Assembly (NCBI RefSeq): GCF_902652985.1
Contig: NW_022979591.1
Location: forward strand, 62,001-126,000
Source of the DNA: Pecten maximus
Taxonomy: Eukaryota
Direction of reading: 5' to 3'
Length of the DNA: 64,000 nucleotides
The notes beneath the pieces are model-generated. The model searched no databases and was not told where the DNA came from. It saw nothing but the letters and a program-made list of their open reading frames with translations. Positions 1 through 64,000 of the stretch are shown here, piece by piece. How positions within the stretch are numbered: position 1 is the stretch's first letter; each line of letters starts with the position of its first letter. The position numbers were made by a program, and so were the translations under genes.

Positions 1-2
1 TA

Positions 3-3000
3 GCGAACCAGCGCGCTTTATTTGGCACACGCTCATCACATTTTCCGAGTAGACAGGTGGAGTTCGCTGAAGGCACCAAACCCGGGGACGGTGAGACACA
101 GCAGGAGATTATTAAAATGCTACGCGATGAGGTAAATGATCTCAAACGGTCGCTTACGCGTGGTGGGACAGCTAACTCACCGTACTACCAGCCTTGGCCC
201 CCACCTCCATACCACAATCAGGGTGGAGGTGAGGTGGTATCTCCGTATTACCCGCCGGCGGGGGATCCACGTTGGTATCCTCCGTATCGCGAAGGGAATC
301 GAAATCCCGACCGAAGACCTCGATCTCCCGGGTACGACAGTTCCCCGCGGCGCTTCCAACGGTCAACGGATAATGACAGCCGTCAATTTCTGCCTAGGGA
401 CCGGGATCGTTCCCCTACTGCTGACCGGAAGACGTGGGACCGAGGACGTAACTCTACGCCACCAGGATGGAGTAATGGTAGGAGCCAGGGCAACACGGAA
501 GACAGCCGCGTCCCGGTAAACAATTCCATGTCCCCAGACCGCCAGAAAAGCTTTCCTACGCGGTCCCGCTCACCGTCACCCGCGAATAAGGGATCAAGGG
601 ATTCATCCCCTCATAGGGAAATAAAGTTAGTAGTCTCAGAAGGGAGTAGTCTGACCATACCTGTGACCTTGAATGGGACAACCATAAGGGCAGTCGTAGA
701 TACAGCCGCCACCATGACGTTAGTCCGGAGAGGATTACTGGACCACCTGAACGGGCCGTTAATACTTGGAAAGCGCGTACAGCTCCGAGGGTTCACCGGC
801 AACGTGGAGAACGTGTGGGAAATAAAAGATCTACTCATCGGCGTGGGAGACATAGTAACCCCCTGGACGGTATGTGAAGCACCGATTACCGACGACATGT
901 TGCTGGGGGTAGACTTTTTAGCCAAAAACAACTGCGTTCTGGATATGAACTCCGGGAGGCTCCTGATGGCGGATCAGATAATTCCCCTCACCCCGTATAG
1001 GGAGAACAAACAGAATACCACTAAGGTGTCGGCGACTCAGACCACCACTATCCCTCCAAACTCCATAGGATTTTGCAATGTAGCCTGGGATAAAACCGTC
1101 CAGCAGTCAGCCATGATCCAGCCTCATTCCAGCCCAATAGGACCGCTACTCAGCAACACATTTGTAGCCTCGGGAGTGGACCATGCTATAATGAGAGTGG
1201 TGAATGATTCCCTGAAGTCCTTTAAAATTAAAAGGGGGAAGGATGTTGGGAAACTGGAAACCGTGGAGCTACTTACACCACTTCCGGCACGGGAGCAAAG
1301 AGAAGTTCGGAGTGCCCCAGCTTCTGACCAGGAAAATAGGATACCAGAATTTCTACGAGATCTAATCAGTCGGTCAAGCCAGGAGCTGAGCCTCAGTCAA
1401 CGACGGGAACTAGAAGACTTACTATCGGAGTTCCAAGATACGTTCGCCAAACATGATCTGGATATAGGGTGTTTACAGGAGATAACACACAAGATTGACA
1501 CAGGCTCCGAGGACCCCGTTCGGCAGAGAATGAGGAGGACCCCTGCTCATTTCCAGGACCAGGAACGGGAACACCTGGAGAAGATGCTAACCGCTGGTGT
1601 TATCCAACCCTCAAACTCGGAGTGGTCCTCAGCCCCGGTGTTGGTGAGGAAAAAGGACGGAAGCCTAAGGTGGTGTATCGACTACCGAGCCTTAAACGAC
1701 AAAACCGTCAAAGACCGGTTCCCATTACCCAACATAGACGACTGCCTGGACTCGCTGAAGGGGACCAAGTACTTCTCAACGTTGGACATGGCCTCCGGTT
1801 ACTATCAGATAGTCCTTGACGAGCAAGACCGGAAGAAGACGGCGTTTATAACCCGGTACGGCCTATTCGAACACACCAGAATGGGTTTCGGGCTGTGTAA
1901 CGCCCCAGCAACGTTTCAGCGTGCCATGAACCTTGTTCTGCGGGGACTAACTTGGTCCGAAGTATTAGTGTATCTGGGCGACATAGTCATCCTCGGTAAG
2001 AACTTCCCAGACACTCTCAACAAGCTAAGGAAAGTCTTGGAACGGTTCCGCCAGTATGGGTTAAAGCTCAAGCCCAAGAAATGCGAGCTATTCCGGAAAG
2101 AAGCTGTGTTCCTGGGTCGCCTGGTCAACGAGCAAGGAGTCTCCATTGACCCTAAGAAGATGGAGGCAGTAAAGTCTTGGACGGTTCCCACCGACAGGAT
2201 TAAACTCATGTCCTGGGATTTGCGAACTATCATAGGAATCATGTTCCCAACTACGCCGGGATTACTCAACCGCTCTATGAGCTAACAAAGCTGACAGTAG
2301 ATTTCCGGTGGGGGGAGGAACATCAACAAGCGTTTGAGCAAGTCAAATCAGCCCTGTGTGGTGCACAGTGTCTGTCATACCCAGATGGTGAAGGGGAGTT
2401 CATACTCGACACCGATGCCTCGGACACCACCATAGGAGCAGAGCTGTCACAAATACAGGACGGGGAGATCAAGGTCATCGCCTATGCTAGCCACGTACTG
2501 ATTCCCGCTCAGCGTAAATACTGTACCACCAGGAAAGAGTTGCTGGCAGTGGTGAAGTTCTGCCGGCATTTCCGTCATTACCTCCTAGGCAGGAAATTCT
2601 TCGTACGCACGGACCACAACAGCTTAGTCTGGCTTACTCGGTTCAAGCATATCGAGGGTCAGCTGGCTCGCTGGCTCGAGGAACTGGCCCAATTTGACAT
2701 GCAGATACTCCACAGGCCTGGGAAAACCCATGGGAACGCCGATGGCCTTTCCCGGATTCCGGACACCAGAGGAAGTTGCAATTGCTACCAGGCGGGAACG
2801 AAAGTGGAGAATCTACCGTGCGGAGGGTGCCAGTTCTGCCAGAGGGCGCACCAGCAGTGGGAGAGGTTCAGCGAGGATGTAGACGACGTAGTCCCCCTTG
2901 CTCATCGCAATTTCTGCTCCCAGGAAACCCAGGAGCTCCAGGGGAGTATCAAGCGGGCGACAGCCTCACATTTGGATGCAACCTCCTCGGACGAGGACGA

Positions 3001-4693
3001 CTCTGACAACGAGGGGGACCCCTCAGGAAGACCTGACACAGTCGTTAACTGGATGGAAGGATTATCCAGTGAGACCCTGGGTAAACAACAAACCCAGGAC
3101 CCCTGCATCGCGCCAATCTACCACTGGTTAGACCAGAACATCGAACCGACAGAAGGAGAACTATTCTCGTATGGTCGATCCGTGAAAGCTTTGTGGTTGC
3201 TACGCGCCATGTTATCCATCAGGCAGGGAGTGCTGTACGTCGTTCCAGAGGGACACCAACGTCCCAGGGTGGTTCTCCCACAACAACTCCAAGCGATGGC
3301 CTTGACCTGTGCCCATGATCACACCGTAGCGGGCCATATGGGGGAGAACAAGACCTACAAAAGACTGAAACACCATGTCTGGTGGCACACGATGAGGTTG
3401 GATGCTAAACTGCATGTCCGTTCCTGTACCACATGTACCCGCAATAAGAAAACTAGGAAGCCTAGAACGAGCTTAGGAACCTTCCACGCAGGTTTCCCCA
3501 TGGAGAGGGTCCATGTGGACATACTGGGACCTTTCACACCCAGCAAAGCCGGAAATCGATACATCTTAATGATGGTAGACCAGTTCACTAAATGGGTCGA
3601 GTTGGCCGCGCTCCCGAATCAGTCCGCGGAAACCGTCGCGTATAGTTTTGTCGAACAGATTCTGTCCACATTCGGGTGTCCTCTCCAGGTACACACAGAC
3701 CAAGGCAGTAATTTTGAGAGTCAGCTGTTCACCGAGCTGTGTCAACTGCTAGAGATTACCAAAACCCGCACAACACCCTACCACCCGAGTTCAAACGGAC
3801 AGGTGGAACGCCTAAACCGGACAGTACTGCAGATGGTGAGATGTTGCATACAGGGACAGGATGATACTTGGGACTACTACCTCCCAATGATCAAGATGGC
3901 TATGCACGCAACTGAGAACAGAAGCACGGGATTCACCCCAAACATGCTAATGCTGGGACGGGAGGTGTTTCAGCCTTTGGACCTGATGGTGGGTTCACCA
4001 CCGCCTAAGGCGGAGACGTCCCACCAATGGGTTAGGCACCTCACCGAGTCATTTTCCCGTATACACGAACTAGCTCGACAACACCTAGGACGCACACAGC
4101 GCCGACAGAAGAGAGATCACGACTCAAAACTGACAGAGAACATATTTCGGGTGGGAGACATAGTATACAAAAGAGATTCATCCACCAAAGTCGGGAGGAG
4201 CTCCAAGCTCAAGCCGCCATGGCTGGGACCATATCTAGAAGAAACATGCAAACACCCAGTCTACAAGATCAGGAACCGAAGAGGGGCCAAGTATTGTCAC
4301 CACGATCGCTTAAAGCTCTACGCGGGGGATACGTTTCCCATATGGCTACGTCGCCTAAGACACAACCTCCTACCGGAGGCCGCGTACGATGATCCCTCGC
4401 GGACGGAAGTACCCTCGGACGAGGAGGACATAGACCCGTGTAACGCGAGTTCAGGGGAGGACAATGACGCTCCGACGGCGAGTCGTGGGGGGAAACACCC
4501 CGGAAGCGGTAGTAACACACCGCCAAGTGTGGTGTCCCCGAAAAAACCATCAACAGGCCCCGGGGTCTCGAACCGCTCGAATACCGTTGGCTCTCTCGAT
4601 AGCATTTTGAGGGGGGACCAGAATAAACCAGTAACACGTACGGGGAGACAAACCAGACAACCCCGTAGATTTGACAACTACTTCCTACCCTAG
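3..4693 (+). pseudogene. pol: gag-pol polyprotein (gag tail, aspartic protease, RT, RNase H, integrase), frameshifted near 2212
   Basis: Protease VDTAA; RT LDMASGYYQ and MGFGLCNAPATFQR, with catalytic YLDD changed to YLGD. After the shift the frame reads LGFANYHR...FILDTDAS...RKELLAVV (RNase H). Integrase HHCC, VHVDILGP, HTDQGSNF, NGQVERLN. Confidence 0.92.
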
Positions 4694-4851
4694 GTTACAC
4701 TACGGGAGGGGGGTAGGTAAGTTAGGCAAGCGAATACAGGTGGTGTGTGTAGGCACAAATGCAGGTGGTGTATAGGAGTATATAGATAGAAAATGCTACT
4801 ATTCCGGTCCATACAATGCAACTCTCAGTCAATTCTGTTGCAGGACTACAA

Positions 4852-7181
4852 ATGGATATCCTCGAGATACACCACAGGGAAGATGGGCTCGAGGACCTCC
4901 TTAGGGTCCGACTCCTCATTTGGAGTCGGAGACTTCCTCGCCCCCAGGGTCCGTCCGTGCTCCCCTCGCAGAGCCGGAGAACACGGACCTCGAGGGCGAC
5001 AACATTCCCCCTGAAACGTCCGGGGGGGATACCCCTTCACCAACCCGGGGCCCCACTCCCACTAAAACATCGGGCCTGCCTTCTGGGGAGCCAGAATCTG
5101 ATCCCCAGGAGGCCAGTCCAGAGCCCCGACTGTATCCCCGGGGGATACCCTTCAGGACTGCTGATTGCCCGGACGGGCCACTGGCTGTCCCGAAGGTGCC
5201 CCTAGGGGTACCGCTGCCCACCCTCAGGCTCATGGAGGAAATGAAGGCCTCCGCGGTTCCATTGGAACCCCGGGTGGCACCTTCCATGAGCCACCCCACA
5301 TCCGGTCCAGTTCTCTCGACCCCTGCGGAGAAAGCATCCCTGCTAATACCCGGGGTGATCCCCGCGGGAGCCGAGGGGACATCTGCACCAGGAAGCGCTT
5401 CCTGGGGATGGGGAGACGCCGACCGTGTCCTCCACCCTAGGAAGAGGAGGAGATCCCGGAGGAGGCGGGGTAACACCCCCAAATCCGGGCTCCCCGCTTC
5501 AGAGTCTCCCCTGTCCAGCCCTCCCATGCAGGGAGGGGGATTAGGAGGGACTCCGGGCCCAAATCGACCTTTGCCCTCGCCGGGCCGCCCTCCTATACAA
5601 GGAGGGGGTTCGGCGAAAACGCACAAGAGAAATCAACAGCGGGCCCGTAAACGGGAGAGGGAGGCCGCGTCCAATGCACAGTTTGGCTTCGCCGTTAAGC
5701 CTACAGCATTGCCGGCGGCCTCCCTAGCCGGGAAGCGCCCAGAATGGCCTCTGGGATCCCGGCCGCGCCCGGCAAACACCGACGGTGATTCAGTCACCGT
5801 CCGTGTCTGCCGGGATGGCGAGTTGTGCCCCCTTTGCCATAGGGAGGTGACCAACCTTCGGTCCCACGCGCTGGAAGTTCATTTGAACTTCCTAGCCAGC
5901 GTGGACGGTGGTTGTTTCACCTGCCGGCAGGGGGGGGGGGGGGGGGGCCTCCAGGATCTCCCACTTAAATGGCCATTCTGGTCATCGTGGGACCCTGGAG
6001 GAGAATGTGGCCCCGTGGATCGCGGGTCTGAGACGCATGCTCTGCGCTCAGGCCCACGATTGCGGGTGCGAGGAGGTCGGGGAGCTGTTAGGCCTGATTA
6101 AGGGCTTACACCTCCCTACAGAGGAGGGGCCTTCCGGGGAATTCTCTTTGCGAGAAGGGGAGGTGGCGGAGGCCATCAACTCCGAATTCCAAGATCCCCG
6201 GGATGTCTCCCCCTCGCCTCCTCGGTCCGTTGGGAGTCTCCTCTATTGGAGGCTCCAGCTGACCATTTTGGGCAAGATGCCCCCACACCTGAGGGAGGGC
6301 TACCGTGAGTCCGGGCGCTTTCTGGTCCCGGGCTCCGGTGTTCCCCCGACTAGATCTTCCCGAGTGGCAGTCTATGACTGCCACTTCCACCTCGACGCCC
6401 TCCTAGCTCGGACAGGAGGCAGGTCTTTCGCCGAGTTGGAGAGGGCTGAGGATGGAGGGGGGAAGGCAGAGATCACCCTACTCGGGGGGTAGCTAACTAC
6501 GCCTACCCGAGGGGTTGGTCACTGATGAGGACGCAGGTCCAGGGAGATACCAGGATCGTGGTATCCGTGGGCCTGCACCCTCATCAGGTGGGGGAGGGCC
6601 AGCACCTTCTACCATTTCTGAGGTGCTTGGACAACTCGGCCTGCGGGGCGTTGGGGGAGGTCGGGATAGACCTCACCACCAACTGCGCCTGCCGGCCGAG
6701 ATGCAGAGATCCAGTCGCCTGCAGGAGGGGTCAAACGGAAGGGCAGGAGGTCGTTTTGACCACGGTCCTTCAAAGGGCAGTGGTCAGGGCCTCCCTACCG
6801 TTGGTCCTTCACTGCAGGGACGGGGGAAGCGGCCAAGCGGCCGCTTCGGCCCTGAAATGTATTCGCCAGGTGCCCGGCGCCACCGAGCTTGTGATACATT
6901 GGCACTGGGAGAGGTACCTCCCAAACCTGTACCTGGGGGTGACGGCTCTGTCCCTCAGGACCGAAGCCTCTCGCCGGGTCTTGAGGGAGCATGACTCCAG
7001 CAGACTGCTATTGGAGTCGGATGCTCCCTATCTGGTGCCTTCTGGGGCAGGGGAGGGGCCCAACACTCCCTGGCTCCTGGGGCACGTGCTCCGGGGGTTG
7101 GCCGGTCTAAGGGGGGAGGATCCAGGCCAGCTGGCGGTGGTGCTGAACACCACTGCCAGGAGGGTCTACTCCCTCCCATAG
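4852..7181 (+). pseudogene. tatD: Accessory gene at env position: disordered N-terminus, C2H2-like zinc fingers, TatD-family nuclease (~6367-7181); frameshifted
   Basis: ORF pieces 4920-6101, 5908-6492 and 6525-7181 join across G homopolymers (~5930-5948, 6484-6489). TatD motifs DCHFHLD, VGLHPH, LGEVGID, LHCRD, LLESDAPYL, NTP; zinc finger CPLC..HALEVH. Splice-acceptor-like ctgttgCAG (4843) precedes ATG 4852. Confidence 0.85.
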
Positions 7182-7415
7182 AACCGCCCCTCAGGAGGTT
7201 TCAATCAATGCCAGTAAGTATGCCAGCTACGCCCCTACGGGGGACGTCTAGACCAACAGCCATTATAGGGTCTTATTATGGATTTTCTTGAAACTTCAAA
7301 GTATCTCCCTTTACGAAGGGAGGGGGGAAGTTATAACGGGTTTTTTTGAAACTAAATAATGGTAATAAGGTTACAGTACAATTACAATAAGGACATAAAA
7401 TTAGGGAATAGTAAG

Positions 7416-7562
7416 GTTGTTCAGGGAACCCCTGGGGTAACTCAGGCTGGGGCCTTCGGAACAACCTCAAGAGTCGGTAATTTAGGAAAGAAAAAAAAAA
7501 CAAATAAGCGTAGTTGTTCAAGGATCCCCTGGGGTAACTCGGGCTGGGGCCTTCGGAACAGC
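7416..7562 (+). repeat. Two ~50-nt direct repeats, each folding into a GTAA-tetraloop hairpin, in the 3' UTR of element 1
   Basis: GTTGTTC...CCTGGG-GTAA-CTC(A/G)GG...GAACA(A/G)C at 7416-7465 and 7513-7562. Confidence 0.7.
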
Positions 7563-8025
7563 TCTCAAATTTCACCCCTAGAGTATAAAAATTATAGGTG
7601 TCCGCTCAAAGGGAGCAGGATTGATAGTTAGGGAATTTGGGAGTAAGAGCTCCCCGCCATCCGTCGTCTATATGGCAGTTATGTCTAGAACTGCCAATAG
7701 AGAAGAATGAAATACGTTAGAAAATAAACAATAGTTCCCCTCTTTTTCTCATATACCCTAGGTAATATGATAGGGCTTAAAATAAATTATACCAATATAA
7801 AATTCCATGAAGGGAACGGTTCAAAATAAGTAACGTTCCTATTCATGGGTAAAACTAAAAGTTTAGCTTAAGGGGGCTCATACCACTTGTTCCTCACGGG
7901 AGATTCCTCGACCCGGACACCCACAGGCTAATCTTGGACCCATGAGCATCCTGAACGACTCCTCTCCACCTGTTTGCCCTGAGGAACCAACGTCCAGAAG
8001 GGGGCCTTCATAAAACGGGGAGGAG

Positions 8026-8265
8026 TGTAGTGAAAATCCAAGGAGAGTGATCTCCCTTGGTAGGAACTCGCTCCGTGCACGAGCTGGAGGTGCGCTCGTA
8101 TGTAATCCCGCGAAGTGACGGAGAGCGCCCTCTTTATCTCAAACCAGCGAACGGAATAGACGCACCAAACGTGAGTAGTCACTGTATTGTATGGTTTTGG
8201 GATACGGGAGCATTCATTAGTCTTCTAGAGAAGGCTGGTGATAACCCACACCAGTTTTCTCTACA
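8026..8265 (+). repeat. 3' LTR of element 1 (240 bp)
   Basis: Follows the PPT directly; inverted termini TGTAG...CTACA; partner LTR not in window. Confidence 0.7.
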
Positions 8266-9170
8266 ATATTAACAAAAAAGAAACCATCCGGTATTAATAG
8301 CATACGATATAGAGTAATATTTAGTATTGCACACACACACGCACACACACTCGCACATGTTATACATGTATATGTACAGGGGAAAGAAATTCAAATTCTC
8401 TATGTATATATAAAGTGGGTTTTCCATTACTGTTATAATTAGAATTTATAAATATGTTTGATATTGCATGCTATTTGAATACACACCTTCCCCCCAACCC
8501 AGGCAGACACTATGCACACATATGTGTTTTTAACTTTTTCTTTCCAACTTAGAATAATTAATTATAAACTCAGAGTATTACATGGTTTAGTATTACTCAT
8601 CCAAACTGGGTCACCTACACAGATTCTTGCGCAAAACTGCACAGACATGAACAAAATTTTAAGATGTTCATAATATCTCATCAACTATATACAAGGATAC
8701 ATGACAAATACAATTTAACTAAGATCTTAATCTGATCAAAAATTTGATCAAAAATATACATGTACTAATGAACCACTAAATATCCTACACTGGTTTAGTC
8801 TGACCTTTACCCTTAAGACCAACTAATAGATAATAGACTTCCAGTACAAAAGACTTGAATAAGACCCCGACTTTTGACTTAATGACTAATGTAATAGTCT
8901 ATTTGTGTTTTTAATATATCTAATTACATTATTAAAGATATGAGTGTTTATATCATCACTGTAACTGTCAGAACCATTTAGGAGTATGTCAATATGAAAA
9001 TATTCCTGCTTATGTAATCTATTAGAGTATCTCTATGCACTCTCTATGCACAATATAGTTAAGGCATAACAAGAAAAAATGATATGAATATTTCACGGTG
9101 TATCCCATCTCGGCATTGTTCTATATATATTTTTAACAGAAATATATATGGATTGAACGGTGTTTTATTG

Positions 9171-9259
9171 CGGTGGTATGAACGCAATGGGATACAGACA
9201 TATTCTATATAGCGGGTTACAATAGAATATGTCTGTATCCCATTACGTTCATACCACCG
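9171..9259. repeat. Long inverted repeat (~38-bp stem), probable non-autonomous palindromic (Crypton-like) element remnant
   Basis: CGGTGGTATGAACGCAATGGGATACAGACATATTCTAT ... ATAGAATATGTCTGTATCCCATTACGTTCATACCACCG. Confidence 0.6.
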
Positions 9260-9822
9260 TAAACGAAATAAAGAAACTATTAAATTCATATATTTAAATC
9301 AAACAAACACAAAAAAAATGTATTTGTTTTGTTTTAGTTTGTTGGTTTTTTTTGCCAAATTTTATTCCTTTATAAACACAGACAGTTACAACAATGTCAT
9401 ACATGTTTGGTAACTATGGCAGTCGTGGCTGCTAAGATAGCATAATTCCGGTGAATCTACGTTAAGACACCAGTACTGTTTACAAAATTAAAAGAAACAA
9501 CTCAACATTCTTATTTAATTCAATTTACGTTTTCAATCAATTCATATATATAAACACACCACAATTTCGGTCTCGAATTAACTATGATTGTTAAACACAG
9601 GAGGTATTGACACAGATATAGGAACTGTAAAATTGCGTTGATCAGTCCTTTGAAAATCCTTTATAAAGGATTCAAAAGTCAAAAGATTCTTACCAGGTTA
9701 TTTCGATCTTCATTCATAGAAAAGAAAACACCTATGGGAAGTTACGTTAATGTAAGCTGGTTTTAAATTTACAAAACATATTTTCTAGGCCCTTTTAGCT
9801 CTCTTGAAAAGAGTCTGAAAGT

Positions 9823-10220
9823 AACTAGAACACTGACACGTCAGAAAGGGCCCCGCTATGTGTCTGACCCTTCAGGGTAAATGTAATAATTATTGTCAGT
9901 GTTTTTCCTGCCTACATAACTGGGTGCGCCAAACCATGGCAACAGACGGTTTCATAAGTGGTACCATTGTGTTTGGCTTCCCTAAAAACCACTATGTACC
10001 AATTTTCACCGAAATCGAACAATATAGAAATTTCAACCAATCAGAAACCTCCATTTGTTACCATGGCAACAGACGGTTTTGTAAGTGGTACCAATTTTCA
10101 CCGAAATCCTTCAACTCTTGTCAATAATTTGGCGCAAAAGAAAAAAACGGACAGACGGACAGACAGACAGACAACCTGATTACTATAGGGCACCACATCT
10201 TCGATGCGGGGCCCTAATAA
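9823..10220 (+). mobile_element. HINE/pearl-like non-autonomous (Helentron-associated) element, copy 1
   Basis: Sub-terminal IR GGGCCCCGC...GCGGGGCCC, duplicated internal core (CCATGGCAACAGACGGTTT twice), (ACAG/ACGG)n microsatellite, 3' palindrome. Confidence 0.7.
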
Positions 10221-10610
10221 ACCAGGTTATTTATTAAACAAAATTACAGTTAACCTGGTTATTGCTACAAATTAAAATCAATCAGGTTATAAGATTAACC
10301 AGGTTATAAGTACAAACTTCAATGGGAAATTTATATAATTAACCAGGTTATTAGTACAAACTACAATAAGTTATATAATATTATATTCAACTTAGGTTAT
10401 TGGTATAGGAGCAGTTGATGGTGATATCACGTCGGAAAACTAAGTAAGCACAAACATTTCATGTTATTAGATGATTTGTGCTGAATAAAGCCTTTTGAAT
10501 AATGATAGGATTACATTCCTTTTCTAAAAAAAAAGTAAATGACAATTTTAGACCTTTTAAATCCTTCAAACGAATTTAAATTGTTGAAGCAATCAAAGTT
10601 TCCAATTGAG

Positions 10611-11014
10611 AACAAGATCATTCATTGATAAGAAAATGTCAAAATTGTTTTGACTGCTAAAATCCAAAAGGGTCGATTACCTGGCATTTTGAAGCCGACC
10701 CAGGATGACCTTGACCGTTGACCTTTGAACTTGTGACCTTGAACTATGAGTTTGATCATTCTGTCAGTTAACTCTTGGTTTATTTCTTGACAACTTTGCA
10801 TAATCGAATAGTGAACAGTTAAAAACAACAAAGATCCAGTATTTTCATGTTAATGTTAAAATCCAATATGGCCGCCTAACAGCCATTTTGAATCCGAATG
10901 AAATACTACACATCTGATCTAGGATGCATGAGGAATCATCAGTTCCAATTTGATACAAATCCTTCATCTCCTTCAATCATTTTTGTGCAGAAGAAAAAAA
11001 CGGACAGACGGACG

Positions 11015-11046
<32 letters not shown>

Positions 11047-11103
11047 GACGGACAACCTGATTACTATAGGGCACCCGCATCTCTCGATGCGGGGCCCTAA
11101 TAA
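10611..11103 (+). mobile_element. HINE/pearl-like element, copy 2 (5' boundary approximate)
   Basis: Same (GACG/GACA)n tract and 3' end ACAACCTGATTACTATAGGGCACC..GATGCGGGGCCCTAATAA as copy 1. Confidence 0.65.
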
Positions 11104-11809
11104 TCACTATCAAGTTATATACAAGAACATCTTCTGAATAAACTGACTTAAAAGAGTAAGATAAAAGATTATTGAAGAGTTCGAAATTGACAATCTAATG
11201 ATAAAATCAAATTCCATGATGTGAGCTAAGGAGTTCCAGAAGACTTTATTAGCTCAATTTCAGCCCTTTTACAGTAATATATTTACCCAACATCAGGACT
11301 TGAGCTTTTGTATAGAAGTAATGAATACAAAACAGAATTCATAAATAATTAGAAAGAAATCTCCAAAACATGGTTAAACTTATTTATGTTGCATTGGAAG
11401 TCCTGAGGTCAGGTAAATATATTAATGGAAAAGCTGATCATATGTCACAATATAATGCGACCATGAGAAAACAAATAACAATTACTATGTACGTACATGT
11501 AGTATTAAGTTACCAGTAATTTTTATTTTTCAGGCAATTAATTAAAAGTCAAATTGAAATCAGTTGTATTTGATGAAAACAACTTTTTAACCCTCACTTC
11601 AAACACATCAGTGATTTTCAATGCTTTAAATTCATATTATTCTGTGTCATGTTGATACTTCACAGAAATTTATCCGTCAATTTCTGGAAACAGTTCAATT
11701 TTCAAAGTTTTAACTGATGCAGCATCAAGGAGTAATGTTAATTGAAATAGTCCTACACATCACTTAAACATGAACACTCTGTAGGTCCTCAACGAAATTT
11801 GGTAAAAGT

Positions 11810-13935
11810 TTAGTAAAAAAATGTTTTGCAAACTTTCACGACCTGCTTTTGGAAAAAATCCTTGTCACGCTTGATTTGTACAGTTGTCATATCATTTGGT
11901 GGAACAAAAACCACAAAGTCACAAATATCAATTCCAGTCAAATTCAACTGGCACTGAACTTGAAAGTAGTAGTCATGGGTCTTTCTCAAGAGTACTTCAC
12001 CACCTTCTGAATATAAGTAGAAGTTTTTGTCCCTAAGTTGGTTTTCAATTTTGGTTTTCCTTTGAAATAATGAAAAGGGGCATTTGATCTCAACCAGTCG
12101 GAGCTGTCCATCAACTTTTACTAGTCTGTCTGGTGTTGCAGCTAGGAAGGGAAGCTTTGGATTGACAACAAGACCAACTGGACAGTTTTGACAGGGTTTC
12201 TTCTCCACATACTTTGCGAATGCCATTGCCTCGTAGTTTAATCCATGTCGAACACTTCTTGTGGTGAAGAACTTTTTCTTTTGCTTGAACGTTCTAACAG
12301 GATCCGTTGCTTCCTTCATTCGACAAAATGAACCAAAATTTGAAGCAGTTATTCTGTATTCTCTCTGTTCAAACCAAAATTTAGATTTGCTTTGAAGCCT
12401 TGTGTTCTTTTCTATATGACGCATGCAGTCAATGTCACTGTCAACCACTGCAGCAAAATGATGCTTCATTTCTGGTGTTGCTGTGGACATAAAGGAATCC
12501 TGATCAATTCCAAAAGAAGTATCTATGATAGCACTATATAGCTCATCATATAGATCAGAGTCAGATAACTGTTTGGTCACGACAGGTGCATAATTATTGG
12601 CCCTTATAGTTTCCAATACTGGCAGTTTCAAACCTGATGCATCGTAAATGTTTACTAACCTTCTCACTTTTTCCTCTGTCACACTGGTACAGGGTTGTGT
12701 TCCTTGATGCTGCAGCACAAATCACGTTTCATTTGTTTGTCAGGGTCATGCTTCACAAAGTTAATGTCGCTAAACAGCAGTGGTTCATCTGTAACTGGCT
12801 TACGAACATGCCACATTTGGAGCTTATCAGTACACGTCTTCACTTCTGGAATACTAGTAACACCCTGATGATGAAGGTCAATGATGCTATACAATGCTGC
12901 AACTAGGTGTTTGCACTGGCCATCGATACCTGCAGGGCATGAACATGTCACCCATTTAACTTTTTGTCCTCCTTCTTTGAAACAAACATAAACACTGTAA
13001 GCTTGTTGTCTCAGCTGCTTGGCACACACTTCTTATAAATATCTGGTTCTTTGTTGTGTTGCTGCTGAGACTGTTCACTCTTCCCTCTCGATACAGTTTC
13101 CATCCTTCCACTTTATGACGCTTTGTGTTGATTTGGTCTGTGATGACTCTTTCATCAATATCCTCTATGGGGAAATCATCACTCCATCCAGTTTTTGGAG
13201 CCACCCTTCCTTGAAATCCCAAGAGACCTGAAAACCAACATATGAAATATTTTCAACATTGCAACACAATATGATATAAATATTGTTATATTATCAAAAT
13301 GCTAGCTGTACATGTGGTTTTCGAACTCAATTGTAGATGAACAGTAGATTTTTAATCCAGAAGTTCCCAGTTTGGTCCCTCGATAGCTATAGCAATGGTA
13401 GTTATTCAGATGCATATTGATTCTGCCCTCCATTAAATTTAATCTTGAGTCAGTATTTATGTTTTAAAATATAATTAAACTGAATGGAACATTTACAATA
13501 CTTAGGGGTAAATTAAAATACCAACAAAGAATATGGTCAATGCATATACCAAATATCAACGTTTTCACAGAATTGTTTTGACAAGACACATTTCTTGTAT
13601 ATTGCATATTATTTTAGATACATCTGAAAGCCAATTAAATATTAAAGATTTTGGTAAGCATGCTTTACCTGTACGTGATATTGTTGGGTTTAATGCCATA
13701 ATATCTACACATCCAGGACAACCAAGAACTCATGTCGTCAACTTCATCGCCATCAATGTTCACACAGTTCGGATGATACCATTCTTCACAGAAATCACAC
13801 TGAATCATGACTTTTTCAGGATCATCCTGGGACCTACATATGCAGTATAGCCGTCTATCTTTCTTTCTACTCTCCTCAGTGTGGTTGGATTCATTTGGAT
13901 CTGTAAGCTTTCTTTTCTTGGACATCTTGACACTG
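11810..13935 (-). pseudogene. PHD finger + SWIM + YqaJ/lambda-exonuclease accessory gene of a DNA transposon (ISL2EU- or Kolobok-type), intron-containing, frameshifted
   Basis: PHD exon LYCICR..MIQCDFCEEWYHPNC (~13670-13930); SWIM CSCPAG..CKHLVAAL; YqaJ motifs RITASNFG, HGLNYE, FLAATPDRLV, LVEIKCPF, YYFQVQCQL. Frameshifts near 13030 and 12690. Confidence 0.85.
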
Positions 13936-15402
13936 TTAAAAAATAACCAACAATATTTAATCATTGCAACTGGACCAAAACCGTATTATATCAGCTAAGT
14001 CCTCATAGGATTTGTCCTTTCTTATATATACTCACATGATAAATTATAACACAGTAAGTTAGAAAATATTAACTATATTACTATACCAATCCGTGTCATA
14101 ACATTTAGAAACTTTTTAGAAATGAACCAGACGATTAAAACTTGTAAACAGTAACTACATAAGATATGGACTTTATTACAAAGATCAGAAGTACAGCATT
14201 ACACAAAGAGAAAACCTATGACCCTTAATCCATACAGGGGTATAGTAAACATGGGACATGTAACCTGTACAACCATATTAAGGGTAGTTATGTTCCAATG
14301 AGCCAGAATATTAAAATTGCTGATAAATATCTATCAAGGACCAGGTTACAAAGAATATACCATATAATTTTTAACCTTGCCTACTGTTATGTTTAAGGTA
14401 AACAAATAAGGAAAAATGATATTTTTAATTTCATTTATGTTTATTATTCCTGTATAAATATATTAACGAATATGTACTTATTGAACAAAAATGAAGCGAA
14501 AAATAATTACTGATTGATTCACAGATTGCCAGGAATCCATTTATGAGAACATTTCCTAAAATTTACAAATATCAACTGAAACTTGTACTAGCAGCCTTAT
14601 GTCACGTGATCGAAGCGGTGTCGGGTCGTTTCTGTAACAAGTCCTATCGGTACCTTTTCGGAAGTTGTTTCGGGACATTCGGAAGTCGTTTCGGTAGAAG
14701 TGCGGGTTGTTTCGGGAGACATGAGCAAGTCGTTTCGGTACTTTCAATCAACATTAACATGAATTAATCTGTTTTTAAAACGATTCATAAATACCTATTA
14801 CGCTTCAGATATTTTGATTATGACAACAAATGTATCGATAATACAAACGGCATTGTTTTAACCCCCAAGCGCAGTGTTTTCTTTAAACCAGCACTGGTGG
14901 TTCTTTCCTTTATGATCGTACCTAAACACGTTATTATTTGGTTCATATTTTCAAACTTCTATTACAGAAGCAATACAATCAAAATCAAAATTGGTATATA
15001 ACAACCCATGCCCGAGAAATAAAGGCTATACAGGGTGATTTCATTACTTTTTTTTTATTTCGTATTAGGTTTGTTAAATCATTATGTTCATACATGTAGG
15101 TATGGAATTAAATACGTTAAGCTAGAGAAATATATACATTTATAGAAATATATAAAGTTAGAGCACAAACGCGACGGTCGTATGCCGACGTTGGTCTAAT
15201 GTGTCCAACGGTCGCATCTTATATTTGTTGTTGATTTGTAATATCGAGTTATACTAATTACCGATATTATTGTTATGGACGGTATATCATGATTGTTTGA
15301 TATTAATGAAAAAAACTTAGCAAGAATTATGCTGTTTTTGTGTTGATCATTTAACGTTATCACGTGGTAGTCTACAGTAAACGTTGTAAGGGACATTAAC
15401 CC

Positions 15403-16950
15403 CCCAGCGGGCACACAACGTCTGGAGAACGTTGCAGTTACGTCAGGATGCAACGTTGCATTTAGGTTGTAGGAATGTTGCAAATGAAAGTTTGGGGAAC
15501 GTTTTCATACAACGTTACCACAACGTTACTGAGTTACGATGTGGCAACGTTTTATTTACGTTGTATAGACGTTGTCGCAACGTCGTATTATTTTAATTTC
15601 TACTATTGTTACCTATTATGTACAACAAAAACTCAAGTTGTTTTATACAGTATTTTAATGTCTTTATTTCCATGTGTTCATGTGCTTGCACTCCTCCCAT
15701 CACTCCTATCTGATGTCTCTGATTACCTCGGTGCATCCAGTTATCACCATTTAATCTGTAAAGAAAAAAATCAAAACAATAATTATTGATATACCGTAAA
15801 CTTTTCGGCAATATATCATAACGTGCTCGGTTAACAAATATGCGTAAAACTTAACTTATGCCCGGTGATACCAAAATCGTACATCCGTTGTACGAACGTA
15901 CGTGAAGATAAATCATAACATGTCCGATCTGTTTGTAAATAAACACAAGTCAAAATCAAACGCAGTGTAATAAACAAAATACGAATCATATAGAACTTAC
16001 CTTGATTTACTGATCTGTATTCAGGAAGAAAGCTGATTCCATATGTTATTTTGAAAGCAAATACATAATCCAGTACAGCAAGTCAACAGTCCGATTGAAA
16101 TGTGTGTGTGTACGGCCCACGTGTGTTTTCAGAACAAAGAACCGGAAGTTAAAATTACCGCGCAAATATCAATACTGTTTTTTCTTCTCTTTATCTATTT
16201 CTTTTCCCGAAAAAAATTGCAATGGTTTCAACCAAAACATGATATTTTCATGCAGTTAAAACTGAAATGAAAGTCGTTTTAAAAAAATGGTTTTGAAATG
16301 AATTAGACTGGATTACCTGCCGTAGTTTTTCTACTCTCCGCTAGGCTTCGCTTCGAAAATACAATAGTAGTCATGAGCGCAACCTAGCGGAGAGAAATGC
16401 TACTAAGGCAGGTAATCCAGTCTAGAAATGAATGTGAATGTTTGTATTGCCCCCTGACGGATATATATTGCAACATAAAGGGAGGTAACACCGATTTGTT
16501 ATCGTAAGCCTGTAAGTTCGAGTTTGATCACATTTATTGGTATAAAAGGAGGTCTAACGGCAAAATTGGATCAGGAAAGGATCAATGATCAATGTTATAT
16601 TATAAGGGCACATTATAGGCGACGTAGATTGCTTTTAAACTAATCTAAACATATTCATTATTGACAAATAAAATTTCGAGCCAATTAGATAATTAAATTT
16701 ATCATGAAATTTGATGTTTTCGTTCGGTATGTCTTTGGCATTTGTGTAAACTTGCAAGCCGTTTAAAATTAACAACAAATACACAAAGTTTGCATTAAAA
16801 CCTTGTTACAACGTTGTTACAACGTCAAAAGCTAACGTTGCACTAACGTTTGACATAAAACGTTCTCACAACGTTGTAGGAAAGTCCCGGACGTTGTGAC
16901 CTGAATAGGACGTTTTCCGGACGTTCTCCGAACGTTGTGTGTCCACTGGG
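15403..16950. mobile_element. EnSpm/CMC-like non-autonomous DNA transposon nested in the MULE-like element
   Basis: TIR CCCAGCGGGCACACAACGT versus right-end reverse complement CCCAGTGGACACACAACGT; 2-bp TSD CC; many sub-terminal CAACGTTG motifs. Confidence 0.75.
16304..16424 (+). mobile_element. 121-bp minimal non-autonomous AcademH derivative
   Basis: Left ~60 bp match 17858 onward and right ~60 bp match the end at 53368; own 9-bp TSD GAAATGAAT (16295-16303, 16425-16433). Confidence 0.92.
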
Positions 16951-18409
16951 CCGAGTCGTGGCTAGTAAGCATTATAGCATTATATTCCAATAATAGATTG
17001 TTGATGCAATTATAGTCACTTAAAAATGCAATGAAAACACAAAAATGATAGAATCTGCATTGTTTTATTAGTACCGAAACGACCTACCGAAGTCCCGAAA
17101 AATCTCGCGTATGTACCGAAACGACCCCGAGACTTTTCGGGACTCCCGAAACGACTTGCTACCGAAACGACTTGTTACCGAAACGACTAGCATTCATCGA
17201 AGCAGGGGGTCTTACCTGGGGACCATACTTCCACCTGTACATGTGTTTACACCTGTATAAATATAACGCGGGGGGTCTTGCCCAACGGCCATGTTTGTTT
17301 ACCTGTGGATGTTCACCTGTATTATTTGGCTATATTTCCGAGAATAAATACGGCCCCAAGAATCATTATTTCGTACCACAAACCCAATAAAAATAATGTG
17401 TGTAACAACAAGATCGCTTTACCGAACATTTAACAGCGACATTTTACGTGTTGAGTCGATTTTCCAGCATAAAATAACGTACATTTTATATTGAAATAAC
17501 AGGTGATTTTTGTCTATGGTCATGTAACATCATGTTTTTAGGCAATTACGTAAGAAATTGAAGATAACTTGAATGGAAATATAATCTTAAATGTTAATAC
17601 TTACGTTATGCGTTGATATATACAGTTGTCGGGATGTAAATATGTCGGAAACAGCGAGTTAGCGGATCAAAATACGATTTTCTACGTAAGGTGCTGATGA
17701 CACCTTAGGCGGCCATGACAGTTTTGCACACCAGGTGGCGCGGAACTAGAAATAGGTCATATTTTCAATTTATATTCGTCCGTTTTATTTTTGTTATGAA
17801 AATCCGTAAATTTACATGTAATCGGTAAATTTGTACAACCCAGTACATCAGTTAGTCTAGACTGGATTACCTGCCGTAGTTTTTCTACTCTCCGCTAGGC
17901 TTCGCTTCGAAAATACAACGACAGGTCAGGGCTATCGATCCTGTCATTTTGATTGGCCGATATAAATAAAACCGGAAAGACATCCCCACGACGGATGTCG
18001 TCTGCATCAATACAATATTGATATGGAACTTTGCGTTTGGAGCAACCCTAATTTTGATGAAATGTATCATTCTACAATATTTAAGTGGGACGGAGGTCGA
18101 GATGTTTGACACTACGTTGTTGTATTCTTTGTGTGCAGTACTCGGTCGTTTTTTCTACGTCACTGTTTGAACCAAAGTGATTGTTACGTTTACTGCTCAT
18201 CAGTCCTTTGTGTAACTACTAAATGTAAGTCATTGTAATACAAGTCTGCCTCAATGGACCATGTTCTATATGTAACACATAATAATGGCGACTGGTCATT
18301 TTTTAGCAAAACTGAATTTCTCTATAAAAACAAAAATTGCATTATTCAATATTAATGAAAGTCGTTTGAAGTGTTATAATTACCTGAAACCTGGACAATT
18401 TCAGTGTGT

Positions 18410-18795
18410 TGTAGTGTCTCGGGCCGAGTTGACCTGATTACTTACGCCGGAAGTGCGTCACGGTTCACTGGCCCGTGCCAGATAAAGATCTACCCCGTGT
18501 ACAGTCTCTTCACACCTGACCGGCAATCAGACAACACGTGTGTTAGACCATCTCTCGTTTTTAACGGAGTCAGTATATCTCTACGTAAGTAGTGTCAGTT
18601 ATCTTAGTGCTCCGGGCTTTTAGCTAGGACACTAAGCCAGTATATTCTATTGGATAAGTATTTGACTGCTGTATCATCACCGTATCCTGACCTGTCCAGC
18701 GACCCGTGGTGATATAGATCGACCTCCATTGTAAACCAGATAGCGTGACCAACAGCGAGGTAACTAGCTTGTGGTGTAACAGCAACGTTACTTTA
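18410..18795 (+). repeat. 5' LTR of element 2
   Basis: Direct repeat of 24883-25268; TG...TA termini; contains a GTAAGT donor-like site (~18585). Confidence 0.95.
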
Positions 18796-18796
18796 A

Positions 18797-18809
18797 TGGT
18801 GTCAGCAGT
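18797..18809 (+). promoter_or_regulatory. Primer-binding site, tRNA-Leu-like
   Basis: TGGTGTCAGCAGT, 1 nt after the LTR; resembles the tRNA-Leu PBS TGGTGTCAGAAGT. Confidence 0.6.
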
Positions 18810-19412
18810 ATTGGCTAGTAATTGATAAATTAATGTTTATTCATTGAGTCCTGTATTTATCAATTTTCGCGCAGTTTTCCTGATTTTTCTGTGGTTTCAA
18901 TTACGATTTTATCGAATTGTTCCTCAGCCAGCAGTCACGTGGTTTACAGATTCATGATACCGTTCCTGTGTGTTATTTTATAATACGAGGATTAAATTTG
19001 TATCATTTTCATTGCACAACATTATTCTACACCACATATTCCTGTGTTATTTTATGATACGGAGTATTTTTTACGGTGGAATTTTGTATTTATTGTATGC
19101 CTATTTTTTGAATAAAAAATATCCAACCTCTACTGTTTCATCAAAATGGCGTCAGTTCCGGTTAAAATGGCGTCGCTTCCGGCTAGAAACATAAACACGG
19201 CAACTTTTGAAGATATGGTCCGGTATTTACCTGGAATAGGGGAGACACGTGCAAGGACCCTAATTAATATGAGATTTAATTATGGGAAATAAACCGCAGA
19301 GCACATTACAGCGGCTTTTGGTGGCAGAAAACCAAGTCAGGAGTTATGGGACTCTATTTATTTTGGAGAGCCAGGCAGGCAGTCCCATAAGTCACCGGAG
19401 TTTGCTGATTTA

Positions 19413-21215
19413 TTGGACATGGGGGAATTCCTAACCCCAGTTCTCGCCCCACCCCAGGTACCTATTACCACATCGCAGCCGTCAATACAGAGACATGGGA
19501 CTCCGGAGTTTTCAGAAATATCGGAATTTGATCCCATGTCTCGCGCCAACATGGTTGGGTTCCCTAATGTAGGGAATCCTACGCGTATTTTATATAACAC
19601 GGGTGTTGACGATACAGACAAAAAATGGTCACCAGTTAATACTTTGGTGAAACCTGTCAACAGCATGGATTTAATGCCAATGGACTATCCGGATGTCCCG
19701 GTATTTGACCCCAAACAGGAAATGGGGGCCATTCCCAAGTCTAAGCAGCCAGAGTCAGCCAAGTTACCTATACCTATGAAGTTGGAGCCGCCATCTTCAT
19801 ATGATGAGATGACTAGGCATCGACTTAGTTCACTCTGGTTAAATCGACCCGAAGTATCCAGTCAACCCCCACCCAGTCATGCGCCCAGCTACTACCCAAC
19901 TGAGGACAAAGCTAGTGTCCAAGTATCGAGGTCGGACAAGACACCTCAAAGGTCATGTAAGTCTTCGAGGTCACCTAGCAAAGGGACATCGTCTTTCAGG
20001 TCTCTTAAACCAAGATCATCAAGGTCATCGAGGTCACCTGGAAAGCCGATGCATCATCACAAAACTAGGTCACCATCAGATACTAGAGCCAGTTCAAAGG
20101 GTAGGTCTGGACACCATAGGCGCCGTCATGACTCCAGGTCAACATCCAGGTCTAGAAGGCAACCTAGTTCTTCTAGGCACCGAGGATATTCGCCATGTCG
20201 TCATGACCGTATGAGCACTAGCCGGAGTGTTCGGTCTCCTTCAAGGAAAGGTTACAGCGATCGCTCTGTTTCGCGTCGCCACAAGCGCTCTGTTCCGCGT
20301 CATCGCAGTCGCGGTCATCACAATCGCTCCAGTCGTGAGAAGTCGAGATTTTATTTCGACACCTCAAGTTCTGGTAGCGAGTCCAGTGGAGATGATTATC
20401 ATAGCTTGGGACCACGGGGTAAGCCACAGAAGCTACCGAAAAACCTCAAGTATGATGGTTCAACAAACTGGCTGTCATTCAAGCAGAAGTTTGACAGTTT
20501 CCGTACGGTCCTTCACTGGTCAGAGGGAGAATGCCGTGACTACCTGACGTGGGCATTAGATGGTAAGGCCTTGGATTATTTCACGATGAATGTCGGCATG
20601 GGACGGGAATGTTCTTTCCGTACAATTATGAAGAAATTGGAGGGACGTTTTGGTGCTAAGGAATTACCCGAGACGTCGACGGTCAAATTCCAACAGGCCA
20701 CTCAGAAGAATGACGAGTCACTCGATGACTGGGCCGATAGAGTTATGACCCTCGCCACACCCGCATTTCGTCACCTACCGGAGAAACATGCCCGTTCCGA
20801 GGCCATTTCCAGATTTTGCCAGGGGAGCACTGACAAAGACGCAGGGAAACATGTGTTTCTCATCAGACCACGGTCCATGGAAGGAGCTCTGAACCTGATG
20901 AAACAATATCAGTATGTTAGCCAGGCCGTGGATGGAAAGAAGAAAAAAGGAAGGGAGGAAACCTCAGTCAATGCAGTGAAGTCTTCTCAAGATGAGATTA
21001 AAGCTCTAATTGAGAAGGAGGTCAACAAACTTGCAGCTAAACTGGGGAAGACCAATCTACAGGCTCAAGGACAGTCTGGTTCCAACGAAATAACCTGCTT
21101 CTTTTGTAAAGGAGCAGGCCATATGAAAAAAGACTGCCGCCGCTACAAAAGGTGGTGTGAGAAGAACCCAGACAAGGTCAAGAAGGCAAAGAACTCTACC
21201 GATTCTTTAAACTAG
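19413..21215 (+). CDS. gag: Gag of element 2 (Arg/Ser-rich linker, capsid-like region, CCHC zinc knuckle)
   Basis: KYDGSTNWLSF capsid-like motif, QKNDESLDDWADRV, CFFCKGAGHMKKDC. True start codon uncertain. Confidence 0.9.
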   Translation: MDMGEFLTPVLAPPQVPITTSQPSIQRHGTPEFSEISEFDPMSRANMVGFPNVGNPTRILYNTGVDDTDKKWSPVNTLVKPVNSMDLMPMDYPDVPVFDPKQEMGAIPKSKQPESAKLPIPMKLEPPSSYDEMTRHRLSSLWLNRPEVSSQPPPSHAPSYYPTEDKASVQVSRSDKTPQRSCKSSRSPSKGTSSFRSLKPRSSRSSRSPGKPMHHHKTRSPSDTRASSKGRSGHHRRRHDSRSTSRSRRQPSSSRHRGYSPCRHDRMSTSRSVRSPSRKGYSDRSVSRRHKRSVPRHRSRGHHNRSSREKSRFYFDTSSSGSESSGDDYHSLGPRGKPQKLPKNLKYDGSTNWLSFKQKFDSFRTVLHWSEGECRDYLTWALDGKALDYFTMNVGMGRECSFRTIMKKLEGRFGAKELPETSTVKFQQATQKNDESLDDWADRVMTLATPAFRHLPEKHARSEAISRFCQGSTDKDAGKHVFLIRPRSMEGALNLMKQYQYVSQAVDGKKKKGREETSVNAVKSSQDEIKALIEKEVNKLAAKLGKTNLQAQGQSGSNEITCFFCKGAGHMKKDCRRYKRWCEKNPDKVKKAKNSTDSLN

Positions 21216-21247
21216 TAGGGCCCAGGACTACGGGCCAAGCCCCTGAG
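21206..21247 (+). promoter_or_regulatory. Candidate -1 ribosomal frameshift signal (gag/pol)
   Basis: T TTA AAC just before the gag TAG, 6-nt spacer, then stem GGCCC/GGGCC. The -1 frame is open into the protease. Confidence 0.75.
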
Positions 21248-21810
21248 CCACTTGTAGATTTAGGCCTAGATATGGATTCTATGGAGGTTTTTAACCCCAT
21301 GCCTACTACTCCCATGGTTGTTTCAACCGATCCAGCAAATGTTTTGCTAGATATTTCTTCTTCTTTACCAATTTCACAACCTGTTAACTCAGAGGCTACT
21401 GGTGCTTTTAGTACAGTAGATGATGCATTTTGTGTCACCTCTAAACCTGAGGTTGTTTATATCAATAGGATTTGTGCTAGCTCCTCATTAGTTAAGGTCA
21501 CAGTTGGAGAGGTACCTATTACAGCCAGGATTGATTCCGGAGCAGAGATGACTATTATCTCCACATCTGTATTTGACAGACTTCGGAAAAAACCTAAGAA
21601 GTTGAAAGATGTTGTAATGCACTTGGCAGACACAGAATCTTCTCTGAATGGCACTTGGATTGCGCCAATTAGTCTGAAAATTGGTTCCAGCGTGTTTAAG
21701 GAAAGCGTGTATGTGGCCCCCATCAGTGATGAAATGTTATTAGGACATGATCTCCTACACAAATGGGGCACCATCCACGATATGAAAACAGATACTCTTC
21801 TGATAGGGGA
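21212..21810 (+). pseudogene. Aspartic protease, truncated by the internal pol deletion
   Basis: ARIDSGAEMTII and MLLGHDLL motifs; jumps at ~21805-21810 into the integrase tail. Confidence 0.85.
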
Positions 21811-22215
21811 GATGTCGTGTATCTTTTAGATACTGCAGTCACCAAGGGTAAATGTAAAAAACTATGTTCCCCTTGGAAAGGACCGGGAGTTATAGTGAAG
21901 AAGATATCGCCTTACCTGTATCAAATCAAGCTTCGCAGTTCCGTTTTGGTGACCAACCATGATAGAATGGCCCCTTGTAAAGATAGGAAAATCCCTGCGT
22001 GGATCCAGACCTTTAAGACAAAAGGGGGAGGAGATGCGGAGCTACCAGACCAGAGTACAGAAGTTTTTTGTGTTTGTCGTAAACCATGGCAAGGCCGGTT
22101 CATGATACAATGTGATTATTGTCAGGAATGGTATCATGGATCTTGTGTCAACGTAACTGCTACTGAGGCACTGGATATTGACAAATACAAATGTAAGGGT
22201 TGCTGTAATAAGTAA
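21808..22215 (+). pseudogene. Integrase C-terminal (SH3-like/GPY-F) region fused to a PHD finger
   Basis: GDVVYL...KLCSPWKGPGVIV...NHDRMAPC, then FCVCRKPWQGRFMIQCDYCQEWYHGSCVNV...KYKCKGC (C4HC3). Confidence 0.88.
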
Positions 22216-22245
22216 TCATGTGCTCTGTTCTGATTATTTACAGAT

Positions 22246-24496
22246 ATGGCAAACAGAGGGACCACTCAGCCCATTGATGAGCAGGCAGCAGCGTGTTTAC
22301 GCCGAGGTGAGCTGTTTCAGCCCCCTACTGCATTCATCGAACGGATGGCCCTCTGTATGATGTCGGATCAACGCTTTGACGAGATCGTCTTGGATATGTG
22401 CAGTTTGGCAAAGGGTAAGATGGGTAAGAAGGGAGCTAACCGGAGACAACTTGAAGGTTGGCTGAAGAAGGTCGCGGAAACCTTGGACTCGCTGCAGCTC
22501 CGTTCATTCGCCTGGATTGAGCAGCACGTCGCCCCGCTGAGTCGTCGCCCTAGAGTAGGACCTGTACCTGCAGAGTCGACGGCTTGTTACCGTGACATTC
22601 GCCTGTCTACCGACCCCAATCTGGAGCGCAGGATCGAGGATGCAGTTACCACTGAGGCCCCTGCAGCATCGGAAGATGACCTGGACCTCTTGGGGGATGA
22701 CCCGATGGATATTGAGCTCATGCCCCCAGTGGATACCATGGATACCCCCGTGTTGGAGGAGCCATTGATTGGATCGCCTGCTGTATCCTCATCCCAGCGA
22801 CCAGATAGCCAGACTGTACCGTCAGGTCGCGTCTCTGCCAAGGGTCCAGCCAGTGTGCGTGAGGATTTTATCCCCGTCTCCCGTGCTAAACCCAAGGTAA
22901 GTGACCGGCCATCCAGGAGTACTCGCCGGACCAGTCCTCGTAAGAAGAGTTCCCGTAGGAGTCCCTCACCTGTCCGTCATCGTTCCAGTCCGCGGAGAGC
23001 TGCCAGAAGCCCTTCAGTGTCTGCCCCTATGCGTCGGACGAGCCCCCGTAAGCGCCCTCACAGCCAGTCAACTGGACCTATTCCCAGGAAGACGGTCCAC
23101 GTTGAGGAGCCCCGTACCACTCGAGTTGTGACGTCTGCCGAGACGAGGAGGAATAGTGGTAGAGGTTCCGAGAGGTTCTGGATCTACGTCGCGAAGCCGA
23201 GCGCCGAGGGTCAGACACTGTGTGATTCCTGACTGCAAGGAGGTTGGGAGCTACGCCAAGCCCCACGCGTTCAACCATCATTTGCCGAGGGTTTTTGACG
23301 AGCGCCTGCCCCCTGCAGCAATCAAGGTTCTTCGTGGACGGAAGGAGGCCCTTTTACAAGCCGCTGTATGGCTTTTGAGAAGAGCCGTGGACAACCTGGA
23401 CGACCTTGTGGAGTACGTGGAGATGCAGCACCTGTTGACAACATCATCGGAGAAGCTCAGCTTTTCAGACTGCCAGATAGTGGGGATGAGGGCATTTTGT
23501 GGCTATTTGAGTGTACCATGTCCAGACAACTTCACGTTGGAACCGGTGAACTCTGTAGCCGTCCTCCTCCACTGGAAGGTTTTGTTGCTGATAGCTGCCC
23601 GGATCCCTGCTACCGAGCGAGAGTATTGGAGGACGTTATTTCCTGCCCCTGAGGAAGTGGGAACCCGAACCCCTCGGGCGTTTGATGCTCACTTCCATCT
23701 TGACCGCACCCTGAAGGCCATGGGATTACGACTGGACTCTACGTTCCAGTCCGTGTTGGATGGTACCAGGATGGACAAGGGAAAGGAGGTAATCGTCGCC
23801 GGGACTTGTGCCTCTTTCTGCGACCCGGAGACTTATCCAACCACGGATAGTCTGAAGACCCTACCAGCGGATATGGAGGTCGCAGTAGGGGTACACCCCA
23901 AGAAAAGATACTCGAGCTCGGAGTTGGATCGTGTCATCAGGAAGCTGAAGGACCTCGTACGACAACGCAGAGTGACAGCAGTTGGCGAAGTTGGTGTTGA
24001 CCACTCCGTACCACCGGAGCAGTGGCCGCAGCAGTTAGTCATGTTGGAGAAGATTCTACCATTGGTGGAGCCTCGACATGTCTTGGTTCTCCATTGTAGA
24101 GGGATGTCCGGAGATAGTGGAGCAGAAGCATACCTCCTTCTTCTACACTACGTAAAGAAGGCAGTGCCTGAAGACCAGCGGATATATCTCCATTGTTTCA
24201 ATGGGGATTCCTATGTCCGTGAGCAGTGGTCTAGTGCTTTTAGGAATCTGTACTTCGGATTTACCAGCATGGCTGCAGGATTCACCCCACCTCAGGTTCG
24301 CGCCTTGAAGTGGATCAACCCTGAGAGAGTGTTGTTGGAGACCGACGCCCCCTACTTCAACCGGTCAGGCCGCAAGTGGTCTGCACCCAACCAATTGTAT
24401 TGGACGGCGGAGGCTGTAGCAAAACACCTCAGTTACACGGCGGAATCCCTGCTGAATGCGACCGTAACCAACGCTCAACGACTGTTTCGTCACTAG
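22246..24496 (+). CDS. tatD: Accessory protein (~750 aa, one frameshift near 23150): N-terminal region, RS-rich linker, C2H2-like finger, TatD nuclease (~23675-24496)
   Basis: Overlapping ORFs 22246-23232 and 23156-24496. Motifs DAHFHLD, VGVHP, VGEVGVD, LHCRG, YLHCF, YFGF, LLETDAPYF, NAQRLF. Acceptor tttaCAG (22243) just before the ATG. Confidence 0.9.
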
Positions 24497-24882
24497 GAAC
24501 TCGGAAAGGACAGTTAGGGACGGGGTTGTACCTCAGTATTTTACTAGGTAGTGAGTCTATTTTATAGGCGACCCGTACCCTCATCATCGAGGATTGTATT
24601 CTAGACATGGAGGTCGGGATTGCATCCATGTATTTTACAGGATTGTGTGTCCTTTTAGGACGACCCGCGCCTCATAACCGGATTTGACTGCAAGGGATTT
24701 TATCCCTACTATTTCCCCCTTTTTGGAGGAAGCAACCCAGTAGTAACTTAAGTGACTTCATCGCAACGCTTTTAGTGTGCAGAGTCAAAATTTAGGAACT
24801 TGATCAAGACACGGAAGATCTTTGTATATACCATTACCAACCCTCCGGCCATAAAGGACTTTCATTATAAAGTTGGGAGGAA

Positions 24883-25268
24883 TGTAGTGTCTCGGGCCGA
24901 GTTGACCTGATTACTTACGCCGGAAGTGCGTCACGGTTCACTGGCCCGTGCCAGATAAAGATCTACCCCGTGTACAGTCTCTTCACACCTGACCGGCAAT
25001 CAGACAACACGTGTGTTAGACCATCTCTCGTTTTTAACGGAGTCAGTATATCTCTACGTAAGTAGTGTCAGTTATCTTAGTGCTCCGGGCTTTTAGCTAG
25101 GACACTAAGCCAGTATATTCTATTGGATAAGTATTTGACTGCTGTATCATCACCGTATCCTGACCTGTCCAGCGACCCGTGGTGATATAGATCGACCTCC
25201 ATTGTAAACCAGATAGCGTGACCAACAGCGAGGTAACTAGCTTGTGGTGTAACAGCAACGTTACTTTA
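24883..25268 (+). repeat. 3' LTR of element 2
   Basis: Preceded by PPT AAAGTTGGGAGGAA; matches the 5' LTR. Confidence 0.95.
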
Positions 25269-26079
25269 GTGTGAACAGTTTACTTTCAAATTCAAAAGAT
25301 GTTGTTTGCGTGTTACCGACAGGATATGGGAAATCTTTGATATTTGAAATTGTACAAAAAATTACTAACTCTACTGTCATTTTGATAAATCCACTGAACT
25401 ATATTACTGCCGAGCAGGTAGACAGGTATATGCCAAATCTGTATGTGTTTGTCCTGAACTCCATAAAAAGTTTCTTTATTCTTCAAAAACATTCATTTTT
25501 GATTGGACACCCGGAGCATTTCCTGCAGGATGATATATTCAGTGTGTTACGTTCGGACGAGCTCCAGCATAATGTTAAATTCATAATTATTGATGAAGCA
25601 CACTGCATTCATCTTTGGGGCGAGGAATTCCGACAAGATTTCATGAAAATACAAAAACTGAGAGCAGTATTTCCAAGTGGTGAGTATAGTCACATATATA
25701 TACTGTCAGTGTGATATAGTACATTTGTAATAAGGAGATAAGATAATGATAGATTTATATGATTTGTATGGTAAAATACAATGTTTATTTCCATGTTGAA
25801 AATCACATAGTGCAAAATTTAAGTAAAAAGTTTTGATTGTATAAGCTGTATTTCTTTTCTACAGCATGATTGTTACTGGGTTGGTCTAATTAATACTTAG
25901 TCATTCTAGTTTTACAATGGATAAATACTTTAGCAGTTCCATTACAATATCTATAATGTGTCACATACAATATATAATGCAATAATACATTTTAAGCAAT
26001 AAGTTGTTTTCAATCAACTGATCAGGGGTAACAATATGTTTCTAATGATTGATTGATCAATCTGTGTAATGAGATATAT

Positions 26080-26170
26080 AATCCTGATATTTGACATAAG
26101 GGTGGCGTGATGTCTGGGATCAAATCCTTCTCTAATGGGAGAGGCCCTTATATATATCTCACATTGTATA
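26080..26170 (+). repeat. Interspersed repeat in a RecQ intron; inverted copy at ~34880-34965
   Basis: TTTGACATAAGGGTGGCGTGATGTCTGGGATC occurs as reverse complement near 34925-34956. Confidence 0.7.
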
Positions 26171-28977
26171 ACAGGTTATCAAATTTATGAAGGAACAAAC
26201 ATGAATAATTTATGTCATGTACAGAATACTGATTTCATCCATATATTATATTGTATATATTAATAAATGTGTTTTTCACACATACATAACAATATGTACA
26301 ATATTTTTATCATAACAAAAGTCAAAAACATATTTATACATGTACATGGGTACAAAGACATGAGAAATAAATTTAATATACATATCTTTCAATTTTCATT
26401 CTTAGCAAAAGTTTTAGCACTGACTGGAACTGCTGGTAAAAAAACCATTCAATTGATCACATGTAATCTTTTGATGGATGACTTTGTTCTGATAAAATCC
26501 TCGTTGTGCAGAAATAACATCAAATTTAACTTTCAAAAACGCCCTGCAAATAAAGACAATGAAAGTTCATATTTATCTATCATTCAACCATTAATACAAC
26601 AACTTGTAAGCAACAAGAATTTCCCTAAAACTGTTGTGTATTCAAAATTGAAATGGTGTGGATTTGCATACGAGGAATGCATCAGGATAAGCCATGATTT
26701 GAAAAGAAAAGTGGCCCAGTTTCACTCACCTTGTACACTGGATGTAAGTTCTAAAGTTGAATAATTAACAACCCAATATTTCCTGTATTAAGTACAGTTT
26801 CATTAGGTTTTTACTGTTTAATTTCATACCTGTCAATCTTCCCATTTTAAATTTGAGGAATTGATATATGCAAATCAGTTTAATTAAAAAAAAAAAAACA
26901 ATTCATTGATTCATTCCAGGATCAGGTTGCATGGAAGCAAACTTGTTTTGATTTCAGAGATTTTGTTTCAATTCACATTTTATACCGGCATGCATTTGTT
27001 ACACTGAACTTATTATTTGGTTGCTATAATAATCAATTAAGTCTGTTTTAACTGTTAATAATGTTCATAATGTAAAAAAAAAATGAAAATCTCCCTGCAA
27101 AAAAGTCAGAAAATAAATTTTGTAGTTTTTACTAAATCAACCAAATAAAATTTGTAGCTTTTCTTATTAGACCGATGCAGTGATATTGTTGTTCATTGTG
27201 AAGTCACACATGTGAAAGACATTTAATTAATGTAATGGAACCCACATTGACAATATCGATGACCTCAATCAACTAATGAAAAATTAACTTAATTAAGACT
27301 TCAAAAAGGTCAACCCTTTATATAGAAACTGCATTGCATGTTAGTGATAAAGGCATGCACATAATAAATAAAATTTATACATAAGGCCACTATCTATGTC
27401 AAAATGTTGTTTTGATAATTTTGATCAAATATGTAATATATAAATTTATTTAGATGAAAGATGATGTTTTGAAGAACTTCAGCTGCCCTGATGGAGACCT
27501 TCGCCTGATCTTTGCCACAGAAGCTTATAGTATGGGCACAGATGTTACAGACATAAGGAGAATTATACATCTAGGTGTTCCTTCATCCTTGGAAAGTAAG
27601 ATATGCATGTACATCTTAATTTTATGACGGTTATTAAGAATTTTGAATAAAATGACTTATAATGCTAGATATGTATGATTATGGGGTGGGGATCTCAAAT
27701 GCTTCAAACATATAGCCCAGAAATGAAGTCAAGACTCAACATGATTGTGTTTAAAGAAACCTGAAGTCCCTCGGGGGTGGGGAAAGACCCCTGGGCCAAT
27801 TTTTACATCAGGATTGTGTTCATCTCTTGATGCCCAGCAATGCTATTTATGGTTATGGGGTGGGGATCTCAATAGTTTTAAAAATACAAGAAGTCCTTTA
27901 TAGCAATATAGTCAAATTGCTCTCTTTTGCCCTGCTCATTTTTGCAATGTCATCCATTGTTTAGGTCCAGAAAAGAAATGTAAGCAATTATCCAATAATT
28001 TCTTTATATTTACAGTATATTTGCAAGAAGTGGGGCGAGCAGGTTGGGATGGACAAATGGCGGAGGCCATTTCTTACTTCAACAACAGGGACTTGGCCTC
28101 AGATGTAGTTGATAAATCTGTAAGAGATTTGTGCACCACAAAAACATGCAGGTGGACTTTTTTGTGCATTTATTTTAATTGTGTAAAAGATGAGCACCCA
28201 GTGCTTCACAACTGCTGTGACAGGTGTTGTCAGCACTGCAAGTGTAGGGAATGTTTTAATCTCAATTCAGATTTGGATATGAATGAAAATACTGCATTCC
28301 CAACAGAGGAGATGTTTCTTGGTGTTGACTCAGTAGTAGCTAGCAAAATTTATGGAACTCTTGTAGAGTATTTCTGTGAAGAAAACTCATTGCACAAAGT
28401 CCCAAATCCATCTCTGTATACTGGCTTGACAAACAGTTTAGCATCCTCAATTGCAAACAAATATCCAATTTTTCATAGTAAGCAGTCAGTTTTATGGAAA
28501 GCTAGTCATCTAAATGACATTTATGCAGAAAATATTGCATCCATTGTTACACAAATAGGTACAATGTAATGTATCATCGTTCAACTGAAATAATATACAG
28601 TACATGTATATATTAAGTAGGCTTCTAATATATAAAGTAAGGCTTCATTTCATTGTATATCAAATACATTGTATATATGATCAAAGAAATGATATTGACA
28701 AATCAGAAAAGCAAATTGTCTTTACAAACCAGTCTGGCTCTTGAAGATTTAGGACACAAGTATAATATATCATTAAAAAAACACTTCAAAGGAATAAAAC
28801 AGTACATAATGTCACAATATATGTTCAGCTAATCCGACACTGAATGCCCTTTTGTAAGTAAAATCATCTTTTACAGAATACAGTGATTTTATTAAACATG
28901 TATAGCTCACAATAATCATATATATACATCATAAAATACCAGCTGGTAGTGTATATGTATTTACCACTTTAGCCAAG

Positions 28978-29375
28978 TATGAAAATTGTCTACATCAAGA
29001 CAAATATGAAAATTGTCTACATCAAGACAAATATGAAAATTGTCTACATCAAGACAAATATATAAATTGTCTACATCAAGATGAATATGAAAATTGTCTA
29101 CATCAAGACAAATATATAAGTTGTTTACATCAAGATGAATAAGAAAATTGTCTACATCAAGATGAATAAGAAAATTGTCTACATCAAGACAAATATATAA
29201 ATTGTCTACATCAAGATGAATATGAAAATTGTCTACATCAAGACAAATATATAAATTGTCTACATCAAGATGAATATGGACATTGTCTACATCAAGATGA
29301 ATATGAAAATTGTCAACATCAAGACAAATAGGAAAATTGTCAACATCATGACAAATAGAAAAATTGTCTTCAATA
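28978..29375. repeat. 27-bp minisatellite (~15 units) between the convergent Academ genes
   Basis: Unit AAATTGTCTACATCAAGA(C/T)(A/G)AATA(T/A)(G/A)A. Confidence 0.9.
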
Positions 29376-29486
29376 TGATAAGCAAACATTGTTTTTCACT
29401 GTTCAACATCAAAGAAGCTATTTCTCTGATTGCACTGGGTTTTTTTTTATCAAATCATGAATTGTCTCTTTAATAATCATTTTTGC

Positions 29487-32400
29487 TTAATTTCCTAATT
29501 CTGTAGCAACTACATTAACTCGTTTCTTAATTCAGTCATGAAAATGGTCTATATCAAGATACTTCAACATTGTTTTGTGCATTTTAGGGAATGAAGAATG
29601 AAATCTTCCTGGTTGATTTTGGAAAGGCTGCAGTTGCTGTAAATCTTTTACTAATACAAGTTCATCATCAAAATAGCTTCCTCTCTGATGTTTCTTGGCC
29701 CTTGCTTTAACATATGTTTGCGTATCATATTGCTCTGCAATAGACTTCAAACACGACAGACCCCTTGTCCTTGTTGCAATGTTAGACATGGTTTTATTAC
29801 TAAACATATGTTTCATATGTTTCTTTATATCTTTTACAAGGTACTCCATTTGTAGGTCAGCCGGAATATGTGAGTGAGGTGAGCCAGTGGTGTTAACAAA
29901 CAAAGAATGAATTACCTTTGTTGACTCTCTCTCACTCATCAATACAAGGTGTTGGACCAAGAACCTATGACATTCAAGGGCATACTTACTGTTGTTGCTT
30001 TTTGCCTTGAATATAATCATACATTGTTTCATAACCCTAATCAACCTTTCTCTGTCTGGAAGCTTGCAGAGATCAATAAGCTCTTTGTATACAAGACCCA
30101 TTTCAACTACAATGCTTGCATAGTTAAAAACAGTGTCCTCTAGATCTGTTTCTGGTGTTGTTGATGCATGATGTTTGACAACTGGCACATGTATGATCTT
30201 GCCTGAAGATAACTTAAGTACAACAAATTGTCCATCATCTGAAAGAAAAGTAAATCTCCCCTAGAAAAGATTATACACATAACTAACACAGCAATATTAC
30301 TAGTGAGCTTATGCTATTTCCTGAGTAAGCTATCATTCGAAAGATTTTCCAGACACAATTGTACTTGCTACCAGTAGATATATACATGTATATACCAGGT
30401 ATTCCTTTTGTTATAAGAACCCAAAGTGAAAAAACATTATCTTTTGGCAAAAATATTTATGTTACCAATTTATGTGGTATGTTCGATGACAGTGTGTTGT
30501 CTAAACAACCATGACATCATGTTCCTAAACTCACCAATGACATCGTCTGAGGTAGCACTTTGGGGCTGGTTTGAGGCAACAATTGTATCCACAAGTTCTC
30601 CAAATGTTGCAAAAACCCATCTTTTCTTCATCTGTGAAGTTGGAGAGTTTTTTTTAAAGAGCTTAGTTGCAAGACATAAGAGTAAACATTGATAAGCTCT
30701 AAGTATTTTCCTTACATAAATGTGTATAATAACTGTGTACATGATTGTTTTATAGGCGGTTTTATGATAATAGTTTTGAAATGAAAGTTAAGTTTCATTA
30801 TCCAAATGATGATAATTATATTGATATTTGAAATTATAACTAATACTGGAACATGTTACTTTTTAAAGTTTATATTAGGATACAATTTATCAGGGATGTA
30901 TGTCCCTGACATTATATATCTGTACAGGTTTTCACCAAACAAGTATGCTATTAATCTGTATCAGACACACAAAGGCAACTGTACCAGATCATATGGCAAA
31001 ACAATTACCTCGTCATTCTCAAACTCTGGAGGAACATGTTTTTGTAAAGGTGAATATATATCCTCCATTCCGAAGAAATCTCGCATCAGCTCCACCAAAT
31101 GTGCATCAACAAAACTGACAATAAAATCTTTGTCAGCGTCATATGCTTTCCGTACGTCCTCATCAAAATTTGTCCTCATAAGTCTGTCAACCTCACACTT
31201 CAGAGTTCCAATTTCCTTCGAACTGCAATTTTTGAACAATATTTTGTTGAATGTTATCAGGAAATTCATCAGAAGATGAAACATCTCAAATGTGATGGGT
31301 GATAAGTGGCCAAAACGAGATGCTATGTCTGCTGCTCCTGCACGTAGACACTTTGCACCAGAAAATCGTTCACGGGTCAATTGGTCTCCACCAATTTGTA
31401 TGCTTGACAGTGGCAACTCACAAGCCCCAAAGGCTTCTTGTAAAATACTTTCATAACTGTCAAGTATAGAAACCACATGAAAAAAATATAAAAAGAACAA
31501 GGTAGAGTCCACATTCTCACGAGCTTTTCTAAGCTTTGTTTGCAAAAGGATTATCACACAAGAATTTTAGAAGCTTTCCAGATATGAAAACTTTACTTCA
31601 AAGGTCTCTATGAGGATTCTACGCTTTTTCAAGAAAAAACCTTGGAACTCTGAGGAAACCTCAGAAAAGAGACAGTCAGGAATTGCCTGCAATTCCATCT
31701 AAGATCATTAGCACATATTTTTTCCAAACTTACTGTAAACAAGTTTATTAAATAGTTCAGAGATAATCTTGAAATTCTACTTATTTGTAAATATAAATCA
31801 AAACAATATTACATGTTTTTAAATAGTTTTGTTTTTTTGTGAATTTTTTCAAACTTTGGTAAGTTGTCCGTTAACATATCAATAAACACCTCATCATATT
31901 TCTGTTCATTTTTGTTCAAAGTTTCAAGGGGAATCACTTCGGTTTTCCCATATCTCAATATTTTTGTTGGCAGATCATCAGGGATCACATCTTGAACAAA
32001 TGTCAAACTTGGCATGAATTTGACTGCAACCCTAGTTATATGAAAGAAAATGTTTTACATTTAAATCTTAATTTGCTGTTTGATTTTAAAAGTTTTCATC
32101 TCAAATTTGTATCAATAAGACTACATCTAACAGCATTGTGCATTAACCGATATGGGAAAGACTACTATTAGAATTTAATCTGTTGACTGTTGTACAAATA
32201 ATTCCTGTTGATCGGTGATTGAAGAAGAGAAGAGTAATGCTGTTTAAAACTGTTTAACTTATTGACCCATTAATATGAAAAGTAGATTATGATCAATGGA
32301 AAACTTCCTATGTTTAATTTGAACACAGTTTGAAAGTTCAAATGAATGAGGTAATTATTCATACCTAGCAATAAGAATTGTGTAAACTTGTCTTATATTT

Positions 32401-34546
32401 TTGAGGTCTGCTTCATTCACAAGAAAGTCTTGGACTGTGAGATTGTTGGGCTGGGGTTTATGATCAGGTAGGTGGTTGAAGTTGAAGTGATTGATCAAGG
32501 CAGCACTTGCAAATGCATGATGCATAGTCTGGAAATGAAGAATGGTTTTTCTTATCAACATGAAATACATGTAACAAATTACAGATATAATTTAGGCCTG
32601 GGTGATAACTGACAAAAACAACACATTTAAAAGCATTAATTTTGAATTTACAACTTAATTATCATCTTATCTATTATGGCATCTATTTCATTTGATGATG
32701 TTTGTTTTAACATAAATTTCTCAGACATGGAAACTAATTTGTTAGTGCACATGCAACAAAACAAACTTGTTTGTGCCAATCAAAAAAGAAGTGCCTATAA
32801 TAAGAATGATGATTGTTAAATATTTACCATTGTATGGCACTGCCACTATATAACCCTACCAATTCAGTTGCGAGTTCACCAGCTTATGAACTGCCAACTG
32901 AAATTTGAAAATTAAAAAAAAAAAAATCGCACGACAAATAAAAAATTGCAGATGGTAAATATAAGCATTGAACGGCTTTCAGTTGGCATTCATAGTCAAT
33001 ATGAATGCCAACTGGACAGAGGCAAACTCAACATGAAGCGCTTCATGGAATTTGCCTCTGTCCAGTTGGCATTCATATTGACTATGAATGCCAACTGAAA
33101 GCCGTTCAATGCTTAAATGTACCTTACCTTTGTTTTTCCTTCGGTTGATTGATGCTGATCTGTAACCTTGACAGAAAAGTTGACATTGTCGCCAACTAAT
33201 CTTATAACTTTTCCGGCTTTGATAGCCTCTACCAATTTTATGTTAAAGCTGCCAGCTCCAAAGATGTGGAGTACCTCAAGGCTAGTCTGATAACTCAGAC
33301 ACAGTCCAACAGGTTGCAAGCGATCATATATCTGTTAGATATACAATGTACATACATGCAAATTCAATAGCTGGTGTTAAAAAATAGCTTTTGTCCAGTA
33401 ACATTGTTTGTAACTTATTGTTTTTACTGCAGATTACTTAGAATAGTGTTGTTGTAAAAACATGCTAACTTTATATATACCTTATATGAATTCTTAATGT
33501 GCTTTGTCCTTTGCCACTAAACATTTTTTTTATTAATTTAAAACATTTGATATTAAATTTATTAATCTAATATTCAATTTGCATATATAATGCATACAAA
33601 TTTTGCAATCTCTGTTATAAGTCCATTTTAAACAATTACCATAAACATAGTACATATGTATCACCTTTTGATCTGCAATATTGTCAAACAGGATCATGGA
33701 TATCATTCGCTGCACTGCTGATAGTTCAGGTATTCTTCCCTGAGATATGATTGCATATATCATACCCAGTCTGGGTAACTTCATTCTGAAATTTGAACAA
33801 GTGGCAGAACAGTGTAAAAATGTATGAACACCTTAGACTGGAACATAGAAGAAAAATTAAAAGTAGCCAATAAAATACCATTTGTTTAAGCATTTTTATA
33901 CCGCTGAACAATTTCAAGAATTCTTAAATTTAGCAATATGTATGAGAAAACTTAAGGATTAAACTGTCTTTTTTTGGTGTCTATGGTCGATATAGATGCC
34001 AGAGCTTTGCAAACAAACGTCATATTAGAACACATGTATATAAACAGTAGTAGTTGTATTTTGCATGATGTTCAAGTTATACGTGATATGCATGAAAAAT
34101 GTTGAAATCAGATATGGAACATCCATTGAATTACTTATATATAAAATACAATGGCATCAAACTTAATTTTACCTGATATCAGCTAGTCTATGAATTGACT
34201 CTGGTGACATCATTGTGGCAACTGTTAATTTCATAAGAAGAGGCAGTTGAGCAAAGGCTTCCTCAACAACTGCATCCCATGAAAATCTTTTTAAATCTGT
34301 GAACCCTTTTGTCATTAAAGAGCTCACAAAACCATGTTTTCTGTTGCCCATTTTTGAAATGGCCTTTCGTTGCTGTTCCACAAGAAGGCATTGTAATGCT
34401 GTAAACAGTTTAGCATTGTTGAATATATATTCAAACAAAATTGAAAGGGAACCAGTTAACACCTTTCCCACCAAAACTTGACTTTCCTCTGTTGTTAATG
34501 TCATGTTACATGATATGAAGACTGATATGAGCCAACATAAGTACAC
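29487..34546 (-). pseudogene. Academ DDE transposase (DUF6589-like), multi-exon, degenerate; 5' boundary uncertain
   Basis: Exons carry LVGDNVNF (~33190), GGDQLTRERF..FEMFHL (~31270-31390), SNNSKYALE and IPADLQMEYL (~29840-30000). Premature TGA at 29532, then frame continues IKKRVNVVATELGN*. Confidence 0.85.
32962..33115. repeat. 154-bp palindrome with perfect 65-bp arms, in a transposase intron
   Basis: TAAGCATTGAACGG...GAGGCAAA and its exact reverse complement; each arm contains an internal palindrome. Confidence 0.85.
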
Positions 34547-37045
34547 CAGAAAATTGTTGTAACTGATTCATGAAATTAAATAGATATGTATAACATAAAA
34601 TATATCTTTTGAATAAAGTTCAGGATCTTGTTTTCCTTAATTTCTTTTTGTCTGTGTTAATTCTGTTTAATTATACTTGCCAAAAATCTGTGCAGTAATA
34701 TTTTGTATACATGTATTTGCTATGAATATACGTCAAACATAATCAAAGTCATTTAGATATCCTTATCAATGTCCTTACTTTCCTGTAACACTTTTTTAAA
34801 TATCATGAAACTGTGTTTAATCATATTTCATTCTTACTCAATACATATATTTGTTCCCTCATGAAAGTGATAATCTGTTGTGCAATGTGAGATATAAGGG
34901 TCTCTCCCATTTGAGAGGGATTCGATCCCAGACATCACGCCACCCTTATGTCAAATAACAGGATTCTATCTCTTTACAGATTTATCAATAATTCATATAT
35001 CATTGGGAAATATTGTAAATTCACAGGTTCTTTCATTATTCATTAAAAAAACAAACATAGTTCTACAATAGTTGGGCTCATCACCAAGAAAGCATTGTAA
35101 AGTCTACAAATATAAGAAGCCATTTTACTTTTTTGACATTAAAAAATAATTGAATTATTATAAAAATCATAGGTGGTAACATTGAATATATAGGGGCCGT
35201 TTTACTATTTCATATTGGTTTTTTTAATGATGGATATAATTATTGTTTTATAAAAGAAAATTTAAGTAAACGTTTCATAATATATATATATATATATACA
35301 TACCCCCTATGCAATAAGCTTGATGATGCATGTATGCTAACTTTAGCTACGATAACGTACTGTAGCTCTGGACTAGACTACGGACGGACAATTTCCGACA
35401 GATGGTCGCCAACCCCAACCCTGTCGGATCGGAGAGCAGTTACTCCAACAATGTTAGAGGTTTTACACGGCGAGATACTTTTGACAGGCGCCGTGTAACC
35501 TCTAACTGCCCATAGCTGATTTTCCCGATGCTGACGATGAAATTTTCAAAGTTCATATATTGAAAAAATATAGCGTGTCAACTTACATTTAAATGATCCA
35601 CAGGGTCCAATATATATTTCTTTCCATAATCGAATGATTAAATGAGAATAATTTCGTAAAAAAACACAAATTATGAAGTTTTCTTCTTCCGAAGCGGAGC
35701 AGAGCTCAAGCAGACAATACTGTCGGTAGTGATAGTAGAAATACCACGTGATTTGCCGGTTAATACAAAAATGGATTACAACCTCTGTCCTACAAGCGGA
35801 ATACAACAAAGTCCGTATCATTTCGTTCCGTTTGAAATAACGACACCTATTTTGTATCAACCATTAGGCAGCCATTATTAAAAACGACTAGAAAAGTGCT
35901 ACAACGACATGGGCATGTATTTTGTGTGTTATACACCGTATTATACTATATATTTGTGTCTGTGACATACATATGGGATAAATATTGCATACATGATACG
36001 TAGACATCGTTGTAATGACCTGTCAACCTCTTAAGAGTTTTTTTCAAGCATATTTAGTTCCGCCCGGATTTCGGGCGGAAACTGCATCAAAGAATTAGTG
36101 CTTCGGAAATAAGAGGTCGCAGTCGGCAAAATAATATCCGATAGAAAAAGAGCCGACCAGCGGCCTCTTATGTTATAGGAGTAGGAGAGCAGTGTGTATG
36201 CATGCAGGGTATGCTAATCAGCTGACCGAATCTGGTATCTATATTCGCAATAATTTTCGATCAGTCTTTATAAATAGCATAAATGGGAGACTGCAAGCTT
36301 ACAATGCTGTAATCCAAAGATAGAATAGCTCATCGAGCGGTTGCTGATACAGCTATAAATCGTGTCAGTCCCTGATTTTGTACAATCAGAGTCTGTTTTT
36401 CAAAAAAAAATCTTAATAAATGGATTCAACGCTTGTGGACGGTTTACAAACCTGTTTTCTTCATGAAAACACGAGTTGAATTCATCTATCGTTGTCTGAA
36501 TGCATTATGAACGGCGGCACTCATGCAGTGAAGTTCAAGCGTAAACAAACATTGGGGGAATAGACCCTTTTCACGCAGCATGTTTTATTACCTGCCCTTG
36601 GTAGAACTCTTTTGCGTTTCGATCGAAAACGAGGCGACCGGTGTTGACTTGTTTGTTGACAAAGATCGAGTCGAAGATTCGCTGTACCGGCTTTGGCAGG
36701 TAAGAGTATTTCCGTGAAGAATATCGCACAATTTGGACAAATAGAATAAATTCCTTATTAACTAATGCATTAAAACAATACAAAGATTTTCTGTTTAACA
36801 TCAGAAGGTAAATAACAAAACAAAAACGATACAATTTGCGTGTTGTCAATGTCAGAGGGGGCGGGGTTGTTTTTGTAGATGTAATTCAGTAATGTTTCTA
36901 TCGGTCGTTTAGAAGTATGGCAATCACATATTCACTGTTGTTGTAACGACAATTGTCTTGTCAGTAGCCGTATCTACGAGTACGATACCAGGAACGTACA
37001 TACACCACACAGGGATTGGTAGCCTGTCTCTATCTGTCTATCTAT

Positions 37046-37867
37046 TGTAGTATATTTCGTTATTCAATTGTATTTAGTTAGAAATGTTAGTGTTAGTAGT
37101 TTTAGTAGTTCAGGTTTATGTTGACCATGAGTAATTAGATGGGGTGCCCTATTTGCCCTACATTGCCCGACTTAATTATGTACATGCTGACCGTGAGATT
37201 TTAGGCAGCATAATACACCGGTCATTCACTGATAACGTTTTAATTACCTTGATCCGTGGCTACTGGTCTACGTTTGACACTGTTTGGGATTTATTGCCCC
37301 ATGGCTTCGGGAGATCACTCTGGGGGTTCTTTGTAGGTCCTCTGTCTATATTACCTATGGTCATCATATACTCATCCCTAATCACCATCTAAATGTTTAC
37401 GTGTATGTGTATCCACATATCTAGGTCAACGGACCGCCTGCTCCGACAGTTTGCCCGACTGCTCCGACAGGATTTGGTCAGGTTATGTCAGAAGGTCAGT
37501 TCAGGACACGTTTGCCCGATCGGGCAATCGTTGCCCGACAGACTTTAGTATATAAGGAAGAGTGAGAGAGAGCTCGGGGAGTTCGAATTCGAGGTGCCTA
37601 GGTGTTGCTATGCTGGATTGTGCTGGATATGCTTGAGAGGGATTTACCTCAAACTGTGTAACTGTTGTACATGTTGCCGATACTGAATACAAGAGTCTGA
37701 AACTGGGAGACGGTGTTGTTTTGTGATGTTCTCGACGGCCCACGCATACTAAATTATCCAAAACTCGGACATTGTAGCGAGTGCCCGACGCTACCACTGA
37801 GGGCATTGCCGAGTGACTCCGGAACTGTGACACGGTTGTTGAGTTCGCCGGGGGTTTTCGCGCTACA
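37046..37867 (+). mobile_element. Solo LTR (822 bp)
   Basis: TGTAG...CTACA termini, 4-bp TSD CTAT on both sides, TATA-like GTATATAAG near 37550. Confidence 0.8.
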
Positions 37868-38087
37868 CTATATTAATAACGACATATACATTGCATATAT
37901 GGCGAGATGACATCGAGTGAACTACAAAACCATCGTGACCTCATTCCTACTTCTCGTCAAATCCTTTTCATTTTTGAATCAGGAGAAAGTTGAATCAATT
38001 AAAAACGGAATACATTTACATTGCTTGTGATCAAGTTTATTAGTAACCTTTTTTGAAAAGTGTACTTAATTTTACATAAATTTTCAG

Positions 38088-38246
38088 CAGGGCTTTTCCC
38101 ACTGGTTTGGGAAAGGGCCTTTTTGTCTCATTTTGGGAAAGATAATTGGTGAATTGGAAAAGATTTTTTCAGGAGTGAACTGCAAATTTTGGAAATTTGG
38201 CTTAAATATGAAATAATTTCAATTGGGAATGGGGCCCATTAACGCG

Positions 38247-38277
<31 letters not shown>

Positions 38278-38310
38278 ACAAAAAAAAAAAAGCCATAAGA
38301 AAAAGCCCTG
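38088..38310. mobile_element. MITE with CAGGGCTTTT TIRs, contains a long poly-C run
   Basis: CAGGGCTTTT...AAAAGCCCTG; flanks TTCAG/ATCAG. Confidence 0.5.
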
Positions 38311-38665
38311 ATCAGACCTTTGATGAAATTATCCAATTTACCTTATTGCTGGTATAGTTGTAGCAACATATAGTGGTAATCACACCTTCATGGCTCAATT
38401 CACAAATACAAAACTCATCCTATGTCAGTCTCCAAACTAGTTGAGTTGCTAATTCCGCTATGTATATCCCTGACAGAACGACGGTTTTCCGGACTGGGTG
38501 TATCCCGGGCCACTTAAACTATTTATTGTAACATTTTTATAAAATGCCAATTGATATACATGTAGGTCATTTCCATTTTTCTCAGTCAAACCTGTGTAAA
38601 TATTAAGATCTATATGCATTAACATATTATACATAAATATTTTTCAATAATCCATATCCACAGAT

Positions 38666-39940
38666 ATGCTGACATCCAATGGGAAGCAGTGTTCTGTTTA
38701 TGGATGCGACAACTTTGCCTTCAAGAAAGATGGAACTAGCACAGGATACATTGTTTTTCAAAGACTGAAAAAGGTTTTGGAACAAAGGAAATTGTGCTCA
38801 TATTCTTTTATAAATATATGAATGGAGCACATTTCCATTGGACTTATAAGTAAAAACTGGACATTAAAACCTGACCAGACACCAAAAGTCTTCTCATGGA
38901 TAACTGTACATACTCCTAGAAAAAAGTCCATTGAAGAGGTCAACAACCATGAATGAGACTACCACTGGAATCGGTTGTAGATGATTCTGAGAATTTGGAT
39001 GTTCCTGAACTTGTTTGGAGTGGTAAGTTTTTAATACCATGATTTTTTTTACAGTATTAGGTAGCACTTAGGTGTCGGGTGGGGGTGGGGGACTGGTTAA
39101 AGAATGCAGCATTTATTAGGGATCCATAGAGATCTAAACTAGATTGAATAATAGTAATAATAATAATGTAAACTTTTATATACCATTTATCACAACCATT
39201 AGACCAGTTCTAACCTGATCATTGGTCCATTTGCACCAAACAGAAAATTTCTCATATTTCTGGGGAGTATATAGCCAAGCAGCCGATAACGCACTTCACA
39301 TTCACATGCCCAGCACATAGTAATGTAGAGTGAAGTGACTTGCCCTGTCTGGGGCTTGAACCTAGGTCCTCTGGTCGGGTTACAAGTCACACTCGCTACC
39401 ACTGTGCCTCATCCCTCCTAAATTTCCAGTAGGGAGCTTGAGGGATAAATGCTGTAAAACTAAATGTAATTTACCTAATGTATATATGGAGTTTAGATTT
39501 TTTTAGTTTTAAGGATACGAAAATTGAATGTGTAATGAATTAATGCAAACAATATTTATTTTGTTTTAGGAAATTGGAATTCAAGCAGGTCCTGGCACTA
39601 GTGATGTAGGCTGCCAGACAGATGATGGTGATGTGACAAATATCTGTGATCATAACCACTCTAGCGACCACATTCTTGACCACATTTACAGTTTTCATGC
39701 CGATGATGATGGCGAGAATGAAATTGAAAATCTACAGATAGAAATTGAAAAACTGTCAACGCAAATAAATGATACGGAAGATCGATTGAATGAATTTATA
39801 GGGAATAGTTTTTCCGTTGAAAAAAATAAAAATGACCCAAAAGCAAGACTTTTTGTATACAGGATTTATTTACTGTTCTGTGTTTGAGTGCATATTAAAA
39901 TACTTATCTCCAAAAGCAGAAAACTGTTATTGGTGAGGTA
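38666..39940 (+). pseudogene. Remnant N-terminus of a THAP-domain ISL2EU-type transposase
   Basis: KQCSVYGCDN...KLCS...TLKPDQTPKVFSW (THAP-like); next exon has a coiled coil, FSVEKNKND, then (frameshift) LYTGF..LKYLSPKAENCYW*. Confidence 0.6.
39300..39410 (-). mobile_element. tRNA-derived SINE remnant
   Basis: Minus strand has A-box-like GGCACAGTGG, B-box GGTTCAAGCC, then GGGCAAGTCACTT core-like motif. Confidence 0.5.
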
Positions 39941-40037
39941 AAGGTGTATTTGTTTGCTCATCTGAAAAAATAAAAACTTTCAAATTTTAATTGGTGGTTT
40001 TGGTCATTCATGCACCTCACTTTGAAAACAATATTAA

Positions 40038-40362
40038 GGTTAAGAGTACCTAAAGCTAGAAATGTACTAAAAGATATGGGTATAATTATGTAATTATCTT
40101 ATTGGTCTCCACAACACGTTTTGAATTTTTGTCATTGTAAAATTTTAAAATTACAAGATTATTTTAAGTAATTATGGTAATATTTATCAATAATATAAAT
40201 CCCTGTGCATTATAATTTAACAATATACAATACTAACTTTGGGAAATTTGATGTACCGGGTAATTAAAATGTTGTTTTACATAAAAAAAAGTTATCGTAT
40301 TAGTGTTGACATGAAAAACTCTTTTCTCGTTTTAATAAACCTTTGCTGCGGTCCTTTTTACC
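40038..40362. mobile_element. Kolobok-like MITE
   Basis: TTAA on both sides; imperfect TIR GGTTAAGAGTACC versus GGTAAAAAGGACC. Confidence 0.45.
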
Positions 40363-40424
40363 TTAAATTAGAAATAACATAATGTATACCATGTAACATA
40401 TATGTAGTTTAACAATTCAAAATA

Positions 40425-41382
40425 TGTGACAAGCATATTTTCACCTATCCAGCTGTTTGTTTATTTGTACAAATGTTATACAGTTCATAATGTTACAATA
40501 CCTGTTTACTTCCGTGTTTTGATACAACCTCGGTGTCAATAATAAGCTTGTAGCATGGCGTGATTAGAGCGCGTAACATTCAAACATTTTAAAGACAAAG
40601 ATATAGTATAGGAAAGTTCCGGCGGGAACATAGACGGCGCTACCTTCGGGTTTGAGAGGGTATATAAAGCCGTCTGCTAGCTTGTCAGTTAGACCAGACT
40701 TCGATGACTGACCAGGCAGCATCACTAAAAAGGTACGGTAATAAACTACGAGTTGAAGTGAGTGAGCAGACTGTAGACGTAGCTGAAATAGTGCTTTCCC
40801 TCAGTCTTGCTCTCTTCACATGCATCCCGTAGGTTAGAGCGGTCGTATAGTAAATAATATACGGGCCCTGCTGTAGTGAGCAGACGCTGTAACGCGTGCT
40901 CTGGAGTGTTCTGAGCACTGGTACCTGAGGCTGGCTGTGACTGTGAGCAGCGGTGCATTGTAGCTGTTGTGTGTGTGCGTACTGATCGGTGTTATAGGAG
41001 TTATGTCCCTTTGAGCGTACCGGCGTAGTAGTCTGGTGGGAGTACTCGGGGATCGAGTACTGGGGTCTGACATAGCCGTAACATTACTTGCTCTCTCTTA
41101 TAATTTACCTTGTATTAATAGTTGATATTTAGTGTTGTTTAAGTAGTGAGCAGATATAGGTAGAGACGTTTTGCCCTTTGCTCTACATATAGTCAATATC
41201 TGTAATTATTGTTAGTTAGTTCTGCTCAGTAAGGGTGTATATATTTTATTATTGCTACCATTCTTGAGCAAGGCATGCTCAGGATACATTTTTGTATATA
41301 TCGGCACTTTTTGAGCACCCGGTAAGAGCACATATAAGGGATCCCAAGAAGTAACTTGGGTACGGACCCCCGACACGTTACA
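40425..41382 (+). repeat. 5' LTR of element 3
   Basis: Direct repeat of 47888-48845; TATA GTATATAAAG near 40660. Confidence 0.96.
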
Positions 41383-41387
41383 AAAAC

Positions 41388-41405
41388 TGGTGGCAGCGGT
41401 GGGAT
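41388..41405 (+). promoter_or_regulatory. Primer-binding site, tRNA-Leu
   Basis: TGGTGGCAGCGGTGGGAT, complementary to a tRNA-Leu 3' end. Confidence 0.85.
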
Positions 41406-41520
41406 CCCTGTGACTTGAATTTATTTTTATTTTTATCAATGTAGATATCAGTTGATACTGGTAGATATATTTTGAGCAGTATTTTGTGAGTAATTAATAT
41501 TTGTTAAATTACCTAAAAGA

Positions 41521-44500
41521 ATGGCATCTTATGAAGAAGCCATGGAATCAATAAATGAGCGCCTTGAAGGTCTCCGTCAGCAGTCAGCTAGCCGTGATAG
41601 AACACCTAGCTTAGAAGCTCGCACCCCCAGAACCACATATTCCTCCTTACCACGGACTCTAAACTTACCTAGAGATTCCGGGTTTGAGTCACGACGAACC
41701 ACCAGTATTGACCCTGGGTTGGGGTTCGGTAGTGATGATGATGGAGATAGGGGCATTTCCAATCAAATTGATGAGGAAATTGAGCAGCTCAAAGCACAGC
41801 TGAATAAACTTGATGTATAAAACCGGAGCGCTAGGGAAACGACTGCTAGTCCATTACCTACTTTTTATAGTGGTACACCCAACCGACGAAGGTCAAGAGT
41901 GAGGTTTTCTACCCACGAAAGCGACAGAATCGAAGGTATGGGTGAGGCTGATTTAGTACTGCCGAGTAATGTCTCAACTCGACGAAGGAGACATGCTCAG
42001 GAGGAGTTGGAATCAGAATTGGAGGGAGCAGAGAGTGATAATGACGAGACGCTTGTGAGGAGACGACGTTCAAGGACAGTCTCAGTGAAGGCTGCCACTT
42101 ATGATGGTACGTCCGCCTGGCTGGATTACAAGGCACACTTTGAGGCGTGCGCTCGCATCAACGGCTGGTCAAAGAGGGAAAAGGTGCTGTACTTAGCAGT
42201 GAGTTTACGTGGACAAGCACAAGGCATCCTCGGTGACTTACCACGGGGAAACCAGGAGGATTATGAAGCCTTGGTGAAAGCATTACAGGAAAGGTTTGCT
42301 CCTCCTGATCAAAACGAGCTCTACCGTGTGCAACTCCTGGAAAGAAGACAAAAAGCTTCAGAATCCTTGCCAGAGTTGGGTCAAGCAATACGGAGGCTGG
42401 TGAACCTGGCATATCCTACTGTGCCAAGTAATGTACGCGACACACTGGCTAAGCAGCAATTTATTGAATCGCTGGCAGACTCTGAAATGAGGATCAGAAT
42501 TAAACAAGCCAGGCCCCAGGATCTGACTAATGCAATTAGGCTTGCGGTCGAGTTGGAGGCGTACAATAGAGCGGAGAAACACGGAAAAGATGGACGCTCA
42601 TATTTAAGGACAGCTACATCAGAGGAAAGCAACCCTGTTCCAACAGAAAAGGGAGAGACAGAGAAAATGCTGACTGACATGCACCTTAAACTTGACGCTC
42701 TCAAGAAAGAAATTGAGAAATTACGTAGTAAGAGGGAAGGAAATCAAAACGCAAATCGAGGAAAAGATCAGCCGACCAATACATCACCGGGCTCCAAGGC
42801 TTGCTACAAATGTGGAAGCAAAAATCACTTTCGGAGAGACTGTCCTCAGCTCAAGCAGGATAAGGATTCCAAGGGCCTAAAAACCCCTCCCAAACCATCT
42901 GCAAAACCTGCTCATACCAAGAGCACGGCTGGTGTAGGAATATCTTCAGCTGCTCTTGAAGCTGGGATGTACGTCAAAGCTAAAATCCAGAATATTGATG
43001 TTCAATTATTAGTTGACACTGGAGCAACAATCACCATAATATCTGATGAGGTGTACAATAGGATACCTGTAGCCATGAGACCTGAATTACAGAAAGTTAC
43101 GCAGGAGATTTTAGCTGCTAATGGAGCGGCACTGGAATCTCTTGGCCGAGGTAGCTTTCTAATCAGACCAGAAGGATGCAATACCATGTGCTTTGAGGCG
43201 GTGGTAGCCAAGATAAGCACCGATGGCTTATTGGGTTTGGACTTTATGAAATCCAAGAATGGAGTAGTGGATTTGAAGAAAGGTTGTCTTACCATAGACG
43301 AGGAAGAGGTCGATATGAGGTATGAAGGGTCTCTTGGATGTTACAGGGTGTGCTGCTCTGAAAAGATAATAGTTCCTGCACACTCCGAAGTGCTAGTCCC
43401 AGGGAAGGTTTGTAAACCTGTGGAGAAAGAAATTCGGACTGACTCCTTGCTCGTTGAAGGGCTGGCAAAATTTATGCAGAGTGATAGAGCATTAATTGCC
43501 CGATCATTGGTCAGGAATGAGCCAGTGATACCTATTAGACTGATGAATCTGAAAGAGGAACCCCAAGTGATTTACCCGGGAACCTCTCTTGCTCAGGTGA
43601 CACCTATTCAGGACACCTTGGAGACTGTAGAGGCGAATACATCAGGGGCTTCCTCGGAACTGAGAGCAGATTTAGAGCAGCTACTCAGTCGGTCAAAAAT
43701 ACATCTGAATCCTCAGCAGAGCAACAAGGTTAGAAATATGCTTAAAAGACATGAGCGATTGTTCGCGGAGTCAGACCAGGATCTAGGTCGTACCACTGTG
43801 GTGCAACATTCGATCGATACAGGGAACACTCACCCTATCAAACAGCCACTTCGCAGGGTACCGGCTCACTTCAGTAGTGAAGTGGATAAACAAGTGCAGG
43901 ACATGTTAAAGAATGGAGTAATACAGGAATCTACAAGTCCATGGTCGTCGGGGATAGTATTGGTAAAAAAGAAAGATGGTACTCACCGATTTTGTGTGGA
44001 CTACAGGAGGTTGAACTCAGTATCTGTGCAAGACGCATATCCCCTGCCTCGTATAGATGAGGCACTGGACCAGATGTCTGGGTGTACATGGTTCTCCACT
44101 CTCGACTTAAACGCAGGCTATTGGCAAGTAGGGGTTGAGCCGGAGGACCGACCTAAAACGGCTTTCTCCACCAGGACTGGCTTGTACGAATTTTTGGTAA
44201 TGCCTTTTGGATTGAAGTCAGCACCCGCTACCTTTGAACGACTCATGGAGACGGTATTAGCTGGCCTTCAGTGGCAAATCTGCCTTATATATCTGGACGA
44301 CATTATAGTGATGGGGAAATCCTTTGAAAACATGATGAGCAACCTCGAAACTGTTTTTAACCGACTTCTAGCAGCTGGACTGAAGCTTAAAGCAAGAAAG
44401 TGTCAACTTTTTGGCAAAAGAGTTTTGTATCTCGGTCACGTCATCTCGGAGGAAGGGGTCGCTACCGACCCAGAGAAAGTGAAGGCTGTAAAGGACTGGC

Positions 44501-47500
44501 CGAGACCAACCAATGTAAAAGATGTTCGCTCGTTCCTGGGTTTCTGCAGCTACTATAGAAGATTTATACCACAATTCTCCCGAATAGCAAAATGTCTGCA
44601 TCGGTTAACCGAGAAGGGCAGGACATTCGACTGGAGCTCTGACTGCGAGGAGTCTTTCGAATTCCTAAAGCAGCAGCTCATTAGCGCTCCAGTGCTTGCT
44701 CATCCCGATTTTACAAAAACGTTCATTCTGGATGTTGATGCGAGCAACGACGCTATAGGAGGTGTGTTATCACAGGTCTTTGACGGCATGGAAAGGCCTC
44801 TTGCCTATGCAAGTCGGACACTAACAAAGGCAGAAAGGAGGTATTGCGTAACAAGAAAGGAACTTCTGTCGGTGGTGCATTTCACTAAGTATTTCCGACA
44901 TTACCTTTATGGAAGGACATTCACGGTTCGCACTGATCATAGTTCGTTACGTTGGCTGTTGAATTTTAAGCAACCTGAAGGACAAATGGCCAGATGGCTT
45001 CAGGTGCTGAGCTCATACGAAATGACGATAGAACACCGACCTGGAATCAAGCATCAGAATGCTGATTCTCTGAGCAGGATTCCTTGCAAAGATTGTGGAT
45101 TTGATCCTCATTGGGATGATAAAAACGAGGCGATGGTCTGTACCATCAAGGACAGGGAGATAGATTCTCAAACTAAAGTAGAAAGTGTGGAAACATTGGC
45201 AGAGAAACAGAAGAACGACCGAGGCATTGCAGAGATTCGCAAGTGGGTCAAGAATGGACAGAAACCTCCGTATAAAGAGGTTGCAAGCTGCAATGTTGGG
45301 ACAAAAACCCTTTGGTCACAGTTTGAATCCTTAATTCTCCAGGATGACTTGCTCTATCGGAAAAACCCCCACAAGAAGCAATGTCTTCAAGCCATAGTTC
45401 CAGCTTCCGAAAAAAGGGTCGTGTTGACTCACTGCCACGACAACAAAACGTCTGGACACTTGGGGGTCACCAAAACCCTTGCCAAAATTAGACAAAGCTA
45501 CTATTGGCCAAAGCTCCAGGCGGATGTTAAGAACTATGTGCAGGGCTGTGATCAATGCAGTAAACGGAAAAATCCCGTTCAAACAAAACGTGCTCCTATG
45601 CAAATAGCACCAGCGGGGTATCCCATGGAAAGGATGGCCGTTGACATCCTGTGCGAGCTTCCACTTACCTCTCGAGGCAACAAGCATATCTTAGTAATTG
45701 CAGATTATTACACCAAATGGACAGAATGCTTTGCGTTGCCCAACATGGAAGCCAGGACCGTGGCAAAAGTGTTTGTAGAGGAAGTAGTGGCAAGGTTTGG
45801 AGTCCCGAGCAGTCTGCACTCTGACCAGGGCTCTCAGTTTGAAAGTGAGTTGTTTCAAGAAATGTGCCACTTGTTGAGAATCAACAAAACTCGCACCACT
45901 CCATACCATCCACAATCCGACGGGATGGTGGAGAGATTTAACAAGACCCTCGTGAATATGCTGAGCATGTTCGTTAACACGCACCAAACGGACTGGGATG
46001 AGCATTTGCCCTACGTCATGATGGCGTACCGATCAACGGAGCATGAAACCACAAAGAACTCCCCAAATAATGTCATGTTGGGAAGGGAGGTGAGCACTCC
46101 GTTGGATGTCCAATTTGCCATGCGAAGAAATCTAAAGAGTATACCTCAGAATCGATGGTCCTGGGAACTCCAAGAACGAATGGAAGATGCCCATCAGACT
46201 GTAAGGGAAAATATTAAAGGTGCCATGCTTCGGCAGAAAAAGCATCATGACCAGAAACTGTCCTATGATACCTTTAAGCAGGGGGACTCTGTATTTGTCT
46301 TTTTCCCAAACGTTAAAGTAGGCACCACTTCCAAATTAGCAAGTAGGTGGAGGGGGCCATTCAAGGTTGTCAGGAAAATGTCTGAGGTCAACTATCAAGT
46401 TAGATGTGGGTACAAAGGGAAAGTGCAGGTTGTGCATGCTGACCGAATGAGAAAGAAACACTGGCAAGTGTTACATGGTGAGGGGCAGGAAGAGATAAGA
46501 GGTATGAGAGATGTGGGAACGCAAGTGAGCAAACCAGAATCCATAGCTGGTGGGGAGCAAACTGATTGTTACGAAAGCGTTGATGCTGAAAAGTGGGAGG
46601 CACTTCCAAGTGAAAATAACGACAAAAAGAGTGCGAATGATCAGAACGAAACAGTCCCAGTCAGCCCCAGGCGTACACGTCGACCGCCTCGATGGCATTC
46701 AGATTACACTTCCGCGTTCTGTGTTAACTCAGTATGTTTTGCTGATGTTCCTGTACAACCAATAAATAATTGCGTGTCTTATGTCTTTCCAGTGGATATG
46801 GTGAAGACAAAAACCACTCCCCGCAGGGAGCACCAGTGCCCCATGTGCAGGTATCAGACAATTGACATGGAAAAGTTGAAAGCACACATGGTTGACTGTG
46901 GCCTGAAACAAATGAGTAAGCAACTCCGGTGCCCCCAATGTAGTTTTACTACAATGAGGAAAAACAACTTAACCAGACACGATAAGAAACATATCAAGGA
47001 TCCCATCACGTCCCTAGCAGATGAGTCAGATCCTGAGTCGCAGAAAGCGAGGGTAGACTCAGATGCGGAATCATGGAAGGGAGCCGACCCGGGAGATCTT
47101 GGAAGTGTTATTGGGTACATCACCTCAAGCGAGCCTAGTGACGAAGAATCTGGCGAGGATGAGGAGGTAAAGGACCCTCAGGCTCATGTAGTATCCCCTC
47201 AGCCTGATGAACCAGAACTTATTGAAACCGTTGAGCTGGGGAGAACCATTTCAAAGCCAACAAAGCCCAGTCAAGTATTTTCTCCGAAAAGGAAAAATGA
47301 AAGTTGTCCTACAACCGTGTCCGCCAAATACCTGGCGGGTACTATTCCAAAGAAAGTGGCAAAAGTTTCAAAACCAGCGCCCAACATGAGGGAAGTTAAG
47401 AAGAAACTGGCTCAGCACTACGCTCAGACTACCCAGTCTGCTCCTAAGGTGGGGTTGATGGCGGGATCTACAGCAACGATCACAACTAGAAGCACCGGGG

Positions 47501-47634
47501 TACAAACCGACCCGATGATGATAACGCTAACGCGCAAAACAATCAGAAGGTTTCGGGAAGGTGAAACAGAAGTGGAGCAAACTGAAGTAGAGGAGGCCCG
47601 GCCCTATTGTCCCACATGTGTCCAGCTGCAGTGA
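41521..47634 (+). CDS. gag-pol: Gag-Pol polyprotein (one in-frame TAA at 41818-41820) with C-terminal zinc-finger extension
   Basis: ORFs 41521-41820 and 41899-47634 share a frame that is open between them. CYKCGSKNHFRRDC, VDTGA, YLDD, LDVDAS and integrase HHCC + DDE are intact. Confidence 0.95.
46798..47634 (+). CDS. Accessory zinc-finger protein (C2HC + C2H2) at env position, in frame with pol
   Basis: Follows the integrase end RRPPRWHSDY; acceptor-like gtctttcCAG (46792) then ATG; CPMC..HMVDC and CPQC..HDKKH. Confidence 0.65.
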   Translation: MVKTKTTPRREHQCPMCRYQTIDMEKLKAHMVDCGLKQMSKQLRCPQCSFTTMRKNNLTRHDKKHIKDPITSLADESDPESQKARVDSDAESWKGADPGDLGSVIGYITSSEPSDEESGEDEEVKDPQAHVVSPQPDEPELIETVELGRTISKPTKPSQVFSPKRKNESCPTTVSAKYLAGTIPKKVAKVSKPAPNMREVKKKLAQHYAQTTQSAPKVGLMAGSTATITTRSTGVQTDPMMITLTRKTIRRFREGETEVEQTEVEEARPYCPTCVQLQ

Positions 47635-47887
47635 GGGTACTAGCTGAAACTGCGTTTCCATATGAACCATAACATTTGCAAGACAACGTGCTATGATTTT
47701 ATTAGTTTGCAACTCCAGATAGGTGTTAGACTTCGGCAGGCAGCGCGAGTCCTTTTGCTCATAATGTGATTTTATCAACAATATGTGTTCCAATCGTTAT
47801 TACAAGTTGTTACTCAAATACAAATTTGAATGTGTTTTTGTGTTTTAGTTTTGGACGCGAGGACGCTTTCCTCGGAGGCGTGGGTAG

Positions 47888-48845
47888 TGTGACAAGCATA
47901 TTTTCACCTATCCAGCTGTTTGTTTATTTGTACAAATGTTATACAGTTCATAATGTTACAATACCTGTTTACTTCCGTGTTTTGATACAACCTCGGTGTC
48001 AATAATAAGCTTGTAGCATGGCGTGATTAGAGCGCGTAACATTCAAACATTTTAAAGACAAAGATATAGTATAGGAAAGTTCCGGCGGGAACATAGACGG
48101 CGCTACCTTCGGGTTTGAGAGGGTATATAAAGCCGTCTGCTAGCTTGTCAGGGAGACCAGGCTTCGATGACTGACCAGGCAGCATCACTAAAAAGGTACG
48201 GTAATAAACTACGAGTTGAAGTGAGTGAGCAGACTGTAGACGTAGCTGAAATAGTGCTTTCCCTCAGTCTTGCTCTCTTCACATGCATCCCGTAGGTTAG
48301 AGCGGTCGTATAGTAAATAATATACGGGCCCTGCTGTAGTGAGCAGACGCTGTAACGCGTGCTCTGGAGTGTTCTGAGCACTGGTACCTGAGGCTGGCTG
48401 TGACTGTGAGCAGCGGTGCATTGTAGCTGTTGTGTGTGTGCGTACTGATCGGTGTTATAGGAGTTATGTCCCTTTGAGCGTACCGGCGTAGTAGTCTGGT
48501 GGGAGTACTCGGGGATCGAGTACTGGGGTCTGACATAGCCGTAACATTACTTGCTCTCTCTTATAATTTACCTTGTATTAATAGTTGATATTTAGTGTTG
48601 TTTAAGTAGTGAGCAGATATAGGTAGAGACGTTTTGCCCTTTGCTCTACATATAGTCAATATCTGTAATTATTGTTAGTTAGTTCTGCTCAGTAAGGGTG
48701 TATATATTTCATTATTGCTACCATTCTTGAGCAAGGCATGCTCAGGATACGTTTTTGTATATATCGGCACTTTTTGAGCACCCGGTAAGAGCACATATAA
48801 GGGATCCCAAGAAGTAACTTGGGTACGGACCCCCGACACGTTACA
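47888..48845 (+). repeat. 3' LTR of element 3
   Basis: Preceded by purine-rich GGAGGCGTGGGTAG; followed by TSD AATA. Confidence 0.96.
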
Positions 48846-51800
48846 AATACGGACACTACCTACACATACCTGCACCAATAAACAGAGGAACCTCAACTCT
48901 ACGACTTCATCATTATTCAACTCTACAACTACATCTAAGACTACACAACAAAACACATAAGAGTTATATTTTATTTGATGCCGTGACCTCGGAGCGAAGC
49001 TAACACAAAGCGGACACAACGTGAAGATGAAGAATCCACTTTATACAACTATATGTCCACGCAACCACTATACGATCATCGGTGACAGTAAAATTCCATG
49101 GTAACAAGATGCAGGTACGTTGATTTTACTTCTGACTACCTTCGTAAACATTTGCCATTGATAGCTATATACTTTTTAAACTCACTTTAGGCTTTTGATA
49201 CCTAAGTAGGTTTGTTTCTGAATTAAACTAAAACATTTTTTCTTACCGTAATCAATGATTTTTTTTAATGAATTATATTAATTGCGCTGTTTTCATATCA
49301 TTACCAGAAAATTCCTATATACTTCAATATTAATAGTTTTTACATTTTACATATATTTACACATTTAACCTATGGTGAGTTTCGCCCACGTGATTTAACA
49401 CGGGGATTATATGGTAAATGAAACATCATCATATTGTCGGAGTTCAGAGATAGTGATGCGGTTTTACGCACACATAATATATACATGGTATGATAAATCT
49501 ACTGTTCTCCTTTGACAACATACTACACATACACGTGCATTATCAGATCAGAAACACTCGGTTTCAATGTATTCCAACCAGAACATCATTTATAAATGTA
49601 TTACTACGGATTTTGGAATACCTCTTGACTTTATGCCGAACAATATGTTTCGAAAGTATCTGAATGTCCACATATTACACAAATACACAACTAGGATTTT
49701 TTTTTCTGGTAAATTTCATTTCATCTATTTTATCTTATTGTCAGCCTAATCAGAGTGCGACATATCATGGCTTGATTTTGTGTACGGTAGACGGCACAAC
49801 AAGCACTTTTTTTTTATTCATATCTTCATTTTTGAAACAGTTTGCAAATTATGTATTTCATGAAAGTTATTTAATGAATCAATTTTAAAGTAATTTCATA
49901 CAATTTTAGCGTTACTTGTTGCTGTTTTCTTTTTTTTTCTTTCTTGTCTTTCAATTCATTACATTCATCCTTTTAGCCTCAGCCTAATTGGAGAGCGAGG
50001 TATATTAAGCTTGTATAAGTAGGCGGTATTACGCCCTCAAGCTATGTTTTTTTTTCTCACTATCAGCAAATAGCGACATGTAGTGCTACAATGTATACAG
50101 TATAGTTAATTTGGAAATTACAATGTATAGTTTCCCTATATTTTAAAAACACCATAAAGAATATTTAATTCTATTACCTATCTATCTCACAATTGAGTAA
50201 GTATTTGTTTTTTAAATAATGTTTTACACAACATTTTATATGCGTAATTGCAATTCAAGGCATTATTACGATATTACTATTTTTAATGTACGGCAAATGT
50301 TTACGTAAGATTAGAAGGAAGGTTAAATCTGCAAAACTTGTTAATTGTGACACCAGATCAACATGTAACCTGTTCACTATCAGCAATACCTCCAATATCA
50401 ACCTGGCCATTTGAAGACTTTCCTGAATAGATACCAACATAAATCAAAGTCGAATTGTGACCAGCTCTAAGAATATTCCTACGACCACCCATGATGTCCA
50501 ACTGGCTATGGCACAGCAGCTGATTCCACCATCGTACCAGGCACAACTTTACCCACGTCTCCACAGCATCATGCCTCCTCCGGAGATCGCTGAAGAGTCC
50601 GTTTGAACAGATTACTTTAAAATATACCAACATATCAACGAGTTCCTTGTTTGTCAACACAAATTATTAATGTCTACAACCTTTAGCAGAGATTCCTCAC
50701 GTGGTATTAACACGGAGTTGTTTAAGTAATTATGATTCTACTGCTAACTGTGAAGAGACATTGTTGTAACTTACGTCTACATTATTCCTATGAAGAGTTT
50801 TCCTCACATGGTTGTACATGGAGTGAACATTTTGTTTTATGAAATATAAGTGACATTATATGAAGAGTTCACCTCACGTGGTTATAACACGGAGTAATAA
50901 ATAAATTGTTTAATGAACTCTCATAATATTTCGTCATGTTGTTGGACTGATTCATATCCGATGCAGTTTTTATGCCGGAATATTACAATGTATCTACGAA
51001 ATTTTGGACCAGCCCCTCATAACAACTGACACAGTCACCGGAACATTTCAACCACATATTATGATTATTGAAGGAACATTTTCCTGTTTTATCTACAAAT
51101 ATGTTACAAGGAACTCAGCTCTACTTTACCAGTCTTAGCCTTATTGTGTGCAAGACGTTTTTATCCTGGATTAAACAGACGGTTGTACGTCACTCTTAGG
51201 AACTTTTATTTACTTTATATATTGTTCAACAGTTTTCTCGACGGATTATTGCGCGCCTGAACGTGGACCCAATACAACAGCTGTGCCAGACGAAGAACAA
51301 TTTCAATAATAAAATTTAATTACCAGTGACATTCAGTGATGAACTTGTGAAACCTTCCTTTGATTTGACATTTTTAAATATTTCGATATGCTAACATTTA
51401 CCTGTTAAAATCGTGAGATTTACTCAGATTTTCTTATCGTGTTAATTGTTTTAACACGCTTTTCATTCAACATTTATTGCAAATATATTATAAGCAATAA
51501 TATCGCACTTTTAAGTTAATCTTGATTTACATGTTATAAACCTATATTTCAGGTTAAGAAGAATTCACATGTGTAGGTGAATTTTTAAAAGTACATTAAG
51601 TCATGATTTTTTTTTGTTTGTTTATCAATAACATATTCGTATTCAATTGATAAATTTAAACGTTGTACATAGGTATATTTTCTTCAGAAATACTAGTAAT
51701 AACTTTTATACCAGAGAGGCGTAATGTACCCATATTATGTTGACGTCGAAATTATTACTAATTTGGCGATCAATTAGTACAGAGGGGCTTAATGTTACAA

Positions 51801-52765
51801 TTACATATACATGTATTTACATTGACAATATTATCAGTATCAGTATTTTGTATCCTATTCATTTTAATAAGTTAAGGATAGATTTCGTTAAATTGTACAA
51901 ATACTTTTTTTATATTTATTGCATAGAAACGTTAATGTACTTCATACTTTTGATTTAACCTGTTAATCTACCTGTTAAAAATAAGTGTTAATTTCGACTA
52001 TTTCGCTTACGCTTGATGTCAAATTATATCTAATTTGAAATCTTTTAAATTACATAGAAACGAAATGTACTGTAAAATGTTCAGTAGAAGTTTATATAAT
52101 TATACCTAGAACTGGTAAATAATCATATCTACATGTACACATGTTAGCTAATTTGCCAATAATTAGATGGACCTCGGTTCTCTAAACAACTTGGATGTTA
52201 TCTATACTATGTCCATGTAATACTGGTTGTATCCAATTATCTTTGTGTAGTTATAATTATTATGGGGTTTACATGTAGACTTCAGGTCACGAACCCCATA
52301 ACCATATTAAGTTAGGGGAAATCTATCTGTCCGGCCGATGCACATCATATAACACATTGTATTAATTGTATATAATATTTAAAAACTTATTTTCACTATA
52401 TGTTGTCATTACAAGGGGCCTCGGTACAACACATGAAGTCATGAATCACCAAAATTTATCGTCAACAAGTCTTTTGATAACCTCCTGATTATTAAAGACC
52501 TCTGTAGTAATTTTGACAATGAGTAGAATATATTTTCTATTCAAACCATGAACTATTTAACCACTCGGGGGTGTTTATTTAGAAATAACTTCACTTAACT
52601 AAATTAACTGCTTAGAAAGTTGTTTTGTAATGATTATAAAGATCCATGTTGGTATTTCTAGTAAAGGTCTCTATTTTCCCCTTTGATTCTCAATCTTCTT
52701 CCAGTCGGTAGGAAGAGGTCATCCCCGCTTTACCCTCCGTGTCTGTCCACGATTTACCTTTAGCC

Positions 52766-52852
52766 ACAGGTGCCTGAATCGTTTTATGAAATATTAACTT
52801 ATAAGAGTACATATAAATGTGATTATTTCATAAAACGAGTCAGGCACTTGTA
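52766..52852. repeat. Inverted repeat (28-bp arms, 2 mismatches)
   Basis: ACAGGTGCCTGAATCGTTTTATGAAATA ... TATTTCATAAAACGAGTCAGGCACTTGT. Confidence 0.65.
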
Positions 52853-54479
52853 CATGTGCTAAATAGCACTGGAATGGGGCCTACAACGCGTCATAATCGA
52901 CGTAATCAGTGGATCAAAACTTAAAATGTCAATATAATATTATCACCGACATAGGCGCTTTCTAACCGGGATTTCAAAGCAATGGAACGGACACAAGCAT
53001 ACTATTATTTCCGGTAATACTTTCTTGATAATACCGCAATATATTTTTCAGGTCGGGAACTTTAAATTTAGGCATATGCTTTCGATATCGGTGTCACGAA
53101 GTTGCAATTCAACCCCAGTCTCAGCGTCAACAGTTTTGCCGTCGTTAATGTCAACACCGGTCGCCTCGTTTTCGAATCGGAACTCTCCTGTACTCTCGTT
53201 TAGAACGGCGGTGGGAAACTAGCGTATTCCAACGCTCAACTGATTCGGACCAATCAGAGCTCACTTGGTCAAGATCCTGACCAAGATGGCGGCCCTGACC
53301 TGTCTTAGCAGTAGTCATGAGCGCAACCTAGCGGAGAGAAATGGTACTAAGGCAGGTAATCCAGTCTACAGTTAGTCAAACTGTATTTGTTTCCTTTATC
53401 GGAACTCCTTTGCGTTTTTCGTTAACAGAGCATGCTAACGTTTGTTTACTATATTACCAGCCCTGAAATATTTATACTTCCGTGTTGATTTTCCGTAGTA
53501 CAACAACTTACAACAACTTGTTTTACTGGAACATTTTGTTTATGATATTTTTTGTTATATTTTGACAAGAAAGTTAGATGTTGTGCAAAATTAAACTTGA
53601 ACCACTAGTGAAAACCACGATACTAACCGACTGAATAGAGTTCGGCAATTCGGGCGGTGGCCCTGATAGATAGAGCTGTTTGTGTCAATTTTTGTGTTTG
53701 TGATTCCTAGCTAAAAATTCACAAGAACGTTGGGTTTTTTAAGAAAGTGATAATTTAAATGAGTTATTTTTCATTAATAAATGAAACTTGGTCAGTAAAA
53801 TAATCGAAACTGCGGGTACATTATACATTGTGACTCTAATTTTTTTTTTTTTATTTGGGAAATTCCCATACGGAAGTTGTTCCAAAATAATCATTTGCTT
53901 AGTCACTTTATAATCTGTGGATACGCATTGTTAAAATAATTCAAAAATATTTCTTTCTGTCATAAGTATTGCTTATTTGAATGATTTTTAAAATTCAAAA
54001 CAATCGAAACTACCGATTGATTATAAGCAGTAGCTCTGTTTGATTTGGGCGTTACCTAACATACATCGATTTACGCTTCTCGCTCAAATTCGATACCAAT
54101 GGACCCGGTCATATTTAGTTCAACGTCTTCATAATTCAGGCTACTAAATCAGAAGGGGAATCACCTAAAGGGAATTTCCGAGCTGCAATGCGGGGGAAAT
54201 TCCAGGTAAAACTTTATTGTCGTCTGGGAAACCAACAGTTCGGCAAAAACCATGACGCATACACACAAGCTTCACTGACACGGATAGCCTCTATTCAGTG
54301 TTGAACATTGTCATTTGAGATTAAAAAAAGGTGTTTTCGAGTTTCATTCTATCAAGTTACAGGAACGATAAGACGAAAAGAATGTAGAAATAGATCCAAG
54401 AACGTTAAAACAATACCCTTTTACAAGTCTGCCGTATGATTGGCCCCGATACCAACTACAATTTACCAGGAAGTTTTAA

Positions 54480-54952
54480 AGAGGCTTGCCCGCAGAGAGA
54501 TCAGAAAAATTGGCTAATAGAAAAAGATTTTTTTACACATGACATATTGTTGGAATTGTTGAGTTTTTCATTTTATTTTCCTTATAAAACGCTGAAAAGT
54601 GATATTAAAACCTCATTTTTTAAATATTATTTATTTAATCACAACCCGCAATAAGTCCCCGCTATAAAGTGAAGTCTAATTTGATTGACACATCAAAGAA
54701 ACAAGCACGTGCACAGTGCGGCACAGTGATAACTTCAAATGCAGCGGCGATTTACAAAGAAGATTTGCCGTTATATTCCATACATTTCCCTCTCAGGTTG
54801 AGTTTTAAAACGTCTTTTAAATACATATTCTGTAATTGTTTTCAAGAAATAAAGTCGGAAAGCCTCTAATTTTGTCACATAGAAACGTGTACTGAAGTTT
54901 ATTTAGTGATCGGAGATGTGCCGTTTACCGGTCCGTCTGCGGGTAAGCCTCT
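54480..54952. mobile_element. Kolobok-type non-autonomous DNA transposon
   Basis: TTAA TSD; 17-bp TIR AGAGGCTT(G/A)CCCGCAGA. Confidence 0.8.
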
Positions 54953-56837
54953 TTAAGTCACTGGCAATAACATAATTACACTATTGACATTTGATATGCC
55001 AAGATTAAGATTAAATTTTTCAAACTCTTTTTTTACGTGCTCAATCGATAAGGTTAACATGCAGCATTATTGGACTTTTTAAAGAGGAGTATATGTTTTG
55101 AGTCTTTGATCAAAGTCCATGGTTTGTAGGAGTGAGTTATACTTTGTAATAATTACTATGGTACTATCATGGTGTCAGCTACTGGGATGTTTATAAACTC
55201 ACGCGACTGAACAATATATGTGGTGTTCTTGCCATAATGTCTCAGCTGAATATATTGAACTTTTAAACAGTGGTAGATTAATTTATGGTTAATAATGCTG
55301 ATATATTTCAAACTTTAGGTTTATCATTATCTTCAAGTGTTATGTTTAATGACACACGTTCAATTTGTAGGTATTACAGTACAAATCAAGTGTTTCTGTG
55401 TAATCAGACACACATCTTCACCACAAATATAACCACGCCAGACTTGTTCAGTTCCGATAATACTTATGATTATGAATCATGCTGGCGTGTATAATATCAG
55501 ATGCCGTCGTAGGGTTGGAAAACCCGGCCTTCCTAGAAATTTATATGATGAAATTGTACACAGAACAATAACGTGTTTATCCCTGATATGTACGTGTATA
55601 TTGATAAATAAGGAAACTAAAAGTCATGCTGTAGCAGTCGATATGGCTAAGTATGATCAGTCGACGGAAATACAGATCTATTGTCCGGTAAATATTTCCC
55701 GGTGTTAATGGCGACGAGGAGGATGTACATACGATGCACGTGTCCCGATATCAGTAAGCACGAGCTTTTGCACATCCGACATGCACTTGACTTAAAACAC
55801 GCGCTACTTAGACGGTATTGATTATGAGCAAACGGAAATTGTATTTTTATTTCTGATAACGTACGTAGATTGTCGGACATTGGATGGAGACTTGTAAACA
55901 GCCGTCACGTCCAAGGACCACGTGGAATTAAATAAAAAGCTGGTCAGGGATTTCAAACTCAAAACTTTATCTTATTTACAAACGAGTCTGGGTTCTCTAT
56001 ACATTATTCTTTCGATAATATCTCTCGACATCACGGCTAGCAATGGTTATTTTGTGAAATTTGTGTTAGACTCCAATATCATCATAATCTGGTAATCGGG
56101 ATTGGTAGACGGTGGGATATCTTATCAGTTTTAGCGATTTATTTATTTACAACGATCTTCTGCCCCGTTGAAACTCCTTGGATCTCAAATCTTTCCTTTC
56201 TTTTCTCACTACTCCGTCTTTCTGTACTTTGCCACCTTGACACCCGCCGTCCTATGGCCCTGGCTGTTACGAGGACGTTGACTCCCTTAAAAAATACTGC
56301 GACTTAGGGCTTCCATACTCGCTGTATCATCGGCTTTGTATATAGAGAATCTTGCATGAGTGTCTATGTAATATGAAATTTATAAAACGCGTTCAATAAC
56401 ATGACTTTCAATAATAACATCCAACAATGACAGTTTGTTGACTTTTTTTAAACAGTTTTCTTTATGGGCTATTTCACTTATATTATAGGGATTAAATCCT
56501 TGTGGTGAGGTTCAAAATATATTAATCACACCTATATTGATGTGCAGTACTGTATTTATATGTTCACGTGATGCCCTAACTGAGCTGACCGGTGTGTGTG
56601 TGGTGCGAACATTTTTTCTAAAATACGGATACGTATGGACATTTTTCTGTGTTTCTTACAGCAAGTAAGTGTATATGAACATTCAGTTGTTAACTGCAGA
56701 AAATAGTTTTGACCAAATCTAGGACTATCTGGAATATTGTCAACTTTTGTGATCTGTGCAACTACCTATAGAGCGGCCATTTCTAAATATAGTCACTCCG
56801 CTATCGAACATTCCACGTGCACGTATACGTCCTAGAT

Positions 56838-57870
56838 ATGGCTAATCATGACCAGCAGAGCAGGGTGAGTGCATCCAACGACGATAAAGGTTTACGAATC
56901 ACCCCGGACCAAGCCCTAGTTTTTACAACCCCAGTGAGTGATAGCTATAGTTCAAAAGATAAGCGTAAGCAAATGTCTAGCCCACTGTCCCCATATTTGA
57001 TGGAAAACAAGCGTCCCGATTTTGGGTTGACGGACAGTCATGTCCCCATATGTGACAATAAACAGTCATCGGGCACACCGAGTATGGTTGAATCCATGTT
57101 TTCGCCTGAACTTATGCAAGATTTCGCCCAAATGCTGGCCCCTACCATAGCCACGATGGTCGCTACGTCAATTGAACAATCACTCTCTCAGTCCATCCAG
57201 CCCCTTATCCATAGTGCTGTGAATGCCGCCATACGCGACAATACTCAACTTGACACTGTTATCTCTGAGCAAGTTAATGCGAAGGTAGCACCACTTGTTG
57301 ATATAATACAAACTCAATCATCAGAGTTACAGAACTTAAAAACGGAGTTAGGCGATCTCCGAACGGCTTTAGAGGAACAACAGCAGTATTCAAGGCGCAC
57401 TGCGCTTAAGTTCCACAACGTCCCAGTCCCTAGAGGTGATATTTCGGCCTTTGATACCCATCAGGCAGTCATCGACATTGCTCGGAAAATTGACGTCAAC
57501 ATCAGCCGCAACGACCTTTCCAGGACCCATATCCTTGGAGGAGTCAGGAATGGAAAAACGACGGTCATCGCGCGCTTCGTCCGCTACTCAGACCGATACA
57601 ATGTGTTTAAGAATAAAAAAACTGTGCAAAAATCAAGCTGATAACATTTTTATTACCGAAAGTCTGACAAAACACAGATCCTTCCTTGTAGGCCGACTCA
57701 ACAAACTGCGCAAAGACAAACATATTTATTCCATGTGGACAATGGACGGTCGCATTTTTTATAAAGTAAGCGAATTTTCTCAGAAAGTTCTAATCAAGTC
57801 CGAGTCGTGTGTGACGGCACTTGAATCTCAGTATCGCCCAAATCCAAACGTCGTTTCTGCAACCCAATGA
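56838..57870 (+). pseudogene. LINE ORF1 (coiled coil + L1-like RNA-binding region), 1-nt frameshift in an A run near 57620
   Basis: EQQQYSRRTALKFHNVP, SRTHILG, VIARF, then IFITESLT, WTMDGRIF. Confidence 0.85.
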
Positions 57871-59315
57871 TTCCATCCTGCAGTTTGCTATGATTTTTGA
57901 AGTATCGAACAGTCTCTGCAATGAATATAGATATATTGTGTTGTGACAATTTGTAAATGTGTTTATAAACCATAGGTATACTAATCTTAGATGAGATGTT
58001 GTAATCGGTAACCGTGTGTATGATCGTCTAAAATAAGGTACAACGTACATCTGTAAATTACATTGTAATCTTTGTGAGAACAATTTTTTTTACTACCTCG
58101 TATATAATACTCATTCCACTATATAAGTCGAATTGTTTCGACCAATTTGTGTTGTTGCCTTCATATTACCATTATTATTGCTAGTGTCTCAATAAGATAA
58201 ACCACTGACTTCGGGTTGCCCCAGTCTCACCTTCTGGATGATAGATTATTTTACGTACGCGTGCAGTAATGTCAGTAAATGTAATTGATCTCGGTAATTG
58301 ATGTCTGAAACGCTCGGACGTCGTGGAAGACATACTAGTGTATGTGTGCGCCTTTGCTGTAGTGTTTACTCAAGCATACCTTGCCTGATTGCATTTATCC
58401 AGATGGCGTTTGGTGATGCATACTGCTTTAGTGTGACAACTTAGACATAAAATGCTTACACAATAATAACTTATTGAATATGTAAGCTGTATTTTTTCAA
58501 GTCTTTCTGACACGTTCAAATCCTATGTCAAATGTAAATACAATGCAAGCAGGTAAGATATGTGATGTGTGAGTAAGGTACAGTGTACACGTGTGTGCAT
58601 GAGTATCGAGGGTGCACGCCCACGTGCGTGATTTCATTTAGCCGTGACATGTATATAGTTACAATATATTATATCAATTAAATATGGTTAATGTAAATAT
58701 GAACAATGTATATATCAGTCTAATTGTTTGAAAGCAATAATTAAGTTCAAAATTTTGATAAGTGCACCGTAAAACGTTCTAGTGTCTAGCTGGTTTTCTG
58801 CTACAGTCAGTCTTGTTTAAATCTTACGTGTTACCAGTTCTTGTAAAGCAATCGTGAGGAACTATTCTAAAATTTAGTATTCTAGTGTTGATCATTGCTC
58901 TTTTGGCAAATTTTAATTAAATCATTATTCATTGTATCTACTAAGTATACAACCGAATGATATATTCCCAACATAACTATACATATTTTTTTATTCAATT
59001 TATTTTCAATGTCCACGTTTCATTTGTATCAATATGTCTTAACATAATACCCACCATACAACCCGGATACTCCATTGAGTATCTGCTGTAACTTACCTGT
59101 ACTTACCTGTACTTGTTTATCTTCTTCTCTCTTTATTACCTCCTTTTACATTTGTCTGCCTCGCCTTCCGAATGGCATTCATCTTTTTCCTTTTCCTCTG
59201 TGTACTTTCTTCGCTTGGCTCGGTCTCCCCCCTCCTTCCCAGTATATACGTATGCACCGCGGTCACCTATGGCAGACCTCCATCAATGCTTAGAGAATTT
59301 TATTTTTGACCCTCC

Positions 59316-62300
59316 ATGACAGGTAATGATGTTTGCGCCTGGAGAGCTGCCATAGGATGTTTCTATTGTAAGTTGGCATGTATACCAGTCACATTTGTCT
59401 TCAATAATGATTTCTCCAAAGTTTTTAAAACAGCTATCTCCAATCTGAACTGTCTCCATAGGATATATATTTTGCTACTACAGTTGTCCCATTACATCCA
59501 TCATCCATACAATGTAACCTTAATTATTTTATTAATAGCTGGGGATATTCACCCAAATCCCGGGCCCAACTCTAATAGCAGTTCGGCTACCAGTGTCATT
59601 AGTTTGCTCCATTTAAACATCCGAAGTTTAAGAAATAAGGTTCAACATTTGTGCTCCCTAACAGATGATGTTGATATTGTATGTATAACTGAGACCCACC
59701 TCGATAACTCCATTCCAAACTCCGATATTAATATCAGTGGTTTTTCTGAACCCTTTCGTAAAGATCGAAACATGTTTGGGGGAGGGGTTGCCATATATTT
59801 CTCTGAATCACTTGTAGCCAAGAGAAGAATCGATCTTGAATTTGGTAACGATGAAACAATATGGTCTCAAATTAAATTTCGTAATACCTTGTATCTAATT
59901 TGTAACGTATACAGACCACCCTCTTATACTGGTACTGGTTTGTGGCAGAATTTACGACACTCGATTGATATTGCTTTCGAAGAAACGCCCAATATAATAA
60001 TTACTGGTGATTTAAATATTGATTTTTTAAAGCCTATCAGAGGTGATCTGTGTGATATCCTGTCCAATTATAATTTAACTAATGTTATTACCGAACCTAC
60101 TCGACAAACCGATACCTCCTCTACACTACTTGACCCGATCATTGTAAGTGATACTGTTAATGTCGTTTTTTCTGATGTTATTGAAATTGAGCGAACCATC
60201 AGTGACCATGATGCTGTTTTTGCAATTATAAATATCCCTGTCAAAATTAAACATTATTTTAAAAGAAAGGTTTGGCTGTATGATCAGACTGATATTGATA
60301 AACTGAAAGTCATGATTAATAGTATCCCATGGCTTGACAGATTTGCGAACCTATCACATGTCAATGAAATGTGTAATTTCTTTACTGAGAAATTCCTTGA
60401 TGCCGTTGACAAATGTATACCGTCCAAAGAAATAGTAGTACGCGATAGTGATAAACCGTGGATGAATGGAATAGTTAGACGTAATATGAGAAAAAGAGAT
60501 CGACTTAAAAAAATAATGTTCAATAATAGAACCGAGTCGAACAAAAATAAATATAAGTATATGAGAAATAGAGTAAACAATATGATCAAGAGGGCTAAAG
60601 AAATATTTTATGATAATATAAATACAGTTATAGATAAAAGTACTAACAGTCCTAAGACGTATTGGAAACTTCTTGGGAACATTCTTAAAAGTAAAAAAAC
60701 CCCAGATATATCCCCTTTACTAGATAGTACTACAAACGAAATAATATACGACAATGATAGAAAATGTGAATTACTAAACAATTACTTTAGCTCTGTGTGT
60801 ACTTTACCTGAAAATGATATAGATAAACCATTGCCAGCTTTTGAGAGGCGGACTGATTCTATTTTATCAGAAATACATATAGATTACAGTGAAGTTGAAG
60901 ATATTATAAATAATCTAGATGTTAATAAGGCATCTGGCCCTGACGGAATTAGCCACAAAATGTTAAAACTACTGTCCAGTGAAATAGCTATACCGCTATC
61001 TTTTATATTTAATTATTCTTTGTCTTCCTCTATATATCCTGACAATTGGAAAATTGCGCATGTCATGCCTATTTTTAAGGCTAATGACGCAAGCATTGTC
61101 TCCAACTACAGACCTATCTCACTGCTAAGTTGTATAGGTAAACTATTTGAGCGTGTAGTACATAAACATATTTATAATTTCTTAATCGAAAATGACCTTA
61201 TTTATAAATATCAGTCCGGGTTTCTACCAAACCATTCCACAACACATCAACTTATCGAGTTATATCATTCAATAATTACATCATTAGAAAATTATGAGCA
61301 TTCGATTTTAATTTTTTGTGATTTTTCAAAGGCCTTTGACCGTGTGTGGCACAAAGGTCTTCTACATAAACTTAACAATTATGGTATCTCAGGACCTCTT
61401 CTAAGATGGATAACTAGTTATCTGTCGAACAGAAAACAATCAGTTTTTATTAATGATTCTATATCTTCGCGTAAGACTATAAATGCTGGTGTCCCTCAAG
61501 GATCAGTTCTAGGTCCACTTTTCTTCCTTCTTTATATAAACGATATTTCATGTGAACTTTCTTCCCTATCTAGACTCTTTGCAGATGATACCTCTCTTTC
61601 TTATTCGTCCCATGACTTAAACACTATTGAAGCAGACGCAAACGCAGATCTTATTAAACTTGAAGTCTGGTCTAAAGAATGGCTAATGTCCTTTAATCCT
61701 ACTAAAACTGAGGCCCTGGTTATCTCAAATAGGCAACTTCCATTTATCCCATCTTTAACATTCAACAATACCCCAATTCAAATCACTAACCAACATAAAC
61801 ACTTAGGTGTCGTTTTTTCTAATGATTGTAAATGGAATATCCATGTTGAATATATGGTTAAAAAAGTTAATAAATATATAGCCACACTTCGTAAATTAAA
61901 ACTTATCCTAAATAGGAATACATTAGAAAAAATGTATCTTACTTATATTCGACCTCTACTCGAATATGCCTGCGAAGTATGGGACAACTGTGGTACAACA
62001 AATTCATTGCTATTGGAAAAAATAAATTTAGAAGCTGCGAGAATAGTTACAGGGCTGCCCATATTCACAAAAAAAGATTTCTTATATCAAGAAACCGGCT
62101 GGTTACCCCTTGCGAAGAGAAGGGATGCTCGGAAACTGTCTTTATTCTATTCTATAGTTAATAATTTGTCACCTACTTTTCTCGTCGACTTATTGCCAAT
62201 GTATATTGGAAATATAATTCCATACAATTTGCGAAATGCACATCTTTTGAGAGAACAACACTTTCGTTTACAACTTTCAAACAATTCTTTCTTTCCCTCT

Positions 62301-62747
62301 ACGTCAAAACTCTGGAACGACTTGAATATCACTATTAGAAACTCGCCTTCTCTAAGTTCTTTTAAGTCAAATGTAAAGAAATCTATGACAGCAAACAATA
62401 TATTATATAGTAAGCATTTTATAAACTATGGACCTAGGAATTTAAATATTATCCACAGTCGACTGAGAAATCGAGCTAGCACACTAAACTATGATCTTTT
62501 TAGAGCTAATCTCGTAGATTCACCCGAGTGTCAATGTGGGCATCCCTGTGAAGATTGCTATCATTTTTTCCTTATCTGTCCTTTGTATGCCAATTTAAGA
62601 AGAACACTTATTACTGAAATATCATGGTACGGTCCTGCCAACATCGATGTTCTTTGTAAAGGTGATCCTAATATTTCACCAAATGACAATGTAAAAATCG
62701 CCAAAGCTGTGCAAAACTTCCTGAGAAAGTCGGGTAGATTCGACTAG
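59316..62747 (+). CDS. LINE ORF2: APE endonuclease + reverse transcriptase, with 2A-like leader
   Basis: LNIRSL, ITETHL, TGDLNI, SDHD (EN); DFSKAFD, GVPQGSVLGP, FADD (RT); C-terminal CQCG..HFFLIC; uninterrupted 1143 aa. Confidence 0.95.
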   Translation: MTGNDVCAWRAAIGCFYCKLACIPVTFVFNNDFSKVFKTAISNLNCLHRIYILLLQLSHYIHHPYNVTLIILLIAGDIHPNPGPNSNSSSATSVISLLHLNIRSLRNKVQHLCSLTDDVDIVCITETHLDNSIPNSDINISGFSEPFRKDRNMFGGGVAIYFSESLVAKRRIDLEFGNDETIWSQIKFRNTLYLICNVYRPPSYTGTGLWQNLRHSIDIAFEETPNIIITGDLNIDFLKPIRGDLCDILSNYNLTNVITEPTRQTDTSSTLLDPIIVSDTVNVVFSDVIEIERTISDHDAVFAIINIPVKIKHYFKRKVWLYDQTDIDKLKVMINSIPWLDRFANLSHVNEMCNFFTEKFLDAVDKCIPSKEIVVRDSDKPWMNGIVRRNMRKRDRLKKIMFNNRTESNKNKYKYMRNRVNNMIKRAKEIFYDNINTVIDKSTNSPKTYWKLLGNILKSKKTPDISPLLDSTTNEIIYDNDRKCELLNNYFSSVCTLPENDIDKPLPAFERRTDSILSEIHIDYSEVEDIINNLDVNKASGPDGISHKMLKLLSSEIAIPLSFIFNYSLSSSIYPDNWKIAHVMPIFKANDASIVSNYRPISLLSCIGKLFERVVHKHIYNFLIENDLIYKYQSGFLPNHSTTHQLIELYHSIITSLENYEHSILIFCDFSKAFDRVWHKGLLHKLNNYGISGPLLRWITSYLSNRKQSVFINDSISSRKTINAGVPQGSVLGPLFFLLYINDISCELSSLSRLFADDTSLSYSSHDLNTIEADANADLIKLEVWSKEWLMSFNPTKTEALVISNRQLPFIPSLTFNNTPIQITNQHKHLGVVFSNDCKWNIHVEYMVKKVNKYIATLRKLKLILNRNTLEKMYLTYIRPLLEYACEVWDNCGTTNSLLLEKINLEAARIVTGLPIFTKKDFLYQETGWLPLAKRRDARKLSLFYSIVNNLSPTFLVDLLPMYIGNIIPYNLRNAHLLREQHFRLQLSNNSFFPSTSKLWNDLNITIRNSPSLSSFKSNVKKSMTANNILYSKHFINYGPRNLNIIHSRLRNRASTLNYDLFRANLVDSPECQCGHPCEDCYHFFLICPLYANLRRTLITEISWYGPANIDVLCKGDPNISPNDNVKIAKAVQNFLRKSGRFD

Positions 62748-64000
62748 CTGCCGTTTCTTACTCCCCCTCCCTTTTTCCTCTCCTTTTCTTAATCTTATTA
62801 GTTCATAAACTTGCTTCAAAAGTGTCCTATCTATCCGTACTTTATATATAGTGTAAGGACAACAATGGATCAATTGAATCCATCTAAAAATGTAGGTTGT
62901 ATTTCTGGTCCTTCCGGATCCAAACGGCACTTGAGAAACGTAGTTAACTGGAAGAGCGGACGGAACCAGGAGAAAGCCACTTACGCACGGGATGTGATGA
63001 ACATTTGAAACAGCTGAAAGATTGGAAAGTGAATAGTGTAACAAGTGTCGTCTGTGTCGGGAAGGATCGGAAACACAATCTCAGTTCATTAATTTTACTT
63101 GTTGCAAGCTATACAAAACTATTGTCACCCCCCCCCCCCCCCCCCCCTCTCTCTCCTCCTGCCTGTCTCTCATTCTCTCTCTCTTTTTCCATCCCTAATA
63201 AAATATAACCTTTTTTTTTTTTTTTAAGAAAGACAATTCATAAATCATCTTTTGTTTATCATATTGTTGAATATTTGTACATATCATCATGTGACCACTG
63301 TTTATTATCATATGTCATTTATGCGGGAAAGGTCATCAATAAGTTGGCAAAACTTACCGACCAATCCCTTTGTCATTTTATGTCAATAAAATATGTTTAA
63401 ACTAAAACTAAAACTTGCAAGACAAACTTTTATGAAATTACAGAAAAGTTGCCTCACTCGTGCGGAATAAAGAATTGAAGTGCAAGTGAAAATAACATGC
63501 ACATAACTTCCATTTACATGTATTTCAAATGCAGGTGTACAACATCCTTGATTAGTCTACTCGAACAACATTCAGTTTTTCACAAAACACATCTTCACAA
63601 TCAAGGAACCATATGTACCATCTCTCTACTACTGGTATCTTTGTTTTAATAATGAAAATCATCCTCAGTGTAGTCAGAATCTATAAACAGTAATGTCACA
63701 TGCTTGTAATTTAACTATGCCCTTACCAAAGGGTTTAACATTGCACTACAAATTAACACTGACGTTTTTATCCCTCTACTGTTTTTCAAGTAATGTTCAG
63801 ATAACATTTATTGTTCTCCCGCAGAATATAGAGTAAAGTTGGAAAATGCAAGTAATTCCTGTGGGTTTAGTGTGAAGCAACCAATAAACATATGCATGTA
63901 GGTACAAATATATATATATTTTAATTTGAATGAATTATTGAAATTGATTATGAAATAGATATTGTTATTCAAGTTTCACATGGAAGCAGATATGGTGTAT

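Follow-up and report, generated by a model that had tools for sequence, protein, structure and literature searches.

The frame at positions 4852..7181 (+) of the window, the 64,000-nt stretch of the scallop Pecten maximus analysed here (G000:C462:62001-126000), is the accessory third gene (ORF3) of a complete Gypsy LTR retrotransposon, element 1, present as a decayed copy; it encodes a zinc-finger protein ending in a TatD nuclease domain, a fusion that probably goes back to a single, old capture. Element 1, a member of a young family, runs from 3 kb upstream of the window to 8265. Its LTRs, recognized by comparison of the pair, are identical, 240 bp each, with TG...CA ends: the 5' LTR lies upstream of the window (G000:C462:59002-59241) and the 3' LTR at 8026..8265 (+), with ATAT directly after it as part of the 4-bp target duplication flanking the element. 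A PBS-like site and a polypurine tract (8012..8025, +) are also present. The gene order is gag, then protease, reverse transcriptase (RT), RNase H and integrase in the Ty3/Gypsy arrangement, then ORF3, which about 850 non-coding bases separate from the end of the element. All four pol domains were recognized by the Pfam scan: the 3' part of gag, the protease and the RT occupy 3..2285 (+), while RNase H, a Cys-rich insert and the integrase occupy 2204..4693 (+). Thus, the original prediction that the TatD gene is joined to a complete though mutated pol was borne out, PF01026 being found together with the four domains. The 3' untranslated part also holds two 48-nt repeats, 94% alike, at 7416-7463 and 7513-7560. 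A decayed TatD element of family 5 (L076, G000:C462:42300-52000) is located 10-20 kb upstream on the same small scaffold, so that three of the element families described below cluster there.

In open copies, the ORF3 protein has a Pro/Ser-rich, partly basic disordered N-terminal arm, a zinc finger with a helical domain, and the TatD nuclease domain. The window copy follows this layout, with a low-complexity Pro/Ser-rich region bearing a basic, putatively NLS-like Arg cluster (4852..5825, +), the zinc-helical domain (5826..6320, +), where the finger CPLC...H...H (5826-5882) is followed by a second Cys pair and a SxxxLLxW block, and a TatD domain of TATDN2 type (6367..7178, +), assigned by Pfam and by its motifs: DxHxH at 6376-6396, GEVGID at 6654-6671, LHCR at 6807-6818, IHWH at 6894-6905 and ESDAP at 7014-7028. 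The PF01026 match covers 6450-7178 (E 6e-27), and the protein of an open sister copy scores 115 bits, above the cut-off. The barrel region of the structural model mostly has pLDDT over 80, and its best Foldseek matches are YcfH (E 7e-15), TatD, TATDN1 and TATDN3. Features of an env-type membrane glycoprotein and a DEDDy exonuclease domain were both sought in ORF3; Pfam gave only TatD and the model a soluble barrel in the first case, and Pfam and Foldseek gave TatD instead in the second. In no open scallop copy is ORF3 fused to Gag or Pol.

The window holds a second gene of this kind, in element 2, and the two proteins are 29% identical in TatD. They also align outside it, through the SxxxLLxW helical block and the first TatD motif (E 6e-10), and hence belong to one family, as had been proposed, rather than sharing only generic TatD motifs. 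When 20 relatives are aligned, the finger, the LLxW block and every TatD metal ligand prove conserved, the zinc-helical domain being alignable across families and the motifs DxHxH, GE, H, H and ExD being kept across them at about 30% identity. Families 2-5 have one finger and an additional conserved N-terminal block; family 1, to which element 1 belongs, and the protein P0030 have the second Cys pair and lack that block. No Pfam family covers the zinc-helical domain. Since the region of family 1 itself was modelled poorly, with pLDDT under 50 in parts, the domain of family 4 was modelled instead, reaching pLDDT 96; this model had no Foldseek match in PDB or BFVD, and the best VIA Z was 3.2. 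The domain is, as modelled, compact and confidently predicted, and without a clear match to a known fold.

The window copy of element 1 is dead. Compared with its sisters (eight loci, 2.1-3.7% diverged), ORF3 is broken at 4906, ~5930, 6483 and 6905. As predicted, two of these frameshifts fall in G homopolymers, the one near 5930 within an 18-G run and the one at 6483 within a 6-G run. The anticipated in-frame deletion after IHW was found as well: it measures 33 bp, lies at 6905 directly after IHWH, and takes out the stretch following the last metal-binding His. In addition, a 124-bp frameshifting deletion occurs at 4906, where all six covering sisters differ. In pol, sister comparison places a frameshift at 2210, outside any homopolymer run, and an altered RT catalytic motif at 1971..1982 (+), differing from four sister copies; more breaks lie upstream of the window. 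Two sister copies have an uninterrupted ORF3 of 847-848 codons, counted from stop to stop, and the sister on C3006 has a single 2272-codon gag-pol frame, an 848-codon third frame and an intact RT motif.

The suggestion that the copy might be intact save for assembly errors was rejected, because the two deletions, the frameshift at 2210 and the RT motif lie outside homopolymers, and because a contig from an independent public run (X7, depth 3.6, filed under another organism label) spans the 4906 junction in the form of the window, which argues that this deletion is not an assembly error. The junctions of both deletions occur once each in the assembly, in the window copy. The breaks in the G runs may be real or may be assembly errors; the state at 6483 is shared with two of the seven covering sisters, no available contig spanning this position in the window's form, and the raw reads examined at the G runs amount to four, from one run. 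Because its LTRs are identical although the interior is so damaged, the copy was perhaps made by recent mobilisation of a defective template in trans.

Element 2 (18410..25268, +; LTRs 18410-18795 and 24883-25268) is a non-autonomous deletion derivative of family 2, which lost most of pol and kept the zinc finger-TatD gene at 22247-24496, with one break near 23132-23232. An autonomous copy on C19 matches it at 99.4-99.6% identity, and the accessory frame of element 2 is 100% identical to an NCBI protein of Pecten maximus. Element 1 had been thought necessary for placing the lineage by its pol; this does not hold, as element 2 derives from the autonomous C19 copy and the pol of element 1 falls outside the main TatD clade. 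The integrase of family 2 ends with a PHD finger (PF00628; window 21751-22215), which is missing from family 1.

A scan of the genome with PF01026 gave 106 matches. Three host-type TatD loci were examined and are intron-split, the scallop TATDN2 among the host genes being a separate intron-split gene on C7, while the majority of 60 stretches retrieved around TatD matches fell into five element families. At least five scallop families thus carry ORF3. Families 1-5 have complete LTR elements in which ORF3 follows pol and precedes the 3' LTR, with LTR identities of 98.6-100%, a range that also holds for the LTR pairs of the representatives of families 2-5. Outside this genome, named relatives, recognized at the protein level, belong to Argopecten, Mizuhopecten, Mactra, Dreissena, Ruditapes, Nucella, Babylonia, Ostrea and the brachiopod Lingula. 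The profile of the zinc-helical domain by itself retrieved 690 clusters at 50% identity; among the best 150, the sequence leaves room beyond the domain in 77, and TatD follows it in 69 of them. The domain was present in 48 of 80 metagenome loci, and nine such loci with 3.5 kb of upstream sequence comprise seven with an integrase upstream on the same strand, one of the element 2 type and one without pol. Regarding family 1, a word search for close relatives outside the genome returned only one chimeric scallop model, and its top identity to the best 150 domain representatives was 29%. No relative was found in IMG/VR, nor in metagenomes with P0249 as query.

Some side observations concern the same searches. 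Four ENA proteins of 1049-2992 aa (P0198, P0272, P0277 and P0305) have three to five zinc-helical repeats interleaved with ankyrin repeats and no TatD, and could possibly be a source or a second user of the domain. A zinc finger-TatD protein filed under a Sedimenticola MAG (P0273) and an element 2 copy in a contig of a metagenome collection (L153) are probably host DNA in symbiont bins.

In the main TatD tree, of 39 rows, the element TatDs form one clade (97/96) and host TATDN2 another (98/94). When two further scallop TatD genes, both partial, are set against them, elements and TATDN2 group together (93/85); TATDN1/3 are represented by partial, unnamed scallop rows only. The element clade is sister to animal TATDN2 and not nested inside it, which reflects either an old capture or long-branch pull: branches among element TatDs are long, that of family 1 being the longest, the tree tool warns on the joining of family 1 and P0030, and P0030 fell outside the element group in a quick 94-row tree and inside it in the careful 39-row tree. 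Motifs and profile scores of the TATDN2 type agree with this. The [FY][CSA][DEHY]P motif occurs in 27/29 element, 14/25 host and 0/40 bacterial rows, the FPN-type block in 23/29, 19/25 and 0/40, respectively, and a host TatD profile outscores a bacterial one for all 29 element rows. GE.G.D and E[ST]D.P, each conserved in all but one of the 29 element rows (28 of 29), hold the E, E and D equivalent to human TATDN2 E593, E705 and D707, as numbered in the available part of PMC10711561. Within the host gene, the end of one exon has been copied many times in tandem in the next intron (L081:6461-7000).

As an alternative to a single old capture, each element could have taken up its own functionless retrocopy of host TATDN2. 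The pol of family 1 stands apart from those of other carriers, and its protein shares only some 30% identity with theirs and has no counterpart of their conserved N-terminal block, as separate captures would predict. However, the zinc-helical domain is shared among the element proteins and is not a host domain, a topology joining family 1 to host TATDN2 is rejected (p-AU 0.004), and the dN/dS of 0.2-0.3 given below is not that of a passive passenger; separate captures are thus largely refuted and very improbable. The evolutionary part of our best explanation, with one ancient capture of the fusion, is held with high confidence.

The pol trees add to this history. Fifteen TatD carriers form one clade (100/100), while the sister of family 1 is a family lacking TatD (97/96), and a single clade of all TatD-bearing pols is weakly rejected (p-AU 0.04); four short rows were left out of one of these trees. 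Each well-supported TatD subgroup corresponds to a pol subgroup, with family 1 outside in both trees, which fits one gain and two losses. Alternatively, family 1 may have gained the gene laterally. Two TatD-less sister families have a different extra frame upstream of gag (L142:4488-5261, 257 codons; L143:4771-5616, 281 codons), which had no Pfam match; its xxDSR/DSK start may point to SGNH/GDSL hydrolases.

The Cys-rich insert of element 1, in the RNase H/integrase junction region (2741..2902, +), had been expected to mark the TatD clade. It does accompany the gene, since 29 of the 32 scallop TatD loci having RNase H contain it, as do all nine metagenome loci having RT and RNase H, but it is not specific to the carriers, and its use as a TatD marker was rejected: four complete TatD-less elements (L097, L104, L108 and L110; LTRs 99.7-100% identical) have it too, so that it marks a wider clade. 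From 125 insert matches, 40 without a nearby TatD match were retrieved, three with remnants of the gene and 37 with none, many of them decayed. As the four TatD-less elements are young and complete, ORF3 is dispensable for transposition.

Long-term selection on the accessory protein, proposed from conserved catalytic residues amid divergence, was supported, as these residues are kept and the selection is purifying. For TatD, dN/dS is 0.28-0.30 in family 1 (against two diverged subfamily copies) and 0.23 in family 2; for the zinc finger-helical part it is 0.20-0.45, and for RT-RNase H in family 1 it is 0.03. These ratios are inflated by the dead copies included in the pairs, and are quoted unfiltered, a local-identity filter lowering them to 0.17-0.27. 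Between families 5 and 5b, the TatD dN is 0.14 and dS is saturated. Distances of pol and TatD among 16 elements are correlated (Mantel rho 0.66, reached in 0 of 5000 permutations; 0.51 without family 1). As a separate observation, L086 and L087 differ from L022 less at synonymous sites of the accessory gene (0.23-0.51) than at those of pol (0.74-0.96), which hints at exchange of modules between subfamilies.

Co-divergence with pol would also be expected if ORF3 were packaged and helped reverse transcription or integration, by trimming RNA primers or cDNA 3' ends or by repairing gaps as a TATDN1/3-like AP endonuclease/3' exonuclease. TatD-fold enzymes are 3'-5' exonucleases, the top structural matches include YcfH, TatD, TATDN1 and TATDN3, and the gag of element 1 starts with a helix-hairpin-helix motif (Pfam). 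This motif is present in TatD-less families too, though, and the lack of any Gag or Pol fusion in open scallop copies speaks against such a helper; moreover, human TATDN2 hardly acts on RNA-DNA duplexes and does not act on D-loops according to the available text of PMC10711561, and we assign this role a low probability. Throughout the clade, with or without TatD, gag opens with a ComEA-type helix-hairpin-helix (Pfam HHH, HHH_3), as seen at window 19146-19289, L021:7831-9069, L143 and L144.

ORF3 is likely made from spliced RNA, as judged from a predicted acceptor-like site, a pyrimidine tract followed by CAG, at 4829..4843 (+), 8 nt 5' of the ATG. Such a site precedes the ORF3 ATG in all five scallop families, compared to 60 of 1353 background ATGs, and at the same cut-off in only three of seven metagenome frames. 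Four runs, taken by guess as RNA, have contigs over parts of the element. These are uninformative on level or strand and contain no splice joint at the acceptor; two contigs labelled RNA by the same guess cross it unspliced. Two joints from the leader to TatD were set aside, since they lack GT-AG ends and are probably deleted copies.

A likely spliced ORF3 with an Arg-rich, RS/SP-rich N-terminus is what would be expected if TatD now served mainly for RNA binding, the protein exporting or regulating unspliced genomic RNA in the manner of Rev or CERV; the latter, from Cer1, is described in the available part of PMC10309623 as a spliced nuclear product of this kind. A scaffold would have no need, however, of all the metal-binding and catalytic motifs, which are kept at about 30% identity, making this role quite improbable.

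Instead, the reading preferred here is that ORF3 may be a TATDN2-like RNA nuclease acting on R-loops of the element itself, to which we give slightly less than an even chance. According to the available part of PMC10711561, both R-loop RNA and hairpin RNA are degraded by human TATDN2, and its binding to R-loops requires the disordered N-terminus; in medaka, Tatdn2 is expressed in germ cells (PMC12709183, available part). An R-loop role is supported by the layout that the element proteins share with human TATDN2, a disordered arm followed by TatD, and a function as such by the retention of the gene in element 2, a derivative without most of pol. In the proposed mechanism, ORF3 RNA would be spliced, as its acceptor-like sites suggest, and the protein would be nuclear, given its basic, RS/SP-rich N-terminus. 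There, the zinc-helical domain would target it, and TatD, by its descent from the TATDN2 line, would degrade the RNA of R-loops, clearing them from the nascent RNA and transcription unit of the element, which might sustain the output of full-length RNA and reduce damage or silencing at the locus. The substrate may have drifted, as the element TatDs are sister to TATDN2 and on long branches.

A nuclease working against silencing, by trimming or cleaving small RNAs, or else structured transcripts, that feed piRNA/siRNA pathways, would also suit a separate ORF acting in trans and retained by deletion derivatives, and human TATDN2 acts on hairpin RNA as a 3' exonuclease and as an endonuclease in the available text of PMC10711561. 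The N-terminus, though, looks nuclear rather than of the nuage type, and piRNA 3' ends are methylated and bound by Argonaute, both of which make this activity unlikely. Returning to R-loops, the proposal in its broadest form would be that a lophotrochozoan retrotransposon lineage, perhaps older than the mollusc-brachiopod split, uses a TATDN2-line enzyme with a zinc-helical domain of undescribed fold as an R-loop eraser against stalled transcription or host silencing and repair, which we regard as possible but doubtful; if true, this would be a transposon-encoded counter-measure against R-loops.

The closest precedent is the DEDDy ORF3 of the bdelloid Juno/Vesta elements. As described by Rodriguez et al. 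2017 (PMC5408684, in its available part), these Gypsy-type elements also have a 3'-5' nuclease gene in the env position, with intact catalytic residues, missing from some related families and of unproven function. However, the bdelloid DEDDy/RNase D fold is unrelated to the TatD barrel, the zinc-helical fusion and the long disordered arm belong to the scallop protein, and the bdelloid gene was acquired at least twice, whereas the scallop gene has one origin with pol co-divergence and measured purifying selection. Animal TATDN2, in the available parts of PMC10711561 and PMC12709183, resembles ORF3 in its disordered N-terminus and C-terminal TatD, the E/E/D residues, the FCxP and FPN-type motifs and its position as sister group, and differs from it, since the element gene is intronless, multi-copy in LTR elements, fused to the zinc-helical domain, about 30% identical and in its own clade. 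CERV of C. elegans Cer1, compared by its description, is likewise a non-env accessory protein of a Gypsy-type element made from spliced mRNA, as ORF3 would be, but it is an RNA export factor for which the available text names no nuclease domain (PMC10309623). The mollusc Gypsy clades C, AB and MolGy1-16 share superfamily and host group with these elements, and the pol lineage probably falls in C, AB or a MolGy clade; they were defined by RT/RNase H alone, and the searched text of PMC6238403 and PMC8556966 mentions neither TatD nor a nuclease ORF.

In the mostly open full-text literature searched, no paper linking TatD to LTR elements was found, though Repbase may hold annotated elements of this kind. 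Accessory domains listed in the available part of a 2019 opinion paper are the chromodomain, a DnaQ-like exonuclease and a helicase (PMC6338049), and a TATDN2 model is listed inside the squid Hox cluster without comment (PMC6962438). The accessory genes listed for LTR retrotransposons are few, and TatD brings them a new enzyme class; in contrast to most such cargo, it is of old and wide occurrence, diverges together with pol and is under selection. As one genome holds young carrier families and young sisters without the gene, it becomes testable what non-env ORF3 enzymes contribute to an element and whether R-loops limit retrotransposon activity. Moreover, retrotransposon cargo accounts for many mollusc gene models annotated as TATDN2-like, and apparent TATDN2 expansions hence need rechecking.

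Other elements in the window include a third Gypsy element (41821-47634), which served as outgroup; its single frame of 1937 codons has a shorter CxxC insert behind RNase H and a long C-terminal extension that contains C2H2 fingers. DNA-transposon-like fragments, judged from translations alone, occur at 11810-13985 and 25253-34567 (YqaJ-like nuclease, SWIM, PHD and pieces of a RecQ-like helicase), and a LINE-like element at 56793-62747 has an ORF1 and an open 1145-codon endonuclease-RT frame.

What the first reader, a model, noticed from the sequence alone, without database searches (positions are those of the whole stretch)
22246..24496. Gypsy retrotransposon lineage carrying a TatD-family nuclease gene in the env position
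Seen: inside the LTRs of element 2, after pol, a gene ends in a TatD domain with all metal-binding motifs (HxH in DAHFHLD, H in GVHP, E in GEVGVD, H in LHCR, H in LHCF, D in ETDAPY). Element 1, whose LTR is unrelated apart from the TGTAGTG start, has a homologous gene in the same place. Both share the layout disordered region, C2H2-like finger, motif SVAVLLHWK/SVGSLLYWR, TatD. Established: TatD proteins are metal-dependent 3'-5' exonucleases/AP endonucleases, and human TATDN2 is reported to act on R-loops. TatD is not a standard LTR-retrotransposon domain, and I know of no description of this system. Inference: an old, selected accessory nuclease. Possible roles are cDNA-end processing or proofreading for RT, RNA:DNA hybrid removal, clearing cytosolic cDNA to avoid innate sensing, or restricting competing elements.
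Basis: partly seen in the sequence, partly recalled or inferred. Interest (0 to 1): 0.92.

Follow-up and report, generated by a model that had tools for sequence, protein, structure and literature searches.

The report
Gypsy retrotransposons carrying TATDN2-like nuclease gene
An old lineage of jumping genes in shellfish carries, besides its usual two genes, a third gene under long-term selection for a nuclease related to the animal RNA-cutting enzyme TATDN2, probably made from its own spliced message; what it cuts has not been tested.

Summary
Real. 22246-24496 is ORF3 of a 6.86-kb Gypsy LTR retrotransposon (identical 386-bp LTRs, 4-bp target duplication). It ends in a TatD domain (Pfam E 3e-32) with every metal ligand, after a CCHH-finger/helical domain with no fold match found. 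This copy is defective: RT, RNase H and integrase core are deleted and ORF3 is frameshifted. Genome-wide, 85 of 88 TatD stretches belong to element ORF3 families; 17 of 20 tested lie between paired LTRs. Four contigs from other hosts repeat the layout. Between families synonymous sites are saturated while the protein stays 74-80% identical. The nuclease groups with animal TATDN2, not with the bacterial TatDs sampled. An acceptor-like CAG precedes the start in 10 of 10 lineages (8 pass a strict rule; background 4%), suggesting an env-style spliced mRNA, though the protein is no envelope. Close RT relatives lack it, so it is accessory. Likeliest role (inferred, 0.45): a nuclear RNase clearing the element's RNA from R-loops or structured RNA. 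Ten literature searches found no description; rotifer DEDDy-exonuclease ORF3s are the precedent. This scan noted the same layout earlier in a sea-urchin genome (e1-7881919).

The parts
18406..18409 (.). left target-site duplication GTGT
   Evidence: matches 25269-25272
18410..18795 (+). 5' LTR of element 2, 386 bp, TGTAGTG...CTTTA, identical to the 3' LTR; holds a donor-like GTAAGT
18797..18805 (+). primer-binding-site-like TGGTGTCAG
   Evidence: sequence; tRNA partner not identified
19146..21215 (+). gag: N-terminal helix-hairpin-helix motif (stop shortly after it in this copy), capsid-like region, CCHC knuckle
   Evidence: HHH_3 E 4e-5, under cut-off
21206..21212 (+). TTTAAAC slippery-site-like heptamer in the gag/pol overlap
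   Evidence: sequence; frameshifting inferred
21161..21811 (+). pol remnant: aspartic protease, ending at a deletion of about 3.9 kb (RT, RNase H, integrase core missing)
   Evidence: comparison with copy L059
21812..22215 (+). pol tail: SH3-like integrase C-terminus and PHD finger
   Evidence: PHD E 9.3e-10
22226..22243 (+). predicted splice acceptor (pyrimidine tract + CAG) two bases before the ORF3 ATG
   Evidence: not shown by spliced reads
22246..24496 (+). ORF3 (family protein P0001, 751 aa); frameshifted near 23140 in this copy
22288..22630 (+). ORF3 N-terminal conserved domain (about 115 aa, W..W..DIR motif); weak or absent in element-1 family
   Evidence: no usable atlas hit
22631..23203 (+). 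ORF3 low-complexity Arg/Lys/Ser/Pro-rich linker
   Evidence: R+K 18%, S 16%, P 15%
23204..23674 (+). ORF3 middle domain: C-x4-C-x9-H-x4-H finger plus helical domain ending in NS..LLHW
   Evidence: (pLDDT 93, pTM 0.89)
23672..24493 (+). TatD nuclease domain, HxH (group II) type
24869..24882 (+). polypurine tract AAAGTTGGGAGGAA
   Evidence: sequence
24883..25268 (+). 3' LTR of element 2
25269..25272 (.). right target-site duplication GTGT
3..4693 (+). element 1: end of gag and pol (protease, RT, RNase H, integrase; no PHD), frameshifted
4816..7181 (+). element 1 ORF3 in four frame pieces, ending in TatD
   Evidence: 94-98% to P0201
8026..8265 (+). element 1 3' LTR, followed by target duplication ATAT

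Best explanation
Shown (about 0.97): ORF3 is a stable accessory gene of an old Gypsy lineage (HhH-gag, pol usually ending in a PHD finger), made of a variable N-terminal domain, a basic low-complexity linker, a zinc-finger/helical domain and a catalytically complete TatD that came from the animal TATDN2 lineage. Inferred (about 0.8): it is translated from a spliced subgenomic mRNA, LTR or leader donor to the acceptor just before its ATG, as a separate non-membrane protein. Inferred mechanism (0.45 overall): it works in the nucleus as a 3' exo/endo-RNase like TATDN2; the linker and finger domain bind nucleic acid and the nuclease removes RNA from R-loops or structured RNA formed by the element's own 10-kb transcript, keeping the element transcribed and blunting RNA-guided silencing.
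For: Context: 85 of 88 fetched TatD stretches best match an element ORF3, 61 of those 85 with same-strand pol upstream; 17 of 20 have paired LTRs, 15 with 4-bp duplications; contigs L149, L151, L227, L228 from other hosts repeat pol-PHD-ORF3. Selection: families C versus D 74-80% identical in TatD with dS saturated or 2.7-4.5 and dN 0.13-0.19; subfamily pairs omega 0.15-0.23; E106, D225 and R143 invariant in 41 of 41, other ligands in 39-40 of 41. Origin: element+TATDN2-like rows split from bacterial rows at 100/99 and SH 99; element profile scores named TATDN2-like proteins 159-225 bits, bacterial TatDs 96-136, PDB TATDN1 65-67, TATDN3 58; FC[DN]P cysteine in 42/47 element, 42/44 host-like, 1/14 bacterial rows. 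Splicing: strict acceptor in 8 of 10 ORF3 starts versus 73 of 1748 control ATGs and 1 of 7 gag starts. RNA role: human TATDN2 cuts hairpin RNA and R-loop RNA, needs its disordered N-terminus for R-loop binding, has little DNase activity (PMC10711561 passages); pol keeps RNase H motifs DTDAS, KELL, RTDH in 5 of 5 families; rotifer Gypsy elements captured a different 3'-5' exonuclease into the same slot (PMC5408684 passages).
Against: No activity, localisation or spliced read was obtained. The element TatDs sit on long branches (25-40% between distant families), so substrate may have shifted; most TatD proteins act on ssDNA and AP sites (PMC10085689 passages). The TATDN2 biochemistry is from one human study. 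The trees disagree on nested versus sister placement, the 67-row careful tree did not finish, TATDN1/3 were scored but not in any tree, and the bacterial rows were those that resembled the query. For families A and E1 I chose the second Met after seeing the acceptor, which inflates the 8 of 10. RT relatives without ORF3 also have several intact-looking copies, so any benefit is conditional.
Confidence: 0.45

Rival explanations
1. Particle-associated helper of reverse transcription: ORF3 is packaged with Gag and removes RNA primers or displaced RNA, trims cDNA 3' ends or proofreads for RT.
For: TatD family members are 3'-5' exonucleases on ssDNA/RNA (PMC10085689); strand transfer creates three-stranded intermediates (own knowledge); second RNase H domains were gained by other LTR lineages (recalled, no call); gag carries an HhH nucleic-acid-binding motif.
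Against: ORF3 is not fused to Gag or Pol, so it has no built-in packaging route; RNase H motifs are present; TATDN2 has minimal activity on plain RNA:DNA duplex; close RT relatives lack ORF3.
Confidence: 0.22
2. DNA-repair helper at integration: 3'-5' exonuclease/AP endonuclease that cleans the gapped intermediate or damaged cDNA, targeted with the PHD-bearing integrase.
For: TATDN1, TATDN3, TatD, YcfH and YjjV have AP-endonuclease and 3' exonuclease activity; ORF3 co-occurs with a PHD finger in seven families; medaka Tatdn2 is reported needed for DNA repair in germ cells (PMC12709183 title and one passage).
Against: Family E1 has ORF3 but no PHD; TATDN2 shows only very weak AP activity; host repair normally suffices (own knowledge).
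Confidence: 0.15
3. Counter-defence or competition outside the nucleus: it destroys element-derived dsRNA/cDNA to avoid innate sensing, trims small RNAs, or restricts other elements or viruses.
For: TATDN2 cleaves hairpin RNA; a TatD has been co-opted in the QatABCD anti-phage system (PMC13434339, search listing only); accessory retrotransposon domains have been proposed as silencing suppressors (PMC6338049, part 1 of 4).
Against: No direct evidence here; basic clusters in the linker look more like nuclear signals (crude pattern).
Confidence: 0.15
4. A passenger: a captured or domesticated host gene with no role for the element.
For: Public annotations call these proteins TATDN2-like host genes; 24 of 85 stretches show no pol upstream within the 3-10 kb fetched; near-identical young copies show omega 0.6-1.2.
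Against: Intronless, between LTRs, purifying selection between families, matching RT and TatD groupings, and a middle domain found in 97 of 99 long relatives but in 1 of 83 proteins from the host-TATDN2 search; the host has its own multi-exon TATDN2-like gene (L089). High omega in young pairs rests on 3-60 changes and fits decay after insertion.
Confidence: 0.03

Closest known systems
Juno and Vesta Gypsy-type elements of bdelloid rotifers with a DEDDy 3'-5' exonuclease ORF3 (PMC5408684; passages read)
   Same: Separate enzymatic ORF3 after pol in the env slot, catalytic residues intact, a 3'-5' exonuclease, family-specific gain, activity untested
   Different: Different enzyme family (TatD versus DEDDy/RNase D); extra finger/helical domain; here purifying selection between families is shown; range includes bivalves, gastropods and a brachiopod by protein names; 'TatD' occurs 0 times in that paper's main text
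Animal TATDN2 (PMC10711561 passages; PMC10085689 passages)
   Same: Group II HxH active site, E593/E705/D707 equivalents, both signature cysteines by spacing, long disordered N-terminal region before a C-terminal TatD
   Different: Intronless, multi-copy, inside LTRs; has a zinc-finger/helical domain that host TATDN2-like proteins lack; forms its own long-branched clade
env genes of errantiviruses/retroviruses, and the spliced accessory gene CERV of Cer1 (PMC10309623, abstract only)
   Same: Third gene, apparently on a spliced subgenomic mRNA; CERV is a nuclear protein acting on the element's own RNA
   Different: No envelope family hit and no clear membrane span; an enzyme, unlike CERV; no homology to either was found in Pfam (CERV not compared directly)
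Mollusc Gypsy clades MolGy1-16 and others (PMC6238403, passages)
   Same: Likely one of these RT-defined clades
   Different: That paper's main text has 0 mentions of TatD, PHD or ORF3; clade assignment not tested, supplements not read

Membership tests
TatD_DNase (PF01026) | profile score above the curated cut-off over the whole domain | tested here: met
   112.4 bits versus 27, profile 1-253
TatD_DNase (PF01026) | metal ligands: HxH (group II), E, H, H, E-x-D | tested here: met
   39-41 of 41 rows each; group definition from PMC10085689
TatD_DNase (PF01026) | TIM-barrel fold by structure prediction | tested here: inconclusive
   single-sequence model pLDDT 41; fold rests on sequence matches to solved TatD/YcfH, profile E 5.5e-34
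TatD_DNase (PF01026) | metal-dependent nuclease activity | not testable with these tools
   needs an assay
TATDN2 orthologues | groups with TATDN2 rather than TATDN1, TATDN3 or bacterial TatD | tested here: met
   trees versus bacteria; profile scores versus TATDN1/3; TATDN1/3 not in a tree
TATDN2 orthologues | nested inside the TATDN2 clade | tested here: inconclusive
   nested (weak inner support), sister (host-like side 98/91)
TATDN2 orthologues | two catalytic-site cysteines (human C538, C656) | tested here: met
   FCDP C 42/47 and HCF C 42/47; mapping to human numbers inferred from spacing; the HCF C is also in 11/14 bacterial rows
TATDN2 orthologues | low-copy, multi-exon chromosomal host gene | tested here: not met
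   intronless, between LTRs, many copies; host gene is separate (L089)
TATDN2 orthologues | R-loop/hairpin RNase activity | not testable with these tools
   needs an assay
Ty3/Gypsy LTR retrotransposons | pol order protease-RT-RNase H-integrase | tested here: met
   family copies
Ty3/Gypsy LTR retrotransposons | paired LTRs, PBS, polypurine tract, short target duplication | tested here: met
   (LTRs end in CA or TA by family)
Ty3/Gypsy LTR retrotransposons (autonomous) | this window copy encodes RT and integrase | tested here: not met
   about 3.9 kb of pol deleted
env (envelope) ORF3 | position between pol and 3' LTR | tested here: met
env (envelope) ORF3 | spliced subgenomic mRNA | tested here: inconclusive
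   conserved acceptor-like site; no junction in contigs of 4 runs
env (envelope) ORF3 | membrane-anchored fusion glycoprotein | tested here: not met
   only TatD in Pfam; best 19-residue hydropathy 1.43-1.77 in 5 proteins, the highest inside the globular middle domain, no C-terminal anchor (crude test)
Juno/Vesta DEDDy-ORF3 elements | DEDDy/RNase D exonuclease in ORF3 | tested here: not met
   Pfam gives TatD only
named mollusc Gypsy clades (MolGy, C-clade, AB-clade, CsRN1, Cigr-1) | RT/RNase H tree position with reference sequences | not tested
   reference sequences not at hand

The most novel reading that the evidence does not exclude
A retroelement lineage took the animal germ-line R-loop RNase TATDN2, added a new zinc-finger/helical targeting domain, and uses it from a spliced mRNA as its own R-loop resolver and anti-silencing enzyme: it strips nascent element RNA from chromatin, where RNA-guided silencing would otherwise dock. 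With the DEDDy cargo of rotifer elements this would mean Gypsy elements have repeatedly gained 3'-5' RNases for the same purpose.
Probability: 0.25. Interest if true: 0.85.

Novelty: new variant of a known kind. Interest (0 to 1): 0.62.

Why it matters
It adds a new enzyme class to the short list of accessory genes that LTR retrotransposons keep under selection, and makes a testable case of why Gypsy elements repeatedly acquire 3'-5' nucleases in the env slot. It supplies dozens of natural, diverged TATDN2-like enzymes, and a well-folding 150-residue domain with no structural match found. It also corrects annotation: many mollusc 'TATDN2-like' genes, and TatD genes in one bacterial genome bin, are retrotransposon cargo.

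Tried and rejected
Single-sequence fold of the 454-aa piece: pLDDT 41, unusable. Fold searches with the middle domain: no Foldseek match at E 0.001 in PDB or viral libraries; best Z 3.5 among 48,161 chains, several weak calponin-homology-type rows at Z 2.3-3.5, too low to use; this does not show a new fold. Atlas: top score 0.78 for the middle domain, none for the N-terminal domain. Middle domain against longer proteins: 3 hits, all with TatD; weak search. Viral contigs: 65 pattern matches, none confirmed. Expression: 14 of 24 listed runs hold the stretch, only 1 on record as RNA; contigs of 4 runs cover parts of ORF3, one begins at 22244 just after the predicted acceptor, but contigs cannot show starts or transcription and no splice junction was reported; not counted as evidence. 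One origin of ORF3 on the RT tree: not shown; two changes are needed because family E1 pairs with ORF3-less L140 (91/97). HhH-gag as a marker of TatD carriers: rejected, it is also upstream of RT in ORF3-less sister families. P0255, first taken as element-type, falls among host-like rows and was relabelled. Bacterial origin or contamination: rejected by LTR context and trees. No tRNA genes in the window. Scan look-ups by sequence and by place: nothing. No complex prediction was run, as no binding is claimed.

Full report
Observation. The stated interval starts at an ATG (22246) and ends at a stop (24496). It is read in two overlapping frames, 22234-23232 and 23132-24496. It lies inside a 6,859-bp element with identical 386-bp LTRs, a GTGT target duplication, a PBS-like site and a polypurine tract. 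Compared with family copy L059, this copy lacks about 3.9 kb of pol, and ORF3 is frameshifted near 23140; L059 encodes it as one 751-aa frame identical to database protein P0001, which names as a Pecten maximus uncharacterised protein. Element 1 (start of the window) carries a homologue (E 5.7e-27) in four frame pieces, with an unrelated LTR and an ATAT duplication.

Genome-wide context. The own genome gave 106 TatD matches from 119 scored candidates, a lower bound. I classified 88 stretches of 3-10 kb that cover these matches outside the window; neighbouring matches share a stretch, and some stretches on small contigs may be haplotype duplicates. 85 of 88 best match an element ORF3 and 3 look like host exons (L089 TATDN2-like; L119; L126); 61 of the 85 have a same-strand pol match upstream, at least 3 of them weak or to an unrelated element (L035, L081, L111), and 24 have none within the stretch. 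For 20 loci chosen because pol was present I fetched the 5' end: 17 have paired LTRs (95.8-100% identical) and 15 have 4-bp duplications. Eight families emerge (A, A2, B, C, D, E1, E2, F); C-terminal identity is 53-59% within the A/A2/E2 group, 75-78% for C/D, and 25-40% between groups.

Other hosts. Named relatives come from scallops, clams, a zebra mussel, whelks, Lingula and Mya arenaria, 13 cluster members on several chromosomes; their LTR context was not seen. phmmer over 1.84 billion representatives gave 179 proteins at E 1e-30; of 169 relatives examined, 99 are 450 aa or longer and 97 of these carry the middle domain, against 1 of 83 proteins from the host-TATDN2 search. Of 80 metagenome loci and 80 genome-bin loci returned, 6 and 2 are of the element type; 4 of these 8 (L149, L151, L227, L228) show integrase or whole pol, then PHD, then ORF3; three are too short to tell and L148 has no pol in 3.3 kb upstream. 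None of the other 152 loci had a pol match. An earlier AI note of this scan (e1-7881919) reports the same layout in a sea urchin; I did not see that DNA.

Selection. Pairwise Nei-Gojobori on the TatD domain: families C versus D keep 73-80% identity with dS saturated or 2.7-4.5 and dN 0.13-0.19; subfamily pairs give omega 0.15-0.16 (A) and 0.21-0.23 (E2). Near-identical or decayed copies give 0.1-1.2 on few changes, as expected after insertion. The middle domain behaves alike (72% identity with saturated dS for C/D). Catalytic residues are kept in 39-41 of 41 aligned proteins.

Origin. With a profile of 41 element TatDs, named TATDN2-like animal proteins score 159-225 bits (16 shown), 29 bacterial TatDs 96-136, solved TATDN1 65-67 and TATDN3 58. 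In a 67-row quick IQ-TREE the 24 element rows form one clade (SH 99) inside a TATDN2-like group (SH 99); the careful run did not finish. In a 30-row careful tree without the longest branch, element rows (94/88) are sister to TATDN2-like rows (98/91), both apart from bacteria (100/99). The FC[DN]P cysteine, which by spacing matches human C538, is shared by element and host-like rows and nearly absent from bacterial rows. So the gene derives from the TATDN2 lineage or shares its ancestor; direction of capture is inferred, since TATDN2 is widespread in eukaryotes (PMC10085689 passages).

History on the element. In an RT+RNase H tree of 15 rows, the seven TatD rows from the PHD-bearing families group at 100/99 (with two unlabelled rows), and sub-groups match the TatD groupings; family E1 pairs with ORF3-less L140 (91/97), so either one old gain with losses or a second gain by recombination. 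Six RT-nearest loci without a listed TatD (L139-L144, three families) show no ORF3 domain within about 3 kb after pol; two copies of the L140 family stop matching 450 bp after pol. The seventh near locus, L145, is a family C copy with the ORF3 N-terminus. ORF3 is therefore accessory.

Anatomy and expression. ORF3 has a variable N-terminal domain, an Arg/Lys/Ser/Pro-rich linker, a middle domain and TatD. The middle domain folds confidently from a 100-row alignment (pLDDT 93), has an invariant C-x4-C-x9-H-x4-H finger, and found no structural match (see Tried and rejected). ORF3 starts just after the pol stop. A CAG lies 1-8 bases before the start in all 10 lineages examined; 8 pass a rule of at least 65% pyrimidines in the 15 preceding bases, against 73 of 1748 other ATGs and 1 of 7 gag starts; for two lineages I chose the Met after seeing the site. 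Donor-like GTRAGT sites are in the LTRs of most families, but these are common words. A spliced mRNA is likely, not shown.

Mechanism. Human TATDN2 is a 3' exo- and endo-RNase on hairpin RNA and on the RNA strand of R-loops, with little DNase, very weak AP activity and minimal activity on plain RNA:DNA duplex, and needs its disordered N-terminus to bind R-loops (PMC10711561, passages). A separately made, non-membrane, basic-linker protein of that lineage, in an element whose pol keeps its RNase H motifs, most simply acts on the element's own RNA in the nucleus. Repeated capture of 3'-5' exonucleases into this slot (DEDDy in rotifers, PMC5408684; Rrp6-like in two unchecked scan notes) points the same way. 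I put this at 0.45, a particle-bound RT helper at 0.22, integration repair at 0.15, cytoplasmic counter-defence or competition at 0.15 and a passenger at 0.03. Every step beyond sequence is inference.

Novelty. Ten full-text searches: TatD+retrotransposon, 21 papers; TatD+Gypsy+LTR, 0; TatD+transposable element+reverse transcriptase, 11; TATDN2+transposon, 4; TatD+Repbase, 5. By title and abstract start none describes this system; one (PMC6962438) was opened and only labels a gene. PMC5408684, PMC6431247 and PMC6238403 have 0 occurrences of TatD in the main text. No supplements were read, most subscription journals are not held, and Repbase, Dfam and GyDB could not be searched, so an existing database annotation is not excluded. 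Verdict: a new variant of a known kind (Gypsy with an enzymatic ORF3), solid as an observation, untested in function; interest 0.62.

Noticed in passing
window 19146-19289; L091, L095, L102, L104, L105, L228: Gag begins with a ComEA-like helix-hairpin-helix motif (Pfam HHH_3/HHH hit in 7 of 7, 2 above cut-off), also in ORF3-less sister families. One paper search gave one unrelated listing.
   Followed up: partly
window 22069-22212: PHD finger at the end of pol in seven TatD-bearing families and four outside contigs, absent in element 1's family.
   Followed up: partly
window 18410-18795; L098, L099: LTRs of families E2, C and D end in TA rather than CA; B and E1 end in CA.
   Followed up: no
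window 40425-48187: A third Gypsy element with a single 1937-aa frame ending in C2H2 fingers and no TatD; L146 has a separate C2H2 ORF after pol.
   Followed up: partly
window 25253-25714: DEAD/RecQ-like helicase fragment (Pfam DEAD E 2.3e-12) directly beside the 3' LTR; element 2 seems to have inserted into or next to it.
   Followed up: no
window 56793-62747: LINE-like element: an upstream ORF in two frames plus an unbroken 1145-aa endonuclease-RT frame.
   Followed up: no
L089:6050-9100: Host multi-exon TATDN2-like gene whose ETDAPY exon end is repeated in tandem about ten times in the following intron.
   Followed up: partly
P0242, P0264, P0272, P0257: TATDN2-like proteins joined to CCHC knuckles or to a Ulp1 protease domain; source and context unknown.
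   Followed up: no
L227, L228: Gypsy-TatD elements on contigs of a genome bin titled Sedimenticola sp.; most likely animal host DNA in the bin (inference).
   Followed up: partly
L151:1-9035: Element on a contig with 99-base identical ends, i.e. assembled as a circle with one LTR-like stretch; assembly collapse or a one-LTR circle.
   Followed up: no
window 16304-16424, 17858-17918, 53310-53368; 28897-29463: Short palindromic MITE-like repeat in three places, and a 27-bp minisatellite.
   Followed up: no
G000:C462:44293-44900 (L079): A third TatD-bearing element (family C) lies about 17 kb before the window on the same contig.
   Followed up: partly
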